From: Planctomycetota bacterium
GTDB taxonomy: Bacteria; Planctomycetota; UBA8742; UBA2392
Assembly: GCA_020425605.1 (NCBI GenBank)
Contig: JAGQRH010000005.1
Span: 75,850 to 139,849 of the forward strand
Length of the DNA: 64,000 nucleotides
Direction of reading: 5' to 3'
Shown: positions 1 through 64,000 of the stretch, piece after piece
How positions within the stretch are numbered: the first letter of the stretch is position 1
Layout: each line of letters opens with the position of its first letter
The notes under the pieces: model-generated
Told to the model about the DNA's origin: nothing
What the model saw: the letters and a program-made list of their open reading frames with translations, nothing else
Database searches by the model: none
Made by a program: the position numbers and the translations under genes

Positions 1-101
1 GGCCTGCAGCATTGCAAGCCGAGACCGGTAGTTGACCTCATGTTGCATTGGGGCGGCAAGGGGCTAAATTCACCTCGTCCACCAGCGGAAGGCGTTTTTT
101 C

Positions 102-548
102 ATGGATATCCACGGCATGCTCGCCCCAGAGCGCATCATTATGAACCTCGGCAGCAGCACGAAGCGCGATGCGCTGGTTGAGATCGTAAGCAATCTTGGG
201 GAATCGGAGGGCGTGACGGACGTTGAGGCGCTCAAGAAGGCGATCCTCGAGCGTGAAGAGATCATGTCTACCGGGGTCGGGCTCACCATCGCCGTGCCAC
301 ATGCCAAGCTGGCAAGCGTGAAGACCTTCACGCTGGGGTTGGCGCGTTCCGAAAAGGGCATCGACTACGACAGCCTCGACGGACAGCCTGTACGGATCAT
401 CGTGACGATTGCAGCACCGGACAATGACCAGAATACGTACCTGCGCGTGCTGGCGGCCGTGATGCACGTGCTCCGGAACGAAGAGCAGCGCAATGCCATC
501 CTTGCTGCCAAGACGCCGGACGAAGTCATCAAGGTCTTCAAGAGCTAG
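102..548 (+). CDS. ptsN: PTS EIIA-type regulatory protein (PtsN/EIIA-Ntr-like)
   Basis: ORF 48..548 trimmed to ATG 102 (MDIHGMLAPERII). PTS EIIA-2 layout with candidate phospho-His in TIAVPHAKL and RIIVTIAAP strand. Confidence 0.7.
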   Translation: MDIHGMLAPERIIMNLGSSTKRDALVEIVSNLGESEGVTDVEALKKAILEREEIMSTGVGLTIAVPHAKLASVKTFTLGLARSEKGIDYDSLDGQPVRIIVTIAAPDNDQNTYLRVLAAVMHVLRNEEQRNAILAAKTPDEVIKVFKS

Positions 549-559
549 AGACAGCCCTG

Positions 560-907
560 CTACTGCTGCACACCCAGCGCGTTGCCTTCGGAGTCCCAGA
601 AGCTGGCGAACTTGGTTGGGCCTTCCTGCTGGATTTTGCCCACCTTGACGCCCTTTGCCTCAAGTGCCTTCAGCGTCTCTTCAATGTTGTCTGTCTTGAA
701 GTAGGGCATCGGGCCGTGGCCGACGTCTTTGCCGTCTGTCTCGCTTGGGTGAAGGGCGATATTGACGCCTGCTGAATCCAGCCGCAGGGCCGCGTAGTGG
801 GGCGGCGCGCTGAACAACACGCTGCAGCCCAGCATCTCCGTGTACCACTTGAGTGCGCGGTCGAAGTCGCTGGTCCACATCATGACGTGGCTGAATCCGC
901 TGAACAT
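560..907 (-). CDS. VOC/glyoxalase-bleomycin resistance family protein
   Basis: ATG 907 preceded by GGAGAA. FSHVMMWTSDFDRALKWYTEMLG and C-terminal FWDSEGNALG are typical VOC modules. The longer ORF start would overlap the PNP gene. Confidence 0.7.
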   Translation of the reverse strand: MFSGFSHVMMWTSDFDRALKWYTEMLGCSVLFSAPPHYAALRLDSAGVNIALHPSETDGKDVGHGPMPYFKTDNIEETLKALEAKGVKVGKIQQEGPTKFASFWDSEGNALGVQQ

Positions 908-944
908 GGCTTCTCCAGACTTGCGGGCGATGCAAACTTCGCCT

Positions 945-1775
945 CTACAGGCTTCCAACCAAAGACTTCACGATCTTCGTCAGCTTCGGCTCGGCTGATC
1001 CTGCTGTCTTGATGATGGTGTCGATGTCGGCTTCTTCGAGGTGGTCCGGGTCGCACATGTCCGTGCAGATGCTGAAGGCGACGACCCGCATGCCCATGTG
1101 GCGTGCGGTAATTACCTCGGGCACGGTGGACATGCCGACCACGTCCGCGCCGAAGTTGCGCAGCATGCGATACTCGGCGCGCGTCTCCAGCGTCGGTCCC
1201 GTTACCCAGACGTAGACGCCTTCGCGCAGTTCCAGCCCGTGTTCCTTGGCCGCGGCGTGCGCCTTCTTCTTCAGTTCGGGGTCGTAGGGGCGGGACATGT
1301 CCGGAAAGCGCGGGCCGATAGATTCATCATTCGGCCCAAGCAGCGGGCTCGTGCCCACGAGACCAGGCAGGTTGATGTGATCGTCGATCACCATCAGGTC
1401 GCCGAGCTTCCAGTCGAGATTCAATCCACCGGCGGCGTTGCTGAGCACGACGGTGTCGCAATCCAGTGCCTTCAACAGCCGCACCGGGTAGACGATGTCC
1501 GCGAGGCTGTGGCCTTCATAGAAGTGAAGACGGCCTTCGAAGACGTAGACGTCCGTGCCGTTCAGCTTGCCGGCGACGAATTCGCCTCCGTGGCTCTGCA
1601 CGCTGGCCTTGGCCATGCCCGGGATTTCGCCGAACGCGATGCGCACGTCGGCTTCCACTTCCTTGCCGAGCGCGCCCAACCCCGTACCGAGCACGATGCC
1701 GACTTTGGCGCGGACTTTCGTCTTGCCGTGAATCGACGTCACGGCTTCCTCGAGTTGTTCTTTGAGAGATGGCAT
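945..1775 (-). CDS. punA: purine nucleoside phosphorylase (trimeric PNP/MTAP family)
   Basis: Motifs VLGTGLG, GRLHFYEG, SNAAGGLN, VGMSTVPEV. Length 276 aa. Confidence 0.85.
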   Translation of the reverse strand: MPSLKEQLEEAVTSIHGKTKVRAKVGIVLGTGLGALGKEVEADVRIAFGEIPGMAKASVQSHGGEFVAGKLNGTDVYVFEGRLHFYEGHSLADIVYPVRLLKALDCDTVVLSNAAGGLNLDWKLGDLMVIDDHINLPGLVGTSPLLGPNDESIGPRFPDMSRPYDPELKKKAHAAAKEHGLELREGVYVWVTGPTLETRAEYRMLRNFGADVVGMSTVPEVITARHMGMRVVAFSICTDMCDPDHLEEADIDTIIKTAGSAEPKLTKIVKSLVGSL

Positions 1776-1788
1776 CTGGACTCCGAAG

Positions 1789-2079
1789 TCAGGTCTCTAG
1801 CTTTGATCGCAGCGTGGTTTCATCCATGCCGCTGATGGCCACACGCTTATCCTGACTGGCGTGGCCTGAGACAAGCTCAATTTCGCGGGCGGCGATGCCT
1901 AGCACGGTCGAGAGCAGGCGTACGACGCCTTCGTTTGCGCGCCCCTTCTCGGGTGGGTCTTTGACCTGAATCTTGAGGGCGCCGCCGTGTTCGCCGACGA
2001 TGCGGGCCTGCTTTGCCTTGGGGCGCACGCGCAGCCTCAGCAAGATACGCCCGTCGCGGGTTTCAAGATCGAGGGCCAT
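1789..2079 (-). CDS. DUF167/YggU family protein
   Basis: Start moved to ATG 2079 (MALDLETRDG), 3 nt after the upstream TAG. ALKIQVKDPPEKGRANEGVVRLLSTVLGI matches the YggU signature. Confidence 0.7.
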   Translation of the reverse strand: MALDLETRDGRILLRLRVRPKAKQARIVGEHGGALKIQVKDPPEKGRANEGVVRLLSTVLGIAAREIELVSGHASQDKRVAISGMDETTLRSKLET

Positions 2080-2081
2080 GG

Positions 2082-3098
2082 CTACTTGTTCTTCAGCGCC
2101 TCGATGACCCTGATGAATTCCGCTACGTTTTCGCGGCTCTTCTTGAGCAGCGACTTGCCACCAGGGCCGTGATAGTCCTTCTCGGCCAGCAATTCTTCCC
2201 AGTTGTCTAACTGGCCACAACCCAGGTGATTCAGTGTTAGCGTCACATCGGCCCAGCCGCCGGTCACGTAGAGAGACTTCGGCCAGAACTCTTTCATCAC
2301 CTGAATTGCAGCCCGCTGCTTGAGGTAGTTGGGCGTGTATTCCTGCTTGAGGTCGTTCTGTTTGGAGCCTGTGTTCCCGACGAGAAACTGCCAGCTAAGG
2401 ACGTTCTCCGGGTGTTCCTCGATGTTCTTTTCAGCCTTGTACAGGTTCAGCCATTCACGCCGCGCGGTGAGCAGCCAGGCCGTCATCATTGGCGGGACAT
2501 CTTCGCTGCCGGTTATACTGTTGGTGTCGACCAGCTTCTCGAGTTCGCGCCGAACCTTGCCCGCGTCCTTGGCTGCATCGGCCCATTCGTCCTGGGCTTC
2601 CTTCTCGGTCTTGAACCCGCCGTAGTGCTGCAGCGCGACCGCCATCATGCGGTAGTAGTAGGCCTTGCCAGACTTGATCTCGTTGGCGAGGTTCAGCAAC
2701 TCGGGCGTTCCGATCTCGTTTTCCTTGCGGACCGTGTGCCCGACGTCCTTGAGCTTTCGCTCGGCCTCTTTGTACATCCCGAGACGCAGCAAATAGATGC
2801 CCTCAAGGTAGTCCCGAACACTGACGTGGACCTCGTTGACATGCTTCGTCATCGCCTTTCGCTCGTCCGCATCGACGTAGCTTTTCAGGATCTCACGGTA
2901 GCGTCTTAGAGCCGTCGGGCCGTCAACGGCCACCGCGGTATCCTCCGGCTTGTCGTCGGTTGATTCCACGTCATCAGGCTGTTTGCCGTCTGTGGCAATT
3001 CGCTGCTTGACGTCTGCCTTTTCAATGCGTGGAAACACCTGCGCAAAGGCTGCGCCGGCGAAAAGGCAAATGGTAAGCATCAGGTAAATACGAGGCAT
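2082..3098 (-). CDS. secreted hypothetical protein
   Basis: ATG 3098 with AAGGAGG upstream. Signal peptide MPRIYLMLTICLFAGAAFAQV. Helical repeat-like body with no domain recognised. Confidence 0.6.
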   Translation of the reverse strand: MPRIYLMLTICLFAGAAFAQVFPRIEKADVKQRIATDGKQPDDVESTDDKPEDTAVAVDGPTALRRYREILKSYVDADERKAMTKHVNEVHVSVRDYLEGIYLLRLGMYKEAERKLKDVGHTVRKENEIGTPELLNLANEIKSGKAYYYRMMAVALQHYGGFKTEKEAQDEWADAAKDAGKVRRELEKLVDTNSITGSEDVPPMMTAWLLTARREWLNLYKAEKNIEEHPENVLSWQFLVGNTGSKQNDLKQEYTPNYLKQRAAIQVMKEFWPKSLYVTGGWADVTLTLNHLGCGQLDNWEELLAEKDYHGPGGKSLLKKSRENVAEFIRVIEALKNK

Positions 3099-3108
3099 GG
3101 GGTCCTCC

Positions 3109-5013
3109 TTAGTCACTCAGGCCGTAGCGCTCCATCTTCTTGCGCAGGCCGAGCCGTGAGAGTCCCAGCATTTCTGCGGCACGGGACTTGTTGCCTTTGG
3201 TACGTTCGATTGCTTCCACAATCTTGCGTTTTTCGACGTTTTCCACGACGTCTTTCAGGCTTCCGCCGCTTTCCGCCAGCGATTCTTCTTCAGCCATCTG
3301 GCGCAACTGGGGGCTGAGCAGCGCTGCGTCGATCTTCTTGCCGTCTGACAAAGCGACCATCTTCTTTACTTCGTTCTCAAGCTCGCGCACGTTTCCGGGC
3401 CAATTGTAGTTCAGCATTGCGCGCAGCACGCCGCGATCCATCTTGATGTCGGGATAGCCCGCTTCTTCGGCGTCCTTCTTCAGGAACGCATCCACGAGCA
3501 TCGCGATGTCTTCCTTGCGCTCGCGAAGGGGCGGCAGCTTGATGGTCACCACATTGATACGGAAAAAGAGGTCCTGCCGGAACGCGCCCTTGCGCACCTG
3601 GTCAGACAGCTCCTTGTTCGTCGCACACACGAGGCGGAAGTCGACCTTCTTGCTCTGCTTGCCGCCGATCGGGCGAATCTCGCCCTCTTCAAGCACGCGC
3701 AGCAACTTGGCCTGCATCGATGGGCTGATCTCGCCGATTTCATCCAGGAAGATCGTGCCGCCGTTGGCCATGCCGAACAGGCCCATCTTGTCGCGCTCGG
3801 CGCCGGTGAACGCGCCTTTCACGTAGCCGAACAGCTCGCTTTCGAACAGCGTATCGGGAAGCGCGGCGCAGTTTTCGGCGACAAAGCGGCCCTTGTTTGC
3901 GCGGCTGGAATTGAAATGCAGCGCGCGGGCGATCAGCTCTTTGCCCGTGCCCGGCTCGCCGAGAATCAGCACCGGCACCGGCAGGTCGGTGATCTTGTCG
4001 AGCATGCGGAAGACTTCCTGCATACCCGCGCTCTTGCCGATGATCTCGCTGTAGTCGTGGTGGAAGTTCGGCATCTCGCGCTTTTCGGCTTCCATGCGCA
4101 GCGCGGTCAGCTCGGCGGTTTGCATGTCGAGCTTTGCCTCAAGCTCTTTGCGGATGCCTTCCAGCTCGGTCTCGAAGTTCTCGATCTTGTATTCCAGCGC
4201 CTCTTCGTTGCGGCGGGATTCAGCCGCACCCATCAGCACGGCCGTGAGGTTGGCCGCGTTTTCCAGCAATTCGACCTGCGCATCGCTGAGGTCAGCTTCC
4301 TTGCTTTCGCGCTCAACATACAGCACACCGGTCAGACGCTCGCCGGCTTTCAGCGGTATGTAGACGCATGGCGGGTGTGAGGCTGTGCGCGGCTTCACCT
4401 GGGTTTTAGCGCGCGGGGTAAGCAGCTTGTTGGCGGCCGTCATGAAATTGCCCGGCAACTCGTCGGTGGGGGTGCCGCTGATGAAGTTGAAGAACGCGCG
4501 CCCCCTGGCGTTACCTTCGTCGTCGGCTACCGCGATCACGACACGCACGCCGGGGATCAGGCGACCGATGAACTGCGCCGCCGAATCCAGCAGCGCCTTT
4601 GCGGTGTCCTCCACCGCCGCATGGGCAAAACCGGCAAGCGCGTCTGCAATGCCGATCTGGAAAGTCGGGGCGCCGGGCTTTGCGTTGATCGGCTCCATCG
4701 CGTTCTTGGTTTCGAACGCGCTGGATTCTTCCGAGAAGAGCGACAGCTTGGCCAGGCCGATCTGGAAGGTCTCGCCGTACTGGATGGCTTGCTCAAGCAC
4801 AGGCTCGCCGTGCATGTACGTCCCGTTGCGGGATTTCAGGTCGCGCAGCACCCAGGTTTTGTCCTGCTGCTGCTCCAGCACGCAATGGTGGCGGCTGGCC
4901 TTTTCGTCCGTGACCATGATGGTGTTGTCAGGCGCGCGTCCAACGGAAACCTCTGACCCAGCCAGCTGGTAGTGGTTGGTGTTTCCCTTTTCCTCAACGA
5001 CAACGAATGGCAT
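3109..5013 (-). CDS. sigma54-dependent transcriptional activator, FHA-GAF-AAA+-HTH architecture
   Basis: N-terminal FHA (VSVGRAPDNTIMVTDEKASRHHCVL...SRNGTYMHGEPV). Central GAF-like region and coiled coil. Sigma54-interaction AAA+ (GEPGTGKE, ESELFGY, GAFTGA, FLDEIGE). Fis-type HTH (GNKSRAAEMLGLSRLGLRKKMERYGL). Confidence 0.9.
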   Translation of the reverse strand: MPFVVVEEKGNTNHYQLAGSEVSVGRAPDNTIMVTDEKASRHHCVLEQQQDKTWVLRDLKSRNGTYMHGEPVLEQAIQYGETFQIGLAKLSLFSEESSAFETKNAMEPINAKPGAPTFQIGIADALAGFAHAAVEDTAKALLDSAAQFIGRLIPGVRVVIAVADDEGNARGRAFFNFISGTPTDELPGNFMTAANKLLTPRAKTQVKPRTASHPPCVYIPLKAGERLTGVLYVERESKEADLSDAQVELLENAANLTAVLMGAAESRRNEEALEYKIENFETELEGIRKELEAKLDMQTAELTALRMEAEKREMPNFHHDYSEIIGKSAGMQEVFRMLDKITDLPVPVLILGEPGTGKELIARALHFNSSRANKGRFVAENCAALPDTLFESELFGYVKGAFTGAERDKMGLFGMANGGTIFLDEIGEISPSMQAKLLRVLEEGEIRPIGGKQSKKVDFRLVCATNKELSDQVRKGAFRQDLFFRINVVTIKLPPLRERKEDIAMLVDAFLKKDAEEAGYPDIKMDRGVLRAMLNYNWPGNVRELENEVKKMVALSDGKKIDAALLSPQLRQMAEEESLAESGGSLKDVVENVEKRKIVEAIERTKGNKSRAAEMLGLSRLGLRKKMERYGLSD

Positions 5014-5111
5014 TCGGGCGCGCGCTCCGCAGTGTGTGTATCAGTGAAGATCACGGCGTGGAGCCCGTCAAGGAGTGGTGGAAACTTTGTTACCACGTCA
5101 CGGAAGCCCGC

Positions 5112-5474
5112 CTAAACCAGCTCACGGCCTTCCAGTGGTGTGCCGCAGTACATGCAGGTCACCGCGCGTTTGCCGTTGGTCTTGCCGCAATTGCTGCACT
5201 GCTGTGGACCCGACTGGGGCTTGTACTTGCCGTCGAGTCGGCCGTCACTGAGGTCGACTTCCGTGACGATTTCACGGAACTCATCCTCGCTGAACACGCC
5301 CTTCTTCGAGCAGATCTCGAGCAGCGAGCGAATGATCAGCGTCTGGCGCTCAATCGCGTCTTCAAGCCGCGCCATCGCGTTCTCGGCGCGGCGGGCTGAG
5401 CCCTCTGCATCGGTTGCTGCATGCGCGGCCTGTCGCGCGGCGCCGTAAGAGTTGTGAACCCATCCGTAGTACAT
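5112..5474 (-). CDS. small zinc-ribbon protein (hypothetical)
   Basis: Start moved to ATG 5474 with GGAAGGAGG 6 nt upstream. C-terminal CSNC-X10-CMYC zinc ribbon. Confidence 0.55.
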   Translation of the reverse strand: MYYGWVHNSYGAARQAAHAATDAEGSARRAENAMARLEDAIERQTLIIRSLLEICSKKGVFSEDEFREIVTEVDLSDGRLDGKYKPQSGPQQCSNCGKTNGKRAVTCMYCGTPLEGRELV

Positions 5475-5563
5475 GTCTGCCTCCTTCCACTCAGCATACC
5501 CCGGCATCGCGACATCGCGATTGCAACGACGTGCGTGATTTGGAACGGCCACTGCGTTGGCGT

Positions 5564-6601
5564 CTATGCCCGTGTCGCGCTCAAGAGCCTCGCGGAGCGT
5601 GCGCGCGGGTTGTTGTGGATCTCGTCGCCCGTGGGGCGCGTTCCGTCGATATCCACGCCCGAATAGAGGCCTGCCTTCAGCCCGCTCAGAAGCGCGTCAT
5701 GCACCCGCTTCTGCTCACCGCTGTGGAACGTGATGAAGGCTGCTCGCCCGCCCGGGTTCAGCAGATACGGCAGCGTACGCAGCAAGTGCTCGAGATTCGC
5801 GACCTCGCGGTTCACGGCCATGCGCAGCGCCTGGAACACACGTGCGGCCGGGTGCTGGTCGCGCGCCGAGCGTTTCTTGTAGCTCTTCAGCCCGTAGGCG
5901 CGCAGCACGATGTTCACCAACTCGCCGGTGCGCGTCGGGCATCCGAGCTTGATGGCCGCGGCAATCGCCTCCGCACGCGGCTCGTCGCCCAGCTCAGTCA
6001 GCATCGCGGCCAGCGCTTCTTCATCGGTGTCGGCGATCAACTGCGCGGCCGTGATGCCACGCGTAGGGTCCATCCGCATATCCAGCGGCGCGTCGCGCTT
6101 GAAGCCGAAGCCGCGCTCCGGGTCGTCCAGCTGCATGCTGGAAACCCCGAAGTCCGCCAGAAGGCAGTCGACGCCGGTCAGTCCCTCGGCCGCGAGCACG
6201 TTGCCGATTCCCGCAAAATTCGTGTGGTGGGCCGAGATCTGGATCCCGCTGGCAGCCAGACGCTCGCTCGTCCGCGCCAGCTCATTGGCGTCGAGGTCGG
6301 TCGCGATCACCCGCGCACCCGCCAGCGCCAAGGCCGCCGAATGACCGCCGTAGCCCAGCGTGCAGTCCAGCGCGACTTCGCCTGCTTTGGGTGCCAGCGC
6401 CGCCAGCACTTCGCGAAGCATCACCGGCACATGGGTGCCCGCCGGCGTACGCCCGGCCGCGCGGACCTTGGCCACCTCGTCGGGGTACTTGTCCGGCGCG
6501 AGCTCCTTGTACTTCTCTTCGAAGCGCTTCGGATGCGTGCCCTGGTAGCGTTTGCGCCTTGGTGGCTTGCCGGGTGCGTCGTTCGTGAGTTCTTCGGTCA
6601 T
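5564..6601 (-). CDS. rsmH: 16S rRNA (cytosine1402-N4)-methyltransferase RsmH/MraW
   Basis: HVPVML, LDCTLGYGGHS SAM site, DFGVSSMQLD, FHSGE motifs. Confidence 0.9.
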   Translation of the reverse strand: MTEELTNDAPGKPPRRKRYQGTHPKRFEEKYKELAPDKYPDEVAKVRAAGRTPAGTHVPVMLREVLAALAPKAGEVALDCTLGYGGHSAALALAGARVIATDLDANELARTSERLAASGIQISAHHTNFAGIGNVLAAEGLTGVDCLLADFGVSSMQLDDPERGFGFKRDAPLDMRMDPTRGITAAQLIADTDEEALAAMLTELGDEPRAEAIAAAIKLGCPTRTGELVNIVLRAYGLKSYKKRSARDQHPAARVFQALRMAVNREVANLEHLLRTLPYLLNPGGRAAFITFHSGEQKRVHDALLSGLKAGLYSGVDIDGTRPTGDEIHNNPRARSARLLSATRA

Positions 6602-6735
6602 CGCGCGAGCTTAACACAGCCTTGGCGCAAAATACGCCCGCCGATGCCGATATCTGCACATGGATACACCGCATCCACTCAAACCCGTGCAAACTGCCCT
6701 GACGCGCGTTATCTTCGCGCAAAAGGGGGACCGCC

Positions 6736-6963
6736 ATGGCAGACAAAGAAGAATTGAAGAAGGCACTCAAGGCTTTCAAGAAGCGCCTGAAGGTGTACCA
6801 GGAAGACTCCGGCAGCAGCGCGCCGGCCAGCCACCTGAGCCGCGAGAAGGCCACCATCACCGCCATCAACCCGCCGGACCAGTACCCCAAGGAAGTCTGG
6901 GAAGCACTGGTCGAGAAAGGCCGCCTGAAGAAGGTCGGCCACAACATGTACTCACTGGCTTGA
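6736..6963 (+). CDS. small hypothetical protein (75 aa, Lys-rich N-terminus)
   Basis: ATG with AAGGGGGA upstream. Followed directly by a nested hairpin. Confidence 0.5.
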   Translation: MADKEELKKALKAFKKRLKVYQEDSGSSAPASHLSREKATITAINPPDQYPKEVWEALVEKGRLKKVGHNMYSLA

Positions 6964-6970
6964 GCAAACA

Positions 6971-7040
6971 TTCACCACAGAACACGCAGAGACCACAGAG
7001 CAAAGCGGTTCTCTGTGAACTCTGTGTTCTCTGTGGTGAA
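6971..7040. repeat. nested imperfect palindrome (REP-like element / terminator)
   Basis: Outer arms TTCACCACAGAACACGCAGA (6971-6990) vs TCTGTGTTCTCTGTGGTGAA (7021-7040). Inner hairpin CACAGAG(6994-7000)/CTCTGTG(7011-7017). Confidence 0.5.
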
Positions 7041-7054
7041 GAGAGGCTGAAACC

Positions 7055-7651
7055 ATGGACCAGTTGATCGTCGGCGTGAACCTGTTTGCGATCTGCCTTG
7101 TACTGGCGCTGATGGAGGTGCACATCGAGGGCCCGCACGGCTGGGCCACGACGCTGCCCACCTGGCGCTTCGACCGCCCGTGGCTGCGCAAGCTGACCAA
7201 CGGCAAGCCGATCACCGGCTATCACGTCTACATCAACCTGGTCATCCTCGGCTTCCTGCACTATCCGCTGATCGCCTCCAAATGGACCTTCGTGGGCGAG
7301 CTGCGCATCATCAGCCAGTACCTGATGGTCGCGGTCTGGTGGGATTTCCTCTGGTTCGTCTGCAACCCGTACTTCGGCGTGCGACGCTTCAAGAGCAAGA
7401 ACGTCTGGTGGCACAAACAGTGGATCCTCGGCGTGCCGATGGACTACCCGATGGGCACGATCAGCAGCGCGGCCGTGTGGTTCTGGGCCGACTGGCTGCG
7501 CCCGGCGTCCGGCACCAGCATTATCGAGTGGGCCAAGCTGCTCGGCATCGTCGTCGGCCTGACCGCGCTCACGGCCGTGTTCATGCATCTGATCGGCCGA
7601 CACAAACCCGGCACACCAATGCCCCCGAGCGAAGAGCCCAAACCCGCCTAG
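7055..7651 (+). CDS. integral membrane protein, Trp-rich (hypothetical)
   Basis: About 5 hydrophobic segments (VNLFAICLVLALM, YINLVILGFLHYPLI, YLMVAVWWDFLWFV, AAVWFWADWL, LLGIVVGLTALTAVF). Confidence 0.6.
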   Translation: MDQLIVGVNLFAICLVLALMEVHIEGPHGWATTLPTWRFDRPWLRKLTNGKPITGYHVYINLVILGFLHYPLIASKWTFVGELRIISQYLMVAVWWDFLWFVCNPYFGVRRFKSKNVWWHKQWILGVPMDYPMGTISSAAVWFWADWLRPASGTSIIEWAKLLGIVVGLTALTAVFMHLIGRHKPGTPMPPSEEPKPA

Positions 7652-8178
7652 GCCGCGTGGGCCGGGTCTCGTCCTTTGGCTTTCTCCGGCTGCGGTTGTG
7701 GCTGTACGGGCGCGGGCGTCTTTGCCTGATTCGTTGGCATGTCGGCGCGGCGGGCGTTCGGCTGTGGCGCGGGCGGTTTGACGCTGTCGGGCTGGGCCGT
7801 GTCTTCAGCCTGCGTTTCGGGCGCGTGCTCGGCCGCGCTTTCGGGCTGCTCGTCCTCGGTTGCATTCAGGATGAACTCGTCTTCGGCCGCGGCGACCATG
7901 GCGTCGCGCTTTTCGCGCAGTGTGCGGACCAGCATCACGGCGCGCAGCCCGACACTTGGCGGGACCTGCCAGCGTGGGGGGTTGCCGTCGGGGATCGGTT
8001 TGCGCCTGCGCTCAGCGAGTTCGGCCTCGTAAAGCTGCGCGGTCGAGCCGACCACACGGATTTCATCCAGCAGCTCGCGCAGGCGCGGATTGATCATCTC
8101 AAGCGCCCGCTCACGCGCCACGGAATCGGCCTCAGTAGCAGGTTTGGCAGGCCAGCGGCGATAACGTTTGTTTGACAT
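7648..8178 (-). CDS. hypothetical protein with acidic/Pro-rich C-terminal half
   Basis: Only long ORF here with non-shadow composition. Converges on the 7055 gene with a 4-nt overlap. Confidence 0.45.
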   Translation of the reverse strand: MSNKRYRRWPAKPATEADSVARERALEMINPRLRELLDEIRVVGSTAQLYEAELAERRRKPIPDGNPPRWQVPPSVGLRAVMLVRTLREKRDAMVAAAEDEFILNATEDEQPESAAEHAPETQAEDTAQPDSVKPPAPQPNARRADMPTNQAKTPAPVQPQPQPEKAKGRDPAHAA

Positions 8179-8196
8179 CAGTAGGCTCCAGGGTTT

Positions 8197-8985
8197 TCAC
8201 ACCCAAAGCCTACACCACCATTGCGACATCCAGGGCCGCGTTGGACGTACCCAACCACCCGCAAAGCCGCCCTGGTGGCGGAAAGAAAAAACTTCGACAG
8301 CTTCTTGGGCGACCACCGTAGGGGCGGCCTCATGCCCGCCCGACGAAGCCTCAACGAAGTCGGGTGCCGGGCCTGCGTGCATCTCTGCAGCAAAGGCAAC
8401 ATCTCCCCGGGGCTTTGCTGCCAGGGTTATGCTGGCCCCGCAGGGGCGCTCTACGGTAGCCGGGGGCGTGAGCCCCCGGAGCCGGTCATGGCAAGATGGC
8501 GCGCCCAAAGGGCCGCCTAGAGCGTACCCCCCAACCGCAGACACCGAACCGTCCGCGTTCCGTTTCATTCCATGCATCGTGAGAATCTCGTCCAGTTCCT
8601 CGTCGAACGTCTTCTCCGCGTGATGCTGCTCCTGATTGCGGATGTAATCGCGAGTCCGGTCCAGCAGCGACGCGCTGACGGAAAACACGCCATACCCGTC
8701 CTGCCATCCGAATTCCTGCGTCGGCCATTTCTCATGAATCCAGCGTGAAGTATTGGTCTTGATGTCGCGCATCAGGTCGGCGATCGATTGGGTCATCGAC
8801 AGCCCGATCAGCAGGTGCACGTGGTCGGCTATGCCGCCGCCCTCGATCAGCTTGCACTGGCGTTTGTCGCAGACGCCGTGGATGTACTTGAAGAGCTCAA
8901 GCTTGATGTGGGGCGTAATCAGCGGTTTGCGGTCTTTGCAGGCGAAGACCGCGTGGATGCGGACGCTGTGGTAGGTGGAGCCCAT
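8197..8985 (-). mobile_element. IS200/IS605-type Y1 (HUH) transposase, REP-associated (RAYT)-like
   Basis: HUH motif ADHVHLLIG and catalytic Tyr motif RDYIRNQEQHH. Only the first ~150 codons look like the fold. The ORF then runs ~110 more codons through GC-rich hairpins. Confidence 0.8.
8320..8480. repeat. cluster of GC-rich hairpins (REP-like) inside the 3' third of the RAYT ORF
   Basis: GGGCGG/CCGCCC 8322-8341. GCAGCAAAG/CTTTGCTGC 8388-8421. GCCCC-gca-GGGGC 8435-8447. CCGGGGGC-GTGA-GCCCCCGG 8460-8479. Confidence 0.4.
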
Positions 8986-9098
8986 CGCGGGATTGTAGCC
9001 TGCAGGCGGCCCTCCGGGCGCGCGATTTCGCGGCTAACCGGTCCGGGGGCTCAGATGCTCGAACCACCAAAATCCCGGCGTTGACGCACCGGGCTATT

Positions 9099-9281
9099 TC
9101 ATGTTGCCGCCTCCAGCGGCTGCTGGTTTATGCGGTGGGACTGCACGGCCCGTCCCAGCAGCATGCCCGCAGACGCCGGGCTCTTGATGCCGAGGATGTA
9201 GCGTGCGTAGAACTTGATCGGGCAGGTCATGTAGGCAGTGAGCTTGCTCGGGCTCAGCTGCGTGAGTATTCGTGTTTCCAT
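9099..9281 (-). pseudogene. N-terminal fragment of a PD-(D/E)XK (RecB/Cas4-like) nuclease
   Basis: 60-aa ORF. LSPSKLTAYMTCPIKFYARYILGIK resembles the conserved N-terminal Cys-containing helix of PD-(D/E)XK nuclease family proteins, but no nuclease core follows. Confidence 0.35.
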
Positions 9282-9368
9282 AGCGTTCTCCCTATTTCGT
9301 TCAATGGCAGTGTTGGTTTGCCTAACGAGCTAAACTGTCCCGGCAAAGAGGACTCAGAGAACTCTCCG

Positions 9369-10067
9369 ATGGATGAGCGTTACGTTGAGAGACGCAGGGA
9401 TCTTGATCGCGTGTTCGAACGGGCTAAGCCCATCGAACAGGAGCCCCAATACGTTGACTCTCCCTCGGGCCGGTATCGCCTTGCGGTGACTACCTATTCG
9501 ACGGGACCCAAGTCTTGGAACGTCTGTCGAGGGATCGTCACGGAGGTCGCCAGCGGTGATGTCATCGCTGATGTGAAGCGAAACATCGGTGGCTTCTCGA
9601 ACACGTGGGTGGAACACCCGAACGGCAATGAGTACCTATTGTGTGGCGAGGACTACCAAGGATACAGCACCATCAACTTAACGAAGCGGCAGGTCCACGT
9701 GTACTTTCCCGAGGCGGGATACACTGGCGGCGGATTTTGTTGGTCACAGCCAATGCCCTCCCCGGACAAACTGATGCTCGCCGTTGAGGGCTGCTTCTGG
9801 GCTGCCCCGTACGACCTCGTGTTCTATGACTTTAGGGAACCGGACTCTCTCCCGTACCGAGAACTGAAGCGAGTCGAGGACTCCATGGAGGTAAAGGGTT
9901 GGGCGGACAACGACACATTCGTGATGACTCAAGAGTTCGAAGTTCGTAAGGCGGATGGCGTTCGTTACGACACACTCGACAGGGCTGAGCAGGAACGATT
10001 GAACACAGATTCGTCTTTGGTCGACTACATCTACCCGGAGATTCAGGTTCCACGGCCACCTGCCTAA
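9369..10067 (+). CDS. orphan hypothetical protein (233 aa) in a lower-GC islet
   Basis: ORF 9081..10067 trimmed to ATG 9369 (MDERYVERRRD). Codon usage is visibly less GC-biased than in neighbours. No domain recognised. Confidence 0.5.
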   Translation: MDERYVERRRDLDRVFERAKPIEQEPQYVDSPSGRYRLAVTTYSTGPKSWNVCRGIVTEVASGDVIADVKRNIGGFSNTWVEHPNGNEYLLCGEDYQGYSTINLTKRQVHVYFPEAGYTGGGFCWSQPMPSPDKLMLAVEGCFWAAPYDLVFYDFREPDSLPYRELKRVEDSMEVKGWADNDTFVMTQEFEVRKADGVRYDTLDRAEQERLNTDSSLVDYIYPEIQVPRPPA

Positions 10068-10132
10068 GACTCGTCATTGGCGTCGGAACCGGGACGAACG
10101 GGACAGTCCCGCCCGTCCCGATTGCTGATAGG

Positions 10133-10327
10133 TCAGGCCGCCAATGCCTGCTGGACGGTCAGCCTGCCCGCCTTGATCTCGTTGAGGTGGCCGATGACGG
10201 TGCTGGCCTGTGCACGGTCGAGGTGCTCCAGCCTGCGGCCGAAGAGGCGGTTGCAGAGGCTCTCCGCGAACGTGAAGTCCACGCCCATCGGCTTGAGTTC
10301 GCCGACCAGGCCCTTGATGAAATTCAT
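10133..10327 (-). CDS. small hypothetical protein (64 aa)
   Basis: ORF only. Faint resemblance to phage GemA-like C-terminal helices (RLFGRRLEHLDRAQASTVIGHLNEIK). Not firm. Confidence 0.3.
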   Translation of the reverse strand: MNFIKGLVGELKPMGVDFTFAESLCNRLFGRRLEHLDRAQASTVIGHLNEIKAGRLTVQQALAA

Positions 10328-10403
10328 TTGCTTCTCGCTGACAGCGGCAGATTTCGCTGTGGGCCGAGCCAGACTTGGCCGGGAAGTGCCGGTTACGACG
10401 AAA

Positions 10404-11678
10404 CTACGCGTCCTTCAAAGCTGCCGCCTGGCCGTAGTACCTTGGCTCGATTAGGGCCTTTACGTGGACCTCTGAATCCGCGTACTCGATGTCGAGGATT
10501 TTGCCGTGCTGCTGCAGGTAGGCTAGCAGCTTGCCGTTGCCGGCTGAGAAGGTCCAATCCAGGGCGGTTTCGCGCTCTTCGACCACTTCCTGCACCTTCG
10601 TTGCGAGCGCCTTCAGCCCCTCGCCGGTTTTGGCGCTTACGTCTACGTACTCCGGGTGCAGCATGTGCAGGTGGGTCAGCTGCGGCTGGTCCATCACGTT
10701 GTCGATCTTGTTGAACACCATCAGCGTGCGACGCCCGTCCGCGCCGATTTCGTGCAGCACGTTGTTCACGGCCTCGATCATCTCAACGGCCGCGGGGTGG
10801 CTGGCGTCCACGACATGCAGCAGCAGGTCGGCGTGCAGCACTTCTTCCAGCGTGGCGTGAAAGCTGGCGACCAGCCTGTGGGGCAAATTGCGGATGAAAC
10901 CGACCGTGTCGCTCAGCAGCACCTTGTGGTCCGGCAGCTTCCAGACGCAGGTGCGGGTGTCCAGCGTGGCGAACAGCTTGTCCTCGACGAATACGCCCTC
11001 TTCGGTCAGCGCGTTCATCAGAGTGCTTTTGCCGGCGTTGGTGTAGCCGACGATCGACACCTGAAACAGCTCGAAGCGGCGCTCGACCTCGGTGGCGCGG
11101 CGCTTGTTGATTTCGTCCAGCTCGGACTTCAGCTTGCTGATGCGGTTGCGCAGCAGGCGGCGGTCGACTTCGATCTGTCGCTCACCGGCGCCACCGACGG
11201 CGCCCAGCCCGCCTCGCTGGCGCTCAAGGTGGGTCCAGAGGTTCTTCAGGCGTGGCAGCTCGTACTCGGCCTGCGCCAGTTGCACCTGCACCTTGGCCTG
11301 CCGGGTGCGGACGTGCTGCCCGAAGATGGCGAGAATCAGCTCGGTGCGGTCGAGGACGCTGGCCTTGACCTCGTCCTCGAGCGCGGACTGCTGGTTGGGG
11401 CGCAGCTCGTTGTCGAACACGACGATCTTGGCGCCGGTTTCTTCGACAAGCGCCGCGATCTCGGCCGTCTTGCCCTTGCCCACGTAGGTGCGCGGGGTGA
11501 TCTGCTGCATCTTCTGGTAGGCCTTGCCGACGACCTGCATGCCGGCCGTCTCAGCCAGCGCCTCAAGCTCATCGAGCGGGTCGTCGCCGAACGGCTCGTC
11601 TTCACGCACGGTGGCGCTGACAAGGACCGCAGGGAGTTCGTTGTAGGTGATCTGGTCGAGGATTGTGCGGTCGGTCAT
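10404..11678 (-). CDS. hflX: GTPase HflX
   Basis: Start moved to ATG 11678 (MTDRTILD). HflX N-domain (DRTELILAIFGQHVRTRQAKVQVQLAQAEYELPRL). G1 GYTNAGKST, G3 DTVGF, G4 NKID. Confidence 0.9.
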   Translation of the reverse strand: MTDRTILDQITYNELPAVLVSATVREDEPFGDDPLDELEALAETAGMQVVGKAYQKMQQITPRTYVGKGKTAEIAALVEETGAKIVVFDNELRPNQQSALEDEVKASVLDRTELILAIFGQHVRTRQAKVQVQLAQAEYELPRLKNLWTHLERQRGGLGAVGGAGERQIEVDRRLLRNRISKLKSELDEINKRRATEVERRFELFQVSIVGYTNAGKSTLMNALTEEGVFVEDKLFATLDTRTCVWKLPDHKVLLSDTVGFIRNLPHRLVASFHATLEEVLHADLLLHVVDASHPAAVEMIEAVNNVLHEIGADGRRTLMVFNKIDNVMDQPQLTHLHMLHPEYVDVSAKTGEGLKALATKVQEVVEERETALDWTFSAGNGKLLAYLQQHGKILDIEYADSEVHVKALIEPRYYGQAAALKDA

Positions 11679-11847
11679 GGAATCGGGGTCTCGCGTACGG
11701 CCTGTTAGCAGCATAACGCGGGGGTGTTGCAGGGGTAAGGGCAGTTCACGGTCGACAGTTGACAGTCGACGGTCGGCCCGTCTTTTTCCCCAACGATTCC
11801 CGTCGAAGGTGCGTATAAGTCGGTAGTTACGTACAGAGGATGCCCAA

Positions 11848-13782
11848 TTGGCCATAGCATTCTACATCGAGTACCCGCGCATCACGGCCGTGGAGATTAC
11901 CGGCTCGGCGCGGAAGCCGAAACTAAAGCGCGTGGAAGTGGGCGATCTGCCTGAGCCGCGCAACGAAGACGGCACGCTGATGGTGGACCGTCAAGGCTAC
12001 CTCAATGAGCAGGTCTCGGCCTTCGTGAAGGACCGCAAGCTGTCCGGCGGCAAGGCCATCCTGCTTGCAGGGCCGGAAGCCATGCGCTACCGCGAGGTCA
12101 AGCTGGCCTTCAGCGACAAGCGCAACATCGACAAAGTGCTGCAGTACCAGGTCGAAGGCCTGATCCCGAACATTCCGATTGAGCAACTGACCGTCGGCTA
12201 CAACATTCTGCAGAACGAGCCGGATGGCGCGCGCCTGCTGGTTCACGCGGCCGACAAGGATTACATCCGACAGCGCATCATCGCGCTGGAAGAAGCAGGC
12301 TGCACGGTTGATGCCGTGGACAGCAACCTGTCCGGCACTATGAACATCGGGCTGCTGCATGAGGCGTTTGCCAAGGGCTCAGCGCCTGCGCTCTGGCTCG
12401 ACTTTGCAGGTACCAGCGCGACGGTTGCGGTGGTTCACGACGGCGAAGTTCAGACGGCGCGCGTGTTTCTGGCCCCGTATCTGGCAGGCGCCAGCGGCGC
12501 GACAGCCACGGCCGAAGAAGCCAAGGCGGCCGGCAAGAAGGCCGCTGCCGAAGCGGAGCGACGTGCGCGCGAGTTTGAAGCGGGCGACCTGGACCAACTC
12601 GATCACATGGACATGGACGAAGAGTACGTGCTGGATACCTCAGCCACGGACTCGGCGACCTTGCCGAAGTCGGAGAGTGTGAACATCGGCGAGGCCGAGG
12701 TCGCGGACCGCATCCGGCACATGAGCCGTGACGAGCTGCAGAAGTTCATCACGCGCGTGGCGGTTGAGGCCAAGCGCACGATGCTGATTTCGCGCTTCGA
12801 CGCGGACCCTGAGCGTGTGGTTGTCTCGGGCCTCGGTGTCGCGGGCGACGAGCTGGCCGGGCTGCTGGGCGACGAGCTGGGGATTGACGATGCGCGCGCC
12901 ATCGAGCTGGTGGATGCAGTCAACCCGCCCGGCAACTCGATCGACACGCCGGACGTGGGCGAGCTTTCCTACCTGTGCGGCACAGCGCTGAAGGGCGTCG
13001 GGCGCGACTATACGGGGATTGATTTCCGGTACGGTGACCTGGCGGCCGGCACGCTGATGGACTACGCGAAGACGCCGCTGGCCTTCACTGCGACGCTGGT
13101 ACTGCTGTTCGCGGGTATCATGTTCCTGATCAGCTACACCCACGCGCGGCAGTATGAGCGCGACATCGCCGCACTGCGCGACCAGGACCTCGGGCCAAAG
13201 TACTTCTTCACGGCTGCGTTCTTCCACACCAAAAAGGCTGACGAGAAGTCTGCACCTTCGGCAGCGCTCAAGAAGCTGCGCGATTACCCGGACATGTCGG
13301 ATGACCCAGGCAGCGAGATCCGGCTTGCGCATAAGCGTATGAAAGACACGCAGGCGATACTTCAGGGCCTTACCACAGACCTTTATGCACGACCGCACCC
13401 GGCAGATCTGATTTTGGTCGAGATTCTGAAGACCATCCAGAATGCCAAGCCGAGCTACGACTTTGCGCTGATGCGTTGCGACATTCTCGAGTCCGGTGTG
13501 ACGATCCAGTACATGGCATCAATCACTGAAACACCGGCCGAGCGACTACGGGCAGGTGCGCCCGAGCAAAAAGAAGCGGACCGCATGTTTTATGCCTTCC
13601 GTGACCTTGCTGACGCGCACCCTGAGTGGTTTGAGGGCGCGCCAACGCAGGATGAGGGCAGCAAGACTCAAGTCGGGCCGGAAGGCCGTGAGGCGAACCA
13701 GATGACACTGAAGTTGAAGCTCAAAAAGATCGAGCCGCCAAAGAAGAAGCCCGCGACCGCGCCCAAGACAGGAGCCAAGTAA
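11848..13782 (+). CDS. PilM/GspL-like actin-fold assembly-platform protein with TM segment and large C-terminal domain
   Basis: TTG start. N-terminal ~210 aa follow the PilM/GspL layout (ITAVEITGS..., LLAGPEAMRYREVKLAF, LLVHAADKDYIRQRIIALEEAGCTVDAVD, LWLDFAGTSATVAVV). Acidic linker. One TM (LAFTATLVLLFAGIMFLISY). Confidence 0.5.
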   Translation: MAIAFYIEYPRITAVEITGSARKPKLKRVEVGDLPEPRNEDGTLMVDRQGYLNEQVSAFVKDRKLSGGKAILLAGPEAMRYREVKLAFSDKRNIDKVLQYQVEGLIPNIPIEQLTVGYNILQNEPDGARLLVHAADKDYIRQRIIALEEAGCTVDAVDSNLSGTMNIGLLHEAFAKGSAPALWLDFAGTSATVAVVHDGEVQTARVFLAPYLAGASGATATAEEAKAAGKKAAAEAERRAREFEAGDLDQLDHMDMDEEYVLDTSATDSATLPKSESVNIGEAEVADRIRHMSRDELQKFITRVAVEAKRTMLISRFDADPERVVVSGLGVAGDELAGLLGDELGIDDARAIELVDAVNPPGNSIDTPDVGELSYLCGTALKGVGRDYTGIDFRYGDLAAGTLMDYAKTPLAFTATLVLLFAGIMFLISYTHARQYERDIAALRDQDLGPKYFFTAAFFHTKKADEKSAPSAALKKLRDYPDMSDDPGSEIRLAHKRMKDTQAILQGLTTDLYARPHPADLILVEILKTIQNAKPSYDFALMRCDILESGVTIQYMASITETPAERLRAGAPEQKEADRMFYAFRDLADAHPEWFEGAPTQDEGSKTQVGPEGREANQMTLKLKLKKIEPPKKKPATAPKTGAK

Positions 13783-14381
13783 TGGAAGGCAACGAAGGCT
13801 CCAAGTACATGACGATCTACATCGTGGCCTGCTTCGCGCTCGCGATGGTGGCCTTGATGGGCTACAAATTCGCCAACCAGGATCGCGAGGAACTCTCGAA
13901 CGAGTACGTGGACCTCGCCGGCAAGTTCGCGGACATGAGTGCTGCCTACGCGCCGAACATCAACGACTACTACCGCAAGGTTGAAGACGGGCTGATCAAG
14001 CCGCCTGACCAGAAGATGATGGACGCCACGCAGGTCACGCTGACCAAGCTGGCCGAGGATTCGCTGATCAAGGACGGCTCCGGCGCGGATGACCACCTCG
14101 ACATGGGTTCGATGAAGGAAAAGGTCGTCAACAAGCTCTACATCGAATACAGCCTGCAGGTCGAGCTGAAGAACGTGACCCAGACGCAGTGGGCGGTGTT
14201 CCTGTCTCAGTCACAGCACGCTACGCGTGAGTATGCGAGCCTTGAGTCCATAAAGATCGCGCGCAGTGAGAACCGCTATGCGCGTATCGATATCTCAAAG
14301 GACCACAGTTCCGACTACAGCCTGTGGAACGTGACGATCAATTTTGTGTGGTACGGGCCGCTCAACAAGGAAAAGGCCTAG
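13782..14381 (+). CDS. bitopic membrane protein, PilO/GspM-like by position and topology
   Basis: ATG overlaps the upstream TAA (TAATG). N-terminal TM (IYIVACFALAMVALMGY) followed by a coiled-coil and alpha/beta region. Confidence 0.4.
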   Translation: MEGNEGSKYMTIYIVACFALAMVALMGYKFANQDREELSNEYVDLAGKFADMSAAYAPNINDYYRKVEDGLIKPPDQKMMDATQVTLTKLAEDSLIKDGSGADDHLDMGSMKEKVVNKLYIEYSLQVELKNVTQTQWAVFLSQSQHATREYASLESIKIARSENRYARIDISKDHSSDYSLWNVTINFVWYGPLNKEKA

Positions 14382-14396
14382 GACCGTTTCGATGCG

Positions 14397-14436
14397 AAAA
14401 ACAAACCCCGCCGTTGCCGGCGGGGTTTGTTTTTTG
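14397..14436. terminator. bidirectional intrinsic terminator
   Basis: AAAACAAACCCCGCCG-ttgc-CGGCGGGGTTTGTTTTTT between convergent genes. Confidence 0.75.
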
Positions 14437-14441
14437 GATGG

Positions 14442-15818
14442 CTACTTGGTCAGGTCTCGTACTCTGACCTTGGCGCCGTCGCGAAGCAATGATTGGCCGC
14501 GCACGACGATCAGCGCGCCTTCTTTGACGCCCTGGTTCTTGCCCGCATTGGCCGGCGCGGCTTTCAGCTCAAAGCTGCCTTCGCTGTTTACGCCGCGTCG
14601 GCGGGATACGTCGATGCGTCGTGCGGTCCCGGTATCCGGCTCTTTGCCCGGGTCTACCACCCAGATGACTTCGGCATCGCCCACAATGGCTGCACCCGGC
14701 ACGAGCAGTACCTGCTTTTCGACGTTGGTTGAAATGCGCGCGTCCACCCACATGCCCGGCCGGGTGGCCAGCAACTCTCCCTTGCGTACGCGCTCGGCCG
14801 TCGAGGTGATAGCCTTGCGCGAGTCCGGGTCCATCTGCTGCAGCATCGCCTTGTGGGCGCCTTCGGCGTCAACGTCTTCAGGCTGAACGATGCGCACGGT
14901 GGCAACGATCATGCCGCGTGTCTGGTCAACGATCGGTGACACGCGGTCGACGTAGCCGAGGAAACGGGCGTTGGGGAATGCCGTAACGGAAAGCAGGACG
15001 GCCTGTGCCGTGTCCAGGTCGACCTTTTCCATCAGCCCGAACAGGCCGATGGCCGGGATGCGCTTTGGCTCGCGCAGGTCTTTCAGGCCGGCTTCGGCGA
15101 CGTCGAGCTTGACTTCAAGCTCGCGGAAGTCCGCGATGCGGAACGCCAGTGCGTTGGCGCCCACAAGCTCATTCGCGCGGATGTTGCGCTCGGTGATCAC
15201 GCCGGCGATCGGCGCCTTGATGACGGTGTAGGCGAGCTGCAGTTGGTTCACGGCCAGTTCGCCGCGGGCTTTGTCGAGTGCGAGGCTGGAGGTCTCGACC
15301 TGGTTGGCGGCCTTGTCGAATTCGAGTTTGGCGGCTTCGTACGCGTCCTTGCTGTAAAGGCGCGAGGCTTCGGGATTCTTTGGGTCGAAGTACTTCTCGA
15401 TGCGTTCAAAGTCGCTGCGCTTCTTGGCGGCGTCGAGCATGTCCTTGCGATGCGCAAGTTCGGATTCCTGCACGGCAAGCATGGAGGCCGTGACCTGCAA
15501 CTCGACTTTGCCGCGGTCGAGGCGCGCGAGCACCTGTCCCTGCTGTACGTGATCGCCGACGTCAACCAGCACGTCGTTGGCGACTTCGCTGATCTGGGCG
15601 TACACATCCGCCAGCGTATGCGCCTCGATGCGGCCGGTGCTGCGCTCGAACTCGGAGATGTTGTCCCGACGGGCCGGGACTACCTCTACGAGTGGGTCCT
15701 TGCGCTCGACTTCTTCGCCGTTCCCGCCCCATTTGCCCTTACCGCCGTAGTCGCCACCGCCGCACGCCGAAACGAGCAGCAATAGGGCCACGCCGATGAA
15801 TGCAGTCTGTTTGCCCAT
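14442..15818 (-). CDS. efflux membrane-fusion (HlyD/RND adaptor) lipoprotein
   Basis: Start moved to ATG 15818. Lipobox LLLVSAC. Lipoyl half-motifs VGDHVQQGQVLARLD and IKAPIAGVITERNI flank a long coiled coil. Confidence 0.85.
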   Translation of the reverse strand: MGKQTAFIGVALLLLVSACGGGDYGGKGKWGGNGEEVERKDPLVEVVPARRDNISEFERSTGRIEAHTLADVYAQISEVANDVLVDVGDHVQQGQVLARLDRGKVELQVTASMLAVQESELAHRKDMLDAAKKRSDFERIEKYFDPKNPEASRLYSKDAYEAAKLEFDKAANQVETSSLALDKARGELAVNQLQLAYTVIKAPIAGVITERNIRANELVGANALAFRIADFRELEVKLDVAEAGLKDLREPKRIPAIGLFGLMEKVDLDTAQAVLLSVTAFPNARFLGYVDRVSPIVDQTRGMIVATVRIVQPEDVDAEGAHKAMLQQMDPDSRKAITSTAERVRKGELLATRPGMWVDARISTNVEKQVLLVPGAAIVGDAEVIWVVDPGKEPDTGTARRIDVSRRRGVNSEGSFELKAAPANAGKNQGVKEGALIVVRGQSLLRDGAKVRVRDLTK

Positions 15819-15831
15819 AAGGCTCCGAAAG

Positions 15832-16476
15832 CTAGGTATCTTCCAGCGTGCGCGCCAGCGTATTCGCCATGATTGCCATTGCACCGGCGAGTGATTCCAG
15901 GCTCAGTGCGCCACCCATGCTATCTACGGCCGGGACGTGTACGAACCCGTAGGCAAAGCCCTCACCAAACAGGTGCGCCGCGCGATAGAACAGGTGATTG
16001 CACAGGTAGCCGCCTGCGTCGTGGGACAGCTCCGCCTGATAGCCGCCTTCTTGCAACGACTGTTGCAGCAGTTCCGCCGGAAATGTCGCTGGCAGCGTGG
16101 CCGGTGCGCCCGGCACGATTTCTTCGGCGCCCTGTACGCGACCGGAATTGTCGGCCCGTTTCGCGCCGTCGCGGTTGCGGGCGGTTGCCTCGATGTACAG
16201 CTTGGCGGGCTTGTCGCCGATGTTCTTGCCTTCGCGGAAACTCCCGCTTTCGCCGGCGCTGCCATAGACGCCGAAGCTGATGGCCGCGTGTGGCTCGTAT
16301 TCGACGACGGCCTTCTCGAATGCCTCAAATGCTCCCTGGTAGGTCACGGGTATCAGTGCAAGGCGCACGCCGGTTTCGAACATCCCTTCATCGCGGGCGT
16401 AAACCAGTGCGTCCCATGAAGGGTTGGTTGCGAAATCACCGAATGGCTCAAAGCCGCTGAGCAGAACGCGGGGCAT
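15832..16476 (-). CDS. pcp: pyroglutamyl-peptidase I (peptidase C15)
   Basis: ATG 16476 overlaps the upstream stop (TAATG). VLLSGFEPFGDFATNPSW, catalytic Cys in DAGGYLCNHLFY, His in GFVHVP. Confidence 0.85.
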   Translation of the reverse strand: MPRVLLSGFEPFGDFATNPSWDALVYARDEGMFETGVRLALIPVTYQGAFEAFEKAVVEYEPHAAISFGVYGSAGESGSFREGKNIGDKPAKLYIEATARNRDGAKRADNSGRVQGAEEIVPGAPATLPATFPAELLQQSLQEGGYQAELSHDAGGYLCNHLFYRAAHLFGEGFAYGFVHVPAVDSMGGALSLESLAGAMAIMANTLARTLEDT

Positions 16477-16874
16477 TACTTCCGATCGATCTTGAAGCCT
16501 ATGACGCGCCATCCCGCGGGCTCTTTGCGGAATGCGAAGTGGAGCGTGAAGTTGTCGTGACCCTTGGCCGTGGCGGGTGCGAGGCGGACTTCGTCGCCTT
16601 CGTCCTTCTCGTCTTTCTGGCCGCCATCGCCGTGTTCGAGGCCCTTGTAGTCATTCATCAGGTCTGCGAAATCAGGGTTACTGGCGATGGTACGCAGGCT
16701 GTCCATGCTGAGTGCGTTGGGATCGCAGAGCTCGTACGCGCCCAGCTGGTCGCCCTTGGCGAGGCGCTCCATAAACGTGTCGGCCACGCTGCGGCATGAG
16801 GCGAGTTCAGCACCAGGGCCACAACCGGCTATCAGCAGGCCGAGCAACAGAACTGCTATGATTGCTTTACGCAT
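16476..16874 (-). CDS. lipoprotein (hypothetical)
   Basis: Start moved to ATG 16874. MRKAIIAVLLLGLLIAGC lipobox. Confidence 0.6.
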   Translation of the reverse strand: MRKAIIAVLLLGLLIAGCGPGAELASCRSVADTFMERLAKGDQLGAYELCDPNALSMDSLRTIASNPDFADLMNDYKGLEHGDGGQKDEKDEGDEVRLAPATAKGHDNFTLHFAFRKEPAGWRVIGFKIDRK

Positions 16875-16917
16875 GGGGGCATTCCTCACTTCAGCAGTCT
16901 GAGTTATAGCGGTTGTC

Positions 16918-17667
16918 ATGGACCAGAAAACCCCAGGCAGGCTTGCAGGGCTGCGCATCGCCGTAACTCGCGAAGAGCCGGGAGAGTTGGCCGGTTTGCT
17001 GGGTGCCGAGCGCGCCGAGGTAATCCATTGTTCACTGATACGGATTGTCGGCCCGATTGACGCTACGGAACTGGATACATGCCTGGACCACATCGGTGAC
17101 TATGCCTGGATCACGTTCACCAGCAGCAATGCTTTGCGGATGACCATTCAGCGCGGACGGGCGCTCGACGGCCCCAGCGTGGCGTGTGTCGGCGAATCCA
17201 CGGCGGCCACGGCGCGGGAGGCGGGGTTGCAGGTCGCGCTCATACCTGAGCGCAGGCACGTGAAAGGGTTGATCGAGGCAATGGCCGCGCAGTCCGGGCG
17301 TGGAAGGGTACTGTATCCGCGCAGTGACATTGCCCCCGGTACGCTGAAAGAAGGACTTCAGGCGTTGGGGTATCAAGTCGATGATCCGGTGGCGTACGGG
17401 AACGAGCCGGACATGGACGGTGTGGAAACGCTTGGCAAGGCGCTCGAACAGGGCCTTGATGCGATTGTCTTTGCTTCGCCAAGCGCGGTGCGGGCGGCGA
17501 TCGCCCCACTTGGCCATGCCGGATTGTCAGGTCTGCAGATCTACAGCATCGGGCCAACCACCAGCGCGGCAATCCGGGAGAACGGGCTGCAGGTCGCAGG
17601 CGAGGCAGCCGGGCACACATTGAGTTCACTCGTGGACGCCGTCATTGAGGGTCAGCGCAATGGATGA
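16918..17667 (+). CDS. hemD: uroporphyrinogen-III synthase
   Basis: HEM4-type two-lobe pattern (LRIAVTREE, WITFTSSNALR, AIVFASPSAVRA, IYSIGPTTS). Confidence 0.75.
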   Translation: MDQKTPGRLAGLRIAVTREEPGELAGLLGAERAEVIHCSLIRIVGPIDATELDTCLDHIGDYAWITFTSSNALRMTIQRGRALDGPSVACVGESTAATAREAGLQVALIPERRHVKGLIEAMAAQSGRGRVLYPRSDIAPGTLKEGLQALGYQVDDPVAYGNEPDMDGVETLGKALEQGLDAIVFASPSAVRAAIAPLGHAGLSGLQIYSIGPTTSAAIRENGLQVAGEAAGHTLSSLVDAVIEGQRNG

Positions 17668-18430
17668 CCCGGCGTCCGCCGAGCAGGTCCAGACGACCGA
17701 GCCGTCCCATGCGCCGAAGCGCGGGTTGCTCGGGGCGTTGTTCTGGCCCTTGCGCTTGTTGAAGCGAATGTACGCCTGGGTGGTGGGCTGGGCCGATACA
17801 AAGTTCGGCGCGCCTGCGCTGGTGGTGCTCGCGTTTGCTGAAGCGAGCTTTTTCCCGATCCCGCCGGACCCGCTGCTGATCGCGCTCTGCCTGGGCAAGC
17901 GCAAACGGTCACTTTGGTTCGGTCTGGCGTGCACCGTGGCGTCCGTGCTGGGCGGAATCCTCGGCTGGTATATCGGGCAGGCTCTGTTCCACAGCGTGGT
18001 CGACGTCATCCATAGTGTCGGATGGGGGCCCAGCTGGTTCGGTACGGTTGCAGCTGCCAAAGAGTTGAGCGCGGATCAGGTGGCAGCACTTCCGCGCGCG
18101 GGTGAAGTGATCTTCTACCCGGACGGATACTTCTACATCGTGCAGCAGAAGTTTGAGCAGAATGCTCTCTTGGCCTACTTCAGCGCGGCGCTGAGCCCGA
18201 TCCCGTACAAGGTCTTCACCATCGCGGGCGGGGTGTTTCAGGTCAGCCTGCCGTTGCTGGTCGCAGGCAGCATTGCCGGGCGCGGGCTTCGCTTCATGAG
18301 CTTGGCCCTGTTGATCCACTTGTTCGGCGACAAGGTGCGCCCGATCATTGAGAAGTACTTTGAGTGGATCACAATCGGTCTGTGCGTACTGCTTGTGCTG
18401 TTCTTTGTCGTGCTCAGGTATGTGATGTAG
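17660..18430 (+). CDS. YqaA/DedA-related membrane protein
   Basis: ATG 17660 overlaps the hemD end. AEASFFPIPPDPLLIAL signature plus multiple TMs. Confidence 0.7.
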   Translation: MDDPASAEQVQTTEPSHAPKRGLLGALFWPLRLLKRMYAWVVGWADTKFGAPALVVLAFAEASFFPIPPDPLLIALCLGKRKRSLWFGLACTVASVLGGILGWYIGQALFHSVVDVIHSVGWGPSWFGTVAAAKELSADQVAALPRAGEVIFYPDGYFYIVQQKFEQNALLAYFSAALSPIPYKVFTIAGGVFQVSLPLLVAGSIAGRGLRFMSLALLIHLFGDKVRPIIEKYFEWITIGLCVLLVLFFVVLRYVM

Positions 18431-18524
18431 CATCGGCATCTTGCCGATGTAGTGCGCACGCGCTTCCAGCGTGTGATCGAATCGGCTGGAAGCCGAGCAA
18501 TACGACATCACCTGGAAGGCGATG

Positions 18525-19697
18525 CTACGGCATCCAGATGGCCATCGGGCGGCCGGGGTAGAGGCGCAATTGGGCCTGTATCTCGGCGCGCATCTGTTCG
18601 GCCATCGCCTGTTCGACCTTCGGCTTCACGTCTTTCGCGTTCATGCCCAACAGTGCGCCGAGCCCGACCTGGCGCCCGTACTCCACGACCGTGAGATTGT
18701 CGGAGCCTGCAAGCCGCTCGGCTTCCTTCTTCGCATCTTCGAAGTAGCCGATCTTGTCGATCAGCCCGATTTTCTCGGCCTGACGCGCGCTCATGACTCG
18801 ACCGTCGGCGTAGGACTCCCAGTCCTTGCTCAGCTGGCCTCCGCGCCCGTCCTTGACGATCTGCTTGAAATGGGTGTGCATCTCGTCGACGAGATCCTGA
18901 AGTAGCGCACGGCCCTCTTTGTACTCGTCGCTTTCGGGGTCCGCGAACATGCTGCCCATGGTCTTGTTGTCGCCCGCCTTGATAGTGGCGTCTTCGCCCT
19001 TCACAACTTCCGTCAGTGTGCCGTGGAAGTTGAAGCCCTGGATGATCACGCCGATGCTGCCGGTCAGGGTGGTCTCGTTGGCCACAATGTAATCGGCCGG
19101 CGCGCTGATGTAGTAGCCACCGCTGGCCGCCAGGTCCTTCATGTAGACGACCACAGGCTTCTTGGTGTCCTTCTGGAACTTCACGATCTCGTGGTGGATG
19201 AAGTCGCTGGCAGTTACACCGCCGCCGGGGCTGTTCACTTCAAGGATCACAGCGTGCACGCTGTCATCCGCCGCGGCCTGGTGCAGGCTGTCCGTTACCA
19301 GCGCAACCGGGTCCACGCCGCCGCCGAACAGGCCGCCGCCTCCGCCCTCCATGATTACGCCGTCGACACTGATCACCGCGATCTTGCCTTCACCACCGGA
19401 TTCACGCTGGTATTCAACGACGCCATGCGGGTTTGTATTACCGCCGCCCAGAATGCCAAGCCCGCCGACCATCGCGAGAAGAATGAGCAGGTTGAATCCG
19501 ATCACACCGATGAACACCAGCAGGCCCAGTGTGCGCCATATGCCTGTTCGCGGCCGTGACATGCGGTACGGCTGCATCGGCGGCGCCATCTGCGGCCCGG
19601 GTGCCGGTGGTGGCATGTGTGCGAAGTTCGGTGGCGGCGGCGGGGGTTGATATCCGCCGGTGCTTGGCGTCTTCGGATCGGGTGGGGGATTGGTCAT
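18525..19697 (-). CDS. sppA: signal peptide peptidase SppA (S49, 36K type) with Pro-rich N-terminal tail
   Basis: ILEVNSPGGGVTASD and DLAASGGYYISAPAD. About 45-aa Pro-rich cytoplasmic tail, then one TM. Confidence 0.85.
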   Translation of the reverse strand: MTNPPPDPKTPSTGGYQPPPPPPNFAHMPPPAPGPQMAPPMQPYRMSRPRTGIWRTLGLLVFIGVIGFNLLILLAMVGGLGILGGGNTNPHGVVEYQRESGGEGKIAVISVDGVIMEGGGGGLFGGGVDPVALVTDSLHQAAADDSVHAVILEVNSPGGGVTASDFIHHEIVKFQKDTKKPVVVYMKDLAASGGYYISAPADYIVANETTLTGSIGVIIQGFNFHGTLTEVVKGEDATIKAGDNKTMGSMFADPESDEYKEGRALLQDLVDEMHTHFKQIVKDGRGGQLSKDWESYADGRVMSARQAEKIGLIDKIGYFEDAKKEAERLAGSDNLTVVEYGRQVGLGALLGMNAKDVKPKVEQAMAEQMRAEIQAQLRLYPGRPMAIWMP

Positions 19698-19699
19698 GG

Positions 19700-20137
<438 letters not shown>

Positions 20138-20150
20138 GTCCGCTTTCAGC

Positions 20151-21026
20151 TTAGCCGAGCAGGAACTGTTCTTTGGCGTTGTAGCTGCTTCTTACGAACG
20201 GTCCGCTGGCAACCTTCGGAAAACCTAACGCGAGAGCCTCGTCGCGGATTTCATCGAATTCACGGGGCTCATAGTACTTCACGACTTCGGCGAGGCCGGG
20301 TTCTGGCTTCAGGTATTGGCCGACCGTGAGCATATCGACGCCAACACTGCGAAGCTCACGAAAGGTGGAACGCAGCTCGTTGCGCGTTTCGCCCAGTCCA
20401 ACCATCAGCCCGCTCTTGGTGATCATCTCGGGCGCACGCTGCTTTGCACGTCGCAGCGTGTAAAGGCTGCGGTCGAAGCGTTTGCTGGGCTGGATTGCCT
20501 TGAAGAGTGAAGGCACGACTTCGATATTGTGGTTGTAGATGCGAGGGGCAGCGTCAATCACCGTGTCGATCTGCCAGTCAATTGCCTGGAAGTCCGGCGT
20601 AAGGACTTCGATGGTGGCGTCGGGCAGCGCGGCTCGGACGGCGCTGATGACGGCCGCCCAGTGCGCGCTTCCGCCGTCTTCGAGATCGTCCCGATCAACG
20701 CTGGTGATGACTACGTGTTCGAGCTTCATCGCGGCCGAAGTCTCAGCCAGTCGGCGAGGCTCGTCCGGATCCGGCGGCATGGGTGGGCGTCCCGACTTCA
20801 CGCTGCAGAATTGGCAACGGCGCGTGCAGACGTCTCCGAGAATCATGAACGTGGCAGTGCCGTGCGCGAAGCACTGCGCCTTGTTGGGACAATTGGCCTC
20901 TTCACACACAGTATGCAGCCGCTGGTGGTCGAGCAGGTCATCCAATGGCTTCTGGCCCCTACTGCGGGGCAGGGGTCGCTTGAGCCATGGCGGGAGGCGG
21001 CGGTGCGGCTGTTTGGTTGCTTCCAT
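20151..21026 (-). CDS. lipA: lipoyl synthase
   Basis: [12 protein letters not shown] auxiliary cluster and radical-SAM [10 protein letters not shown]. Confidence 0.95.
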
Positions 21027-21132
21027 TCGGAGAACTATACCGGTTTGGGATTAGTTCGTGCCAGTCCCCCGTTTGCACTGGCGGCGGGTTTGACTATCCT
21101 CTCCGCCCGCCCAACAACGGCAGGAGAAGTTA

Positions 21133-22260
21133 ATGGACCTCAAAGGTCGTCTACAGACGCTCGCTACCCTCGAATCTCAATACCCTCACGTCCTTTCCGT
21201 TTACCTGCGGTGCAGGGATGGCGGGCGTGACCGTCGCAAAGAGAACCTGATCTTTATCAAGAACCGGGCCGCCGAAATCGAGCGCGTACTCGGCGACGAC
21301 AAACGCGGATTGGACTTCCTTCGCGAAGGACTTGCGCAGGTTGAACTGATTCGCAAGCAGGATCTGAACAACAACGTGATCGGGCTGGCGCTCTTCCTTC
21401 AGGGCGGCAAGGTAATCGACCGGTTTGAAACTTCGATTCCCTTTGAAGACCAGATGGCGTATCGGCGCTTTCCATTCGTCAGCCAGCTTGCGTTCATCGG
21501 CGAGGAATTCGAGCCTTACGCGGTCGTCCATCTGGACAGCCGCAGCGCACGGGTCTTCGAGATCGCACTGGGTGAGCTGGTGGACAGCAGCGACATCAAG
21601 AGCGAAGTTCACCGTCGTATTCACCGGGGCGGATGGTCGCAAATGCGCTTCCAGCGCGGCATTGAGGGTGAGAAACACGCCCACATCCAGGAGGTAGCGC
21701 AGGCGCTCACGGACCTGGTCGGCAAGCATCGCTACAAGCGCATCGTGGTCGTAGGGCCGGACAAGTCACGCAGTATTCTTCGTGAGTGCCTGACGCCGGA
21801 TGTCGCGCGACGTGTTATCGACGGCGAACGCGTGGACTCCCGAGCGGCGGATCATGAGCTGTTGCAGACAGCTGTCGACTACTTCCGCACCGCCGAGGAC
21901 ACGGAAGAGAACACAAAAGTTGAACGCGTGATCCGCGAGATTCACTCAAGCACCATGGGTGTGTCGGGGCTTGAGGATACGCTCACGTACCTCGCCCGCG
22001 GTCAGGCGTATGAAGTACTGCTGCCGGCCGACCTGAAGATGCAGGGTGCACAATGCAACGCCTGCGGCATGATCTTCAAGGAACAGAGCAGCACCTGCTA
22101 CGCCTGCGACAGCAAGGACATCTCGGGTGTTGACCTGAAGGAAGTGGTCACGCGTACGGCGGTGAAGTTCGGCACCAAGCTGGAGTTCATCAAGGACCAC
22201 GATTTCAAGACCAAGCTGGGCGGCGCCGCGGCGTTGTTGCGCAGCCCGCGCATGAGCTAG
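21133..22260 (+). CDS. bacterial eRF1/Pelota-like protein (baeRF1-type) with Zn-ribbon insert
   Basis: AGGAGA RBS. VHRRIHRGGWSQMRFQRGIE parallels the eRF1 HGRGGQSALRFARLR loop. C-domain has CNAC-X12-CYAC and ends GGAAALLR as in eRF1/Pelota. Confidence 0.65.
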   Translation: MDLKGRLQTLATLESQYPHVLSVYLRCRDGGRDRRKENLIFIKNRAAEIERVLGDDKRGLDFLREGLAQVELIRKQDLNNNVIGLALFLQGGKVIDRFETSIPFEDQMAYRRFPFVSQLAFIGEEFEPYAVVHLDSRSARVFEIALGELVDSSDIKSEVHRRIHRGGWSQMRFQRGIEGEKHAHIQEVAQALTDLVGKHRYKRIVVVGPDKSRSILRECLTPDVARRVIDGERVDSRAADHELLQTAVDYFRTAEDTEENTKVERVIREIHSSTMGVSGLEDTLTYLARGQAYEVLLPADLKMQGAQCNACGMIFKEQSSTCYACDSKDISGVDLKEVVTRTAVKFGTKLEFIKDHDFKTKLGGAAALLRSPRMS

Positions 22261-22274
22261 CATTCATGGAAATG

Positions 22275-22304
22275 AAACGCGGGGGCCGTTGGCCCCCGCG
22301 TTTT
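22275..22304. terminator. bidirectional intrinsic terminator
   Basis: AAACGCGGGGGCC-gtt-GGCCCCCGCGTTT. A second palindrome ACTAGTAC-tcgg-GTACTAGT follows at 22307-22326. Confidence 0.65.
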
Positions 22305-22321
22305 GCACTAGTACTCGGGTA

Positions 22322-23764
22322 CTAGTCCAGCGGATCGCCGATCAGCGCCGCGACCTGCTTATACTTTTCCTGCACTTGATCGCGCGTGCCGGCCTCAAGG
22401 TTCAGTCGTACCAGCGGCTCCGTATTGCTGGCGCGCAGGTTGAACCACCACTCGGGATAGCTGACCGTGACGCCGTCCAGCTGGTCGATCTCAGCGTCCT
22501 TGAAGGTCTCCTGCACCCTCGCAAAGACCTCTTCCTTGTCCTTTACCTTGAAGTTGATCTCGCCGGTCTGGCTATAGCGGCGGATGGGCTTGATCAATTC
22601 GCTCAGTGGCTCGCCGCTCAGGCCCATTGCGTTCAGGACCTCAATGACGGCAATGATGGCACTATCCGCGTAGAAGTTGTCCTTGAAGTAGTAGTGTCCT
22701 GCAAGCTCACCGCCGAAGATGCAGCCGACCTTGCGCATCGTTGCCTTCATGTAGCTGTGGCCGACGCGTTCCCGCAGCGGCCTGCCGCCGGCGGCCTCGA
22801 CTACCTCCGCTACCGCGCGGCTGGAGCGCAGGTCATACAGCACGGCCGCGCCTTTGTGGCGCTTGAGCAATTCCTGGCCGAGCAGCGCGGTGATCATGTC
22901 CTGTCCAACGGGCGTCCCGGTTTCGTCGATGAACACAGCCCGGTCGGCGTCGCCATCCAGTGCAATACCGAGATGACACTCGTTGTCCTTCACCAGCTGG
23001 CAAAGCGCCTTGAGATTATCGAGCCTGCTGGGGTTGGCTTCATGGTTCGGGAACGCGCCATCAAACTGGGCGTTGATCACGACCAGCTCAAGCCCGAGCG
23101 AGCGAAGAATACCCAAGTAGATCCCGCCCATGCCGTTGGCTGGATCGATAGCGACCTTCAACTTGTCCGGCGTCCGTTTCACAAACCGGCGCACGTGCTG
23201 CACATAGCCCTGAAACATGCGCGGGTTGAGGCCGAACGGCGCGGCAATGGGATTCTCGTCCGGCGCCGGTGGCAGCAGGGAAACAGACGGGTCGGCCGAC
23301 CACTTGGGCGGCGGCTCTGGGGCGGCCTTGGCAATTTCTTCGATGTCGGTAAGGCCGGTGTCGTATGCGATGGGTATGGCGTCTTCGCGGCAGAACTTAA
23401 TGCCGTTGTAGCGCGCCGGGTTGTGGCTGGCGGTGATCATCGCCCCGCCTTGTGCCGGCTTTTCCCGACCTGCTACGGCCCAATACAGCATGGGCGTACT
23501 GCAGGGCCCGATGAATTCAGACTTCGCGCCGCCGGTTGCCAGGCCGTCCATGAACGCGGCGGCGAGTTCCGGCCCGCTGGGGCGTGCGTCGACGCCTATC
23601 AGCACGTGTGGGTGCTCACTGTCTTCGCCAAGCAACTTGGCGAAGCCATAGCCGATCCGGAATGCAATCGGCGGATTCAGCTGGTCGGGTACCGTCCCAC
23701 GGACGTCGTACGCCTTGAAAAGACCCATGTGGTTCTCCGGACGTCGCCCAGCATAGGTCGCCAT
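22322..23764 (-). CDS. phosphomannomutase/phosphoglucomutase (alpha-D-phosphohexomutase)
   Basis: TASHNPARYNGIKF phosphoserine loop, GIALDGDADR metal site, GGELAGHYYF. Confidence 0.9.
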   Translation of the reverse strand: MATYAGRRPENHMGLFKAYDVRGTVPDQLNPPIAFRIGYGFAKLLGEDSEHPHVLIGVDARPSGPELAAAFMDGLATGGAKSEFIGPCSTPMLYWAVAGREKPAQGGAMITASHNPARYNGIKFCREDAIPIAYDTGLTDIEEIAKAAPEPPPKWSADPSVSLLPPAPDENPIAAPFGLNPRMFQGYVQHVRRFVKRTPDKLKVAIDPANGMGGIYLGILRSLGLELVVINAQFDGAFPNHEANPSRLDNLKALCQLVKDNECHLGIALDGDADRAVFIDETGTPVGQDMITALLGQELLKRHKGAAVLYDLRSSRAVAEVVEAAGGRPLRERVGHSYMKATMRKVGCIFGGELAGHYYFKDNFYADSAIIAVIEVLNAMGLSGEPLSELIKPIRRYSQTGEINFKVKDKEEVFARVQETFKDAEIDQLDGVTVSYPEWWFNLRASNTEPLVRLNLEAGTRDQVQEKYKQVAALIGDPLD

Positions 23765-23840
23765 GCGTGATGCGCCACAGCCTGCGCCTTTACATTAATC
23801 GTTGCAGCGGCATGATTCCCGCAGAGCACGGGAGACTGAA

Positions 23841-24860
23841 ATGAGTGACATCCGGGGCCGAGACTTCATCCGGCTTGCTGACTTTGAAACGCCGCAAATC
23901 GACGACATTCTCAACCTCGCCGTAGAGATGAAACGCGAGCAGCGGACCTGGAGCCTCAAGGGCAAGACCATCATCATGCTGTTCTTCAACAGCAGTCTGC
24001 GTACTCGAACCAGCTTCGAAATCGGTGCGGCCCAACTCGACGCACAGCCCGTGGTTCTGAACGTCGGACAGGACGCCTGGAACCTCGAATGGCAAGAAGG
24101 CGTGGTCATGAACGGCAACAGCCCGGAGCACATCAAGGATGCTGCCAAGGTGCTGTCACGCTACGGCGATATTCTGGCTGTGCGCAGCTTCCCTCTGCTG
24201 AAGGATTACCAGCAGGACCGGCTGGACCCGATCCTGAGCTCGTTCAGCAAATACGCTTCTGCGCCGCTCATCAACCTGGAGTCGGCCGTTGAGCACCCGT
24301 GCCAGGGCCTGGCCGACCTGATGACCCTGCGCGAGATCTTCAACCACAACACTAAAGGCAAGAAGGTCGTGCTTTCCTGGGCGCCGCACGTGAAGGCGCT
24401 GCCCTTGGCCGTGCCGCACAGTTTCCTGCTGGCGGCCGCAATGGGTGGATGTGACATCACGGTAGCCCACCCGCAGAAATTCGAGCTTGAAGAAGCCGTC
24501 ATGAAACAGGCCACAGGCATTGCCGCGAAGACCGGTGGCAGCGTAAAGATCTCGCACGATCAGGATGAAGCGTTGAAGGGTGCAGAAGTTGTGTACGCCA
24601 AAAGCTGGCTCAGCCTGGAGCACTATGGCAACCCAGAGGCGGAGATGGCCTATCGTGCAACGCTGCCCAGCTGGACCATCAGCGAAGAGAAGATGGGACT
24701 AACCAGCCGGGCCAAGTTCATGCACTGCCTGCCAATCCGCCGCAACGTCGTGGCCACCGACGGCGTGCTGGATCACGACGATTGCGTCGTGTATCAGCAG
24801 GCCGAAAACCGGCTGCACGCCCAGAAAGCCCTGCTGGTGAAGATGCTGGGCGCCGACTAG
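23841..24860 (+). CDS. argF: ornithine/N-acetylornithine carbamoyltransferase family
   Basis: Start moved to ATG 23841. FFNSSLRTRTSFE, HPCQGLAD, FMHCLP. The SxRTR context resembles the acetylornithine-type enzymes. Confidence 0.8.
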   Translation: MSDIRGRDFIRLADFETPQIDDILNLAVEMKREQRTWSLKGKTIIMLFFNSSLRTRTSFEIGAAQLDAQPVVLNVGQDAWNLEWQEGVVMNGNSPEHIKDAAKVLSRYGDILAVRSFPLLKDYQQDRLDPILSSFSKYASAPLINLESAVEHPCQGLADLMTLREIFNHNTKGKKVVLSWAPHVKALPLAVPHSFLLAAAMGGCDITVAHPQKFELEEAVMKQATGIAAKTGGSVKISHDQDEALKGAEVVYAKSWLSLEHYGNPEAEMAYRATLPSWTISEEKMGLTSRAKFMHCLPIRRNVVATDGVLDHDDCVVYQQAENRLHAQKALLVKMLGAD

Positions 24861-24990
24861 CGCTCATTGCCACGTACGGTTGTGCTTGGATTTTCGGGAT
24901 ACCTTGCGGTCGCGAGGTGTTACATCGTAGTAGCTACGTTCACGGCGTTCGGCGAACCGCGCGCCAATCATTGTTCCTCAGGAGAATTGC

Positions 24991-26121
24991 ATGCGCCTTT
25001 CCCATGTAGTTGGTGCGCTGCTTCTCGCCGGGTTGCTGGCTCCTGCACTGCTCGCCGCTGAGGGCGGCGCGGTCAAGTGGACCAGCGACTTTGAAGCGGC
25101 CAAGAAGTCCGCCGCCGAGCAGAAGAAGCGCCTGTTCATCGAATTCACTGCCGTTTGGTGAGGTCCCTGCAAGCAGCTGGCAGCTGCTGTCTGGAACCAG
25201 GAAACAGTCGCCACGCGCCTCGAGAAAGACTACATCGCCGTCATGATCGACGTGGATGCAGACGAGGTAGTGCCGGCCAAGTACGACGTCAGCGCGATGC
25301 CGACGCTCGTGATCACCGATGCGGAAGGCAATGAGCTCGCGAAGTCCGTGGGTGCGCCATTCAGCGACCCCGAAGGCGCAATCAAGTGGTTCGACGAGAT
25401 TGGCGCCAAGATCGACGCCTTTGCAGGGCTTCAGACGAAGTGGGATGACAGCAAGCACGCCGATGCGGCAATCGGTGAGAAGTTTGCCGAGGCTGCTTCC
25501 GCGCTGGGCAAGGCCAAGCAGGCGATTGAGGTCTACAACGTACTGATTGAACTCGCGGGGGAAGACAAGGCTAAGGCGGGGGCGTTGCACATCCTCGTCG
25601 CGAAGATGCTGCTGGAAGAGTCCAACCTCGACGGCGCAAGTGAGCACGCCGAGACGGCGAACAAGCTACTGCCCGAAGAGGGCGATGCCCGCATTGACCT
25701 GGACATGCTGCGTGCGCAGATTCTGATGTGGTCCGGCGACTCGGCCGGCGCTCGCAAGCTGTGCGAGAAGCACTACGAAGCGCTGCTGAAGGCTGCAGAC
25801 CCGCGTGCTATGGATCTGGCTGACACCTATCTAGGCACGACAGAATCCGACGATGAACAGGTGATCGCGAAGACTGGTCGCGACATGTACCTCAAGCTTG
25901 CCGAAGTGTTCGTCAAGCACGAACGCGTCTGGGAACTGAAAGTATACGCGGCCTACTACGGCCTCTCCTGCAATCAGGAGGAGGCTGCTGTGAAAGAGCT
26001 GAAGGAAGTGATCGAAAAGGGCAAGGGCGACTGGGTCAAGATCGCGAAGAACGTCCTCGAAGGTCACGAGAAGAAGGAAGCCGACAAGGACGGCGATGAG
26101 GACAGCGAAGAAGAAGACTAG
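24991..26121 (+). CDS. secreted thioredoxin-fold protein with in-frame TGA (candidate Sec) in the W-U-G-P-C motif, plus helical-repeat C-domain
   Basis: ATG 24991 (AGGAGA upstream) and a signal peptide. Thioredoxin_7-like FIEFTAVW-TGA(25159-25161)-GPCKQL...MPTLVITDAEGNEL. Same frame as track ORF 25243..26121, with no other stop. Confidence 0.55.
25172..25188 (+). promoter_or_regulatory. candidate bacterial SECIS-like hairpin
   Basis: AGCAGCU-GGC-AGCUGCU begins 10 nt after the UGA. G-rich apical loop. Confidence 0.35.
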
Positions 26122-26141
26122 CATGCAAGTGGAATCAAGAA

Positions 26142-26166
26142 CGGGCGGCGCGTCTGCGCCGCCCGG
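26142..26166. terminator. bidirectional intrinsic terminator
   Basis: CGGGCGGCGC-gtct-GCGCCGCCCG followed by GTTTCATTT. Confidence 0.6.
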
Positions 26167-26194
26167 TTTCATTTAGTTGCGACTTCCCGTACCG

Positions 26195-27088
26195 CTACTT
26201 TGCCGCTCGCACGAGGTACACCGGACACTTGGCGCGGCGCACAACCTTGTCTGCGACGCTACCGATGAGTGCGCGTTCGACACCGGTTCGACCATGGGTT
26301 CCCATCACGATCAGGTCGCAGTGGTGGGTTTCGGCGTAGGCTGCGATCTTTTTGGCGGGGTCACCGCGCTGCACGGCGCCGATGGTCTCGAAGTTGTTCA
26401 TGAGCTCGGCCGGCAACTGCTTGCGCATTTCCTCAAGCGCGTGCTTGCGGAGCTCTTTCAGGATGATGTGGCGCTCTTCCTCAACGTGGGTGCTGATCAA
26501 CGTGTCGTCGATGGTGTGAAGCACAAAGAGCTCGCCGTCCATGTCCTCTGTGAACGCGATTGCTTTGTCGAGGGCGCGCTTGGACGTGTCCGAAAAGTCC
26601 GTGGGAAACAGGATTCGGCTGAAAGGCTTCGACTTCTTCTTCGGGTGTTTGATCTTGCCCTTGGGCTGCTTGGTCACGATCACATCGCACGAGGCTTCGT
26701 GGACCACGCGATCAGCGATGGAACCCAGAAAGAACCGCGCGACAGCGCCGTGCCCATGCGTGCCGATCACGATCAACTCGGACTTGTGGCGTCGTGCGTG
26801 GTCAGCAATCTCCCGAGCCGGTGCGCCACTCAGCAGATAGCGGTTCAGCTTGCCGTTCTTGAGCCGAACCGTGACCTTGTTCAGCGCCGCTTCGGCACCG
26901 GTCATGAGTTCCTTGCTCAGAGACGCAAACGGATAGCCCGCGTAGGCGTACACCGTCGCGTCCACGACGTTCACGACGTCCAGATTCGCCGAGTAATAGT
27001 CTGCCAGCTCCGCCGAGAGCTTGATGGCTGTCTCCGCTGTATCGCTGAAGTCGGTCGGCACGACGATGCGTTTGAACTTGTTGATCAT
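26195..27088 (-). CDS. tandem universal stress protein (2x UspA domains)
   Basis: Start moved to ATG 27088. Both halves end with the ATP-binding pattern (GTHGHGAVARFFLGSIADRV; GTHGRTGVERALIGSVADKV). Confidence 0.85.
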   Translation of the reverse strand: MINKFKRIVVPTDFSDTAETAIKLSAELADYYSANLDVVNVVDATVYAYAGYPFASLSKELMTGAEAALNKVTVRLKNGKLNRYLLSGAPAREIADHARRHKSELIVIGTHGHGAVARFFLGSIADRVVHEASCDVIVTKQPKGKIKHPKKKSKPFSRILFPTDFSDTSKRALDKAIAFTEDMDGELFVLHTIDDTLISTHVEEERHIILKELRKHALEEMRKQLPAELMNNFETIGAVQRGDPAKKIAAYAETHHCDLIVMGTHGRTGVERALIGSVADKVVRRAKCPVYLVRAAK

Positions 27089-27205
27089 GGTTTGCCCCTT
27101 GGTACGTGCAGCAACAATACAAGTGGCCCGTGTGCCGACAACCGCCTCGCTGCTGCCGGAACAGGCTGATTGCGGGGGGCGGCAGCATCCAATAGCATCA
27201 GCCAA

Positions 27206-27691
27206 ATGGGACCGAGGTTGTCCACATTCATGCTTGCGGCTGTCCTGTTGCTGACTGGCTGCGTCGAGCGCCGTCTGTACGTTCGTTCAGAGCCTGCAGG
27301 CGCGGATGTGTACATCGACGGTGAGTGGATCGGGCGGACGCGGGCTGAAACGGACGACCGGGGACCGCTGTATACCCAGTTCCTGTTCTATGGCACGCGC
27401 GAGTACACGGTGCGCAAACCCGGCTATCAAACGGTCAGCGGACGGATTGAGCTTGAGACGCCTTGGTACGAGTACCCGCCGGTGGACTTCTTTTCAGAAG
27501 TGCTGATTCCCTACCCGATCGTGGATGAGCATGAGGTAAGCGTACAGCTTGAGAAGGCCGAGCCTGCAGACGTGGAAGGACTGTACCGGCGCGCTCTGAA
27601 TTACCGATATGCCTCAAGGCCCGAGGAACGGCTTGAGTACGACTACATGATCCTGCGGGGGCCGCGGGCAGTGGTGCCGAAGAAGAAGTAG
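27206..27691 (+). CDS. PEGA-domain lipoprotein
   Basis: Start moved to ATG 27206. Lipobox LLLTGC. VRSEPAGADVYIDGEWIGRT PEGA motif. Confidence 0.7.
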   Translation: MGPRLSTFMLAAVLLLTGCVERRLYVRSEPAGADVYIDGEWIGRTRAETDDRGPLYTQFLFYGTREYTVRKPGYQTVSGRIELETPWYEYPPVDFFSEVLIPYPIVDEHEVSVQLEKAEPADVEGLYRRALNYRYASRPEERLEYDYMILRGPRAVVPKKK

Positions 27692-27692
27692 C

Positions 27693-29114
27693 GTGACGGC
27701 TGAGCATCTCAAACCATTTGAACGTTTCCGGGGAAAACGCGGGCTGGTAATGGGCCTGGGCGTTTTCGGTGGTGGCATTGAGTCCGCGAAGTTCCTTTCC
27801 AGGTACTGCTCGCACGTTCTGGTCACTGACCTGCGCGATGAGAGCGTTCTGAAAGAGAGCATCGATGCGCTCGAAGGTCTGCGCATCGAGTACCGCCTTG
27901 GTGAGCATCGCAAGCAGGACTTTGAGCAGGCCGACGTGGTGATTCACTCCCCGGCCGTACGCCCCGACAACCCGCTGTTGCAGGCCGCGCGCCACCACGG
28001 CGCCGAAGTGACCATGGAGATGAGCCTCTTCATCGAGGCCTGCCCGGCAAAGACGGTCGGCATCACCGGCAGCAACGGCAAGACCACGACTGCGCTGCTG
28101 GCCTACGAGATGCTGTGCGAAGTCATGCAGCGCGCCCAGCCGGAGCTTGAGGGCAGGTGGGCCGAGCCGGCAGGGGAGCCGCCCCGCGGCAATGGCAAGG
28201 TCTGGCTCGGCGGCAACTGCGGCGAGCCGCTGCTGAACAAGCTGGAGGGTATGACGTCCGACGATGTGGTCGTGCTTGAGTTGTCCAGCTTCCAGCTTCA
28301 GGACTGGCACCGCATCAAGAAGTCCAGCGACATCAGTGTCATCACCAACATCACGCCCAACCACCTTGACTGGCACAAAGACATGGCCGAGTACATCTGG
28401 GCCAAGGCGGCAATTTATGTGTATTCAACCGGCTCGGTGATCTGCAACTCCGAGCGCGATGAGCTTGCTCAATTGCCGCGGCCCAATGGCGTGGAGTTCC
28501 GTGGCTACAGTACGCATGATGCAGTTGCTCCGCGAGAGACCCTACGACTGCCGGGACAATTCAACTGGTCGAATGCCTGCGCTGCCATGGTGGCTTGCAA
28601 GGCAATCTGCGATGCGGATCTAGTGAACGGACTGAAGCGCTTTCGTGGTGTTGAACACCGTCTGGAGTTCTGCGGAGAAGTGAACGGCGCGCGATGCTTC
28701 AATGACAGCATTGCCACCACGCCGGAGAGCACGATTGCGGGCTTGAGCGCGTTTGACTCCGGCGTCCATCTGCTGCTTGGCGGCAGTGACAAGGGTTTGA
28801 GCTACGACGCGCTGGCGAAGATCATTGCCGAACACTGTGGAATCAAGGGTGTGTACCTGCAGGGCGCCAATGCGGATGCTATCGAAGCGGCAATCCTGCG
28901 GACAGGAATGGCCGCGCCACTGACGCGTTTTGCCACTTTCGACGCCGCATGCGACGCCGCGTTTGCCGCGCTGGAACCCGGCGACGTGTTCCTCATGTCG
29001 CCGGCCTCGGCCAGCTTCTATGAATACGCGCCGCACAAGCGCTTCACAAACTTCGAACACCGTGGACGTTATTTCAAAACGTTAGTACAAGCACACGCTT
29101 CGAAAACTACGTGA
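27693..29114 (+). CDS. murD: UDP-N-acetylmuramoylalanine--D-glutamate ligase
   Basis: GTG start. GLGVFGGG, ITGSNGKTTT, LELSSFQL, Mur ligase C-domain. Confidence 0.9.
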   Translation: MTAEHLKPFERFRGKRGLVMGLGVFGGGIESAKFLSRYCSHVLVTDLRDESVLKESIDALEGLRIEYRLGEHRKQDFEQADVVIHSPAVRPDNPLLQAARHHGAEVTMEMSLFIEACPAKTVGITGSNGKTTTALLAYEMLCEVMQRAQPELEGRWAEPAGEPPRGNGKVWLGGNCGEPLLNKLEGMTSDDVVVLELSSFQLQDWHRIKKSSDISVITNITPNHLDWHKDMAEYIWAKAAIYVYSTGSVICNSERDELAQLPRPNGVEFRGYSTHDAVAPRETLRLPGQFNWSNACAAMVACKAICDADLVNGLKRFRGVEHRLEFCGEVNGARCFNDSIATTPESTIAGLSAFDSGVHLLLGGSDKGLSYDALAKIIAEHCGIKGVYLQGANADAIEAAILRTGMAAPLTRFATFDAACDAAFAALEPGDVFLMSPASASFYEYAPHKRFTNFEHRGRYFKTLVQAHASKTT

Positions 29115-29123
29115 ACTTGTCGC

Positions 29124-29591
29124 ATGACGACCAAGATCCTGGCACCACACTACCTGCGTCTCGAGTGCGAAATCCGCGCTGATATGGAGACGGTGTGGCG
29201 CGCCCTTACGGATCTGCATGAGCTTCGCGCATGGTGGGCCGTTCCCGTGATCAGCCACAAACAGGATGTTGGCGGCGGCTTCGAGCTGCGCTACGTCGGA
29301 CGTGATCGCGTGGACAGGTTCGTCTACACCACATGGGACAAGAACTGGCGAATCGGCGGCCGCTGGAGCTACAGCTGGCTGGATGGCGAAGTTGCCGAAA
29401 TGCTGATCCTGACCGAGATTGAAGGCGGCGTGCGCGTCACGATCGAACACACGAATTTCGAAAGTTTCGGCGCCGACCAGCAGCGCATCTTCGGCTACCA
29501 CAAGAGCGAGACACGCGCACGCCTTGAGCGCCTGAAGGCTTGGGCGGAAGTCCGACTTCCGGCTACGCAGGCCCAGATTCCAGTCGTCTGA
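29124..29591 (+). CDS. SRPBCC/AHSA1-like family protein
   Basis: LECEIRADMETVWRALTDLHELRAWW N-terminus typical of SRPBCC ligand-binding folds. Confidence 0.7.
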   Translation: MTTKILAPHYLRLECEIRADMETVWRALTDLHELRAWWAVPVISHKQDVGGGFELRYVGRDRVDRFVYTTWDKNWRIGGRWSYSWLDGEVAEMLILTEIEGGVRVTIEHTNFESFGADQQRIFGYHKSETRARLERLKAWAEVRLPATQAQIPVV

Positions 29592-30197
29592 TTACTTCGC
29601 TTCGTCCTTCTCGACGTCTTCGCCCAGTTCACGGGCGATCTCGCGGTCGAGCTCCTCGCGCGTCAGCTTCTTTCGCTCTTCGGTGTTCACGCCGATCATC
29701 TGGTCGATCTCGTCGTCCGTGACCAGTTGCTCGCCGGCGACGCTGTCTGTCTCAAACAGTGAGTCCTTGCTCATGTCCAGGAAGAGGTCCATGCGCTGGC
29801 TCATGGTGTCGGCCTGCATCATGGCGTGCTCGAAGTTCTTCTGCGTCGCCTCAAGATCGGTAGTCTTGTAGACCTCGTTGATGCTCTTGCTGACCACGCC
29901 CATGGATTCAGCGAAGACGCTGAAACTCTCGGCCTGGTTCTTCATCTGGAAGGCCGCCTCGATCGTCAGCAACTGGCGCTCAAGCATGCGGCGCTGGAAC
30001 GTGGTGGCCTTGAGCGACTTGCGCACGAACGCGAGCTGGTCAGCCGCGCCGATGCGTGCGGCCTCGCGGGCCTTGCCCAGCCATTCTTCTTCGCTCTTGC
30101 TGAGCTCTTTCATCTGGCGGCGGATGCGCTGGATGCCCTTCTTGATTTCCATATCGCGCGCGATGCGTCGCTCTTCTTTGGATTTGAATATGCCCAT
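29592..30197 (-). CDS. ESCRT-III/PspA-superfamily protein C (201 aa)
   Basis: MGIFKSK N-terminus. Basic helical hairpin region (EEWLGKAREAARIGAADQLAFVRKSLKATTFQRRMLERQL). Acidic C-terminal half ending in an amphipathic helix (REELDREIARELGED). Last gene of the operon. Confidence 0.6.
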   Translation of the reverse strand: MGIFKSKEERRIARDMEIKKGIQRIRRQMKELSKSEEEWLGKAREAARIGAADQLAFVRKSLKATTFQRRMLERQLLTIEAAFQMKNQAESFSVFAESMGVVSKSINEVYKTTDLEATQKNFEHAMMQADTMSQRMDLFLDMSKDSLFETDSVAGEQLVTDDEIDQMIGVNTEERKKLTREELDREIARELGEDVEKDEAK

Positions 30198-30259
30198 TCG
30201 TCAGCCTTTCTTGTCCTGCGAGCAGTCTAACTGTTTTTGCCTGCCCGGTCCGCAGGGTT

Positions 30260-31078
30260 TCATTCCACGACGTGGTAGTTGGCTTCGCCTTGTGCGAGGC
30301 GCTTCTTCGTGTGGCTGGTCATACGTTCGGACTTGCGGATCGCTGCCTCGATGAAGTCGCGGTGATCGCGTAGTCGGCCGCCCAGGTAGGCACGGGCGAA
30401 GCGGGCCCTGTCAGTCGCCGTCACCAGTGACGCGGGAGCCGAATGCAGCAGCGCGGCAACGTCTTTCACGCGCCAGCGCCGGGTTACGCGCTTGCGGATG
30501 TCAGCCCGGTTCAGGTCCGTCACGTACAGCTCGTCGTCGTGGCCCACGCGAATATGCACGAGGTAGAAATCGCGATGATTCACCCCGCCGTCATGCATGC
30601 GGCGCAGGATCCGACCCAGCTCAACGGTGAGCTGCCAGCGGCGCGCGGGCTGCGGGCACTCAGTGAATTCTTCCAGCAACAGCTTCTGCAGGCTTCTCGG
30701 TGCGCTTAGCCCGACGGTCAGCAGCGCCGCGCGTTTGACGACACCGCTCTCGACTTCCTCAATGCACGCGGCGGGGCGCATGGTCGGCACGCGCAGTTCG
30801 TGCAGTCGTTGAAGCACGTGCCATTCGCGTGAGGCGGGGGAATCGAAACCCCGGGCGAACAGGCCCGCAAAACGGGGCTCAGGCTCGATCTCGCGGTATA
30901 GCTTCAGGTAGAGGGTAGTCCCGGCGGCGGTGACCAACCGGTAGGTCTGTCGCGACTCGAGCCGGGCCTTGATGGTTTCAAGGTCGCCCCTGGCGGCCAG
31001 CGCATTGACATCCAGCAGGCCCTCGGACTCCAGCTCGGAACGCAGCGCGGGGTCAACCAGCAGGCGGGTCTCTCGCAT
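30260..31078 (-). CDS. protein-kinase-like enzyme, Kdo/WaaP (lipopolysaccharide kinase) family
   Basis: TLYLKLYRE (N-lobe Lys), catalytic loop GVNHRDFYLVHIRV, metal-binding LYVTDLNRA. Confidence 0.7.
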   Translation of the reverse strand: MRETRLLVDPALRSELESEGLLDVNALAARGDLETIKARLESRQTYRLVTAAGTTLYLKLYREIEPEPRFAGLFARGFDSPASREWHVLQRLHELRVPTMRPAACIEEVESGVVKRAALLTVGLSAPRSLQKLLLEEFTECPQPARRWQLTVELGRILRRMHDGGVNHRDFYLVHIRVGHDDELYVTDLNRADIRKRVTRRWRVKDVAALLHSAPASLVTATDRARFARAYLGGRLRDHRDFIEAAIRKSERMTSHTKKRLAQGEANYHVVE

Positions 31079-31084
31079 CAGCGG

Positions 31085-32323
31085 CTAGTCGTCCTCAACG
31101 CTCCAGTCGAGGTAGCGTTGCATCTCCTGCGGGCTGGTGCCCGGCCGGATGTAGGTCTTTGCGCGTTCAAAGTCCGCGAGTGTCAGCGGGCGTACTTTCA
31201 CCTGGTAGTTGCGCGTAGCGGCGAGTCCGGTGTCGATCAGGTCGGGCAGGTCCTCGTTCAACTGGCCGATCATCTGCGACGTCGCCTGCTTGCAGAGGCG
31301 CTCGATTTCTCGGCCGGAATAGCCGACCGTGTCGTCGATCAGTTCCTTGAGGTCAAACTCAAGCTGATAGCCCTTCTTCAGAAGCTGGATGCTGAGGATG
31401 GCTTCACGTGTCTCTTCATCGGGCAGCGGAATCAGGATCTGCTTCTCGAAGCGGGACATCACGGCTGCGTCAATTTCCCACGGCCGGTTGGTTGCGGCGA
31501 TGGTGAGCACGAAGATGTCGCTGCGGCCTTTCTCGGCCAGCCCGTCAAGCTCGGCCAAAATGGTCGAAAGAATGCGGCGCTCTGCCCCGGTCTGCTCGGA
31601 GTCGCGGTTGCTGGTCAGTGACTCGAATTCGTCGAGGAACACGACGCTGGGGCTGTTGTCGCGCGCGGCGCCATAGATCTCGCTGATGATCTTGCTGCTT
31701 TCGCCGAAATACTTGCTCAGCACGCCGCTGACTTTCACGTTGAAGAACAGCGCCTGGCCTTCGGTGGTGACCTTCAGGCTATTGCTGGTGGCCGCTGCAA
31801 GCAGGGTCTTGCCGGTGCCCGGCGGGCCGTAGAACAGCATGTTTCGGAAGGTCGTGATCTTCACGCCCTCGGGTGGCTTCGCGAGCGACAGGCCGAGCGT
31901 GTACTTGATGTCGCGCTTGGTTTCTTCAAGTCCACCGATATCGTCCCAGGTGATCGTGCTGGTGTGGACCAGCGCCGAGACGGCTTCGCTGATGTTGCTT
32001 TCGGGCTCGCCAGCGGTGGTTTCGTGGCTGCGATTCTCATCCACGTGGCTGCTGGGGGGAGACGGCAGCTTGGCCTTGCCGCTTTCCGGCTTCTCGATGC
32101 CGACTTCGCGCAGGCGCCGGGCGAAATCTCGGTACTCGATTGCCTTGCGCTTCCGGGCGTACTCCATGCTGCGCGACTGGGCGTGCTCGGCAAACTTGAA
32201 CATGGTCTTGCTGGCCGACTCGAAGTTCGCGGCGGCCGTCTCCGAATCGCCTGCCTTCCAGGCCATCTTGGCCTTGTGCAGGGCGTCGTCGCAGGCGCGT
32301 TTGAGTTTGGGTCCTAAGTCCAT
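31085..32323 (-). CDS. MIT-domain + single AAA+ ATPase, Vps4/CdvC-like
   Basis: N-terminal three-helix segment (LKRACDDALHKAKMAWKAGDSETAAANFESASKTMFKFAE...RKRKAIEYRDFARRLRE). Walker A GPPGTGKT, pore loop SKYFGES, Walker B VVFLDEFES, SRH ATNRPWEIDAAVMSRFEKQILIPLPDEETR. Confidence 0.8.
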   Translation of the reverse strand: MDLGPKLKRACDDALHKAKMAWKAGDSETAAANFESASKTMFKFAEHAQSRSMEYARKRKAIEYRDFARRLREVGIEKPESGKAKLPSPPSSHVDENRSHETTAGEPESNISEAVSALVHTSTITWDDIGGLEETKRDIKYTLGLSLAKPPEGVKITTFRNMLFYGPPGTGKTLLAAATSNSLKVTTEGQALFFNVKVSGVLSKYFGESSKIISEIYGAARDNSPSVVFLDEFESLTSNRDSEQTGAERRILSTILAELDGLAEKGRSDIFVLTIAATNRPWEIDAAVMSRFEKQILIPLPDEETREAILSIQLLKKGYQLEFDLKELIDDTVGYSGREIERLCKQATSQMIGQLNEDLPDLIDTGLAATRNYQVKVRPLTLADFERAKTYIRPGTSPQEMQRYLDWSVEDD

Positions 32324-32345
32324 CTTGTTCCGAAGCGTTGGTCGA

Positions 32346-32450
32346 CTAGTGCGTGTACGAGTAGCTAAAGAACATCACTGCGAGCGTCGCACAAAGTACG
32401 AACAGCAGGAACACCCATTCTTCAGTTCGGACTTTGCGACTCTTGAACAT
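32346..32450 (-). CDS. 34-aa transmembrane micro-ORF (not in ORF track)
   Basis: ATG 32450 to TAG 32346. MFKSRKVRTEEWVFLLFVLCATLAVMFFSYSYTH has one TM. It fills most of the 180-nt gap between operon genes. RBS is weak. Confidence 0.3.
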   Translation of the reverse strand: MFKSRKVRTEEWVFLLFVLCATLAVMFFSYSYTH

Positions 32451-32503
32451 CAGTAGCTCACAGGTTCCAAGTCCACTACGGAAGCATGCGCTCCCGAACG
32501 GCC

Positions 32504-33121
32504 CTAAATTGTTCCTTCTTCGGATTCAAGCTTGGCGCGCAACTCCGTTTCGGCCTTGAGTGCCTGGTCAAAGTCGCCGCCTTCTTCGGCTTCGTTGATG
32601 GTGTCGATCTCGGACAGGAAGCGCACCTTCTCAGGATCGCTGTCGTCCATGTCACCCTCGACCTCAAGCCCAAGGTCATCGAGCGTTGCATTCAGCTCGT
32701 CCATGTAGGCTTCCTCGTCGATCTGCTGCAGGGCCAGCTTGGCATCGAGCCCGCTGCTGCGGATACGCTGCAGGAGCTTGTTGACGCCGTCCTTGTCTTT
32801 GCGTTTCTCGAGACGCTCGAGACCGCGCACGTACTTCTTGAGCGCGATACCCTCAAGGTTGCTGACCTTGGCGGCCCGGCGCTGGAAGGCGAAGTCGTAC
32901 TTGATGTCCTTCAGCTCTTCCCAGACGTAGTCGACTTCGATGCTGTTGCCCTCGCGGCGCGCGCGCTTGATCTGTTCAATCAGCGACGCCTGGCGCGTGC
33001 TGAGCTTGCGCATCTCCATGAAATACTTGCGGCGCTCGCGCTCGACCTCGCGCAGCTTGACCTTCAGCTTCCGCAGGTCGACCTTGCTGCCGAACAGGCT
33101 GGCAAAGAATTCGGATACCAT
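32504..33121 (-). CDS. ESCRT-III/Snf7-like protein B (205 aa)
   Basis: Snf7/CHMP4-like N-terminus MVSEFFASLFGSK. Basic hairpin region. Acidic C-terminal half. Terminal ETELRAKLESEE resembles a MIM1 helix. Confidence 0.6.
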   Translation of the reverse strand: MVSEFFASLFGSKVDLRKLKVKLREVERERRKYFMEMRKLSTRQASLIEQIKRARREGNSIEVDYVWEELKDIKYDFAFQRRAAKVSNLEGIALKKYVRGLERLEKRKDKDGVNKLLQRIRSSGLDAKLALQQIDEEAYMDELNATLDDLGLEVEGDMDDSDPEKVRFLSEIDTINEAEEGGDFDQALKAETELRAKLESEEGTI

Positions 33122-33124
33122 CGG

Positions 33125-33796
33125 CTACTCCACCTGCGCTTCCGGCTCATTCCGGGAATTGTCTTCTTCGTCATCGCGCGCGCTTTCGCGGCGCATGATT
33201 TCTTCCTCGATCTCGCGCAGCTCGGCATCGGTCGTGCGCGCGGGCGGGGGCGCTTCGCCCATGATTTCCTTTTCCAGCTTGCGCAGCTCGTCCTTGTCCT
33301 TGTTCGTGAGCACGTCGTCGCGGCTCTGGATCACGCCTTCGCCGGTATTGACCGAATCGCGGAACTTCTCCATGCCTTCTTCGAAATCGAGCATCACGCG
33401 TTCCACCACGCTCTGTTCGATCCCGCGCAGGTCCATTGCTTCCATGGCCTGGATCTTGCCGACCAGGTTCATGTGCAGCTCGATGTTCTTGTTCAGGATG
33501 TCGGCCTTCAGCTTCAGGTTTCCCATCTGCGTGCGCGTGCGTTTGATCTGAAGCAGCACGAACTCTTTCTCGCGGTCGCCGACGCGGCCGGACTTGATGT
33601 TCTCCATGCTCGCGCGCTCAGACAGCTCCAGGCGCGCGAGTTCCTGGCGCGTCTTGCGCAGCTCGACTTCGTTCTGGGTGATCAGCTCGTCGAGGTGCTC
33701 TAGCATCTCCCGCGTGGAATGGGCGTCCTTGATCACCTGCTCGGCGTCGCCGGAAGTGCCTCGCAGCATCTGCTTGATTTGGTCCAGTAGGCTCAT
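33125..33796 (-). CDS. ESCRT-III/PspA-superfamily protein A (223 aa)
   Basis: ATG directly follows the upstream TGA (TGAATG). MSLLDQIKQML N-terminus, long heptad helices, acidic tail with DAELREIEEEIMRRE. Confidence 0.55.
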   Translation of the reverse strand: MSLLDQIKQMLRGTSGDAEQVIKDAHSTREMLEHLDELITQNEVELRKTRQELARLELSERASMENIKSGRVGDREKEFVLLQIKRTRTQMGNLKLKADILNKNIELHMNLVGKIQAMEAMDLRGIEQSVVERVMLDFEEGMEKFRDSVNTGEGVIQSRDDVLTNKDKDELRKLEKEIMGEAPPPARTTDAELREIEEEIMRRESARDDEEDNSRNEPEAQVE

Positions 33797-34573
33797 TCAG
33801 GCCCTTACACTTTCAAATCGGTCGCGCTGGATAATCAGGTCGCCGCCCACCGTCTTTACATCTATGCCCGGTGTACGCTCGGCGTACAGCATCGCGCGGT
33901 CTGTGACAAGGTCACGTCCCACGGCCGTGCGAGTGGCGAGGTCATCGATCAGGATAAATCCGCCCGGTTCCTTCAGCTCATCGGCTGCAGAAAGCGCGGC
34001 ATCGACACGTGCGACCTTCTGGTCGATGGGCTCCGGGTCGAAGAGATTCTCAAACAAGGCAGGCAGGATCGCGCCATCTCCCGGCGGAGTGACAGACCAG
34101 CCCGGATCGGCATACTCAATCAGCGCCGCGCGCCAGTTCGGGCCGCCGCTAAGGGCTCGCATCAACTCGTCGCTGTGGCCGACTTCAATACTGTCGCGGA
34201 CGCCGGCTATGCCCATGATGAAGTAGATGTCCGGCCGAAGTGGCGCGAGTGACCAGCGGACAGTTTCGTGGATTGTCTCGGGTGTAAAGCGGCGTTTTGT
34301 GAACGAAAAGTCCAGCACGACGCATACCTTGACGGTGGCCAGGCCCAGCATCGGCTTATGCAGCAGGCCGACGCTCTCTCGGCGGGTAAAGTTGCCCGTG
34401 CCTGAAGGAGAAAGGTCACCTGAGCGGTAACTGCGGCGGCTGACTCGATTTGGGTCAAAATCGTAGAGGGAACCTTCGGCCGGATGAGGCAACATGCGCT
34501 GGCGCACAATGCGCGATTCGAGCCCGGAAAAGAGGCTCTGCATGGCAGACAGCGAATTGCTTCGATCGGTCAT
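33797..34573 (-). CDS. hypothetical protein, first gene of the ESCRT-like operon (possible degenerate vWA-like alpha/beta fold)
   Basis: ORF 33797..35200 trimmed to ATG 34573 because the upstream part overlaps the divergent ABC gene. VCVVLDFSFTKR is reminiscent of a DxSxS/T MIDAS strand. Confidence 0.5.
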   Translation of the reverse strand: MTDRSNSLSAMQSLFSGLESRIVRQRMLPHPAEGSLYDFDPNRVSRRSYRSGDLSPSGTGNFTRRESVGLLHKPMLGLATVKVCVVLDFSFTKRRFTPETIHETVRWSLAPLRPDIYFIMGIAGVRDSIEVGHSDELMRALSGGPNWRAALIEYADPGWSVTPPGDGAILPALFENLFDPEPIDQKVARVDAALSAADELKEPGGFILIDDLATRTAVGRDLVTDRAMLYAERTPGIDVKTVGGDLIIQRDRFESVRA

Positions 34574-34603
34574 AAGTCCCTGTCGATGGCCGACTTCGCA
34601 TTG

Positions 34604-34609
34604 AGTATA
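34604..34609 (-). promoter_or_regulatory. candidate -10 box (TATACT) for the ESCRT-like operon
   Basis: The only AT-rich patch in the 132-nt divergent intergenic region. About 30 nt upstream of ATG 34573. The -35 is weak. Confidence 0.25.
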
Positions 34610-34705
34610 GCTAATTTTGTCGTCGTTACAGGGGCGGCGAGTTGCGGTCGGCCCGGCACGGCCCACAATGGGGCGCAGCCCGGGAGGCGACTTGGAAGGT
34701 AGCAG

Positions 34706-36553
34706 TTGGCGGAAACGTATCACGACGACGATGAATTTCTGGGCAAGGCGTACGACGCCAGGCTGATCAAGCGCCTGATTCCCTACGCGCGTCCATACCT
34801 CGGCCTGGTTCTGTTCGGGACGTTTTTCATGCTGTTCGCGGCCGCATGCGAACTTGGCATCCCGCTCATTGTTAAGGAAACCATCAACGGTCCTTTCACG
34901 GTGCTGGGAGAATCCGCCACCGGGGAGGCTGCAAAAGAGGCGGCCTGGACGAAACTGGGCTGGTTCGCGTTTGGATTCATGGGGCTGGTTGTCATCCAGT
35001 TCTTTGCGCGTTTCGGCAACACCTACCTGTTCCAGAAGCTCGGGCAGAAGGCAGTGCTGGATTTGCGACAGGACGCCTATGCGCACATCCAGCGCTTGCC
35101 ATTGCGGTTCTTTGATCGAAACCCCGTAGGCCGACTTGTCACGCGCGTCACCAGTGACGTGGAAGCGATCGGCGAAGTGTTCGCTTCCGGGCTCGTCCAA
35201 CTCGCCGGTGATGCGCTGACGGTGCTTGGAGCCTTGGCCCTGATGCTGATGCTGAGCTGGCAGCTTGCGCTGTTTGTCGTGGGCGCAATCCCGGTCATGG
35301 CACTGCTGACGTGGATTTTCCGCGGGCGTGCACGAGGCTCATTCCGTGAAATGCGGGTCAAGCTTGCCGTCGTGAACAGCTTCCTGAACGAGACGATCCA
35401 GGGTTGGCGCATCACCCGCATTTTCGGCACCGAGAAACAGATGGCGAAGAAGTTTGATGAACGCAGTGCCGACTACCGCGAGTCAACGTACCGAACAGTC
35501 TTCAACTTCAGCATCTTCTTCCCGATCGTCGAAATCGCGGGAACCATCTGCGTGATGCTGGTCGTGTGGTGGGGGACGCGCAGCATTTTCAACCAGACGC
35601 TCGACTACGGCACCTTCTTCGCCTTCTTCCTCTACACACCGATGATGTTCCGGCCGATCCGGGAAATGAGCGAAAAGTACAACGTGCTGCAGAGCGCGAT
35701 GGCCAGCGCCGAGCGGCTGTTCCGGATTCTTGATACCAAGAACGATGTTGCCGACCCGGCCGAGGCGAAGGCGCCGCCCATCACCGGCGAAATCGAGTTC
35801 CGCGACGTGTGGTTCAGCTACAACGCAACGGATGACAGCGAGCCCGAATGGGTGTTGAAGGGCGTGAGCTTCAAGGTGCCCAGCGGCTCATCCATGGCGC
35901 TGGTGGGTGCGACCGGCAGTGGCAAGACAACCATCATCAGCCTGTTGATGCGTTTCTACGACATCCAGAAGGGCAGCATTCTCATTGATGGCGTGGACAT
36001 CCGCGAAATGTCCAAGGCGCACCTGCGCGAGTCCTTCAGCCTTGTGCTGCAGGACGTGTTCTTGTTTGCGGGCACAGTGCTGGACAACGTGCGCCTCGGG
36101 CATTCAGAGATCTCACGCGAGCAGGTTGAGAAGGCGGCACGCATTGTCCACGCGCACGAGTTCATCATGGGCCTCAGGGATGGTTACGACGCGGTCGTTG
36201 CCGAACGCGGGGCGACCTTCAGCGCCGGGCAGCGACAACTACTGGCATTCGCGCGGGCGCTGGCATTTGAGCCGAAGATTCTGGTGCTGGACGAGGCCAC
36301 ATCGAACATAGACAGCGAAACCGAGGCGCTGATTCAGGATGCGCTGACGCAGATGATGCACGGACGCACGGCCGTCGTCGTCGCCCACCGCCTCAGCACC
36401 ATTACCGACAGCGACAACATTCTCGTGCTGCATAAGGGGCAGGTCGTTGAACAAGGCAGCCATGCCGAGTTGCTCCAGCAGGGCGGTCGTTACGCCAAGC
36501 TCTACCAGCTGCAGTTCGCCAACGGCACCAAAGCCGAAACCAAGGCGGGGTAG
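34706..36553 (+). CDS. ABC exporter, fused permease/ATPase (MsbA/type I exporter-like)
   Basis: TTG start. Six N-terminal TMs. Walker A GATGSGKTT, signature FSAGQRQLLAFARAL, Walker B ILVLDEATS, H-loop VVAHRLST. Confidence 0.9.
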   Translation: MAETYHDDDEFLGKAYDARLIKRLIPYARPYLGLVLFGTFFMLFAAACELGIPLIVKETINGPFTVLGESATGEAAKEAAWTKLGWFAFGFMGLVVIQFFARFGNTYLFQKLGQKAVLDLRQDAYAHIQRLPLRFFDRNPVGRLVTRVTSDVEAIGEVFASGLVQLAGDALTVLGALALMLMLSWQLALFVVGAIPVMALLTWIFRGRARGSFREMRVKLAVVNSFLNETIQGWRITRIFGTEKQMAKKFDERSADYRESTYRTVFNFSIFFPIVEIAGTICVMLVVWWGTRSIFNQTLDYGTFFAFFLYTPMMFRPIREMSEKYNVLQSAMASAERLFRILDTKNDVADPAEAKAPPITGEIEFRDVWFSYNATDDSEPEWVLKGVSFKVPSGSSMALVGATGSGKTTIISLLMRFYDIQKGSILIDGVDIREMSKAHLRESFSLVLQDVFLFAGTVLDNVRLGHSEISREQVEKAARIVHAHEFIMGLRDGYDAVVAERGATFSAGQRQLLAFARALAFEPKILVLDEATSNIDSETEALIQDALTQMMHGRTAVVVAHRLSTITDSDNILVLHKGQVVEQGSHAELLQQGGRYAKLYQLQFANGTKAETKAG

Positions 36554-36603
36554 GCACTAGCCGACTCACGAGGGCCGGGGCTTGTTCGCGGGCAGGGCCT
36601 AGG

Positions 36604-37611
36604 CTACCCCACAACCCTAGCGTATGCGGCTTTCGCCCGATCGATATCGCCCGTTCCATGCACCAGCGCACGCCCGTCGCGATAGAGTGTGATGGTCAGG
36701 CCCTCGAAAGCGGCCCGCAGCAAAAAGTCGTTTTCGGTAGAGAGCTTTGCCGCATGGCGAATACGTTCCCGCACGGCTGCGTAGTCGAACGTGCCTTCTG
36801 GCGTGATTTGGACGCTGTCCCGGCCGCAGAGTGCGGTGTGCTTTGTTGCGCGCCTGCCATCGAGCCATGGATAGTCGTGCCAGGCGCAGGTGGGGCAGTC
36901 GGGCCGCGGCGTTGACGCGTCCAAAATCGTGCGTTCGCCGCTCCAGACGTCGACCGTCATCATCTTCGAGATCAACGCTGTAGAGTTGCCTGACATCAGC
37001 TTCAGCGCCGCGCCGCTGGCCCATGCTACGGCCTGCAGAACGGCTGGCATGATGATGCCCGTGGTGTCACAGGTTTCGCCACTGGCCGCGGGCTGCTCTT
37101 CCAGCAGGCAGCGCAGGCAGGCGGACTTGCCGGGAATGATCGGCATACAGGTCGCCCGCGACGACACGCAACCGGCATAGAGCCACGGAATGTTTCGTTT
37201 GATCGCAAGATCGTTGATCAGGAAGCGGGCTTCAAAGTTGTCTGTGGCGTCGAGTATCAGTGTCGCCTGCTCACCCAACTTCGCCGCGTTTCGAAAGTTG
37301 AAGTCGGTGACCTTTGCGCGCACTGTTACGCCGCTGTTCACACGCTCAAGCTTGCGTCGGGCCGCCTCGGCCTTGGGTAGTGCGTCACGTACATCCTGCT
37401 CATCGAAAAGGGATTGGCGTTGCAGGTTGCTGGTCTCGACGATGTCGCGATCGACGATCGTCAGTCTGCCAACGCCTGCGCGCACGCAGAATTCGGCCAG
37501 GTGCGTGCCGAGCGCTCCGCAACCAACCAGCAGGACCCGCGAATCACGAATGCGCTGCTGGCCCTCGGGGCCGATCGGTGCGAACAGCTCTTGCCTGGAA
37601 TAGCGGGACAT
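36604..37611 (-). CDS. ThiF/MoeB/HesA-family E1-like adenylyltransferase
   Basis: Start moved to ATG 37611 (MSRYSRQELF). LLVGCGALGTHLAEFCVRAGVGRLTIVDRDIVETSNLQRQ. Cys pairs CLRC and CPTC. Confidence 0.85.
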   Translation of the reverse strand: MSRYSRQELFAPIGPEGQQRIRDSRVLLVGCGALGTHLAEFCVRAGVGRLTIVDRDIVETSNLQRQSLFDEQDVRDALPKAEAARRKLERVNSGVTVRAKVTDFNFRNAAKLGEQATLILDATDNFEARFLINDLAIKRNIPWLYAGCVSSRATCMPIIPGKSACLRCLLEEQPAASGETCDTTGIIMPAVLQAVAWASGAALKLMSGNSTALISKMMTVDVWSGERTILDASTPRPDCPTCAWHDYPWLDGRRATKHTALCGRDSVQITPEGTFDYAAVRERIRHAAKLSTENDFLLRAAFEGLTITLYRDGRALVHGTGDIDRAKAAYARVVG

Positions 37612-37615
37612 GCGG

Positions 37616-38224
37616 CTAGTCTTGCGCCTTCTGCGCAGCCCGCAAGGCCCCGAAGTAAGGGATAATGCTGAGCACACTGACCAGCCCGGTCACGCCGATC
37701 AGCGCCATGTTGAGCGGCTTGACCCAGCTCTCGATCCACGGCCAGTAATGACAGAAGAACTCTAGCCAGCATAGCGCAATGAACACAAGCGTCTGAACCA
37801 GCGTCTTCAGCTTGCCCCAGAAGTTTGCGCCCAGCACGACACCGAGATTCAGAGCCGACGGCCGCAGATAGACGTGCTGTACAAACTCGCGCACGACAAA
37901 TGGCAGCACGAACCAGATCGGGTAGGCACCGGACAAACCAAGCGCCGCCCACACCATCACGAAGAAGACGGCGTCTGCCAGTGGGTCAAAGATCTTGCCA
38001 AGGTCGGACACCTGCTTCTGACGGCGCGCGAAGTAGCCGTCACAGAAATCGGTGAACATCGCCAGCCCGCCGGCCCAGCCGCCAACCCACAAGCCCCAGT
38101 ACGTCTGAGTCATGAAGCAGTAGGCACACACCGGCGCCAGCGCGAAACGCGCAAACGTGAACACATTGGCCAGTGTCCAGAAGCGAAAGCTGATGGGTCG
38201 GTCTGTCGCAAGAATGCCGCTCAT
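37616..38224 (-). CDS. CDP-alcohol phosphatidyltransferase (PgsA-like)
   Basis: DFCDGYFARRQKQVSDLGKIFDPLADAVFF fits DGx2ARx8Gx3Dx3D. Multi-TM. Confidence 0.85.
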   Translation of the reverse strand: MSGILATDRPISFRFWTLANVFTFARFALAPVCAYCFMTQTYWGLWVGGWAGGLAMFTDFCDGYFARRQKQVSDLGKIFDPLADAVFFVMVWAALGLSGAYPIWFVLPFVVREFVQHVYLRPSALNLGVVLGANFWGKLKTLVQTLVFIALCWLEFFCHYWPWIESWVKPLNMALIGVTGLVSVLSIIPYFGALRAAQKAQD

Positions 38225-38541
38225 GAGTGTGAAGCTTCCATCAACGGCGTGCGCGCATCAAGCACCCAGATTTTTCCGTCGCCATGGCGCCCGGTTCGGC
38301 AGGCTTGCATCAGGGCATCCAGCACGCGCCGGAGGTCATCAGGAGTCACTGTGAATTCGATTCGCACGCGGGGCAGGAATGCTACGGCAAAGCGGTCGTC
38401 CTTGTAGTCCTTTAGATGATCCTTCTGGCGGCCGTATCCACGTGCCTCAGAGTGAACAACGTCCGAGACGCCCGATTCCGCCAGTGCTCGCAAGCATGCA
38501 TCCAGCTTGAAGGGTTTGATGACTGCAACGACCTGGCGCAT
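38221..38541 (-). CDS. P-II family nitrogen-regulatory-like protein
   Basis: AVIKPFKLD, T-loop-like RGYGRQKDHLKDY, GDGKIWVLD. ATGA overlap with the pgsA-like gene. Confidence 0.8.
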   Translation of the reverse strand: MRQVVAVIKPFKLDACLRALAESGVSDVVHSEARGYGRQKDHLKDYKDDRFAVAFLPRVRIEFTVTPDDLRRVLDALMQACRTGRHGDGKIWVLDARTPLMEASHS

Positions 38542-38682
38542 GGCTGCCATGCTGGCACCCCAAAGATGACCTGCCGAAACGACTGTCATAGCGACAGCGA
38601 CTTCTACCACCCCTACGCTCAGGGGTCAACGTAACTCTCTATATGGGCGTTAGTTATGCGCGCCTTCGTACGCAAGCACAGT

Positions 38683-38698
38683 ATGGCATTGCCTTTGC
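38683..38698 (+). promoter_or_regulatory. candidate sigma54 (-24/-12) promoter
   Basis: TGGCAT-tgcct-TTGCA with correct GG-N10-GC spacing. The -12 element lies ~28 nt upstream of ATG 38725. Confidence 0.45.
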
Positions 38699-38724
38699 AC
38701 TTCTGTGGCCAGTGAAGGTGCTGT

Positions 38725-39096
38725 ATGAAGGTGTCGCAACATTCGGTTCTGCTGGTGGATGACAATGTCGGCCTGCGTGCCGGGCTTGCCACCGTCCTGG
38801 AAGACGAGGGGATTGAGACCCGCCAGGCTGAACGGGGCGACGAAGCGATCCGATTGGTGCAGGAGTTTCGCTTCGACCTCGTGGTGCTTGATCTGAACCT
38901 GCCGGACATGACAGGCGTCAGGGTCTACACGAGCGTCCAGCAGGAACTGATCAGGCCGCAGTGCATCTTCATGACGGCCGAGGCGAGTGACGAGTTGATC
39001 GAGCAGGCACTGAGGCTCGAGCCGCTGCGCCTGCTTCGAAAGCCGTTTGAGCTGAACCTGTTCCGCGACCTGGTACGCCGGGCGATCGCGAACTGA
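38725..39096 (+). CDS. single-domain response regulator (CheY-like receiver)
   Basis: VLLVDDN, phospho-acceptor LVVLDLNLPDMTG, KPF. Confidence 0.85.
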   Translation: MKVSQHSVLLVDDNVGLRAGLATVLEDEGIETRQAERGDEAIRLVQEFRFDLVVLDLNLPDMTGVRVYTSVQQELIRPQCIFMTAEASDELIEQALRLEPLRLLRKPFELNLFRDLVRRAIAN

Positions 39097-39103
39097 GAAA
39101 GAC

Positions 39104-39529
39104 ATGAGCTTGAGTCGCATACCAAATCAGCCAGGCGAGAACCCACCCGTCACGAAAGTGATCGTGGTGCAGACGCCGCTTGGTCTGGTGAAGCTGGCCG
39201 TGCCGGTCTCGGGCGATTCCGACGGTCAGGATCCTTTGCAGGTTGCAATGAGCGCCTTTCAGGACGCGGTAGACCGCGGCGCGGAAGACCCGTTGACTGA
39301 GACTCTGCTGCACCTGAAGGAAATGTCGGATGCCGGCACTACCCAGCCACTGGTATTGGGGCTGGCGATCCTGAAGCAGATGGCGGACAAGAACATGCTG
39401 CCGCCTATGAGTGTGCTGATTGAAGGCACTGGGATCACGCCGGCATTCGTGCAATCAGCACTGGAAGAAGTCACGCCGCGTGAGCAGCGCGGAATCATCG
39501 ACAAACTTGATTCGATCTACCTGAACTAG
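39104..39529 (+). CDS. hypothetical protein (141 aa)
   Basis: ORF with a 7-nt gap after the response regulator and an 18-nt gap before groES. Confidence 0.5.
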   Translation: MSLSRIPNQPGENPPVTKVIVVQTPLGLVKLAVPVSGDSDGQDPLQVAMSAFQDAVDRGAEDPLTETLLHLKEMSDAGTTQPLVLGLAILKQMADKNMLPPMSVLIEGTGITPAFVQSALEEVTPREQRGIIDKLDSIYLN

Positions 39530-39547
39530 ATTCGCGGAGAGCAACAA

Positions 39548-39844
39548 ATGGCAACGAACGTTCGTCCACTCAACGACAAGGTGCTCATCGAGCGCGCCAA
39601 GGCCGAAGAAAAGACCAAGGGCGGAATCATCCTGCCCGACAGCAGCAAGGAAAAGCCGAAGGAAGGCAAGATCGTTGCGCTCGGTCGCGGCAGGCTCAAC
39701 ACAGAGACCGGCGAATGGCTGCCGTTCCAGGTGAAGAAGGGCGACAAGATCCTCTTCAAGAGCTACGCCGGTACCGACGTCAAGATCGACGGCAAGGACT
39801 ACATCCTGATGAGCGAAGAGGAAATCCTCGCCGTCATCGAATAA
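39548..39844 (+). CDS. groES: co-chaperonin GroES
   Basis: RPLNDKVLIERAKAEEKTKGGIILPDS... 98 aa. Confidence 0.95.
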   Translation: MATNVRPLNDKVLIERAKAEEKTKGGIILPDSSKEKPKEGKIVALGRGRLNTETGEWLPFQVKKGDKILFKSYAGTDVKIDGKDYILMSEEEILAVIE

Positions 39845-39880
39845 CCCACTAACCAGCGCAATCCGATAAAGGACGCATAC

Positions 39881-41563
39881 ATGTCAGCCAAACAGATCGT
39901 ATTCGACCAGGACGCACGCGAACGTATTCGCAACGGCGTGCGCAATCTCGCCCGCGCAGTCAAGACCACCCTCGGCCCCCGCGGCCGCAATGTGGTAATC
40001 GAGAAGTCCTACGGCGCCCCGACCGTTACCAAAGACGGCGTTACCGTCGCCAAGGAAATTGAGTTCAAGGACCCGTGGGAAAACATGGGCGCCCAGATCG
40101 TCAAGCAGGTCGCCAGCCAGACCAGCGACAAGGCCGGCGACGGGACCACGACTGCGACCGTGCTCGCCGAGGCGATCGTTGACGAAGGCCTCAAGAACGT
40201 CGCGGCCGGCGTGAACCCGATCGGCCTGCGTGATGGCATCAACAAGGCAATCCAGCACCTGGTGAAGCAGCTCAACGCGAAGTCCAAGGCGATCAGCACC
40301 AGCGCCGAGGTTGAGCAGGTCGGCACCATCGCCGCCAACGGCGACGCCGAAATCGGCAAGATGCTTGCCACAGCCATGGACAAGGTCGGCAAGGACGGCG
40401 TGATCACAGTCGAAGAGGGCAAAGGCCTCGAGACTGAAGTGGAGTGGGTCGAGGGCATGCAGTTCGACAAGGGCTACGTGAGCCCGCACTTCATCAACGA
40501 CCGTGCCAACATGCGCACCGAGTTTGAGGACGCCTACATTTTCCTCTACGACAAGAAGCTGAGCAGCATCAAGGACATGATGCCGCTGCTTGAGCAGCTT
40601 GCACGCGGCCAGAAGTCGGTCGTGTTCATCGCCGAAGATATTGAAGGCGAAGCACTGGCGACTCTCGTGGTCAATAACCTCCGCCAGGTTCTCAAGTGCG
40701 CGTGCGTAAAGGCGCCCGGATTCGGCGACCGCCGCAAGGCCATGCTGGAAGACATCGCCACGCTGACCGGCGGCAAGGTCATCAGTGAAGAAATCGGCAT
40801 GAGCCTTGAGACCACGGGGCTCGACACGCTCGGCCGTGCAAAGCGCGTCCTGATCGAGAAGGACAACACCACGATTATCGAAGGCGCGGGCACAGCCAAG
40901 GATATCAAGGCGCGCATCGACCAGCTCAATGGCGAAATCGAGCGTACCACCAGCGACTACGACCGTGAAAAGCTGCAGGAGCGCGTCGCCAAGCTCGCGG
41001 GCGGCGTCGCAAAGCTGAAGGTTGGCGCAGCCACGGAAGTTGAGATGAAGGAAAAGAAGGCCCGCGTCGAGGATGCGCTGCATGCAACCCGCGCAGCCGT
41101 TGAAAGCGGAATCCTTCCGGGTGGCGGCGTTGCACTGCTGCGCCTGTCCGAAGGTATGGGCAAGATCGGCGACACGGAAGGCGAGAAGATCGGCGTCGAC
41201 ATTGTACGCCGTGCCTTGAGCGCGCCGCTGAAGCAGATCGCCGCCAACGCCGGGCTGGATGGCAGCGTGGTCGCCATGAAGGTCCTTGAGAAGAAGGACT
41301 TCAACTGGGGCTACAACGCAGCTACCGACACATACGAAGACCTGGTCAAGTCAGGCGTGATTGACCCGGCGAAGGTCACCAGCACCGCGCTTCAGAACGC
41401 GGGCAGCGTGGCAACACTCGTGCTTACCACCAATGTCGCGATCAGCGAGATCCCGCAAAAGAAGGAAGCGGGAGCCGGTGCCGCAGCAGGAATGGGCGGC
41501 ATGGGTGGAATGGGCGGTATGGGAGGCATGGGCGGAATGGGTGGCATGCCCGGCATGATGTAG
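39881..41563 (+). CDS. groEL: chaperonin GroEL
   Basis: [12 protein letters not shown], full-length Cpn60, GGM-repeat C-terminus. Confidence 0.97.
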
Positions 41564-41583
41564 AATCTACGCACGATTCAAAA

Positions 41584-41611
41584 CCAGGGGCGGCCGATTG
41601 GCCGCCCCTGG
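41584..41611. terminator. bidirectional intrinsic terminator
   Basis: CCAGGGGCGGCC-gatt-GGCCGCCCCTGG. Confidence 0.7.
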
Positions 41612-41773
41612 TCATTCACCCTTTGTGGGATCATTGCTCTCGGACGCCTTCTCGTTGTCCTTTCCGGATTGCCTGGATGCCAAGACAATCACGGCGAGTA
41701 TGCCCACAAAGAGGATGGTCCCGCCGATGATTGGGATGGCGTTGCCGAGTATCCAGTCGAGCGCCTGTTGCAT
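41612..41773 (-). CDS. small membrane protein (53 aa)
   Basis: ATG 41773 overlaps the ltaE stop (TAATG). One TM (AIPIIGGTILFVGILAVIVLA). Confidence 0.45.
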   Translation of the reverse strand: MQQALDWILGNAIPIIGGTILFVGILAVIVLASRQSGKDNEKASESNDPTKGE

Positions 41774-42804
41774 TACCCCAGTATGTCTTTCCACGCGACC
41801 AGTGCACGTTTGACGTCTTCACCGTCGACATCGTTGTGCGTGACCATACGCCAGCGCGTGCCGAGGTAGAGTGCCAGCACCTGCTTTTCGCGCAGACGTT
41901 CAAGCCACGCATCGAACTCGCCTTCCCGGCCGGGAATACTGAAATACAGAATGTTCGTCTGTACGGTCGCCAGATCGAGCTCGACACCCTTCATGCCATT
42001 GAATCCTTCTGCAAGCGCTCTGGCATTGGCGTGGTCGTCTTTCAGTCGGTCAATCATCTTCGTGATGCTGACGATACCGCAGGCCGCAAGAAGACCACTC
42101 TGGCGCATGCCGCCGCCGAGTTGCTTGCGCAGGTAGCGTCCACGCTCGATATCGACCCGCGAACCGACAAGCACACTGCCCACCGGCGACGCCAGCCCCT
42201 TGCTGAGGCACACGCTGATGGTGTCGAAGGGGGCGCACATTTCCTTCAGTGATTGCCCGGTGGCGACATGCGCGTTCCAGAGGCGCGCGCCGTCGAGGTG
42301 GTACTTAAGGCCATAGCGCTTCGCGACCTCAGCCAGGGCGAGCACGTTCTCATTCGGTACAATCGTGCCACCTGCCGCATTATGCGTGTTCTCGACCGTG
42401 ATCAGCGCAGTGCGCGGATTGTGAATGTTGTTGGGGCGAATCAGGCGCTCGACTTCCGCCGGATCCATGACGCCCATCTTGCCGTGAACCGGTCTGACCT
42501 GGGCCTGCGCAATCCGCGCAAGAGCGCCGCTTTCATTGTTGTAGGTATGCGCGCCGAATTCGCAGATCAGCTCGTCACCGGGTTTGCAGTGCAGTGCAAT
42601 GGCGATCTGATTACCCATTGTGCCGCTGGGGACGAACAGCCCGGCCTCTTTGCCTAGCAGCTCGGCCGTCATCTCCTCGAGCTTTCTGGCTGTCGGCTCA
42701 GTGCCGAGGACGTCGTCGCCCAACTCTGCCTTGGCCATCGCCGCGCGCATTTCGGGGGTAGGCAGTGTGACCGTGTCGCTTCGAAAGTCAGATAGCTGGT
42801 GCAT
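41773..42804 (-). CDS. ltaE: low-specificity L-threonine aldolase
   Basis: [28 protein letters not shown]-Lys region [14 protein letters not shown]. Confidence 0.9.
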
Positions 42805-42848
42805 ATTCGCCTCTTTCGTGCTGCCGGGCGCAATCTACATTCACGGGC

Positions 42849-43823
42849 ATGGCGAATAAGCCTCGAATCCGGCTGATCTTTACCGGCGGCACCATCAGCA
42901 TGCGCGACGACGCCGGCAAGGGCGCCGTGCCGGTGCTGTCCGGCGCGGACCTGCTGAAGGACGTGCCCGGCCTCGATGAGTTCTGCGAGGTAGATGTTCA
43001 CGACTTCGGCCAGCTTCCCGGGCCGCACATGACGCCGCAGCGAATGTTCGAGCTGTCGAAGCTCGCGTCCAAGTCGTTCGACGAAGGCTTTGACGCGGTG
43101 GTGCTGACCCACGGAACGGATACGCTGGAAGAAACGGCGTACCTGATGGAACTCCGCCATGAAGGCCCGCAGCCGATCGTGTTCGTCGGGGCCATGCGCA
43201 CCAGCAGCCAGTTGTCGTGGGACGGCCCGATCAACCTGTTTGAGGCCTGCCGAGTTGCCGCCGACCCGCGCTCGCGCGATCGAGGCGTGATGGTAGTGAT
43301 GAACTCGACTGTGTTCGCGGCCGCCGAAGTGACGAAGACCTACACCGAGGCGCTGGACACCTTCCAGTCGCCAGACATCGGCCCTCTCGGCACGTTCGAC
43401 GGCAAGGACCTGCTATGGCTGCGCAAGCCCCACCGCAAGCCGCTGCTGGGGGATGCGCTCGACTATCGCGTCGGCCTCGTCGTTGCCAGCGCCGGCGACG
43501 ACGGCGGGCTGATCGACCATTGCGTGAAGCGCGGCGACAAGGGGCTCGTTATCGAAGCCCTCGGCCGTGGAAACCTTCCACCACCGATGGCTGCTGCCGC
43601 AAAACGTGCTGTGGATGCGGGTCTGCTGGTGGTGCTCACTTCCCGCTGCTGGGGTGGACGCGTCAGCGGGACTTACGGCTATGATGGCGGTGGCGCGCGA
43701 CTGAAGGAAGCGGGCCTCGTGTTCGCGCCCGGTATACCCGGTCACAAGGCGCGCATCCTTACCATGGCAGCTTTCGGCGCGGGCTTCGGCCCGCAGGAGT
43801 TGAAGGCATGGCTGGCGGAATAG
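42849..43823 (+). CDS. L-asparaginase (type I-like)
   Basis: [10 protein letters not shown] (Thr nucleophile), [12 protein letters not shown]. Confidence 0.85.
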
Positions 43824-44497
43824 AGGGCGCCGACGTGCTGATCACGGCCGGGCCAACTCACGAATACCTGGATGACGTTCGCTACCTCGGCAATCCGAGC
43901 ACTGGGCGTATGGGCCTTGAGCTGGCCGAGGCCGCACGAAACAGGGGTGCCATCGTTACCATGGTGATCGGGCCGTGTCAGCTCATGCCTCCGCCCGGCA
44001 TCCACTGGATATCGGTCACCAGCGCCACAGAAATGCTGGCTGCGGTCAAAGAGCGTTTCGATGAGAGCAAGGTGTTCATCGCCAGCGCTGCCGTAAGCGA
44101 CTACCGCCCGGCCGTTCGAGTAGAGGGCAAGGAGAAGAAAGGCCCGAAGAAGAAGACACTCGAGCTGATCAAGAACCCTGACATCCTGAAGACGGTTACG
44201 CGCAAGCGTCGCAGCGACCAGGTGATCGTCGGATTCAGCCTGGAATCGAGCAACCTGCTCAGAAACGGCCGCAAGAAGATGACTGCCAAGCGCTGCGACC
44301 TGATGGTCGTCAACAGCCCCGGCCATTTTGGCGATGCGCGCGAACATGTGTGGGTGCTGAACAAGCGTGGCGTGGTGAAGGAAGTTCCGCCTTCGAACAA
44401 GAAGGCAATCGCCGAGCAGGTCATCGCGCTGGTGGACGCAAGCCTGCGCCGGGAACTGCTTCCGGTCACGCAACGCTTCGAGGAGCTGAAACTGTGA
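43808..44497 (+). CDS. coaB: phosphopantothenate--cysteine ligase, stand-alone CoaB domain
   Basis: VLITAGPTHEYLDDVRYLGNPSTGRMG, IASAAVSDYRP. No N-terminal CoaC flavoprotein half. Confidence 0.8.
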   Translation: MAGGIEGADVLITAGPTHEYLDDVRYLGNPSTGRMGLELAEAARNRGAIVTMVIGPCQLMPPPGIHWISVTSATEMLAAVKERFDESKVFIASAAVSDYRPAVRVEGKEKKGPKKKTLELIKNPDILKTVTRKRRSDQVIVGFSLESSNLLRNGRKKMTAKRCDLMVVNSPGHFGDAREHVWVLNKRGVVKEVPPSNKKAIAEQVIALVDASLRRELLPVTQRFEELKL

Positions 44498-45375
44498 TGC
44501 GCTTCTTTGCCTTTGAAGTGGACGGTGACTCGCGACTCGGCGTTGAGCGTGACGGCGTGCAGCATGACATTACGCGCGGCGCGGTGCGTGATTTCGGGAA
44601 GCGCCTGCTGATTGAGTTCATCGCCTCCGACGAGCTGGATGCCTTGATCAGCAGTGTCGAAGGGCAGTCAGTTCTGATTGAAGAAATGCCGACGCACTTC
44701 AACTGGCTTCCGCCGATCCCGCGACCGGGCAAGATCCTGGCCATGGTGCAGAACTATCGCAAGCACGCGGCCGAGTTCGGCAACGAAGCGCCGCCAGCAC
44801 CGGTCTGGTTCGGCAAGATTTCCAGCTCATTGACCGGCCACCTGACCGACATCCGCATACCGCACTGGGTGGACGGCCGGGTGGACCATGAAGTCGAGCT
44901 TGCCGTCGTGATTGGAGGGCGGGCCAAGGAAGTGCTGCAGGATGGCGCGCTCGCGTTTGTCGCTGGCTATACGATCGCGAACGACATGAGCGCGAGGCGG
45001 ATTCAGAAGGACGACCGCGAGAACAAGCACCCGTGGCTGCGCTGCAAGAACTTCGACACATTCACGCCGATGGGGCCGTACTTTGTTCCCGCGCGCTATG
45101 TGCCGGACCCGCAAGTGTTGTCGATCAGGTGTCGCGTGAACGGTGAGACACGTCAGAACGCCACCACGGCCGACATGGTTCACCCGGTAAACAAGATCAT
45201 CGCGGAGATGTCGCGCTGGATGACGCTGGAGCCGGGCGACGTTATCTGTACGGGCACACCGGAGGGGGTCTACAACCTCCGCGACGGTGACCTGTGCGAG
45301 TGCGAGATCGCAGGGCTGGGCACCCTGCGCAATCCGGTGCAAAGACCGACGGGGCAGTCTGGCGGAGTGAGTTGA
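44497..45375 (+). CDS. fumarylacetoacetate hydrolase (FAH) family protein
   Basis: Start moved to ATG 44497 (TGATG overlap with coaB). HEVELAVVIG, ANDMSARR, ICTGTPEGV. Confidence 0.85.
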   Translation: MRFFAFEVDGDSRLGVERDGVQHDITRGAVRDFGKRLLIEFIASDELDALISSVEGQSVLIEEMPTHFNWLPPIPRPGKILAMVQNYRKHAAEFGNEAPPAPVWFGKISSSLTGHLTDIRIPHWVDGRVDHEVELAVVIGGRAKEVLQDGALAFVAGYTIANDMSARRIQKDDRENKHPWLRCKNFDTFTPMGPYFVPARYVPDPQVLSIRCRVNGETRQNATTADMVHPVNKIIAEMSRWMTLEPGDVICTGTPEGVYNLRDGDLCECEIAGLGTLRNPVQRPTGQSGGVS

Positions 45376-46400
45376 TCGACACAGGGTTTCGTGACTACGC
45401 CAAAGCGGCCGAGCTGCTGAAGAGCGGCAAACGGTTTGTCATCGGCGGTCATCCCATGATGGATGGCGACGCCATAGGCAGCCTGTTCGCGCTTTACTAC
45501 GCGCTGACGGCGGCCGGACGCGAGTGCCTCGCGGTCACTCAGGACGATGGTCTTGGCAAGTATCAGTTCCTCGACAGCGGCGGGCGCTTGAAGCGACTTG
45601 CTGATCTGCCCGGCGCTTTCGAAGGCTACGACACGTGCATCGTCGTGGACTGCGGCGCGCAGAGCCGTGCCCGCGCGATTCTGGAGCGCCTGGCGCCCGG
45701 CACCAGAATCGTCAATCTCGACCACCATATCGACAACCCGGGGTTTGGTGACGGCGTCGTCGTGATCCCCGACGCCAGCAGCAGCGGTGAAGTTATCTAC
45801 AACGTTTTGAAGACCGCCGGGATTCCGTTGACCAAAGCGGCCGCGGAGGCCCTGTTTACGGCCATCGCGACAGACACCGGCCGTTTCAGCTTCAGCAACA
45901 GTACGCCGGACAGTTTCCGGATCGTGGCGGAGTTGATCGAGCAGTTCGACCTGGACGTCGCTTCACTGGCGGGCCAGATCTATCGGGTGAAGACGCCCCA
46001 GCGGCTGAAGATGGAAGCGATGGTAGCCCAGAGCATCGAAACACGGATGGACGGCAAGGTTGTGATTGCCCGTGTGTCTCGCCGCATGCTTGATGAAACC
46101 GGCTGCACCGAGGCCGAGGCGAACGAGATGATCGTGATTCCCAAGTCGCTGAAGGGGAGCATGGTTTGCATCCTGTTCCGCGAAATGGGGCCACTTGAGC
46201 TGAAGGTAAGTCTGCGTAGCGAGGGGCAGATGGCAGTCAACGACATCGCCGCACAATTCAACGGTGGGGGACACCTGCGGGCTGCCGGGCTGCAGGTTCA
46301 CGGACGTCCGGTCGCAGAAGCCGAATCAGAAATCGTGGAGGCCGTCACGTCAGCCCTTGAGTCCACGTTGAAGGAAACTGGCGGCAAGATCATTGTCTGA
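45372..46400 (+). CDS. nrnA: DHH/DHHA1 phosphoesterase (NrnA-like oligoribonuclease/pAp phosphatase)
   Basis: TTG 45372 overlaps the FAH stop. GHPMMDGDAIGS, VVDCG, LDHHIDN, GGGHLRAAG. Confidence 0.8.
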   Translation: MIDTGFRDYAKAAELLKSGKRFVIGGHPMMDGDAIGSLFALYYALTAAGRECLAVTQDDGLGKYQFLDSGGRLKRLADLPGAFEGYDTCIVVDCGAQSRARAILERLAPGTRIVNLDHHIDNPGFGDGVVVIPDASSSGEVIYNVLKTAGIPLTKAAAEALFTAIATDTGRFSFSNSTPDSFRIVAELIEQFDLDVASLAGQIYRVKTPQRLKMEAMVAQSIETRMDGKVVIARVSRRMLDETGCTEAEANEMIVIPKSLKGSMVCILFREMGPLELKVSLRSEGQMAVNDIAAQFNGGGHLRAAGLQVHGRPVAEAESEIVEAVTSALESTLKETGGKIIV

Positions 46401-46446
46401 GCTTTCCACACCCTTGCTTGTCGCCTGCTGCAGGTAGACTCGCAGC

Positions 46447-47268
46447 ATGCCCAGATCCCGTTCCGATCTTGCACGTCAGCTTCGCGGCCATGTGGAACTG
46501 TTGGCTGCGGGCGGCATGCGTGAAGTCGGACTCAGTCCGGAGGCACGCAAGATGTCGCCCAAACCTCGCCCAAAGAAGTCCGCGGCGGCAAAGCCGGGAG
46601 CCGTACCTGCGAAGAACGCGTCGGCTGTGGGGTTCAAGCCCGTGATTGTCTCTTCCGTTGCGCTCGAAGAGTTGCAGGACTTCGACAGTGAACCATCTCG
46701 CGCCCTGCAACCAGTAGCCGAGGAAGTGCGCGTCTGCGGCAAGTGCAAGCTGTGTGAGTCACGAACGCAGACAGTCTTTGGAACAGGCGACCCGCGCTCG
46801 CCACTGATGGTGATCGGCGAAGCGCCCGGCGGCGACGAGGACGTGAAGGGGAAGCCCTTCGTCGGCCGTGCAGGCAAGCTGCTGACGGACATCATCGAAA
46901 AGGGCATGAAGTACAAGCGCGAGCACGTGTACATCGCCAACGTGCTGAAATGCCGCCCGCCGGGGAACCGCAACCCGGAGCCTGAGGAAATTGAGGCTTG
47001 CCGCAGCTATCTCGAGCGCCAGATTGAGATCATCCAGCCGAAGGTGATCCTCGCCGTAGGCCTGTTCCCGGCGCAGTGGATGACCGGCAAGAAGATCGCC
47101 ATCGGTAAGCTGCGCGGGCAGGTGCATGAGGTCAATGGGCGCAAGGTCATCTGCACCTACCACCCCGCCTATGTTTTGCGCAATTACACCGTCGAGACTC
47201 GCAAGAAGGTGCACGAGGACGTCTTGCTCGCCGTGGAGCTGCTTGGCCCCGGGCCGCTTGTCAGTTAG
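46447..47268 (+). CDS. family-4 uracil-DNA glycosylase with basic N-terminal extension
   Basis: [54 protein letters not shown]. Confidence 0.85.
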
Positions 47269-47357
47269 CGCAAACGCAGCGTGGGGGTAGTCGTTTCAAC
47301 TGACATCTGCGGCGCGGCGATTACGGCCACGCCGGGTTCCCTAAGAGAGGAGCGATT

Positions 47358-48215
47358 ATGTCGCATAGTGTCCGCATGGTTGCGGCGATCATCGCCGTTA
47401 CGTTATTCGGGCTGACATTCGCCGGTGGCCAGGCGAAGGGTGGTGACAAGGAGGGCGACAAGCTCGGCAAGCCAGATGAAGCCGGCAAGTTGGTCATGCG
47501 CGGGACAATGGAAGACGTGCCGCTCAGCGAATTGGTCCAGCTGTATTCGACCTACAGCGGGCGCGCATTGGTATATGACCCAAAGAAGATGAGCGGCAGC
47601 GTTACATTCGTTGCCCCGCATGACGGCACAAGCCCCACGGCCGAGGACGCTCTCCGCGGCGCTCTCAATCAGTTCCGACTCACATTGGTCTCGCAGGGAC
47701 CGTTCGATGAAATTGTGCCAATGGCGGAGATGTGCACCATGGCCGAAGTTGTCACTCGAGAAGAGCTGAGGGATATGCCTGCGCTGCGGCCGGTTCGCAC
47801 TGTGGTTCAACTTCGCAACGTAGACGCAGGTGTGGCACGCGCTGCCCTTCAGAACCTGCTGTCACGCCAGGGTGGAACCGTCAATCCGGTCGAGTCCATA
47901 GAGAATGGCAAACTTTCGAACGCTGTAATCGTCTGCGACTTCGCAAAGAACGTGCGAGACATGCTAAAGGTCCTTGATGCGCTCGATGGTGATTCTTCCG
48001 TTGAAAGCAGGGTGATCCGCCTCAAACACGTCAAAGTTGAGGACATATTCACCGCTGTTCAGACTGCGAGCAGGTATTCCGGCGGAGTATCTTCCAACCA
48101 GATGACCGTCGGCACGTCGCCGAGTTTGAACGCATTGGTGATCACAGGCGCAGCAGGCTCGGTTGACCGTGTTGCCCAGGTTGTCGCCCAGCTCGATGTT
48201 GAGTCAGGTAACTGA
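47358..48215 (+). CDS. secretin N-terminal-domain protein (N0 + 2x Secretin_N) lacking the beta-barrel
   Basis: Signal peptide. N0-like MEDVPLSELVQLYSTYSGRALVYDPK...VTFVAP. Two repeats end NAVIVCDFAKNVRDMLKVLDALD and NALVITGAAGSVDRVAQVVAQLD. Real stop at 285 aa. Confidence 0.6.
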   Translation: MSHSVRMVAAIIAVTLFGLTFAGGQAKGGDKEGDKLGKPDEAGKLVMRGTMEDVPLSELVQLYSTYSGRALVYDPKKMSGSVTFVAPHDGTSPTAEDALRGALNQFRLTLVSQGPFDEIVPMAEMCTMAEVVTREELRDMPALRPVRTVVQLRNVDAGVARAALQNLLSRQGGTVNPVESIENGKLSNAVIVCDFAKNVRDMLKVLDALDGDSSVESRVIRLKHVKVEDIFTAVQTASRYSGGVSSNQMTVGTSPSLNALVITGAAGSVDRVAQVVAQLDVESGN

Positions 48216-48252
48216 TGGTTGCAGTGTCGGCCGCGTCCACTACAACGGCGGC

Positions 48253-48393
48253 ATGAGAATCGTAGAAATCGCATTCTTCTCGGCGGCGGCGATCATGGGC
48301 GTGATCACCGCCGTTGCAGTTTTCACGCTGATCAAGCGCGTTGAGCGCGATAAGAAGGCTTCGGACGCAGCGGAAAAAGAGGCTACTCGTTGA
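48253..48393 (+). CDS. small membrane protein (46 aa)
   Basis: ORF 48163..48393 trimmed to ATG 48253. One TM (IAFFSAAAIMGVITAVAVFTLI). Confidence 0.35.
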   Translation: MRIVEIAFFSAAAIMGVITAVAVFTLIKRVERDKKASDAAEKEATR

Positions 48394-48943
48394 AGATCTG
48401 GGCAGTGAACGTGTAGATATCGGTGGACGTTTCTTTCCACGCGTCCTTCGGCAGTGCGGCCTTGCGGCAGGTTTCGGCCAGGAATTCTTCCCGACCCCAG
48501 CCCCACTCGACGGCCACTTGCGGTAGCAGCACACCTGAGAAGTGCCCGCTGCGAATCAGCAGCCCATGCAGACCGGGAGTCACGTCCCTCGCGTGCGTCT
48601 TCTTCATCGGCGACAGCACGCTGATTTCATACTTCAGCCCGGCCAGCTCGGGTTCGCGGACAGGGTCAAAGCGTGGGTCACGCGTCCCGGCCGAGATTCC
48701 CAGGTCGATCAGCAAGTCGCCCAGCGGCCCGTCGCCGATCATGTGACCGATGCACCCTCTAAGCGCGCCGCTGCTTTCATGAATCGTTACAAACGCGCCG
48801 AATGGTTCCGCTAGCCCGCCAGTGAACGCCTCCGGATGCTGCAGGCGACGCCCGGTGCGTACGAACGTTTCCAGGCTACGCCGGGCGAGTTTCAGGCCTT
48901 CGCGCCCTTCGGCTTCTGTCAGTGGGTCTGTCACGTTCGTCAT
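48383..48943 (-). CDS. AMMECR1-domain protein (AmmeMemoRadiSam system protein A-like)
   Basis: FGAFVTIHESSGALRGCIGH, TRDPRF. Confidence 0.85.
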   Translation of the reverse strand: MTNVTDPLTEAEGREGLKLARRSLETFVRTGRRLQHPEAFTGGLAEPFGAFVTIHESSGALRGCIGHMIGDGPLGDLLIDLGISAGTRDPRFDPVREPELAGLKYEISVLSPMKKTHARDVTPGLHGLLIRSGHFSGVLLPQVAVEWGWGREEFLAETCRKAALPKDAWKETSTDIYTFTAQIFNE

Positions 48944-49048
48944 TCACATTGTCCTTGCCGTTTTTGCCCGGGCGAATATGCTCCGGACCTTCGCATCATA
49001 GGGCGCACCGTTTGGCGCCGAAAGCACGCCGCAAGCCCAGAGAGAGAC

Positions 49049-49798
49049 ATGGACATCATCGTTTGCATTCGCCGTGCGCCTACCACCGATGCCCGCATCA
49101 AGCCGGGCGCTGACGGCAAAACCTACGATCCTGCAGGCGTAAACTTCGATATCAGCGAATATGACAAGTTCGCGATCGAGGCAGGTATTGCGCTGAAGGA
49201 AAAACATAGCGGCCAGGTCACGATTGTTTCGGTCGGGCCTTCCGCGGCCACAAAGGAGCTTCGTACCGCCATCGCGATGGGTTGCGACGCGGCGCATCTT
49301 CTCGTGAGCGACGCACAGCATGATTCCTACGCGCTGGCTCAGGTCCTTGCGGGCAAGATCAAGGAGCTGCCGCATGACATCGTTCTGTTCGGCTGGGCTT
49401 CTGTTGACGGTCAGTCGGCTTCCACGGGGCAGATGGTGGCGGAAATGCTGGGACTGCCCAGTGTCAGCGTCGCGGTTGCACTGGAAGTTGTAGACGGCAA
49501 GGCCAGCGTGGACCGCGTCGCGGCGCACGGCAATCGCGAGCGCTATGAGATCAATCTTCCGGCGGTCGTCACCTGCACCAAAGGGCTGAACAAGCCCCGC
49601 AGCGCGAACATGAAGGGCATCATGGCGGCCAAGAAGACGGCCGTCCCGGAAACACCGGCCAATGCCCCGGCCGACGGAGTTGCGGTCGTGAAGATGGACC
49701 CGCCGCCGCCCCGCGCGGAAGGCAAGATCGTCGGCAAGGGCGCTGAGGCTGTCGGAGCGCTGGTGAAGGCGCTGCGCGAAGAGGCCAAGGTAATCTGA
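49049..49798 (+). CDS. etfB: electron transfer flavoprotein beta subunit
   Basis: Start moved to ATG 49049 (MDIIVCIRRAP). EYDKFAIEAG, VSVGP, DIVLFGWASVDGQS. Confidence 0.9.
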   Translation: MDIIVCIRRAPTTDARIKPGADGKTYDPAGVNFDISEYDKFAIEAGIALKEKHSGQVTIVSVGPSAATKELRTAIAMGCDAAHLLVSDAQHDSYALAQVLAGKIKELPHDIVLFGWASVDGQSASTGQMVAEMLGLPSVSVAVALEVVDGKASVDRVAAHGNRERYEINLPAVVTCTKGLNKPRSANMKGIMAAKKTAVPETPANAPADGVAVVKMDPPPPRAEGKIVGKGAEAVGALVKALREEAKVI

Positions 49799-49819
49799 GC
49801 AGTATTGAGGAAGAGCAGC

Positions 49820-50800
49820 ATGCCGAATGACGTACTGGTGTTCGTGGAATTCGCGGATGGCTCGCCAACCAAGGCAGGTCTGCAGGCGCTTGGCGCCGGC
49901 AGCAAGCTTGCGACGGAACTTGGCGGACAGGCCATCGCGTTGGTTATCGGTAGCGCGACGGCCGAGTTAGGCAAGCATGGGGCATCGCGCATGCTCGTTG
50001 CCGGCGGCGACGCGGTAGCGAGTTACAGCCCGGACGGTTTTGCCCGCATTGTTTCCGAGCAGGCGGCGGCAACAGGTGCGGCCGCAGTGCTCGCCAGTGC
50101 AACACCGATGGGCAAGGACTTCATGGCCCGTGCGGCGGCGATGTCGAAGTGCGGACTTGCGGCAGACTGCACCGAGTTGAAGTCCGAGGGCGGCAAGCCC
50201 CGCGCTGTCCGGCCTGTTTACGCAGGCAAGGCTCTGCAGACTGTAGAAGCGCCGGGGCCCCTGTGGGCCACACTGCGCCCGAATGTGTTCGCCGAAGTTT
50301 CCAGTGACAACGCAGCCGCGGCTGAGACTGTCGCGGTTTCGTTTGGTCCCGGCGACCTGAAGGCGGTTGTTAAGGAAATTCTCGCCGGAGTGAAGGGCAA
50401 GCTGGACGTCGCAGAGGCCGAGATTGTGGTCAGCGGCGGCCGTGGACTGAAGGATCCGGCCGGTGAGGGCAAGCAGAACTGGGAGAACCTGGAGAAGCTT
50501 GCGGAGCAACTCGGTGCAGCAACCGGTGCGTCGCGTGCGGTGGTAGATGCAGGTTGGCGCCCACACGGTGAGCAGGTCGGCCAGACTGGCAAAACCGTCA
50601 GTCCCAAGCTCTATGTTGCCTGCGGGATATCGGGTGCGATCCAGCACCTCGCAGGAATGAGCGGTAGCAAGGTGATCGTCGCAATCAACAAGGATGAAAA
50701 CGCGCCGATCTTCAAGGTGGCGGACTTCGGCATAGTCGGCATGGTCGAAGATGTCGTGCCTGCGCTGACTGCTGCGCTCAAAGAAGCAATGGGCAGCTAG
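49820..50800 (+). CDS. etfA: electron transfer flavoprotein alpha subunit
   Basis: ATG 49820. C-terminal FAD site VVSGGRGL...[16 protein letters not shown]...[13 protein letters not shown]. Confidence 0.9.
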
Positions 50801-51222
50801 TTTCCCAAAATTCACTTGAGTCGCATCCGCCCCATTGACCATGGGCGCGTGGGTGATTGTCGACCACTTATCCACAAAGCATGGGGAAAATGGGTTTGGG
50901 TGTGTCGGAATGCTTCAATGTGAAGAACGTCCGCAAGTTACAAGCTATACTTTATAAAGTGCGTCGCTACCAACACACCCTAACTCTCGTCGAGTTTGTA
51001 TGTTAGCGCCCACCATGACTCAGATCGCCTCGGCGTCCCTAAGCGCGTCTTCTTCGCCCCATCTTTGCATACCCCCTTGGAATTGGGCATCCGACGCACT
51101 GACTGACACCTTCTCCACATTCTCTGTGGGAAGAACGGGGTTGCTTTCTGACACACCCAAAGTCGCTTGTGCAAGGCTTCACGGACGATAACCTGACCGC
51201 TCGCAGGGTCATTGGGGGCAAC

Positions 51223-53511
51223 ATGGCACGCGCAGGCAAGAAACCGAAGTCGCGCAAGACGGCCAGTACCTCTGGCCGTAAGCACGTTTCGAAAAAGCCT
51301 GCCGGCAAGCCAGCAAAGAAATCCTCCGCGAAAAAGCAGGCGAAGAAGGGCACGAAAAAACCCGCAAGGAAGCCTGCCAAAAAGCCCGCAGGCAAATCTG
51401 CCAGCAAGCGCGCAAAGAAAATGGCGAAGAAGAAGTCGTCGCCCAAAACAGCAGCGAAACCCGCAGGCCGCAAAGCCGCCGCCGCACCAAAGAAGAAGTC
51501 TGCATCCAAGAAGTCGCAGGTGACCAAGGTTCGCAAGCGCGGGAGTTCCAAGCCGACAGCCAAGGCGTCCAAGCCGGCAGCGGCAAAGCCTACAGCCCCG
51601 TCGTACGTGCGGTCCGGAATGCGCAGCACCACGGACATCGTGCGCGTGCGCGCCCGTTTCACGGAGCCGCTACGGCGCTTCAGCCCGTATGAGAATCTGC
51701 GCGACCTGATCCAGGGCCAGGCGGAAAAGTACGAGGATCGCACCTTCCTGATCTTTGAAGACGACGGTCGCGAATACAGTTACCGCACGCTCGACACGCA
51801 AACGACGAAAGTCGCGAACGTGCTGCATGACCTTGGAGCACAGAAGGGCGCACGGGTCGTCCTGCTGCTTGAAAACTCGCCGGACTTCGTCTTCGCATTC
51901 CTCGGGGTAATGAAGGGCGGCTTTATCGCCGTCCCGATGAACCTGCGCCTCGAGGACGAGCGCCTCAGGTTTCTTCTGGAAGACTGTGGCGCGAGCACGG
52001 TTATCACCAGCGCCGCGCAATGGGAGCGCATCTCGCCCTTGCTGGGCTCCCTTCCGGGGCTTGCGTCCGTGCTGGTCACAGGCAAGACCGACAAACTGGA
52101 AAGCGTGGGCATTGAGGGCAACCACCTTGTTGAGCACGAAGGTGCGGGCGCGCAATACCGCATCCTGGACTTTCACGGTTGCCTGAACGCCGCCTCCGAC
52201 GAGTTGAAGACGACCAGGCTTGGTTGGTGGGATGAAGCCCAGATCGTCTACACGGGCCACCACCTCGACCAGCCTCGCGGTGCGATCCTGCAGCATCGCC
52301 AATTCATGACATCGGCGCGCTGGCTCGCGATCTGGCTCAACCTTGACTCAATGCAGCGCTTCATGAGTGTTCTGCCGTTGTTCCATGCAAACGCGCAGAT
52401 CGTCACGCTGTTCACGCCTCTGCAGATCGGTGCAAGCGTCGTCTTGTCGCGAGAGTTCAGTGTCTCGCGCGTATGGAAAGCCGTTGAGCGCTACCGGGTT
52501 ACCAGCTTGTCGGCAGTGCCCAGCATGCTCGGCATTCTGACCGATCGTGAACTGTCTGAGGCAAAGGGCGCACGTCCGAGCACTGATTCGAGCTGGCCCG
52601 CCCCGCATGAGAGCCCCGGAACGCTTGCGCAGCGCGACGACCAGGACGCCCGCGAGCGCGGACTGGCGAGGGCGCATGATATCAGCAGCCTTGAACGAGT
52701 CCTTTGCGGCGCAGCACCATTGCCCACGGCCGTTCAGAAGCTCTTTGAGCAAGTCTTCCTGGTACCGGTGATTGAAGGCTACAGCATGGCCGAGACGACC
52801 TGCTTCGCGATGCTGAACCCGGGCAATGGTACTCGCAAACTCGGCTCAGTCGGTGTTGCGGTCGGTGACAAGGTGGCCGTGCAGAGCAACGAGATGCATC
52901 CGCGACCCCTGACCGACGATTGGTTGCCCATGGCGCTGCCCCGTATGAACCCGGCAGTGTTCCCGACAGCAGAAGTTGGAGAACCGGGTGAGATCTGTGT
53001 GTGGGGCGAGAACGTCCTAAAGGAGTACTTCCAGCGCCCCCAGGTGAACCCTGAAGCGTTTGCTGGTGGCTGGTTCCACACCGGTGATATTGGCTACCAG
53101 GACAGCGAGGGCTTTTTCTACGTACTTGGCCTGAGGGGCGAGGAGATCGAACGCGACGGCGTGCGATTCATGCCGCGCGAAGTCGATGAGCAGTTATTCA
53201 CGCACTCGCAGGTTGAGCAGGCCGCCACCGTTGCAGTGGAGGCTTCGTCAGGCTCGACGGCGACAACCTGGATCGTTATGCGCAAGGGCACGTTCCCGGG
53301 CGGGCCCGAAGATGGTCGCTTGCCGAAGGACGATGCGCAGAGCAACGAGATGCGCGAAGAGATCCAGGCCTACCTCTCGCAGAAGCTCTCGGAGAAGAAA
53401 CACCCGACGTCAATCATGTTCGCACGCGAGCTGCCCAGCGACGTTACGGGCAAAACGCGGATCTTCGACCTGAAGCAACTCGCCGCGCGGCAGAATGAGC
53501 AGTCCAAGTAA
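51223..53511 (+). CDS. AMP-dependent acyl-CoA synthetase/ligase with ~125-aa histone-H1-like Lys/Ala/Pro N-terminal tail
   Basis: ATG 51223. KKPAxK-type low-complexity tail. Then an adenylate-forming fold: GYSMAETT (A5), WFHTGDIGYQDSEGFFYVLG (A7), GKTRIFDLK (A10). The A3 P-loop is degenerate (YTGHHLDQPRGA). Confidence 0.8.
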   Translation: MARAGKKPKSRKTASTSGRKHVSKKPAGKPAKKSSAKKQAKKGTKKPARKPAKKPAGKSASKRAKKMAKKKSSPKTAAKPAGRKAAAAPKKKSASKKSQVTKVRKRGSSKPTAKASKPAAAKPTAPSYVRSGMRSTTDIVRVRARFTEPLRRFSPYENLRDLIQGQAEKYEDRTFLIFEDDGREYSYRTLDTQTTKVANVLHDLGAQKGARVVLLLENSPDFVFAFLGVMKGGFIAVPMNLRLEDERLRFLLEDCGASTVITSAAQWERISPLLGSLPGLASVLVTGKTDKLESVGIEGNHLVEHEGAGAQYRILDFHGCLNAASDELKTTRLGWWDEAQIVYTGHHLDQPRGAILQHRQFMTSARWLAIWLNLDSMQRFMSVLPLFHANAQIVTLFTPLQIGASVVLSREFSVSRVWKAVERYRVTSLSAVPSMLGILTDRELSEAKGARPSTDSSWPAPHESPGTLAQRDDQDARERGLARAHDISSLERVLCGAAPLPTAVQKLFEQVFLVPVIEGYSMAETTCFAMLNPGNGTRKLGSVGVAVGDKVAVQSNEMHPRPLTDDWLPMALPRMNPAVFPTAEVGEPGEICVWGENVLKEYFQRPQVNPEAFAGGWFHTGDIGYQDSEGFFYVLGLRGEEIERDGVRFMPREVDEQLFTHSQVEQAATVAVEASSGSTATTWIVMRKGTFPGGPEDGRLPKDDAQSNEMREEIQAYLSQKLSEKKHPTSIMFARELPSDVTGKTRIFDLKQLAARQNEQSK

Positions 53512-53527
53512 CTAGTGCCAAATACGA

Positions 53528-53553
53528 AACCGGCGGCCGCAAGGCCGCCGGTT
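53528..53553. terminator. bidirectional intrinsic terminator
   Basis: AACCGGCGGCC-gcaa-GGCCGCCGGTT. Confidence 0.7.
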
Positions 53554-53567
53554 CGCGTTGCCGCCCC

Positions 53568-54779
53568 TTAGTAGATGGTCTTGATTTCGGAGCCCGGGTA
53601 CATGGTGTGCAGGATGCGGTCGGCGTCCCAGCCTGCTTTGGCCATGCCGCGCGCGCTCCATTGGCACATGCCGCAGCCGTGGCCGTAGCCTTTGCCGGTG
53701 AACTCCCATTCGTCGCCATTCTTCACGGCGGAGAAGTTGGTGCTGAACAGGCCAAGTGCCTGGCGTACAACGAATGCGTCCGCAATTTTGTGATGGCCCG
53801 TGCGATCGTAGAGTTTGATGGTGATCGCATGACCGCTTTCGCTGGTTTCGCCTGCGTCGATACGGATGACATCACTGGGGGAGAGTCCCTTCTCGATGAA
53901 TCGGGCGCGTACCTCTGCCGCGCTCATGGTGACATTCCAAGTGGCCTTGGGACTCTCCTTGTCGAATTCGCCAAGGTCGACACCCATCAACGGCTCAATC
54001 GTTTCCTTGATGCCGAATGCGGTGTACGGGTCGACTGTGTGACCGCCACTGGTGCTGTGGAAGTAGGCCCGGAATCCCTGGCCGTGGTAAGTGAGCACCT
54101 GGCCTGTGGTCTCCTGTCGCGCGGCCAGAACATTGGCCGTCTCGCGCCATAGCTTCGGGTTGTCAGCTGGGCCGATGCCGCCGTACACCTGGTACTGTGT
54201 TGTGTCATCGACGTCCCAGCCGCGGCCTGCGCCACGAGCATGTTCCATCTCAAAGAGCGCGTAGGTGCGTGATGCAACGGCCTGCGCCTTGAGAGCCTCT
54301 ACGGGCCAGCCGGCAATCATCTCCCAGCCGACCACGCCGGCTACATATTGCTCAAGGTCAACGACGTTCACGACTTCCCAGCCGCCGCCGATTGCAACGA
54401 CCCGGAGCTTGCCGCGGTAGATTCTGCCGTCGATGTCAAAGTGAGTCGGGCGTTCCATCGGTTCGATCTCGATACTGGCTGCCGAGCCCAGTTCGCCGGC
54501 CACCACCTTGCCTCCAGCGACGCTCAAGGAGATCTTGCCCTCTGTCTCGACGCGTCGTCCATCGATGGTGACGTAGGCTTTTCCCGCGTCCACCGTGGAC
54601 GTATCTGCCTTGCTGGGTTGCGCCAGCTTGACTCGGATCAGCGGAGCCGCACCATATGTAGGTATCGGCGACAGCAACTCACTTTCGCCCTTGTCACGGG
54701 TGGGCTGTGTGCACGATGCGATCAAGACGGCTAGGATCGAGCTGAACATAAGCGTTGGCAGGGCGTTTACTCGTAACAT
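53568..54779 (-). CDS. SpoIID/LytB-domain lipoprotein (peptidoglycan lytic transglycosylase-like)
   Basis: Start moved to ATG 54779. Lipobox LIASC. AVASRTYAL, YQVYGG, HSTSGGHT, GHGCGMCQWSARGMA. Confidence 0.85.
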   Translation of the reverse strand: MLRVNALPTLMFSSILAVLIASCTQPTRDKGESELLSPIPTYGAAPLIRVKLAQPSKADTSTVDAGKAYVTIDGRRVETEGKISLSVAGGKVVAGELGSAASIEIEPMERPTHFDIDGRIYRGKLRVVAIGGGWEVVNVVDLEQYVAGVVGWEMIAGWPVEALKAQAVASRTYALFEMEHARGAGRGWDVDDTTQYQVYGGIGPADNPKLWRETANVLAARQETTGQVLTYHGQGFRAYFHSTSGGHTVDPYTAFGIKETIEPLMGVDLGEFDKESPKATWNVTMSAAEVRARFIEKGLSPSDVIRIDAGETSESGHAITIKLYDRTGHHKIADAFVVRQALGLFSTNFSAVKNGDEWEFTGKGYGHGCGMCQWSARGMAKAGWDADRILHTMYPGSEIKTIY

Positions 54780-54876
54780 ATGAGGCTCCTGGACAGGCTT
54801 GCGGCATCCATTCGGGCGCCGAGATTGCGACACCTCGTGCCTTTATCGGCCGTAGGGCCTCGCGGGCTTTAGATTT

Positions 54877-57243
54877 ATGGCTTTGCACTTCCTTCAACCG
54901 TGGTTGGTGATGGCCGCAGCCGCGGTCTCGGTCGCTGCGGGGGCCATTGGTTGGCGTACACGCAGGGCCGCACCGATGTTGTTTGCGCTGGCAGGTGCCG
55001 CGTTCTTTCTGGCCGGTGCGCGGCCTCAGGTAGCATCCAAACCCGAGGATGTCAGGCATGCGCTGGTGATTGATGTCAGCGGCTCTATGGCCACTCGAAA
55101 GCTCAATGTTGATGCGCTTGCAGACCTGGAGCTGCCGGCCGGCCACAGCTTCGTGAGATTTGAACTGTCCGATGCTGTGCGCCAGCCAGGTGGTGCACAC
55201 GGCGAAGACACTGACTACGCACGGCTCGCCGACGTGGCTGCGGACCCGCGCATCAATGGGGAGATCATCCTCGTTACGGATGGCCAAGGACCGGTGGAGA
55301 AGCTCTACGCGGCCGTGCACCCGCATCGGCTGATACTGCTCCGTGCACCTCGGCCCGCGGCCCCCGATGCCAGCATCGCCGAGCTCAGCGCGCCAACTTC
55401 GGCCGTACCCGGCACGAACGTTGAAGTCCGCGCGACCCTGCGGTGTGACTTCGACGCGGACGTTCCCTGGAGGTTGCTCGAGGGCGCTAACGAGGTCGCC
55501 AGCGGCGTGCAACGGGTGAGGCCCGGTGTTCCGGCAAACATCAGTCGTGCCTACCTGGTGCCGGGTAGTGGGCTCTCGCGCCTCCGGATGGTTTTGGGCC
55601 TCAAGGATGACCGGGAGCCGCGCAATGACGAGGCTACGGTCGCCATTTTCGCTGGGGGCAAGCGCCGCATTGAATATTGCACGGAGGCCGGCATCCCTGA
55701 GGAAACGGATGCGCTGCTCGGCATGCTGAGAGCCGACGCAGCAAATGGCGTGCACGTCTCATCGATCTTGCCGGTCAGCGCCGTTCAACTGGAGTCTGTG
55801 GACGCACTGATCGTCAACAACCTGGCGTTGCCGCAATCCGGCGCGTCGCGCGAGCAGACCCGGGCGCTGGCAGAATGGGTCAGCAAGGGTGGCAGCCTGT
55901 TCATGCTCGGCAGCGAAGGCGCGTTCGGTCCTGGTGGATATCGGGGCTCGCCGGTCGAAGATGTCATGCCCGTACGCTTCAGGCCGGACGATGCACCGCC
56001 GCATCGCACGCTACTGCTGATGGACGTCTCGTCTTCCATGAATGACCCGCTTGCCGGCGGCGAGACGAAACTTGCTCGCTTGAAGCAGGCCGGTGTGAGG
56101 GTGCTGGATTCTCTCGCTACAGGTGAGCAGGCTGCCGTTGCGGGTTTTCGTGAGCGGATCCGTGGCGAAGTTGTGTTTGCAGATGCCGACAGTCCGGTTC
56201 TGGTCAATGCCGTGGAGGGGCTTCAGGCCGGCGGCTCCACTCATATTGGCACGTCCCTGCAGCAGGCCGTGGATCTATTCGATGGCGCGGCGGAAGGCTC
56301 GCGCATACTCCTGATCACGGACGGGCAGGACGTAGAAAACGCGGGCGAGGACGCGTTTGCAGCGATCTCAGCATCCCTGGATGCGCGCAGTATTCGCCTC
56401 GACATCGTGCTGACCGTGGATGAAGACTTCCCGTGGGTATCGTGGCTAAAAGGCGCAAACACGCACGTCTGGTCGGTGGGGGATGCCGGCTTCGAGGGAC
56501 TGCTGGATACGCTGGACGGTGCACTCGCGAGCGGCGATCAGGAGTGGATCGTTACGCAGCCCGCACCCGTTGATGGAGTCAGTGTCGCGCTGCCGCGCTT
56601 TGTGCGCTGTGCCCTGCGCCACGAGGCTTCGGTGACGCCATCTCTGTCCGTGACGTACTCGGATCGCCCATATCCATTACTTGCCCGGCGGCAGCTCGTG
56701 GGGCGTACGGCGTGTCTGTGTACGAATAGCTGGGGCGGGCCGGGGATGGTCGAGTTCTGGCAGGACGACCATTTTCAGTCCGAGCTTGCGAGCGCGCTGC
56801 AGTTTGTGCTTGGAAATGCCGGCCGGACCAATCTCGTGTTGAATCGAACGCCCGAGGGTGCAGAGCTGGTCTGGACGGGCATCACGGATGCGCCTGAGGC
56901 GAACCTGCGCCTAGAGCCCGCAGGTAGTGCTCGACTGGACTCGCCCGGACGCTGGGTGTTGGATTGGCCCGAGGGCGACGAGTTGCGCGTGTTTGACGGC
57001 GAAAGGCTGCTCCAGCGGATTCCGCTGCCGAGGGCCGTGCCGGCCGAGTTGCGTGTAACCGGTGACGATGAGGTCTTCTTCCGGGTTGCGGAAGAAGGGG
57101 GCATTCGTGTGTTCAGCAGCCTGGACTCGTGGAAGCCAAGGCGTGTAACTGAGTCCGCCGAGGTTCCGCTAGATCTCACCTGGTTGCCCGCATTGGTGGC
57201 GATGCTGCTGCTGTTGACCGGCTTTGCCTTGCGCCGCCGATAG
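54877..57243 (+). CDS. BatA-like membrane protein with two vWA domains
   Basis: N-terminal MALHFLQPWLV plus 2 TMs. MIDAS strands ALVIDVSGSM and LLLMDVSSSM. C-terminal TM anchor. Confidence 0.75.
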   Translation: MALHFLQPWLVMAAAAVSVAAGAIGWRTRRAAPMLFALAGAAFFLAGARPQVASKPEDVRHALVIDVSGSMATRKLNVDALADLELPAGHSFVRFELSDAVRQPGGAHGEDTDYARLADVAADPRINGEIILVTDGQGPVEKLYAAVHPHRLILLRAPRPAAPDASIAELSAPTSAVPGTNVEVRATLRCDFDADVPWRLLEGANEVASGVQRVRPGVPANISRAYLVPGSGLSRLRMVLGLKDDREPRNDEATVAIFAGGKRRIEYCTEAGIPEETDALLGMLRADAANGVHVSSILPVSAVQLESVDALIVNNLALPQSGASREQTRALAEWVSKGGSLFMLGSEGAFGPGGYRGSPVEDVMPVRFRPDDAPPHRTLLLMDVSSSMNDPLAGGETKLARLKQAGVRVLDSLATGEQAAVAGFRERIRGEVVFADADSPVLVNAVEGLQAGGSTHIGTSLQQAVDLFDGAAEGSRILLITDGQDVENAGEDAFAAISASLDARSIRLDIVLTVDEDFPWVSWLKGANTHVWSVGDAGFEGLLDTLDGALASGDQEWIVTQPAPVDGVSVALPRFVRCALRHEASVTPSLSVTYSDRPYPLLARRQLVGRTACLCTNSWGGPGMVEFWQDDHFQSELASALQFVLGNAGRTNLVLNRTPEGAELVWTGITDAPEANLRLEPAGSARLDSPGRWVLDWPEGDELRVFDGERLLQRIPLPRAVPAELRVTGDDEVFFRVAEEGGIRVFSSLDSWKPRRVTESAEVPLDLTWLPALVAMLLLLTGFALRRR

Positions 57244-57266
57244 CAGGGTGCAATAGCCGCCCGCGA

Positions 57267-57476
57267 CTAGAGCTCATCGACGATGCACTCGATGATGTCG
57301 TTGCCCAGCTTGCGGAATGCCTTGCTGAGTTCGCCATGCAGGTCGCCCGTGCCATGCCTGATCTGCGCGTGGATCACGGCCGTTACCAGCCTGACACCGC
57401 TGCTGTAGTCATCCCAGCGCACGTTGAACTGAGCCATTGCGCGGGTCTTGATACCCGCCTTGTCGCGAATCGCCAT
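57267..57476 (-). CDS. small hypothetical protein (69 aa)
   Basis: ORF only. Reasonable composition. No domain recognised. Confidence 0.4.
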   Translation of the reverse strand: MAIRDKAGIKTRAMAQFNVRWDDYSSGVRLVTAVIHAQIRHGTGDLHGELSKAFRKLGNDIIECIVDEL

Positions 57477-57541
57477 TGGAGCCTCCGGGTTTAAAACGAA
57501 CGGGTCGGCGCCAGCGCCGACCCGTTCCGAATCTGTTTGTG

Positions 57542-59176
57542 CTACTTGCCGCCGGCGTTGCGCTTGGTGTTGCCGTAAGCCTTGAACACGTAGCCGTCTT
57601 TGGTGCCAAGGTAGATGGCCCGGTCACGCTCTTCCATGCTGCCGCGAACGAACGCGAAATCAGCAAGGTTCAGGTTCCACTCCGGGCGCTCGAGTCGGCC
57701 GGTGTCGAGATCCAGCACATGCAGCTCACGGCTGATGGTGCGCAGTGCATCCTCGTCGCGCACGATGCGGCCGTCAGCCTTCATCCGGGCCTTTTCGCTG
57801 TCACTGAGGAAATCTTCGAATTCCTCGTACAGGATGTAGGCGCGATTGTCGTGCAGCATCAGCACCTGCTGGCCGACATCCGGCTCGCTCCAGATCGGGT
57901 CGACTTTCCAGGCGGTCTTTGGGTCGCCGTCTACCAGGTGATAGACCGGGCGGTCGTTGGGCACATCGATGACTTCGTAGCGGTAGGCGCACAGCTTGCC
58001 CGGGCGGGTCGCGGCGCGCTTGACCATGGTCTTGCCATCCGGGCCCACGACGTCACGGTCGTAGAGCTCCAGAGTGTGCACGAACACCCAGTTGTCTTCG
58101 ACGAACACCTTGCCGTACGGGATACCGTCAGTTGTAAGCACCCAGGCCGCTTCGCCTGACTTCTGCCATGCGAACAGCTGGCCGATGTCGCTGCCGACGA
58201 AGCACAGGTCATCCTTGATCACGGGCGGAGTGCGCGAGTGCGCCTCGAGGTAGGGGTTCGCACGGAACTCGCCACTTTGGGCGTCGACCATATACAGGTA
58301 GTTGTTGTTGTTCACGAACGCGACAGTTTCGCGGTCTGCGGCCGGCTGCATGGCGATCTGCATGAACTTTTCGCTCACGCCCTGGCCTACTCGCGGGAAG
58401 GTCCAGCTGTCGGCGCCCTCACCGTTGCCGCGAGAGCCCATCGGCAGGCCGCGCAAGGCATTGCTGTTCGTGGCAGGCACAAACACGTGGGAATCGTTGC
58501 TGCTTGGGGCTGCGCTCGGGAACACATCGCCCTCGAAACGGCCCTGGCTGACGAGGCGTGATTCGCCTTCACGCGGGCTGGCCATGCGGTCGTAGCTCTG
58601 GTACTGGCCGTCGCGGTTCATGAACACGATGACACTGCGTGTCGGCATCGGGTCATAGTTTACCCGCTGCTCGAGTACCGTCTTCCAGTGCAACGTGAAG
58701 TCGTATGCGTCGATACTCCAGATGTGGTTCTGGCCCTTGTCGGCATCGACAACGATGATTTCGTCACGCACGTCATCATGGATCACGTGTAGCTCGCGGA
58801 TGACCACGGGCTGACGGCGCTGCGGGCCCGTCAGGTCGTAGTATTTCATGCGCAGGGGCAGCTCAGCCAGTTGGGCGGCGTAGTAGCTGCTCGGCTGACG
58901 CGTCGTCGGGTCGCTCGCATACAGGTTGTTGATGCGGCTGCGTTCGCGGCGTTCGCCGGGAGTCTTTGCATCATTGTCGGACCGGTCAGCAGACGACTCG
59001 TCACGACGCCTGTTGGGGTCGTTCTCAAGACGCTCATCGCCACCGCCCCACAACGAACCGGTCGGAATGAAAACCGGGCCGCAACCGACGGCGAAGAAAG
59101 TAAGGGCGAGGCAGCCCAGGCCCAGCGCTGTGCTGGATACACGCAAGCGCAGGCGCCGAATTGGATTCTGCGGCAT
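57542..59176 (-). CDS. lipoprotein with PQQ/BamB-like beta-propeller repeats
   Basis: Start moved to ATG 59176. Lipobox FAVGC. Repeated ...Y(L/V)...D...G...W blades (YLYMVDAQSGEFRA, LFAWQKSGEAAWV, IYLGTKDGYVFKAY). Confidence 0.6.
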   Translation of the reverse strand: MPQNPIRRLRLRVSSTALGLGCLALTFFAVGCGPVFIPTGSLWGGGDERLENDPNRRRDESSADRSDNDAKTPGERRERSRINNLYASDPTTRQPSSYYAAQLAELPLRMKYYDLTGPQRRQPVVIRELHVIHDDVRDEIIVVDADKGQNHIWSIDAYDFTLHWKTVLEQRVNYDPMPTRSVIVFMNRDGQYQSYDRMASPREGESRLVSQGRFEGDVFPSAAPSSNDSHVFVPATNSNALRGLPMGSRGNGEGADSWTFPRVGQGVSEKFMQIAMQPAADRETVAFVNNNNYLYMVDAQSGEFRANPYLEAHSRTPPVIKDDLCFVGSDIGQLFAWQKSGEAAWVLTTDGIPYGKVFVEDNWVFVHTLELYDRDVVGPDGKTMVKRAATRPGKLCAYRYEVIDVPNDRPVYHLVDGDPKTAWKVDPIWSEPDVGQQVLMLHDNRAYILYEEFEDFLSDSEKARMKADGRIVRDEDALRTISRELHVLDLDTGRLERPEWNLNLADFAFVRGSMEERDRAIYLGTKDGYVFKAYGNTKRNAGGK

Positions 59177-59236
59177 TAACGGACACTCGGATTGATGCCA
59201 GGGGGCTACCGGATTCTCACTTGCCTGCACGCGACG

Positions 59237-59488
59237 TCAACCGTTGTCGCAATCACGCAGGTTGATTTTGTGCTTCTGCTCGTAGCTGCGAAGGGTCTCA
59301 ATGCGCTCCAGATCTTCCTCGATCCGGTTCACAAGCTTGAAAATGTAAGGCCGACCCTTCAAGCGGTTCTTCAGGTCGTCGACCATCTTGTCCCACGAGC
59401 CCATGTACAGCTCATCCCTCAGGACCAGCAACATCTTCGCCTCTTCCGAGAGCGCTTCATAATAGGTTTGGTGGGCAGGCTCGACCAT
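59237..59488 (-). CDS. small hypothetical protein (83 aa)
   Basis: ORF with coding-like composition. Helical. Confidence 0.45.
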   Translation of the reverse strand: MVEPAHQTYYEALSEEAKMLLVLRDELYMGSWDKMVDDLKNRLKGRPYIFKLVNRIEEDLERIETLRSYEQKHKINLRDCDNG

Positions 59489-59638
59489 TGATCCTCTGTA
59501 ATGGATTGTCCACGAACGGACTGTCCATGATGAACTGTAACTGACACTCTATAGCTTGTATATATTCCTCGTCAAATACCGGGTTGGAGCCTGCTGGTCC
59601 TCCCGCTAACCTCAGGCTATCCAGCCCAGGAGTCTTCC

Positions 59639-60514
59639 ATGGCAGGTCCTGCCCCACAGCAAGCTCAGCAGCCATATGGCGTGCCCAATCAGCCGATGCC
59701 TCAGTATGCGCCTCCCGGGCGTCAAAAGGGCAGTGTCGCACCGAAGGTCTGGGGAGTGATTCTGTTGATATTCGGGTTGTTCGCGGCGTTCAGCTTCATC
59801 AGCAGCCTGGTGACCCTTGGCGGCGGCATCTCGGGGTCTACCTTTGCACCCGGGTTGTCCCCCGAAGTTAAGCAGGAAATGGACCGGATGACGGCCCAGA
59901 TGATCAGCGACATGAAGGGGCGCTGGAGTTTCTGGCTGAACATGGCCGGCGAGGGGCTTGTTATGGCCTTATCGTTTTCGGCCGGAATCTGGCTCGTCAT
60001 CAAGCCGAAGCCGCTAGGCCGGAAGCTGGCCATCGCAAGGGCACTGCTGGTGCTGTTGCTAGTTCCGGTTGCCGGCTACGAGGGGGTCAAGGCGATTGAA
60101 GGCCAACTCGAATCTCAAGCCCAGATCATGAAGCTGAGTACCGACGACGCCATCAAGAAGCAAGAAGCGTCCAACCCTTCGGCAAACAACGAGCAGGCCG
60201 AGAATCGCCGAAAAAGAGCCGAAGAGACAATGGACTCAATGCAGCCCTTAGTCAGGGGCGCGAGCTATGGTGTGGTGATCGTCACCAGCATCGGCGTGCT
60301 TGTGATCAATTGCCTGCTGCTGTTTTTCATGACTCGACCCGCCGTGAAGGAGTATCTCGAGAGCGTGGAAGAAGGCGGAGACAACTCGATCCCCGGCTAT
60401 GATCCGTCCATGGGTCTGGTCACCGGCCCGCCGCCGGGACCGCCTCACCCGGGGCAGCCGTCGCCTGCGAATCAGCCACCTGAACCACCCCGGCAACAGA
60501 CACCCCCTGTGTAG
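59639..60514 (+). CDS. membrane protein with Pro/Gln-rich termini
   Basis: Four hydrophobic segments. PQ-rich N- and C-terminal tails. Confidence 0.55.
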   Translation: MAGPAPQQAQQPYGVPNQPMPQYAPPGRQKGSVAPKVWGVILLIFGLFAAFSFISSLVTLGGGISGSTFAPGLSPEVKQEMDRMTAQMISDMKGRWSFWLNMAGEGLVMALSFSAGIWLVIKPKPLGRKLAIARALLVLLLVPVAGYEGVKAIEGQLESQAQIMKLSTDDAIKKQEASNPSANNEQAENRRKRAEETMDSMQPLVRGASYGVVIVTSIGVLVINCLLLFFMTRPAVKEYLESVEEGGDNSIPGYDPSMGLVTGPPPGPPHPGQPSPANQPPEPPRQQTPPV

Positions 60515-60580
60515 ACGCGGGGGATTGGCTATAAGCCTTGCCGCCCTTGTTAGGGGCGAACTGACCATTGAGAGGATGAG

Positions 60581-61852
60581 ATGACGACCACGCAGACGAA
60601 GGGTGACATCAAGGACGCTGGGCTCAAGGCCACCGGCATCCAGCGCATTGAATGGGCCGAGGCCGACATGCCCGTCCTTCGCGCCGTGAAAGAGAAATTC
60701 GCCAAGGAACAGCCGCTCAAGGGCATCAAGATGGGCTGCTGCCTGCACGTCACCACCGAGACGGCGAACCTGGTTCGCACGCTCAAGGCGGGCGGCGCCG
60801 AGGTGTTCCTCTGCGCATCCAACCCGCTCAGCACCCAGGACGACGTCGCTGCGGCACTGACCCTCGAGTACGGCATCGAGACATTCGCCATCAAGGGCGA
60901 AAACAACGAGACCTACTACAAGCACCTGAACTCGGTGCTCGACCAGAAGCCCAACGTCACCATGGACGACGGGGCCGACCTGGTGACGCTGATCCTCACC
61001 AAGCGCGCCGAGCTGTCCGAGCACGTGGTGGCTTCCATGGAAGAAACCACCACCGGAATCATCCGACTTCGCGCAATGGAGAAGGAAGGCGTTCTGAAAT
61101 TCCCGGTGATCGCCGTGAATGACGCCGACTGCAAGCACCTGTTTGACAATCGCTATGGCACGGGCCAAAGCACGGTGGACGGCATCATCCGCGCCACCAA
61201 CCGCCTGTTTGCAGGCCGCGTCGTGGTCACGGTCGGCTACGGCTGGTGCGGACGCGGCTTCGCCATGCGCTCGCGCGGCATGGGCGCGCGCGTGATCGTC
61301 ACAGAGATCGACCCGGTCAAGGCGCTTGAGGCTGTCATGGACGGCTTCGAAGTCATGCCGATGGCCGAGGCCGCCAAGATCGGCGACATCTTCTGCACGC
61401 TGACCGGCAACAAGCACGTCATCGACGTTGAGCATTTCAAGTCGATGAAGCCGGGCGCGATTTCCTGCAACAGCGGCCACTTCGATAACGAACTCAATCT
61501 TGCGGGCCTTGCCAAGGTCGCGACCAAGGTCGGCACACCTAAGCCGTTCGTCGACCAGTGGAAGCTGCCGAGCGGCAATACCATCTTCACCCTGGCGGAA
61601 GGCCGCCTGGTGAACCTGTCCGCCGCCGAAGGCCACCCGGCCAACGTGATGGACATGAGCTTTGCCGTGCAGGCGCTCGCCAGTGAGTACGCGGTGAAGA
61701 ACCAGAAGAGCCTCGACAACAAGGTCCACAACCTGCCGCGCGAAGTGGACGAGTGGGTGGCCACGCTGAAACTCGAAACCATGGGCGTCGGAATCGACAC
61801 ACTGACGCCCGAGCAGCAGAAGTACCTCGCCAGCTGGCAGGAAGGCACCTGA
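60581..61852 (+). CDS. ahcY: adenosylhomocysteinase
   Basis: [19 protein letters not shown] site [16 protein letters not shown]. Confidence 0.95.
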
Positions 61853-61870
61853 TCGGGATTGCATCAATCA

Positions 61871-61898
61871 AAAGGCGCTCCCTCGGGAGCGCCTTTTT
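61871..61898 (+). terminator. intrinsic terminator
   Basis: AAAGGCGCTCCC-tcg-GGAGCGCCTTTTT. Confidence 0.75.
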
Positions 61899-61971
61899 GT
61901 CTTCTTGCACTTTGCCCATGCCTTGAATAGTACAGTGTCGAACTACCACACACTCATCCCGGGAGGCCGTC

Positions 61972-62988
61972 ATGGCAAACACGCACGAATTGCCGCCGCA
62001 GGCACAACTCATGCAGTCGATGTTCGGCTTTATGGTTACGAAATGTTTGTCGGCCGTGGCGTTTCACAACGTGCCCGATGCGCTGAAGGACGGGCCGCTC
62101 TATTACACCGACCTGGCGAGCGTGACCGGCACGGACCAGCGCGCACTGCACCGCGTTATGCGCATGCTCAGCTCCGCGGGCATGTTCAAGGAGACTGAGC
62201 CGGGTACGTTCGCGCTGACACCCGCGTCTGAGCTGCTGTGCGCCGACGCGCCGGGAAGCATGCGTGAGATGGCCGTCATGATGACCTCGCCATCGCACTG
62301 GCTGCCGTGGGGGAGGATGGAAGACACGCTCAAGAGCGGCGAATCCGGGCCGCAGCATGCATTCGGCGTCGACTTCTTCGGCTGGTGCCAGCGTGAAGAG
62401 AACAGCGAGCAGTGGGAAATCTTCAACGCAGCGATGACCAGCTTTTCGTCAGGTACCAGCCACGCGGTCGCGGACGCGTTTGACTTTGGCGGCTTCAAAC
62501 ACATCGTTGATATCGGCGGCGGCCACGGCTACTTCCTCAAGACGATCCTTGAGAAAGCGCCGAACGCCAAGGGGACGCTCTTCGACCTGCCGGGCGTGGT
62601 CGAGGGCGCGGATGCCAGGAAGCTCGGCGACCGGATCGATCCGCAGAGCGGCGACTTCTTCAAGGCCGTACCCGCGGGCGGCGACTGCTACACCTTGAAA
62701 CACATCATCCACGATTGGGGTGATGAGCAGAGCATCACGATCCTCAAGAACATTGCCGACAGTATGGCCGCAGATGGGCGCGTATTGCTGGTCGAGACCG
62801 TCATGCCCGACAGCCCGGAGCCGCACCCGGCCAAGTTCATGGACGTGAACATGCTCGCCATGACCGAAGGCGGCTGCGAGCGAACGGAAAAGGAATACAC
62901 CAACCTGTTCGCAAAGGCCGGGCTCAAGCTGGTCAAGATCCACCCAACCGCCAGCCCCATGAGCATCGTCGAAGCAGCGAAAGCGTAG
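61972..62988 (+). CDS. class I SAM-dependent O-methyltransferase (Methyltransf_2 type with dimerisation domain)
   Basis: VDIGGGHGYF motif I, KHIIHDW, N-terminal winged-helix-like dimerisation region. Confidence 0.85.
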   Translation: MANTHELPPQAQLMQSMFGFMVTKCLSAVAFHNVPDALKDGPLYYTDLASVTGTDQRALHRVMRMLSSAGMFKETEPGTFALTPASELLCADAPGSMREMAVMMTSPSHWLPWGRMEDTLKSGESGPQHAFGVDFFGWCQREENSEQWEIFNAAMTSFSSGTSHAVADAFDFGGFKHIVDIGGGHGYFLKTILEKAPNAKGTLFDLPGVVEGADARKLGDRIDPQSGDFFKAVPAGGDCYTLKHIIHDWGDEQSITILKNIADSMAADGRVLLVETVMPDSPEPHPAKFMDVNMLAMTEGGCERTEKEYTNLFAKAGLKLVKIHPTASPMSIVEAAKA

Positions 62989-63015
62989 CATGGCCGGACG
63001 AATGCTGGAGACGGA

Positions 63016-64000
63016 TCAGTCTTTGTAGGACATCAGCTCGACTGTGCGTTTCTCGGCGCCGGCGCCTGATTCGCGTTTGACGAGAATTCCCGGATGCTTT
63101 GACATTACCCAGAGCTTTACGGTGTTGCGGAGGCAGGTGATTTCGATGTAGTCGCAATCGAACTCACCTGCGGCCACTTTGTAGCGCACCTTGGTTACTT
63201 CGGGCTTGTCGCCGTATCCCTTCATCGAATCATCAACGGGGACCCGATAGCCTTCAGGGTAGAGCACCTTTCCGCCATCTATGGAATTCGCGGCCTCCCG
63301 CGGACCTTGGGCCTTATCCTTGGCAACAACTTCAGTGACAAATCCGGTTCCCGAAGTGTCACTGCCCGCGTGGTAAACGCAGTACGTCCAGCTACGGCCT
63401 TCCTTATCAAACATGGAGGAAAGCTCATCTTGCGAGTACAGAGCTGTCTGCGCTGCATCCACTCGTGCACCCAATACGCGCCAGGTTACGGCGTCTTTGT
63501 ACGGTGCGGCCTGATCCGCCAGCTTTTCCGCCTTAGTCCTGCCTTTGCCGGGAGTTTTTCGAAGTGAGTCGTCGTAGTAGACCTTCGCGCCTTTTCGAAT
63601 TCGCAGGATGAAGTCCTGCACCAGCAGGTCGATGTCAGCGTCGCAAAGGGTCCAAAGCTCTTGCGGGTCCTCACACGCGTACAGGCGTTTCAACTCTTTC
63701 TCTGTGACCTCGCTGTCGTCGTTCAGGTCTGCGGCCAGGTATTCTTGCAGGCACAGCAGCCCGGGATACTCGGCGCGTAGAGCCTTCCGTCGGTCCTCGT
63801 GTTTCCCGACTTTGGCGAACGCGACGTAGAACGTCTCCAGCCGTTCCTGCTGTTCCTTGAGACTGATCACCCCGTCGGCGTCAGTGTCGGAGTGCTCGAG
63901 ACACTCCGCTGTTTTCTGACGGATCTCCTCCTCGGTCGGCTGGTCAGCACAATGCGCGGGCGTCATACCAAAGCACAGTAGGGCAAGCACGATTAGGTTT
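63016..64000 (-). CDS. secreted EF-hand protein, 5' end probably outside the window
   Basis: Frame stays open to the window edge. Signal-peptide-like LALLCFGMTPAHCA. EF loops DTDADGVISLKE and DLNDDSEVTEKE. Confidence 0.55.
   Translation of the reverse strand, partial: NLIVLALLCFGMTPAHCADQPTEEEIRQKTAECLEHSDTDADGVISLKEQQERLETFYVAFAKVGKHEDRRKALRAEYPGLLCLQEYLAADLNDDSEVTEKELKRLYACEDPQELWTLCDADIDLLVQDFILRIRKGAKVYYDDSLRKTPGKGRTKAEKLADQAAPYKDAVTWRVLGARVDAAQTALYSQDELSSMFDKEGRSWTYCVYHAGSDTSGTGFVTEVVAKDKAQGPREAANSIDGGKVLYPEGYRVPVDDSMKGYGDKPEVTKVRYKVAAGEFDCDYIEITCLRNTVKLWVMSKHPGILVKRESGAGAEKRTVELMSYKD

Follow-up and report, generated by a model that had tools for sequence, protein, structure and literature searches.

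The window, i.e., the complete 64-kb stretch of DNA analyzed here, contains at 24991–26121 on the forward strand a gene that is very probably a real selenoprotein gene misannotated as two "hypothetical proteins." The gene and its downstream neighborhood comprise the following features:

24980–24985, forward strand: Shine-Dalgarno-like AGGAGA, read directly from the sequence, with a 5-nt spacer to ATG 24991
24991–26121, forward strand: putative selenoprotein coding sequence of 376 sense codons including Sec57, from ATG 24991 to TAG 26119–26121
24991–25059, forward strand: signal-peptide-like N-terminus (approximately aa 1–23; MR, a hydrophobic core, and LLAA-EG at the end)
25072–25356, forward strand: thioredoxin-fold domain (approximately aa 28–122) with U57-G-P-C60 and the cis-Pro motif M103-P104-T105
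25159–25161, forward strand: TGA for predicted selenocysteine (Sec57), which would be the attacking residue of a UxxC redox motif, judging by the orthologue alignment
25363–26061, forward strand: all-helical TPR-like repeat domain (approximately aa 125–357; 11 helices in the model of an orthologue)
26062–26118, forward strand: acidic low-complexity C-terminal tail (…EKKEADKDGDEDSEEED)
26142–26175, both strands: G+C-rich hairpin, likely a bidirectional terminator
26195–27205, reverse strand: Usp gene, convergent with the selenoprotein gene

Gene Structure

As the initial annotation had proposed, a single frame runs from ATG 24991 with a TGA in place of the first Cys of WCGPC. This TGA is the sole internal stop of the frame and stands in the context EFTAVW-TGA-GPCKQL, and the orthologues share the same gene structure, with one internal TGA in an otherwise open frame. 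The AGGAGA described upstream of the ATG was also found, at a spacing of 5 nt rather than the 6 nt first given. The ORF list of the window holds, besides the entry at 25243–26121 (292 aa) from which the initial annotation had started, a second one at 24991–25161 (56 aa). Similarly, the annotation of GCA_020638675.1, whose contig JACKID010000001.1 bears a TGA form 80% identical to the window protein, splits the gene into H6839_07955 (56 aa) and H6839_07960 (312 aa), and GenBank and metagenome catalogues divide it into one "hypothetical protein" of 53–67 aa and another of 260–316 aa. Downstream, the hairpin detected by a terminator scan has 10 G-C pairs, a loop of 4 nt, and T-rich tails on either strand, and likely serves as a terminator common to this gene and the convergent Usp gene.

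Domain Architecture of the Predicted Protein

The hydrophobic, signal-peptide-like N-terminus noted initially is present in the sequence, and its layout of n-, h-, and c-regions recurs in all orthologues despite sequence variation. Such a signal peptide should put the protein outside the cytoplasm. Structural features were taken from the AlphaFold model of a 55%-identical Cys orthologue (pLDDT 87.7), in which this N-terminal segment is disordered and is followed by a Trx fold and 11 helices.

A Pfam search with the translation in which Cys was substituted for the stop placed the proposed Thioredoxin_7-like domain above the gathering threshold (PF13899; 3.1e-15; 56.5 bits against a cut-off of 27; aa 30–110), and also matched Thioredoxin (PF00085; 9.6e-15; 54.9 bits against a cut-off of 23.5). 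Columns W56, C/U57, G58, P59, C60, M103, P104, and T105 were invariant among six full-length members. In the modeled Cys orthologue, the active site lies at the start of a helix spanning residues 56–65, and Foldseek matched this model to thioredoxins and DsbD-gamma, with target-normalized TM scores of 0.6–0.78.

The analysis also recovered the helices of the C-terminal half and the acidic tail that had been predicted from the sequence. The helical domain was modeled at a pLDDT of about 90–97 in the Cys orthologue; its Pfam matches to TPR_19 and TPR_MalT were weak and below the cut-off, and its profile matches in the PDB were consensus TPR proteins and YbbN/CnoX. Searching 1.84 billion cluster representatives with the C-terminal domain yielded only 15 relatives (E ≤ 1e-3). 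Most orthologues end in an acidic tail, which has a low pLDDT in the orthologue model.

Conservation of the In-Frame TGA

The TGA occupied the identical alignment column in 11 distinct orthologues, counting the window sequence itself (the window, L001, L004, L005, L166, L170, L171, L172, L179, L180, and L181). Compared with the window protein over the whole length, the others were between about 80% and about 35% identical (38–80% for those with a measured value), and on either side of the TGA the protein was conserved while synonymous sites varied. Given that all 11 genes carry a single TGA in the same column and terminate at TAG or TAA, this pattern is far beyond chance. All of them lie in one and the same Planctomycete gene neighborhood, with OTCase upstream, and Usp (reverse strand), PEGA, and MurD downstream. 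The possibility, raised initially, that orthologues start at the equivalent of 25243 was not borne out: gene callers placed the start of the downstream fragment at an ATG or GTG approximately 11 to 47 codons past the TGA, and given that these positions differed between orthologues, there is no conserved internal start. Genome and metagenome contigs were also scanned with DNA patterns built on WCGPC from a Cys-substituted alignment, and the matches were all generic thioredoxins, spread over many phyla.

The expectation that orthologues would show either Cys or TGA in this column also held, with TGC (WCGPC) in two syntenic orthologues (P0003/L174 and P0014/L175), both full length. Their nearest Sec forms were different, at 58% and 52% identity, respectively. 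A Cys form is carried by the genome GCA_048499555.1. The Cys form P0003 was also 76% identical to P0005, apparently a truncated Sec form, and more distant members had CYWC and CQPC at the active site. The QLAAA (CAGCTGGCAGCTGCT) of Sec forms was replaced by MLAKD or MLDAQ in Cys forms, and the palindrome following codon 57 was specific to TGA forms and lost in Cys forms. Judging by these sequences, the family is small, lineage-specific, and located in one Planctomycete clade, and would have undergone at least two Sec/Cys switches.

A SECIS-Like Hairpin Downstream of the TGA

Folding of the region 3' of the TGA yielded a candidate bacterial SECIS (bSECIS) element with the following parts:

25165–25194, forward strand: bSECIS-like hairpin (RNAfold, −17.0 kcal/mol)
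25173–25178 with 25182–25187, forward strand: upper stem of 6 bp
25179–25181, forward strand: apical loop GGC of 3 nt
25165–25166 with 25193–25194, and 25169–25171 with 25188–25190, forward strand: lower pairs

A bSECIS has been described by a loop of 3–9 nt with a G in the first two loop positions, an upper stem of 4–16 bp, a spacing of 16–37 nt, and a minimum free energy of −7.5 kcal/mol or lower (PMC13188914). The hairpin agreed with all four of the constraints compared, with its loop GGC, a 6+3 bp stem, 17 nt from UGA to loop, and −17 kcal/mol. The SECIS check suggested in the initial annotation returned a hairpin fitting the consensus right after the UGA, which was conserved and showed modest covariation. 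In several orthologues the hairpin was longer, spanning the equivalent of 25162–25198.

Conservation of this element was evident in a 12-sequence alignment, in which 88.6% of cells in the hairpin were paired, compared to at most 67% for slid registers, and loop positions G21 and G22 were invariant. Synonymous-codon identity was also the highest of the gene over the 10 codons beginning at aa 60 (0.80 vs. 0.51 gene-wide). Two compensatory pairs were detected, a number equalled in 7 of 500 shuffles; given that each occurred in one sequence, support from covariation is modest. No significant covariation was found in the first nine-sequence alignment with an extended 16-pair helix, and the signal appeared only after three more divergent orthologues were added and the test was limited to the 11-pair core. 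The single-sequence fold 3' of the UGA was not more stable than shuffled sequences (z = 0.67), so that energy alone is no evidence for the hairpin, and folding energies of Cys forms in the region after codon 57 were comparable to those of Sec forms. Sec forms L166, L180, and partly L004 adopt a different hairpin.

Selenocysteine Genes and Use of TGA in the Window

Searches with E. coli SelA, SelB, and SelD as queries (tblastn) gave no match in the 64-kb window or in 178 loci, the orthologous loci covering about 150 kb besides the window, and ARAGORN detected no tRNA-Sec (selC) in the window or related loci. Sec machinery has been documented in other Planctomycetes (PMC4807772). TGA terminated 14 of the 49 long ORFs in the window, among them MurD and AHSA1, whose lengths equal those of their orthologues; a genome-wide reassigned code was rejected, with TGA being an ordinary stop elsewhere in the window. 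A search of the window for further selenoprotein genes, in the form of split ORFs having Cys near an in-frame TGA, yielded no additional candidate that looked like a protein. Three same-strand ORFs beside an AAA ATPase were considered as one recoded gene and rejected because their spacing and frame vary between loci.

Alternative Readings of the TGA

If the TGA were a true stop, the locus would encode a 56-aa secreted peptide and a separate 292-aa helical protein from ATG 25243, or would be a decaying pseudogene. The ORF list and public annotations, such as H6839_07955 and H6839_07960, do present two ORFs, and TGA functions as a regular stop in the rest of the window. However, the protein from 25243 would start within the Trx fold and lack the active site, the start of the second ORF is not conserved among orthologues, and the 81 nt from the TGA to 25243 are conserved as in-frame protein. 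Additionally, termination is difficult to reconcile with a lone TGA kept in the catalytic-Cys column of 11 orthologues at identities down to about 35% and with Cys orthologues that are full length, and a pseudogene would accumulate other stops and frameshifts. We thus consider termination very improbable. It would take a change of one base to turn TGC into TGA by a sequencing or assembly error (or TGT to be misread in the same way), leaving an ordinary Cys thioredoxin-like protein in a family where Cys forms do exist. The probability of this is negligible: a sequencing error or indel, which the initial annotation had asked to be checked, is excluded by the agreement on the TGA among independent assemblies (NCBI, ENA, JGI, and Logan), and the palindrome 3' of the codon being specific to TGA forms is likewise at odds with an error.

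The UGA could also be recoded to an amino acid other than Sec, either to Cys by a tRNA with a UCA anticodon on the SelB/SECIS route or by near-cognate or suppressor read-through. Examples of natural recoding from Sec to Cys at UGA are known from certain bacteria. A conserved UGA followed by a SECIS-like hairpin would also fit the insertion of another amino acid, and the window and related loci contained no Sec machinery. However, Cys orthologues encode Cys simply by TGC, so that a detour from UGA to Cys would give no benefit; insertion of Trp or Gly by read-through would wreck the redox motif, in which the second Cys and the cis-Pro are invariant; and the genetic code is not reassigned as a whole. 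Furthermore, Sec/Cys pairs together with a hairpin with a G-containing loop are the accepted signature of a selenoprotein (PMC1088965). Recoding to another residue is therefore improbable, and the TGA and Cys orthologues, together with the SECIS-like hairpin, support the Sec-for-Cys reading originally proposed.

Relation to Known Selenoproteins and to CnoX

The predicted protein resembles the bacterial UxxC selenoproteins of the Trx fold, in which Sec takes the place of the attacking, N-terminal Cys of CxxC, homologues with Cys are known, and the UGA is directly followed by a bSECIS hairpin. This class is established and includes Sec-thioredoxin as well as thiol-disulfide isomerase-like, DsbA-like, and Prx-like thiol:disulfide oxidoreductase proteins (PMC1088965, Table 3; PMC1794560; PMC13188914). 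For the Planctomycete genome P1, two Sec candidates were reported under the name "thiol-disulfide isomerase-like thioredoxin," each of them annotated as two genes (PMC4807772, S9 Table). Unlike known UxxC selenoproteins, the window protein has a signal-peptide-like N-terminus, a TPR-like domain of ~240 aa, and an acidic tail; TPR or tetratricopeptide is not mentioned in the main text of a 2026 review, including its table of selenoprotein families (PMC13188914). A Sec-capable Thioredoxin_7/DsbD-gamma-like domain is also shared with the NCBIfam families NF041199 (Trx7/PDZ (seleno)protein), NF045694 (TsoB), and NF041383 (VPGUxxT), which gave local Trx-domain matches of 27–54 bits, far short of their curated cut-offs (54 vs. 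805, 28.6 vs. 300, and 26.6 vs. 275). These families differ from the window protein in their motifs (CxxU, UxxxxU, and VPGU vs. UGPC here) and in their partner domains, PDZ and rhodanese.

The nearest architecture appears to be that of CnoX/YbbN (PDB 3QOU, 3QDN, 9WCW), which likewise combines an N-terminal Trx with a C-terminal all-helical TPR domain at a similar size; the likeness is weak in three dimensions and partial over the helical domain. CnoX/YbbN proteins were the best full-length Foldseek matches (E about 2e-6), at TM scores of 0.21–0.29 and an rmsd of about 20 Å, and the PDB profile match to 3qou was 2.6e-7. Alignment to CnoX-like proteins with hhalign reached 99% probability over columns 44–197 only, i.e., Trx, linker helix, and first repeats, and detected no homology to CnoX in the final two thirds of the helical domain. 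The window protein also did not reach the Pfam signature of CnoX (TPR_19 + TPR_20). CnoX is cytoplasmic and passes clients to GroEL/ES, and certain members function as reductases with an active CxxC motif (PMC8129009). Unlike cytoplasmic CnoX, the window protein and all its orthologues have an N-terminus that is signal-peptide-like as a sequence pattern. We found no report of a Sec-containing CnoX in the publications consulted.

Predicted Function and Implications

Taken together, our results make it probable (roughly 0.85) that 24991–26121 encodes one exported selenoprotein, with the UGA recoded via the hairpin and a product combining Trx and TPR-like domains. During translation, SelB-GTP carrying Sec-tRNA(Sec) would bind the hairpin at 25165–25194, with its loop 17 nt past the UGA at 25159–25161, and selenocysteine would be inserted at position 57, averting termination, as in the standard bacterial SECIS mechanism. 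The signal peptide would then direct the protein out of the cytoplasm, where the Trx domain, with its Sec nucleophile in U-G-P-C and its cis-Pro loop, is predicted to perform thiol/selenol-disulfide exchange on client proteins. The TPR-like domain of ~240 aa, in a CnoX/YbbN-like layout, most likely would hold protein clients or partners. More speculatively, and in our view unlikely, the protein could be an extracytoplasmic, selenium-dependent counterpart of CnoX, whose TPR domain would hold unfolded or oxidized envelope proteins while the Sec-Trx domain reduces or protects their cysteines. It would then be without precedent among Trx-TPR "chaperedoxins" both as a periplasmic protein and as a user of Sec, and would be restricted to one Planctomycete clade with repeated Sec/Cys switches.

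Replacement of an attacking Cys by Sec is a known kind of bacterial recoding, to which a TPR-fused member is newly added, and this gene leaves the understanding of the recoding mechanism unchanged. The selenoprotein reading corrects a systematic annotation error in GenBank and metagenome catalogues, where splitting the gene into two "hypothetical proteins" hides both the catalytic half and the dependence on selenium. It also adds an apparently exported Trx7 + TPR architecture to the UxxC selenoproteins, and a new entry to the selenoproteome of Planctomycetes, which is barely described. Finally, the close Sec/Cys pairs in this family lend themselves to studying which advantage Sec confers over Cys in an oxidoreductase outside the cytoplasm.

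Reading frame and the internal TGA

The candidate selenoprotein gene is a real feature. On translation it forms a single frame of 376 sense codons, whose sole internal stop, a TGA (Sec57), lies in ...KKRLFIEFTAVW-TGA-GPCKQLAAAVW.... The features of the locus are:

24980-24985, forward strand: AGGAGA, 5 nt upstream of the ATG
24991-26121, forward strand: target gene
25159-25161, forward strand: internal TGA
26119-26121, forward strand: terminator TAG
26142-26175, both strands: hairpin of 10 bp, all G-C, with T-rich tails on both strands, between the target gene and the convergent Usp gene

The mechanical ORF list cuts this gene in two, 24991..25161 with 56 aa and 25243..26121 with 292 aa. The initial annotation had named only the second ORF, as one starting mid-domain, and had read one frame from ATG 24991 with the TGA in W-x-G-P-C and a Thioredoxin_7-like domain. 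With Cys put for the stop, Pfam placed Thioredoxin_7 at aa 30-110 (3.1e-15; 56.5 bits, cut-off 27) and also recovered Thioredoxin (9.6e-15); TPR matches were weak, none reaching the cut-off. NCBIfam gave no model at cut-off, and its curated models for selenoproteins of the Trx type (TsoB, Trx7/PDZ and VPGUxxT) likewise fell short. Frame, ORF split and Pfam results therefore agree with that description in all material points; AGGAGA was present as described, with a spacer of 5 rather than 6 nt. The 130-nt intergenic region upstream and the hairpin downstream suggest a monocistronic unit, and no DsbD/CcdA-type partner was found near the gene.

A reassigned genetic code, in which TGA would be sense throughout, is excluded: among 49 non-overlapping window ORFs of at least 150 aa, 14 close with TGA (TAG, 26; TAA, 9), and two genes ending at TGA match the lengths of related-genome orthologues, namely MurD (27693-29114; 473 against 472 aa) and an AHSA1-like gene (29124-29591; 155 aa in both). 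TAG is the commonest stop of long window ORFs in this genome of ~61% G+C, and 13 of 13 target-gene orthologues, Sec and Cys forms together, terminate with TAG or TAA.

Conservation of the TGA column

When proteins were searched with the Cys-substituted sequence, the close relatives fell into two groups. Many, 259-316 aa long, match just the C-terminal 71-81% of the query; two are full-length WCGPC proteins, P0003 with 375 aa (55% identity) and P0014 with 390 aa (39%). An ordinary shorter protein lacking the Trx half would be expected to start at the equivalent of 25243 across orthologues, an outcome that the initial annotation had named as contrary to Sec. Instead, the truncated relatives start ~11 to 47 codons 3' of the TGA position and at varying sites (VWSKED..., MAKRL..., MIDVD..., MNETV..., MPTLV...), and there is therefore no conserved internal start. 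In the loci whose DNA was read, every short upstream ORF runs in-frame into a TGA at the identical column, with the consensus ...(F/L)(I/V/L)EFTA(E/V)W-TGA-GPCK(Q/R)L..., and the true terminators of the fetched TGA forms are TAG or TAA.

We thus counted 11 distinct TGA forms in NCBI, ENA, JGI and Logan assemblies (the window, L001, L004, L005, L166, L170, L171, L172, L179, L180 and L181), with 38-80% whole-protein identity to the window protein in the eight measured, and two Cys forms, the predicted TGA or Cys in one column. Loci with flanks share the order baeRF-like, phosphoglucomutase (reverse), ornithine/aspartate carbamoyltransferase, target gene, Usp (reverse), PEGA, MurD and AHSA1. In GenBank the L001 orthologue (9785-10939; JACKID010000001.1, GCA_020638675.1, a MAG labelled "Planctomycetes bacterium" by NCBI) appears as a pair of hypothetical proteins, H6839_07955 with 56 aa and H6839_07960 with 312 aa; the gene calls of JGI and ENA likewise split the orthologue in two at every TGA-form locus, and the N-terminal 56-aa fragment as query matched only orphan ORFs of 53-56 aa.

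Both Cys forms are true syntenic orthologues with TGC. Given that each is nearest a different Sec form (L174, encoding P0003, to L170, 58%; L175, encoding P0014, to L005, 52%), the sequences imply at least two independent Sec/Cys switches. P0003 also shares 76% identity with the truncated protein P0005, which we infer from its start position to be a likely Sec form.

RNA hairpin after the UGA

A hairpin (-17.0 kcal/mol) is predicted for the 48 nt that start with the UGA. Counting the U of UGA as position 1, its parts are:

Upper stem: G15-U20 with A24-C29
Apical loop: G21-G22-C23
Further pairs beyond a one-base bulge: 11-13 with 30-32 (three pairs)
Outer pairs: C7-C8 with G35-G36

This hairpin agrees with all four published requirements for a bacterial SECIS.

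Requirements of the bacterial SECIS model (PMC13188914, Fig. 2 legend) and values in the window
Apical loop 3-9 nt, upper stem 4-16 bp: GGC, 3 nt; 6 bp
G within the first two loop positions: GG
UGA-to-loop 16-37 nt: 17 nt
MFE <= -7.5 kcal/mol: -17.0 kcal/mol

Stability was no better than that of shuffled sequences (single sequence, z = 0.67), and values of -14 to -17 kcal/mol are attained by Cys forms too; energy alone is therefore not evidence. The comparative evidence appears stronger. G21 and G22 are invariant in a 12-sequence alignment, 88.6% of pair cells hold standard pairs against 13-67% with slid registers, and in two pairs both partners changed (17-27, A-U to G-C, in L179; 18-26, G-C to C-G, in L180), a covariation equalled in just 7 of 500 column shuffles. 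Across eight Sec forms, synonymous codons are most alike within the ten codons from aa 60 (identity 0.80 against 0.51 for the gene as a whole), Ala codons GCA-GCT-GCT being retained at the hairpin in a genome of 61% G+C, and the CAGCTGGCAGCTG palindrome is gone from Cys forms (QLAAA to MLAKD or MLDAQ). The compensatory events are few and L166 and L180 adopt an alternative fold; the putative SECIS has good but not conclusive computational support.

Sec machinery and neighboring features

No tRNA of any kind was predicted within the 64-kb window and no tRNA-Sec in the orthologous loci, and E. coli SelA, SelB and SelD (tblastn) had no match in the window or any locus examined. Since 64 kb is a small part of several Mb, this is to be expected and is uninformative on the genome. 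Among Planctomycetes, complete selA/selB/selC/selD sets are reported for P1, P2, Gemmata obscuriglobus and Isosphaera pallida; the selenoprotein candidates of P1 include two of the "thiol-disulfide isomerase-like thioredoxin" kind, both split into a pair of genes by annotation (PMC4807772, S8/S9 Tables). ARAGORN called a 94-nt 'tRNA-Ala (agc)' at L171 5623-5716 (forward), unusual in length and anticodon; this could be a spurious call or an atypical tRNA-like element.

Other window features are:

8434-8479, reverse strand: Acido-Lenti-1 sRNA (Rfam, 43.9 bits against 37, E 1.2e-6)
21133-22260, forward strand: 375-aa bacterial eRF1-like release-factor family protein (baeRF_family10, 4e-29; also acVLRF1, baeRF_family2)
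31085-34570, reverse strand: AAA ATPase (412 aa), then three tightly packed ORFs (~205, 223 and 257 aa)

The baeRF-like gene lies three genes 5' of the target gene at every orthologous locus, whether the form there is Sec or Cys, which probably reflects synteny and not a functional tie to UGA recoding. No Rfam family but Acido-Lenti-1 attains its gathering score in the window, and the genome's relatives are labelled Planctomycetes. The ATPase cluster is conserved at all large orthologous loci; its three ORFs, without Pfam match, were rejected as one recoded gene because junction spacing varies between loci, hence separate genes.

Protein architecture and the family

The N-terminus (MRLSHVVGALLLAGLLAPALLAAEGG) is built like a signal peptide, with a basic residue, then a hydrophobic core and lastly small residues, a layout present with varying sequence in all orthologues, from which we infer probable export. 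It is the sole low-confidence N-terminal part of the confident AlphaFold model of P0003 (mean pLDDT 87.7, pTM 0.79), which comprises a thioredoxin fold (28-122, the active site opening helix 56-65) and, C-terminal to it, eleven helices (125-365). Among full-length members, W, U/C, G, P and C do not vary, nor does the cis-Pro motif M-P-T.

The top full-length Foldseek matches in PDB were YbbN/CnoX (3qdn, 3qou; E ~2e-6), with TM of just 0.21-0.29, so the domain arrangement seems to differ from theirs; the Trx domain alone matched thioredoxins and DsbD-gamma, as well as an exported Trx domain related to cytochrome c biogenesis. Among the matches of the family profile were consensus TPR proteins and, at 2.6e-7, the "chaperedoxin" entries 3qou/9wcw, and hhalign against seven CnoX-like Trx-TPR proteins gave 99% probability over columns 44-197 only, that is, Trx domain, linker helix and first repeats. 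The protein was not assigned as CnoX, a Trx-TPR holdase that is cytoplasmic, in contrast to the putatively exported target, and that in Caulobacter carries in addition a CxxC site active as a reductase (PMC8129009). By this comparison, the closest working likeness would be a thiol-disulfide oxidoreductase that contains Sec, is exported and has a client-binding domain like that of CnoX.

With the C-terminal domain (aa 125-376) as query, only 15 cluster representatives were found among 1.84 billion proteins (E<=1e-3). Several are N-truncated, and the DNA of three of three checked (P0051, P0055, P0058) proved to be TGA forms; full-length ones have CGPC, CYWC or CQPC, or lack any CxxC motif. More distant full-length Trx-TPR members (P0054, P0060, P0062) depart from U/CGPC, with CYWC or CQPC, and P0062 has no CxxC motif whatever, so the family probably includes redox-inactive members.

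Trx-fold UxxC selenoproteins have been on record since 2005-2006, as thioredoxin, thiol-disulfide isomerase-like, DsbA-like and Prx-like kinds, and a selenoprotein is recognized there as new when the TGA is conserved in two or more sequences, Cys homologues exist and a SECIS-like structure is present (PMC1088965, Table 3; PMC1794560, Table; PMC13188914, table). Given that this class is long known and that the target family exceeds this criterion, the recoding mechanism is entirely conventional. The family may have been catalogued earlier under a generic "Trx-like" label; "TPR" and "tetratricopeptide" are absent from the main text of a 2026 review, family table included (PMC13188914). While the likeness to known Trx-fold UxxC selenoproteins lies in recoding, the novelty may lie in the family itself, which joins Trx7 to a TPR-like domain, is apparently exported and is confined to a Planctomycete clade.

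Follow-up and report, generated by a model that had tools for sequence, protein, structure and literature searches.

We provide evidence that six tightly packed genes on the minus strand of a planctomycete genome probably encode a bacterial equivalent of the ESCRT-III/Vps4 machine for membrane remodelling. Recent reviews place the combined ESCRT-III and Vps4 toolkit in archaea and eukaryotes only, in contrast to the conserved bacterial pairing of three ESCRT-III-like proteins with an MIT-AAA ATPase reported here, and we found no description of this planctomycete cluster in the searchable literature. The initial annotation had proposed such a module, and this proposal is supported by the MIT matches of the ATPase, the relationship of one coiled-coil protein (ccC) to Snf7, structural models of the other two (ccA and ccB) and conserved gene linkage. 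The genes lie at positions 29592-34573 of the window, by which we mean the whole 64,000-nucleotide stretch of DNA that was analysed, and are arranged as follows.

34574-34705, no strand assigned: divergent intergenic region, presumed from the gene layout to be the operon promoter region
33797-34573, minus strand: hyp, first gene of the operon, an open reading frame with ATG at 34573 (258 aa)
33125-33796, minus strand: ccA, ESCRT-III-like protein A (223 aa)
32504-33121, minus strand: ccB, ESCRT-III-like protein B (205 aa)
32324-32503, minus strand: spacer of 180 nt, containing a 34-aa micro-ORF at 32346-32450
31085-32323, minus strand: MIT-AAA ATPase of Vps4-like architecture (412 aa)
32084-32323, minus strand: MIT-like N-terminal domain of the ATPase, residues 1-80, from a PDB profile search
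31424-31840, minus strand: AAA core of the ATPase, residues 162-300, from a Pfam AAA match
31100-31204, minus strand: C-terminal helix region of the ATPase, residues 374-408, from a Pfam Vps4_C match (E=0.011)
30260-31078, minus strand: Kdo/WaaP-family kinase (272 aa)
29592-30197, minus strand: ccC, ESCRT-III (Snf7-type) protein C (201 aa)

All seven open reading frames of the initial annotation are present at its coordinates, but its seven-gene operon is reduced to six genes, for each of which orthologues occur, with their order kept, in dozens of related genomes. The junctions read as described (TGAATG for hyp/ccA; TAG, 3 nt and ATG for ccA/ccB; TAG, 6 nt and ATG for ATPase/kinase), and spacing is near zero at most of them but not between ccB and the ATPase (180 nt) or between the kinase and ccC (62 nt). 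We rejected the 34-aa transmembrane micro-ORF at 32346-32450 as a seventh gene. Searches of 82 related loci with tblastn and blastn matched neither its peptide nor the 180-nt spacer; even near-identical relatives do not share it, and in the closest of these (L004, ATPase 99% identical) ccB and the ATPase are just 9 nt apart. The locus tags of the source record run from KDB90_04210 (ccC) to KDB90_04230 (ccA) and, assuming that they step by 5, leave room for only five genes over this interval. The RNA fold of the spacer is not exceptional (z=-0.11). The spacer is thus probably lineage-specific, and the micro-ORF is probably not a gene.

GC content is flat, at 0.60-0.62 in the operon vs 0.59-0.64 over the whole window. 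The three genes picked by a composition-based gene caller (ccC, kinase and ATPase) have GC3 values of 0.79-0.85; ccA, ccB and hyp are absent from its picks. Together with conservation across the phylum and a search for viral relatives of the cluster that found none, the flat GC content agrees with the earlier view of a native cluster rather than a recent transfer. The planctomycete host that had been suspected is also confirmed, as a lineage of uncultured Planctomycetota known from metagenome-assembled genomes (MAGs), and all carriers seen are MAGs.

The hyp frame extends upstream to a TTG at 35200; similarity among orthologues begins at residues 1-4 of the 258-aa form. An invariant FDPE..K..R motif marks the protein, and its C-terminal tail, ...GG..I.(K/Q)R.R, is conserved; it gave no match in Pfam, NCBIfam or the PDB, and its family has no assigned fold. 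Its orthologues stand directly upstream of ccA in both close and distant Planctomycetota, one of them fused to an N-terminal MerR helix-turn-helix. A plus-strand ABC transporter gene borders the intergenic region 34574-34705 opposite hyp, and a scan of this region for the sigma-70 consensus found nothing.

The ATPase comprises an MIT-like three-helix domain, a variable linker, one AAA cassette and a C-terminal helix. The MIT-like N-domain claimed earlier is borne out: with a profile of residues 1-80 built from 17 family members, the seven best PDB matches were all MIT domains of VPS4A or VPS4B (best E=7e-4), covering positions 5-75 of the profile. The cassette is single and complete (Pfam AAA, 3.8e-34), and the Walker A motif GPPGTGKT, Walker B motif DEFE, pore loop KYFG and sensor-1 N279 are invariant in 20 homologues. 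The claim of Vps4/katanin/spastin hallmarks is upheld by the second region of homology, which ends in an invariant, meiotic-clade-like "SRFEK" (S290-R291-F292-E-K) and lacks the PG of RPGRFD, such that alignment with p97 needs a 2-residue gap at this point. VPS4B (2zam) aligns in one stretch over residues 7-353, and the NCBIfam CdvC model matches residues 108-407 over its positions 84-364 of 370 (2.3e-44). However, the CdvC equivalog cut-off is missed (151.8 vs 650), and a single arginine (S290-R291) occupies the arginine-finger site, whereas Vps4 has two arginine fingers. The Vps4_C match is below the Pfam gathering score; five listed homologues of the ATPase have a precomputed PF09336 assignment. 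In its C-terminal half the ATPase scored best, per domain, against katanin (86 bits) and spastin (84 bits), with p97 D2 at 65.6; as both of the former lack the Vps4 beta-domain, this domain appears to be missing from the ATPase as well.

Judged by its sequence, ccC is a relative of ESCRT-III (Snf7). Its own match to Pfam Snf7 (E=3.1e-4 over residues 17-142) has 20.9 bits and falls below the gathering score of 27.3, while 15 of 25 members of its family match Snf7, the best at 1.6e-6. Against the PDB, the ccC sequence matched only CHMP3 and CHMP2A, and the ccC profile matched Snf7, CHMP3 and CHMP2A. The protein begins with MGIFKSKEERR and carries a C-terminal amphipathic helix, LDREIARELGE; the strict MIM1 consensus was found in 0 of 80 ccC tails.

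For ccA and ccB the ESCRT-III assignment comes from structural models. By sequence, neither matches an ESCRT-III or PspA family significantly, and ccA has no match among Pfam or PDB sequences, but the ESCRT-III helix layout is supported for both by confident AlphaFold models. The ccB model (pLDDT 87.8, pTM 0.78) has the order alpha0 (3-9), hairpin (16-56/60-106, with helices of 41 aa and 47 aa), alpha4 (110-149), alpha5 (163-180) and alpha6 (184-204). In the ccA model (pLDDT 75.9, with 86-95 in the hairpin), alpha0 (3-11) and a hairpin (28-68/74-124) are followed by helices at 128-153, 165-178 and 189-213, and the tail is acidic and partly proline-rich. The two best Foldseek matches of ccB were to CdvB of S. 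islandicus (E 0.06, prob 0.90), followed by CdvB2, CHMP2A/CHMP3, the closed form of CdvB, Vipp1, CHMP1B and Loki CHMP4-7; those of ccA were to Vipp1 at ranks 1-3 and CdvB2 at ranks 5, 7, 10 and 11 (best E 0.16). None of these matches is significant (none at E<=0.001, all at E 0.06 or weaker, with TM-scores of 0.2-0.45), and in both lists designed helical bundles appear in between the natural matches. Long helical hairpins may look alike through convergence. Profile-profile comparison with hhalign aligned the ccB and ccC families over the hairpin (E=2.2e-4) and ccA with the ccB family in the same hairpin register (E=0.0034). The division into a basic N-terminal and an acidic C-terminal half, ascribed earlier to all three proteins, is present in ccB (+9/-16) and ccC (+8/-14) and only partly in ccA (0/-16).

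Divergent Planctomycetota share the gene order hyp-ccA-ccB-ATPase-ccC. All close relatives have hyp-ccA-ccB-ATPase-(kinase)-ccC, and lineages in which the ATPase is only 50-58% identical have (hyp)-ccA-ccB-ATPase-ccC-ATPase2. Gene content differs between lineages, the distant ones adding a second AAA ATPase, an SPFH/Band_7 protein and Ser/Thr kinases, and transmembrane partners also occur in wider clusters. Among 37 loci with full 10-kb flanks, the family ATPase adjoins ccC in 32, hyp is present in 32, ccA and ccB in 22 and an SPFH/Band_7 partner in 13; in five, ccC has no ATPase within 10 kb. An ATPase orthologue of 59% identity (L002) occurs on its own. From locus to locus, the components diverge in a correlated way (Pearson 0.92-0.97). 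Carriers include MAGs labelled Brocadiia, Phycisphaerae and Tepidisphaerales; no cultured planctomycete was among the best 80 genome matches. The SPFH/Band_7 partner class has previously been tied to PspA and archaeal ESCRT systems (PMC10936438). The embedded protein that had been called PK-like is indeed a kinase but belongs to the Kdo/WaaP family (PF06293, 9e-27, 94.3 bits against a cut-off of 21.3; NCBIfam RfaP, 125 bits, below the cut-off of 170), and it is confined to this sub-clade, being within the operon in 18 related loci and missing from L019-L022 and all distant clusters.

We propose that ccA, ccB and ccC are three divergent paralogues of ESCRT-III fold that would bind the inner membrane from its cytoplasmic side, using their basic alpha1-alpha2 hairpins together with a short, hydrophobic alpha0 motif at the N-terminus, and would co-polymerise into composite filaments. 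The MIT domain of the ATPase may bind the acidic tails or helices at their C-termini, and ATP-driven threading of subunits through a hexameric pore lined by the KYFG loop would then disassemble the filament or exchange its subunits, leading to membrane constriction, scission or repair. The hyp protein could be a lineage-specific recruiter or nucleator and the kinase a regulator. As to the process served, membrane repair or maintenance is one tentative candidate and a process other than those named here is another; biogenesis of invaginations or vesicles is rather doubtful, and cell division or budding is unlikely.

A different account, which we regard as possible but less likely, is a PspA/Vipp1-like system for envelope stress or membrane maintenance, in which damaged membrane would be covered by protective carpets or rods of the coiled-coil proteins, these would be recycled by the AAA ATPase, and no scission would take place. 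Vipp1 filaments are the top three structural matches of ccA, SPFH/Band_7 partners occur here as in PspA loci, and membrane repair is regarded as the original task of the superfamily (PMC7619361). However, none of the three proteins matched Pfam PspA_IM30 at E<=1, whereas ccC matches Snf7, and their partner is an MIT-AAA unfoldase rather than a PspF-type enhancer-binding protein. The hairpin helices of ccA and ccB, at about 41-51 aa, are also nearer to ESCRT-III than to PspA, whose hairpin is longer.

It is less probable still that the ESCRT-III/Vps4-like machine is specifically the FtsZ-independent cytokinesis or budding apparatus of these planctomycetes, analogous to archaeal Cdv, a role that the initial annotation had marked as speculative and that stays speculative here. 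All Planctomycetes genomes are reported to lack ftsZ, and their main division protein is unknown (PMC6952346), the architecture parallels that of Cdv, and the family extends to the three MAG groupings named above. On the other hand, cultured planctomycetes are missing from the best genome matches, Planctopirus limnophila was Cdv-negative in an older survey (PMC4164004, Table 1), the lineage-dependent gene content is unusual for an essential divisome, and where both systems coexist ESCRT-III usually has other roles (PMC7619361).

We consider it quite improbable that generic coiled-coil proteins accompany a Cdc48/PAN-like quality-control ATPase, with no membrane link and a convergent or superficial likeness to ESCRT. 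The AAA-domain HMM scores of CDC48 (169 bits) and PAN (166 bits) do exceed that of CdvC (152 bits), and ccA and ccB have no significant matches, but the N-domain matches are specific to MIT and those of ccC to Snf7/CHMP, the top natural Foldseek matches of two independent models are to the ESCRT-III superfamily, the ATPase is kept beside ESCRT-III-like proteins, and wider clusters have SPFH and transmembrane partners. An anti-phage defence island around an IetA-like AAA ATPase is very improbable, as the matches of the ATPase to PADLOC IetA (115.7 bits) and NCBIfam IteA (108 bits against a family cut-off of 510) reflect generic classical-AAA similarity, the other operon proteins tested and the SPFH protein of L001 had no PADLOC match, the IetS protease is not present, and the cluster, which gave no viral relatives, keeps its synteny and is co-inherited throughout the phylum instead of being patchy.

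Read as a bacterial ESCRT-III/Vps4 counterpart, the operon can be compared with several known systems. With PspA/Vipp1 (IM30) it shares the superfamily fold, most visibly in the matches of ccA, a bacterial host and, in some loci, SPFH partners; it differs in lacking PspA_IM30 matches, in pairing with an MIT-AAA unfoldase in place of PspF, PspBC or Toastrack proteins and in holding three divergent paralogues. Ravi et al. (2024, PMC11237479) described VPS4-like AAA+ ATPases transferred to bacteria (e.g., ACB74714.1) and some bacterial PspA/Snf7-clade proteins associated with AAA+ ATPases (e.g., OGG56892.1), and suggested ATP-dependent membrane remodelling. By their published descriptions, the former has a TPR+6TM protein in place of snf7 and the latter a Snf7 homologue with a transmembrane segment beside an ABC transporter; neither is the hyp-ccA-ccB-MIT-AAA-ccC cluster. 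Eukaryotic and Asgard ESCRT systems resemble the operon in the Snf7 match of ccC, whose best solved structures are CHMP3, CHMP2A and Snf7, in the basic and acidic halves of ccB, ccC and partly ccA and, for eukaryotic Vps4, in the MIT domain. The N-terminal MG(L/I)FKS of ccC resembles the N-terminus of CHMP3 (MGLFGK). Unlike in those systems, the neighbourhood has no ESCRT-I, ESCRT-II or ubiquitin components, the ccC tails lack strict MIM1, and the ATPase apparently lacks the beta-domain. From the archaeal Cdv system of Sulfolobales and Thaumarchaeota the operon differs in having an unrelated conserved hyp as its first gene and no CdvA (PRC-barrel), an ATPase with one arginine finger that scores far below the CdvC equivalog cut-off, ccA and ccB too divergent for sequence matches, kinase, SPFH and second-ATPase partners, and a diderm host with peptidoglycan genes. 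Both systems nevertheless combine several paralogues of ESCRT-III fold with one MIT-AAA ATPase per cluster in hosts that are, or are reported to be, without FtsZ; ccB finds its best structural matches in CdvB and CdvB2, and the AAA cassette and C-terminal helix of the ATPase align end to end with the CdvC HMM.

The initial annotation read the minus-strand operon at 29592-34573 as three ESCRT-III-like proteins accompanied by a Vps4-like ATPase. Domain architecture, predicted fold and conserved linkage support this reading, and the finding is real apart from one micro-ORF. All seven ORFs were found on the minus strand where they had been placed. Orthologues of six of them (the first-gene protein, hyp; the coiled-coil proteins ccA and ccB; a MIT-AAA ATPase; a kinase; and a third coiled-coil protein, ccC) keep their order in many genomes, so these six are, judged by sequence comparison, real genes. 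The operon and its surroundings contain the following features.

27693-29114, solitary ORF near the operon, MurD-like by reading of its translation, lying outside any dcw-type cluster
29124-29591, plus strand, AHSA1/SRPBCC-family gene, convergent with ccC, the stop codons abutting with 0 nt between them
29592-34573, minus strand, operon hyp-ccA-ccB-ATPase-kinase-ccC
31085-32323, minus strand, MIT-AAA ATPase of 412 aa
32324-32503, 180-nt spacer separating ccB from the ATPase gene
32346-32450, minus strand, micro-ORF of 34 aa within this spacer
34706, plus strand, start of an ABC transporter gene

The operon is thus flanked on both sides by plus-strand genes. Its junctions read as previously described: TGAATG joins the hyp stop to the ccA start, and a TAG is followed by 3 nt between ccA and ccB and by 6 nt between the ATPase and kinase genes. 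Near-zero spacing, claimed for the operon as a whole, holds at these three junctions but not between ccB and the ATPase gene (180 nt) or between the kinase gene and ccC (62 nt, with a purine-rich stretch before the ccC ATG). A scan for promoters and terminators was uninformative, with counts at or near the shuffle expectation.

The micro-ORF is probably no gene. Neither its peptide nor the spacer has a match in 82 related loci, and the nearest relative, whose ATPase is 99% identical, has only 9 nt at this junction; on these observations it was rejected as a gene. The locus tags of the source record leave no slot for it, if, as we assumed, the tags step by 5, and the spacer has no notable RNA structure. 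The junction between ccB and the ATPase gene is a hot spot for insertions, occupied in the window by the unmatched spacer and in related loci from other genomes or metagenome contigs by other elements (L003, 7467-7538; L005, 7744-7827; L007, 7420-7830; L009, 2514-2597; L012, 7635-7700). Several relatives carry unrelated, long imperfect hairpins built from short tandem units, with arms of 24-38 nt that are 80-92% complementary. In two loci (L007 and L008) the junction holds an insert of 498 nt coding for a 23S_rRNA_IVP family protein (Pfam, 4e-28), and two others have only 9 nt (L004) or 3 nt (L015). One effect of what lies at this junction might be to adjust how much ATPase is made relative to the structural subunits.

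The ATPase contains a single AAA cassette (Pfam AAA, 3.8e-34), with weak matches to the lid and Vps4_C models. The MIT-like N-domain, as originally described, was confirmed: in a profile search with residues 1-80, the seven best PDB matches were all MIT domains of VPS4A/B, covering residues 5-75 with a best E value of 7e-4, and mouse VPS4B aligns with the ATPase in one stretch (residues 7-353). The Pfam MIT model matched the family weakly, in 2 of 17 members at E values of about 0.06. The MIT domain is succeeded, as it is in Vps4, by a linker of variable length. All 20 homologues aligned keep the GPPGTGKT and DEFE motifs, the KYFG pore loop and sensor 1 (N279) unchanged, and because Walker A and B, pore loop and sensor 1 are all retained, the protein should, on its sequence, be an active substrate-threading unfoldase.

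The placement of this ATPase among AAA proteins is less simple. Members of the meiotic clade have a second region of homology of the RRFEKR type, without the PG of RPGRFD and with two arginine fingers, while RPGRFD with its PG is found in Cdc48, PAN and FtsH. In the ATPase family this region has an invariant S-R-F-(E/D)-K, no PG and a single arginine finger. A profile of the C-terminal half scored best, per domain, against katanin (86 bits) and spastin (84 bits), with p97 D2 at 65.6 bits and D1 at 58 bits. The Pfam Vps4_C match (E = 0.011, 16.2 bits) lies below the cut-off of 21.3, and a similar C-terminal motif aligns with p97 D2; PF09336 is precomputed for five listed homologues. The CdvC model (NCBIfam NF041006) aligns with residues 108-407. 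Since it gives 151.8 bits, far below the equivalog cut-off of 650 and slightly less than the CDC48 and PAN models, we conclude from these scores that the ATPase is not an orthologue of crenarchaeal CdvC. The Vps4/katanin/spastin hallmarks initially attributed to it, besides the MIT-like N-domain, are matched in part, by the missing PG and the katanin and spastin scores of the C-terminal half; the CdvC cut-off is missed and one arginine finger is present where two would be expected. Its MIT domain, variable linker and second region of homology make it Vps4-like by architecture.

Of the three coiled-coil proteins, ccC has the best support as a member of ESCRT-III; membership is plausible for ccB and less well supported for ccA. 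The Pfam Snf7 model (PF03357) matches residues 17-142 of ccC (E = 3.1e-4) at 20.9 bits, below the gathering cut-off of 27.3; 15 of 25 family members match it individually at E < 0.01 (best, 1.6e-6), and PF03357 is precomputed for several homologues. CHMP3 and CHMP2A were the only PDB sequence matches of ccC, and Snf7, CHMP3 and CHMP2A were the best PDB matches of the 25-member family profile. Its members share an invariant M-G/A-x-F-K-S motif at the N-terminus and a conserved amphipathic helix at the C-terminus, a candidate partner site of the MIT domain. The strict MIM1 pattern, (D/E)xxLxxRLxxL(K/R), was absent from all C-terminal tails scanned (80 of ccC, 34 of ccA and 35 of ccB); a relaxed pattern occurred in 24 of the 80 ccC tails versus 2.0 in shuffles.

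For ccA and ccB, neither Pfam searches nor sequence and profile searches of PDB found a matching family or structure. When every member of the ccA, ccB and hyp families was scanned against Pfam, neither Snf7 nor PspA came up. The ccB family is small (57 representatives among 1.8 billion clustered proteins). AlphaFold models were obtained for ccB (pLDDT 87.8, pTM 0.78) and ccA (pLDDT 75.9, with 86-95 in the hairpin). In both, a short alpha0 precedes a hairpin whose two helices each span about 40-50 residues, with three or four shorter helices behind it, matching the helix order of ESCRT-III (alpha0, alpha1-alpha2/3 hairpin, alpha4, alpha5 and C-terminal helix); the pLDDT of the hairpin exceeds 86 in both models. 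When the two models were searched with Foldseek against 350,542 PDB chains, CdvB of S. islandicus took ranks 1 and 2 for ccB (best E value, 0.06), followed further down by CdvB2 filaments, CHMP2A-CHMP3, closed CdvB, Vipp1, CHMP1B and Loki CHMP4-7, while for ccA Vipp1 took ranks 1 to 3 and CdvB2 ranks 5, 7, 10 and 11 (best E value, 0.16). TM-scores were 0.2-0.45. Because all E values were nonsignificant and designed helical bundles were interleaved with the natural matches, the models are consistent with an ESCRT-III fold, short of proof.

Pairwise BLASTP among ccA, ccB and ccC gave nothing significant. Shallow profile-profile comparisons of family alignments gave E values of 0.11 (A1 versus A2, the ccA family), 0.008 (A1 versus A3) and 0.17 (A2 versus A3); a deeper ccB profile matched ccC at 2.2e-4, and ccA matched ccB at 0.0034, with the hairpins in the same register in both cases. 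None of the three proteins or their family members matched the Pfam PspA_IM30 model (at E <= 1 for the three proteins). The claim of three ESCRT-III-like proteins is supported by sequence for ccC (Snf7/CHMP); for ccA and ccB it is consistent with predicted models whose Foldseek E values are nonsignificant. The basic N-terminal and acidic C-terminal halves ascribed to all three are present in ccB (net charge, +9/-16) and ccC (+8/-14) and partly in ccA (0/-16). In the ccA family (alignment A2), 3 of 19 members weakly match Pfam HAAS (E about 0.002), an HTH-associated alpha-helical signalling domain reportedly defined in the 2024 PSP paper of Ravi et al., and four of the 19 weakly match GvpK (E about 0.003); both are probably coiled-coil noise.

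That the cluster is conserved in related genomes was borne out by a neighbourhood survey, in which the first ATPase adjoins ccC at most loci and its paralogue accounts for further ones.

Genes found next to ccC in 37 ccC loci with full flanks
ATPase of the family (first or paralogue): 32 of 37
First ATPase: 27 of 37
hyp: 32 of 37
Kinase: 26 of 37
ccA and ccB: 22 of 37
SPFH: 13 of 37

In the close clade, with ATPases 71-99% identical, the order is hyp-ccA-ccB-ATPase-(kinase)-ccC, and only here does the Kdo kinase occur. Where the ATPases are 50-58% identical, (hyp)-ccA-ccB-ATPase-ccC persists and is followed downstream by genes for a second, RPGRFD-containing AAA ATPase, an SPFH/Band_7 protein of about 630 aa, a membrane protein and a Hanks-type kinase. 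An example is L001, a distant locus in which the cluster runs on past ccC with these genes (9989-15311), as it does in L036, L041, L054 and L068. In clusters of this type the membrane protein has about 300 aa, the Ser/Thr kinase carries an RDD domain and the second ATPase exceeds the Vps4_C cut-off (22.5 versus 21.3 bits). The TPR/MIT-like N-domain of this ATPase is ambiguous, with matches both to TPR consensus proteins and to a single MIT domain, that of a chitin synthase (E = 0.0026). Other variants lack ccA and ccB or the first ATPase, and Tepidisphaerales-type loci often have ccC and a kinase only. From locus to locus, the components diverge in close correlation with one another. The linkage of the ATPase with the ESCRT-III-like genes is not universal, since a 493-kb metagenome contig (L002) has a lone ATPase orthologue (8001-9284, 59% identical), around which 8 kb of sequence contains neither coiled-coil nor hyp genes.

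Relatives of ccC were found in 272 species in a profile scan of one genome per GTDB species. All but a few of the best 80 carry Planctomycetota labels, among them Brocadiia, Phycisphaerae and Tepidisphaerales; the labels of three are Sumerlaeota, Acidobacteriota or Vicinamibacterales. None of the 80 is a cultured isolate. Named homologues of ccC, ccA and the ATPase come nearly all from Planctomycetota MAGs, with two short contigs labelled Nitrospira; ccC (KDB90_04210) and ccA (KDB90_04230) themselves are annotated as hypothetical proteins of a 'Planctomycetes bacterium' MAG. Carriers with labels outside the Planctomycetota (L073, a 373-kb Vicinamibacterales contig; L034, Sumerlaeota; L066, Acidobacteriota) have relatives of ccC, ccA, ccB and the second ATPase, and their labels could reflect real lateral transfer or mis-binning. 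A mobile or viral origin of the cluster was rejected: GC content is flat across the operon region, as the initial annotation noted from base composition, and no relatives were found in viral contigs, both in keeping with its view that the operon is native rather than recently transferred. An anti-phage defence (Iet) reading was likewise rejected, as the ATPases have generic AAA similarity only (for the ATPase of the window, 108 bits against IteA, cut-off 510), IetS is absent and PADLOC found no match among the other operon proteins tested or in the L001 SPFH protein.

The remaining two genes are accessory in character. The kinase, initially labelled PK-like, is a real gene whose family needs revision: it matches PF06293 (Kdo/WaaP) at 94.3 bits (cut-off 21.3; E = 9e-27), falls below the cut-off of the NCBIfam RfaP equivalog (125 versus 170) and is, by these matches, a member of the Kdo/WaaP family. 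No relatives of hyp outside its own family were found in Pfam, NCBIfam or PDB profile searches. It is kept as the first gene of the cluster and has an invariant FDPE..K..R motif; in L001 (4918-6429) a hyp-family protein is fused to an N-terminal MerR-type HTH (Pfam MerR_1, 3.7e-06), which hints at a DNA-binding or regulatory link.

We propose that ccA, ccB and ccC, as ESCRT-III-fold paralogues, would assemble into composite polymers on the inner membrane. Their acidic C-terminal tails would be bound by the MIT-AAA hexamer, which would pull subunits out by ATP-driven threading, so that polymer and membrane are remodelled. The best candidate for a site-specific nucleator is hyp, the kinases are candidate regulators, and the SPFH proteins of related clusters may provide coupling to membrane microdomains. 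Planctomycetes have been reported without ftsZ, with an unknown main division protein, and with elaborate membrane invaginations whose shaping mechanisms are unknown (PMC6952346). The cluster is a concrete and testable candidate for both problems, and the four new protein families defined here can be sought in cultured, genetically tractable planctomycetes. A role in division is possible but unsupported, and we consider it unlikely that the cluster is the machinery by which at least some Planctomycetota divide or bud independently of FtsZ, i.e., ESCRT-III/Vps4-type cytokinesis in Bacteria. A universal role in division is opposed by an older table in which Planctopirus limnophila is scored Cdv negative (PMC4164004). 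Were the division reading true, the partnership of ESCRT-III with a MIT-AAA protein would predate the archaeal-bacterial split or have been anciently exchanged between the domains.

In summary, a phylum-wide and vertically inherited bacterial cluster appears to join three ESCRT-III-fold paralogues to a MIT-AAA ATPase, with an accessory set of its own (a novel first-gene protein, SPFH, a second AAA ATPase and kinases), and it has implications for how the ESCRT machinery evolved. We found no description of this cluster in the full-text literature searched, which did not extend to the relevant passage of a paper that brings up ESCRT-III, Vps4 and Snf7 along with planctomycetes (Cavalier-Smith and Chao, 2020; PMC7203096). 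According to a 2025 review, bacteria seem to lack a Vps4-like ATPase (PMC7619361), a statement that the cluster contradicts for one phylum. Ravi et al. (2024; PMC11237479) described VPS4-like ATPases transferred to bacteria, with snf7 replaced by a TPR+6TM gene, and, for some Snf7-clade proteins of bacteria, an association with AAA+ ATPases and ABC transporters. These cases are a partial precedent, but they are not the planctomycete cluster.

Follow-up and report, generated by a model that had tools for sequence, protein, structure and literature searches.

A probable Snf7/CHMP-type ESCRT-III protein encoded beside Vps4-type AAA ATPases in Planctomycetota

Gene C and its cluster

The stretch of DNA that was analysed (the window, 64,000 nucleotides) comes from an uncultured Planctomycetota MAG that is 86% complete. 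It contains a cluster of genes on one strand in the order lead, A, B, ATPase, kinase, and C, so that C is the final gene. The genes considered here are the following.

33125..33796, minus strand: gene A, helical protein without detectable sequence relation to C (hhalign against C; no Pfam match)
32504..33121, minus strand: gene B, helical protein, weakly ESCRT-III-like (hhalign against C; no Pfam match)
31085..32323, minus strand: ATPase1, predicted Vps4 architecture with MIT, AAA, and a Vps4_C-like end (Pfam AAA 3.8e-34, Vps4_C weak)
30260..31078, minus strand: Kdo/WaaP-family kinase gene, between ATPase1 and C (Pfam Kdo 9e-27)
29592..30197, minus strand: gene C, predicted 201-aa Snf7/CHMP-type ESCRT-III protein (ORF, family profile, AF2 models)
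29124..29591, plus strand: AHSA1-family gene, convergent with C

The frame of gene C is the longest ORF possible at this position. The 201-aa protein starts with MGIFKSKEERR, contains EEWLGKAREAARIGAADQLAFVRKSLKATTFQRRMLERQLLTIEAAFQMKNQAESF, and ends in REELDREIARELGEDVEKDEAK; the N terminus, core, and C terminus quoted in the original prediction are thus reproduced exactly from the ORF at 30197..29592 on the minus strand. A Shine-Dalgarno-like GAAAGG lies 7–12 nucleotides 5' of the ATG. Among 22 homologues, residues Met-1, Phe-4, Lys-5, and Ser-6 are invariant and Gly-2 is at least 90% conserved, and the start of the gene is fixed by this conservation of the N-terminal residues across the family. 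At the other end, the stop codon of C abuts the stop codon of the AHSA1-family gene at the boundary 29591/29592. Because the two genes end on adjacent bases, there is no intergenic room for a shared terminator, and a scan for a terminator-like hairpin on the minus strand found none.

Homologues of protein C number 512 among 5.8 billion proteins and 273 cluster representatives among 1.84 billion, and a family-profile search collected 586 members. All of their public records are annotated as hypothetical or are mislabelled. Several JGI records, including P0106 and P0110, carry the label "negative regulator of replication initiation", which seems to be a mistaken annotation, the protein being helical. 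The "hypothetical protein" annotation in public records is the only point in favour of a chance or non-functional reading frame; the hundreds of full-length homologues with conserved ends, together with 83% identity across the window's own family, refute that explanation, and we consider it next to impossible.

Conservation was compared among 21 loci that belong to the same family as the window. The median identity is 83% for C, 83% for A, 80% for B, and 78% for the ATPase, and the kinase is the least conserved member of the cluster with 62%. For the flanking genes the corresponding values are 58% (MurD-like), 67% (AHSA1), and 78% (MsbA-like). The chromosomal synteny flanking the cluster, which sits between housekeeping genes, is conserved in this family, and the GC content is uniform.

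Of the 401 Planctomycetota genomes sampled, 77 (from 55 of 287 genera) carry a member of the C family, essentially in single copy. All carriers are uncultured MAGs, and no relatives of C were found on viral contigs. C is the best-conserved gene of the locus; among the three small proteins it has the widest distribution, and it alone is found outside Planctomycetota.

Structure and superfamily branch of protein C

Two AF2 models of protein C were obtained, with pLDDT values of 69 and 77. The helices span residues 7–49, 52–110, 114–146 or 114–149, and 161–168, and are followed by a terminal helix. This matches the helical layout of an ESCRT-III protein of about 200 residues, with a hairpin, α3/α4, a short α5, and a terminal helix. 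The features of the protein, all on the minus strand, are listed from the N terminus.

30177..30197: MGIFKSK, N-terminal motif preceding helix 1, candidate for membrane insertion (residue conservation)
29868..30179: residues 7–110, basic helical hairpin, predicted ESCRT-III core (AF2 model 2 pLDDT 84–93; alignment to CHMP2A and CHMP3; charge +8)
29751..29858: residues 114–149, helix 4 equivalent (AF2 helix 114–146 or 115–149; aligned to CHMP2A and CHMP3)
29694..29717: residues 161–168, DDEIDQMI, α5-type motif EIDxMI (conservation and CHMP3 alignment)
29607..29660: residues 180–197, REELDREIARELGEDVEK, terminal acidic amphipathic helix, candidate MIT-interacting motif in a short form (AF2)

The two helices of the hairpin (residues 7–49 and 52–110) fall in the basic half of the protein. 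The net charge is +8 over residues 1–110 and −14 over residues 111–201, close to the family medians of +11 and −15. The N-terminal motif has the family consensus MGLFKSK; it is unstructured in both models, in which helix 1 starts at residue 7. In the α5-type motif, Asp-161, Glu-163, Ile-164, and Asp-165 are invariant or nearly so, and the pattern is matched by 63 of 111 family members. The family sequence "sdeeidkli" pairs with "EMEIDRIL" of CHMP3 in the profile alignment.

The terminal helix covers residues 180–190 in one model and 172–200 in the other, with low confidence. The family consensus of the tail is LDxEIxKGLKEIEKELGK. Its hydrophobic residues are spaced as in MIM1 (i, i+4, i+7) in about half of the family, and a glycine stands at the position of the conserved MIM1 arginine. 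In the clade of the window the tail is shortened to LDREIARELGE. The helix layout, the charge polarity, MGLFKSK, EIDxMI, and the terminal amphipathic helix all fit an ESCRT-III protein. The original prediction had described C as a member of the ESCRT-III superfamily with an MG-hydrophobic start, an α1-α2 hairpin, and an acidic tail, and the profile, the AF2 models, and the charge distribution agree with this description.

Fold searches were made with Foldseek. For model 1, ESCRT-III chains fill nearly all of the top ranks (CHMP2A/3, CdvB, CHMP1B, and Asgard ESCRT-IIIB), and Vipp1 appears only at rank 39–41. With model 2, which is the better one, the first ranks go to BAR domains, and ESCRT-III chains are still frequent. 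Neither model gave a significant E-value (all at least 0.13), so the fold search is consistent with an ESCRT-III reading and does not discriminate. Given these E-values and the BAR domains at the top of the list for model 2, sequence profiles were relied on instead.

A C-family profile built from 87 diverse representatives was run against all PDB sequences, which hold PspA, Vipp1, CdvB, and CHMP branches, and the ranking was used to assign the branch. The best matches are CHMP2A (E 2.5e-6), CHMP3 (1.5e-4), and CHMP1B (3.6e-3), followed by Snf7 (0.05) and CdvB (2.3). The alignments to the CHMPs are in register over approximately 135–155 residues and reach into α5, spanning 9–144 for CHMP2A and 14–167 for CHMP3. 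Chains of PspA or Vipp1 are absent from the matches at E ≤ 10, although the structures 7abk, 6zvr, and 8qbw of these families are in the library.

The Pfam models rank in the same way. Snf7 (PF03357) matches 19 of the 87 family members with a best E of 1.1e-7 and is the only family that recurs, and PspA_IM30 (PF04012) matches none of the 87 at E ≤ 0.01. The Snf7 HMM is a weak instrument; in the E. coli and B. subtilis controls it gives weak matches, never above its own cut-off. Protein C of the window alone matches it with E 3e-4 and 20.9 bits, under the cut-off of 27.3, and matches CHMP3 with E 0.019. By these profile comparisons C is placed in the Snf7/CHMP branch (ESCRT-III proper), closest to the CHMP2/CHMP3/CHMP1 class, and not in the PspA/Vipp1 branch. 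This settles, at the level of profiles, a point that had been left undecided by eye.

The alternative is that C is a PspA/Vipp1-type stress protein, which would stabilise damaged membrane without a dedicated disassembly ATPase. The first residues of E. coli PspA are similar to the MGIF start of C, the ESCRT-III fold is common to both families, and Vipp1 and PspA chains do occur, far down the Foldseek lists. PspA α0 is about 20 residues long, and CHMP-type N termini are short and hydrophobic-basic. What the alignments establish for MGIFKSK is its conservation; set beside this general background, it seems more like the short CHMP-type N termini than PspA α0.

The profile and Pfam results given above argue against the PspA/Vipp1 alternative, as does the alignment of the α5 motif with CHMP3. 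PF04012 also has no match in the window's genome (86% complete). There are no psp- or lia-type genes beside C; its neighbours are AAA ATPases, the Kdo kinase, and the helical proteins A and B, and the link to MIT-AAA ATPases is constant. The PspA/Vipp1 reading is largely refuted, and we hold it to be very improbable.

Protein C had also been taken for a third paralogue of A and B. Pairwise BLAST among the three proteins shows no significant similarity. Profile-profile comparison with hhalign links C to B with a probability of 34% and E 4.4e-4, in register on the hairpin, and gives 1.5% for C against A and 1.1% for A against B. The proposed relationship is therefore weakly supported for B, and by sequence it is unsupported for A.

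Gene neighbourhood and partner ATPases

The neighbourhood of C was surveyed in 80 related loci from species-representative genomes and provides the strongest functional evidence for the protein. A gene for one of two ATPases, ATPase1 or ATPase2, lies beside C in 74 of the 80 loci, in several gene orders, which couples C genomically to a Vps4-type ATPase (MIT, one AAA, and Vps4_C). The commonest full layout in Planctomycetota is lead-A-B-ATPase1-C-ATPase2, and variants are A-B-C-ATPase2, ATPase1-C-ATPase2, and ATPase1-C. Genes A and B are co-conserved upstream of the ATPase gene, and divergent copies were recovered by HMMs where BLAST had missed them. ATPase2, a Cdc48-like MIT-AAA protein of approximately 370–390 residues, directly follows C in most Planctomycetota clusters (loci L040-L059 and L086-L140).

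The N-terminal profile of ATPase1 covers the MIT domains of Vps4A/B at full length (E 1.1e-4). The N terminus of ATPase1 of the window is MIT-like, and Vps4B (2zam) is aligned over 7–353. For ATPase2, the best match of the N-terminal profile is a 74-residue chitin synthase 1 chain (2mpk, E 1.3e-3), an entry that we take to be an MIT domain. A weak match (E 0.35) is to 2w2u, deposited as "hypothetical P60 katanin", which is presumably the MIT domain of Sulfolobus CdvC.

The Vps4_C model is matched above the Pfam cut-off by an ATPase1 orthologue (30.1 bits), an ATPase2 (22.3), and the Clostridial partner described below (22.9); the loci with such a match are L057, L046, and L038. Against the NCBIfam CdvC model the ATPase gives 2.3e-44, under the cut-off of that model. 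By whole-protein score the AAA domains are closer to Cdc48/VAT than to Vps4, which is in part an effect of summing two domains. Judged from these profile matches, both ATPases look like Vps4-architecture proteins with MIT-like N termini.

Two exceptions to the close association were noted. In one sister or neighbouring family, of the same order as the window (G029 and G265), the closest ATPase1 orthologue, with 63% identity, lies on a contig other than that of C. In a Tepidisphaerales MAG (G406), no ATPase gene was found in the flanks of C, and the best ATPase match in the genome is 31% identical.

The Kdo-family kinase is present in 17 of the 80 loci, all of them in the clade of the window, and a whole-genome tblastn search found no copy of ATPase2 in the window's genome. 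The sister group has the order lead-A-B-ATPase1-C. By these gene contents, the clade of the window has lost ATPase2, and a Kdo-family kinase has been gained, its gene lying between those of ATPase1 and C. ATPase1 is the likely partner of C in the window's genome; as the only one that remains there, it would serve A, B, and C alike.

From the separation of C from A and B, a distinct role as nucleator or capping subunit had been proposed. In other Planctomycetota, C lies directly after B or between two ATPase genes. The kinase insertion is limited to the clade of the window, so the separation is a lineage-specific rearrangement and not a designed feature. A core subunit also fits better than an accessory one because C is the most widespread of the three proteins and the only one outside the phylum.

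Kinases recur near the module. Besides the Kdo-family kinase of the window, a Pkinase-FGE-sulfatase fusion occurs in another planctomycete (L002:508-2475), and genes for an FHA protein, a PP2C, and a Ser/Thr kinase lie by the module in a Clostridia MAG (L038; GCA_028748545.1, 27% GC; 5231-13572). The recurrent kinases and the invariant Ser-6 of C hint at phospho-regulation of the module. More speculatively, the clade-specific Kdo-family kinase may be its regulator.

The form of the tail was compared with the presence of ATPase2. Loci with ATPase2 have the tail motif in 46 cases and lack it in 7, and for loci without ATPase2 the numbers are 16 and 27; few lineages are behind this signal, and the full motif is kept in some clades that have ATPase1 only. 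The correlation of the long-form tail with ATPase2 is suggestive on these few lineages.

In the C-family tree, a second half is made up of low-GC members, and one of them comes from the Clostridia MAG GCA_028748545.1. The C homologue of this MAG is 29% identical over the full length (E 3e-17). Its gene is flanked by one for a 309-aa protein and one for a 372-aa MIT-like AAA ATPase, the latter with 31% identity to the ATPase of the window. Upstream is an SPFH/zinc-ribbon gene; downstream are the genes for the FHA protein, the PP2C, and the Ser/Thr kinase. In three metagenomic low-GC loci (L142:6001-7863, L143:245-2089, and L060:6001-8403), C-type domains are N-terminal in fusions, either to FtsK/SpoIIIE DNA-translocase motors or to a RuvB-like AAA with a NERD nuclease domain. 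Beside these fusions are genes for a trypsin-like protease or an extra C-like protein, an SPFH protein (Band_7_1), a protein of approximately 344 residues, a free C-like protein, and an MIT-like AAA ATPase.

The low-GC fusions bear on the main rival for C, a defence or DNA-handling role. Here C would be a coiled-coil protein that serves the AAA ATPase as adaptor or substrate outside membrane remodelling, for example in a conflict/defence or DNA-handling module, with its ESCRT-III ancestry serving as a docking scaffold. The fusion partners speak for it, as do the trypsin-like proteases that adjoin the low-GC relatives, the kinases that recur nearby, and the generic matches of the ATPases to IetA models.

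In PADLOC-DB 2.0, however, A, B, and C are unmatched, and the ATPases give generic AAA matches only (IetA and TRIP13). The absence of relatives from viral contigs, the synteny conserved among housekeeping genes, the uniform GC content, and the single copy also count against this rival, as does the fact that C is more conserved than its neighbours. In addition, the whole family keeps the membrane-type motif at the N terminus and the polarity of charge. A defence-system reading was rejected on the PADLOC result for A, B, and C and the lack of viral relatives; the wider adaptor role we regard as unlikely.

Proposed function and relation to known systems

Taken together, the profiles and the gene neighbourhood suggest that C is probably a genuine bacterial Snf7/CHMP-family protein, the core ATPase-engaging subunit of an ESCRT-III/Vps4-like module. 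In the proposed mechanism, the MGIFKSK motif and the basic hairpin would bind the cytoplasmic membrane, and C would assemble into filaments, either by itself or together with A and B. The tail, which is acidic and carries the α5 motif and the terminal amphipathic helix, would keep the monomer closed. In the polymer, the tail would expose an MIM-like helix, to which the MIT domain of the AAA ATPase encoded next to C could bind. Extraction of C subunits by the ATPase would then lead to turnover of the filament, and the membrane would be reshaped or cut.

Candidate processes in the cell are division or budding of these FtsZ-less bacteria, invagination or repair of the membrane, and the formation of vesicles. 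No FtsZ/tubulin match was found in the window's genome (86% complete). Tubulin-family matches occur in 15 of the 401 Planctomycetota genomes, with or without C; they are mostly low-scoring and cluster in three families (f16, f60, and f80). Two genomes (G244 and G361) combine a tubulin/FtsZ-family match with a very weak C-like match. C and FtsZ occur together in three genomes that are not labelled Planctomycetota. No correlation can be drawn from this distribution, and the idea that C replaces FtsZ was set aside.

The closest known system is that of CHMP2A, CHMP3, and CHMP1B (the Vps2/Vps24/Did2 class) with VPS4. These CHMPs are the best profile matches of C, in register from the N terminus to α5, and they have in common with it the size, the order of helices, the basic and acidic halves, the short hydrophobic N-terminal motif, and the acidic terminal helix. 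The partner ATPase likewise combines MIT, AAA, and Vps4_C, as in eukaryotic VPS4. In contrast to eukaryotic ESCRT-III, the host is bacterial, and the identity is only approximately 17–20%. The terminal helix has a spacing similar to that of eukaryotic MIM1 but with glycine for arginine, and in the window it is shortened. ESCRT-I/II-like genes were not seen, and Planctomycetota have two distinct families of partner ATPase.

The archaeal Cdv system and Asgard ESCRT-III with CdvC/Vps4 are similar in that prokaryotic operons encode several ESCRT-III-type proteins and an MIT-AAA ATPase. CdvB and CdvB2 are among the fold matches of C, whereas in the profile search CdvB does not reach significance (E 2.3), and there is no CdvA in the C system. 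With PspA/Vipp1 (IM30), C shares the superfamily fold and the MG-hydrophobic start, but it is coupled to Vps4-type ATPases and not to PspF or to no ATPase at all.

Divergent Snf7 domains and Vps4-like ATPases have been reported in some bacteria, Planctomycetes included (Ravi et al. 2024, PMC11237479). In one type of case, Snf7 is replaced by a TPR-6TM protein that accompanies a Vps4-like ATPase, and in the other, a signal/TM-anchored divergent Snf7 occurs with a two-domain AAA (inactive and active). C differs from these cases in that it is soluble, belongs to the MGLFKSK type, and has single-AAA MIT ATPases as partners. A full-text literature search found no description of a soluble MGLFKSK-type protein with such partners. 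Two reviews (PMC10936438 and PMC7619361) describe the pairing of ESCRT-III and Vps4 as absent from bacteria, and the one from 2025 states that a Vps4-like ATPase appears absent in bacteria. A C module in bacteria contradicts this absence.

C would be the clearest Snf7/CHMP-type protein of the bacterial module, and through it the planctomycete operons are connected with similar ones in Clostridia. As a small, soluble protein with a defined partner, it offers a natural handle on the origin of ATPase-driven ESCRT-III turnover and on the role of such turnover in FtsZ-less bacteria with unusual membrane organisation. A bolder and rather doubtful idea, which we put forward tentatively, is that MGLFKSK-type ESCRT-III and MIT-AAA ATPases form an old, vertically inherited membrane-scission machine of Planctomycetota and Bacillota and are not a recent archaeal import. 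If this were true, scission in FtsZ-less planctomycetes could be division or budding, and in Clostridia it could be coupled to DNA clearance via the ESCRT-III-FtsK fusions. Vps4-driven remodelling of ESCRT-III would then predate the archaeal-eukaryotic lineage, or would have arisen outside it.
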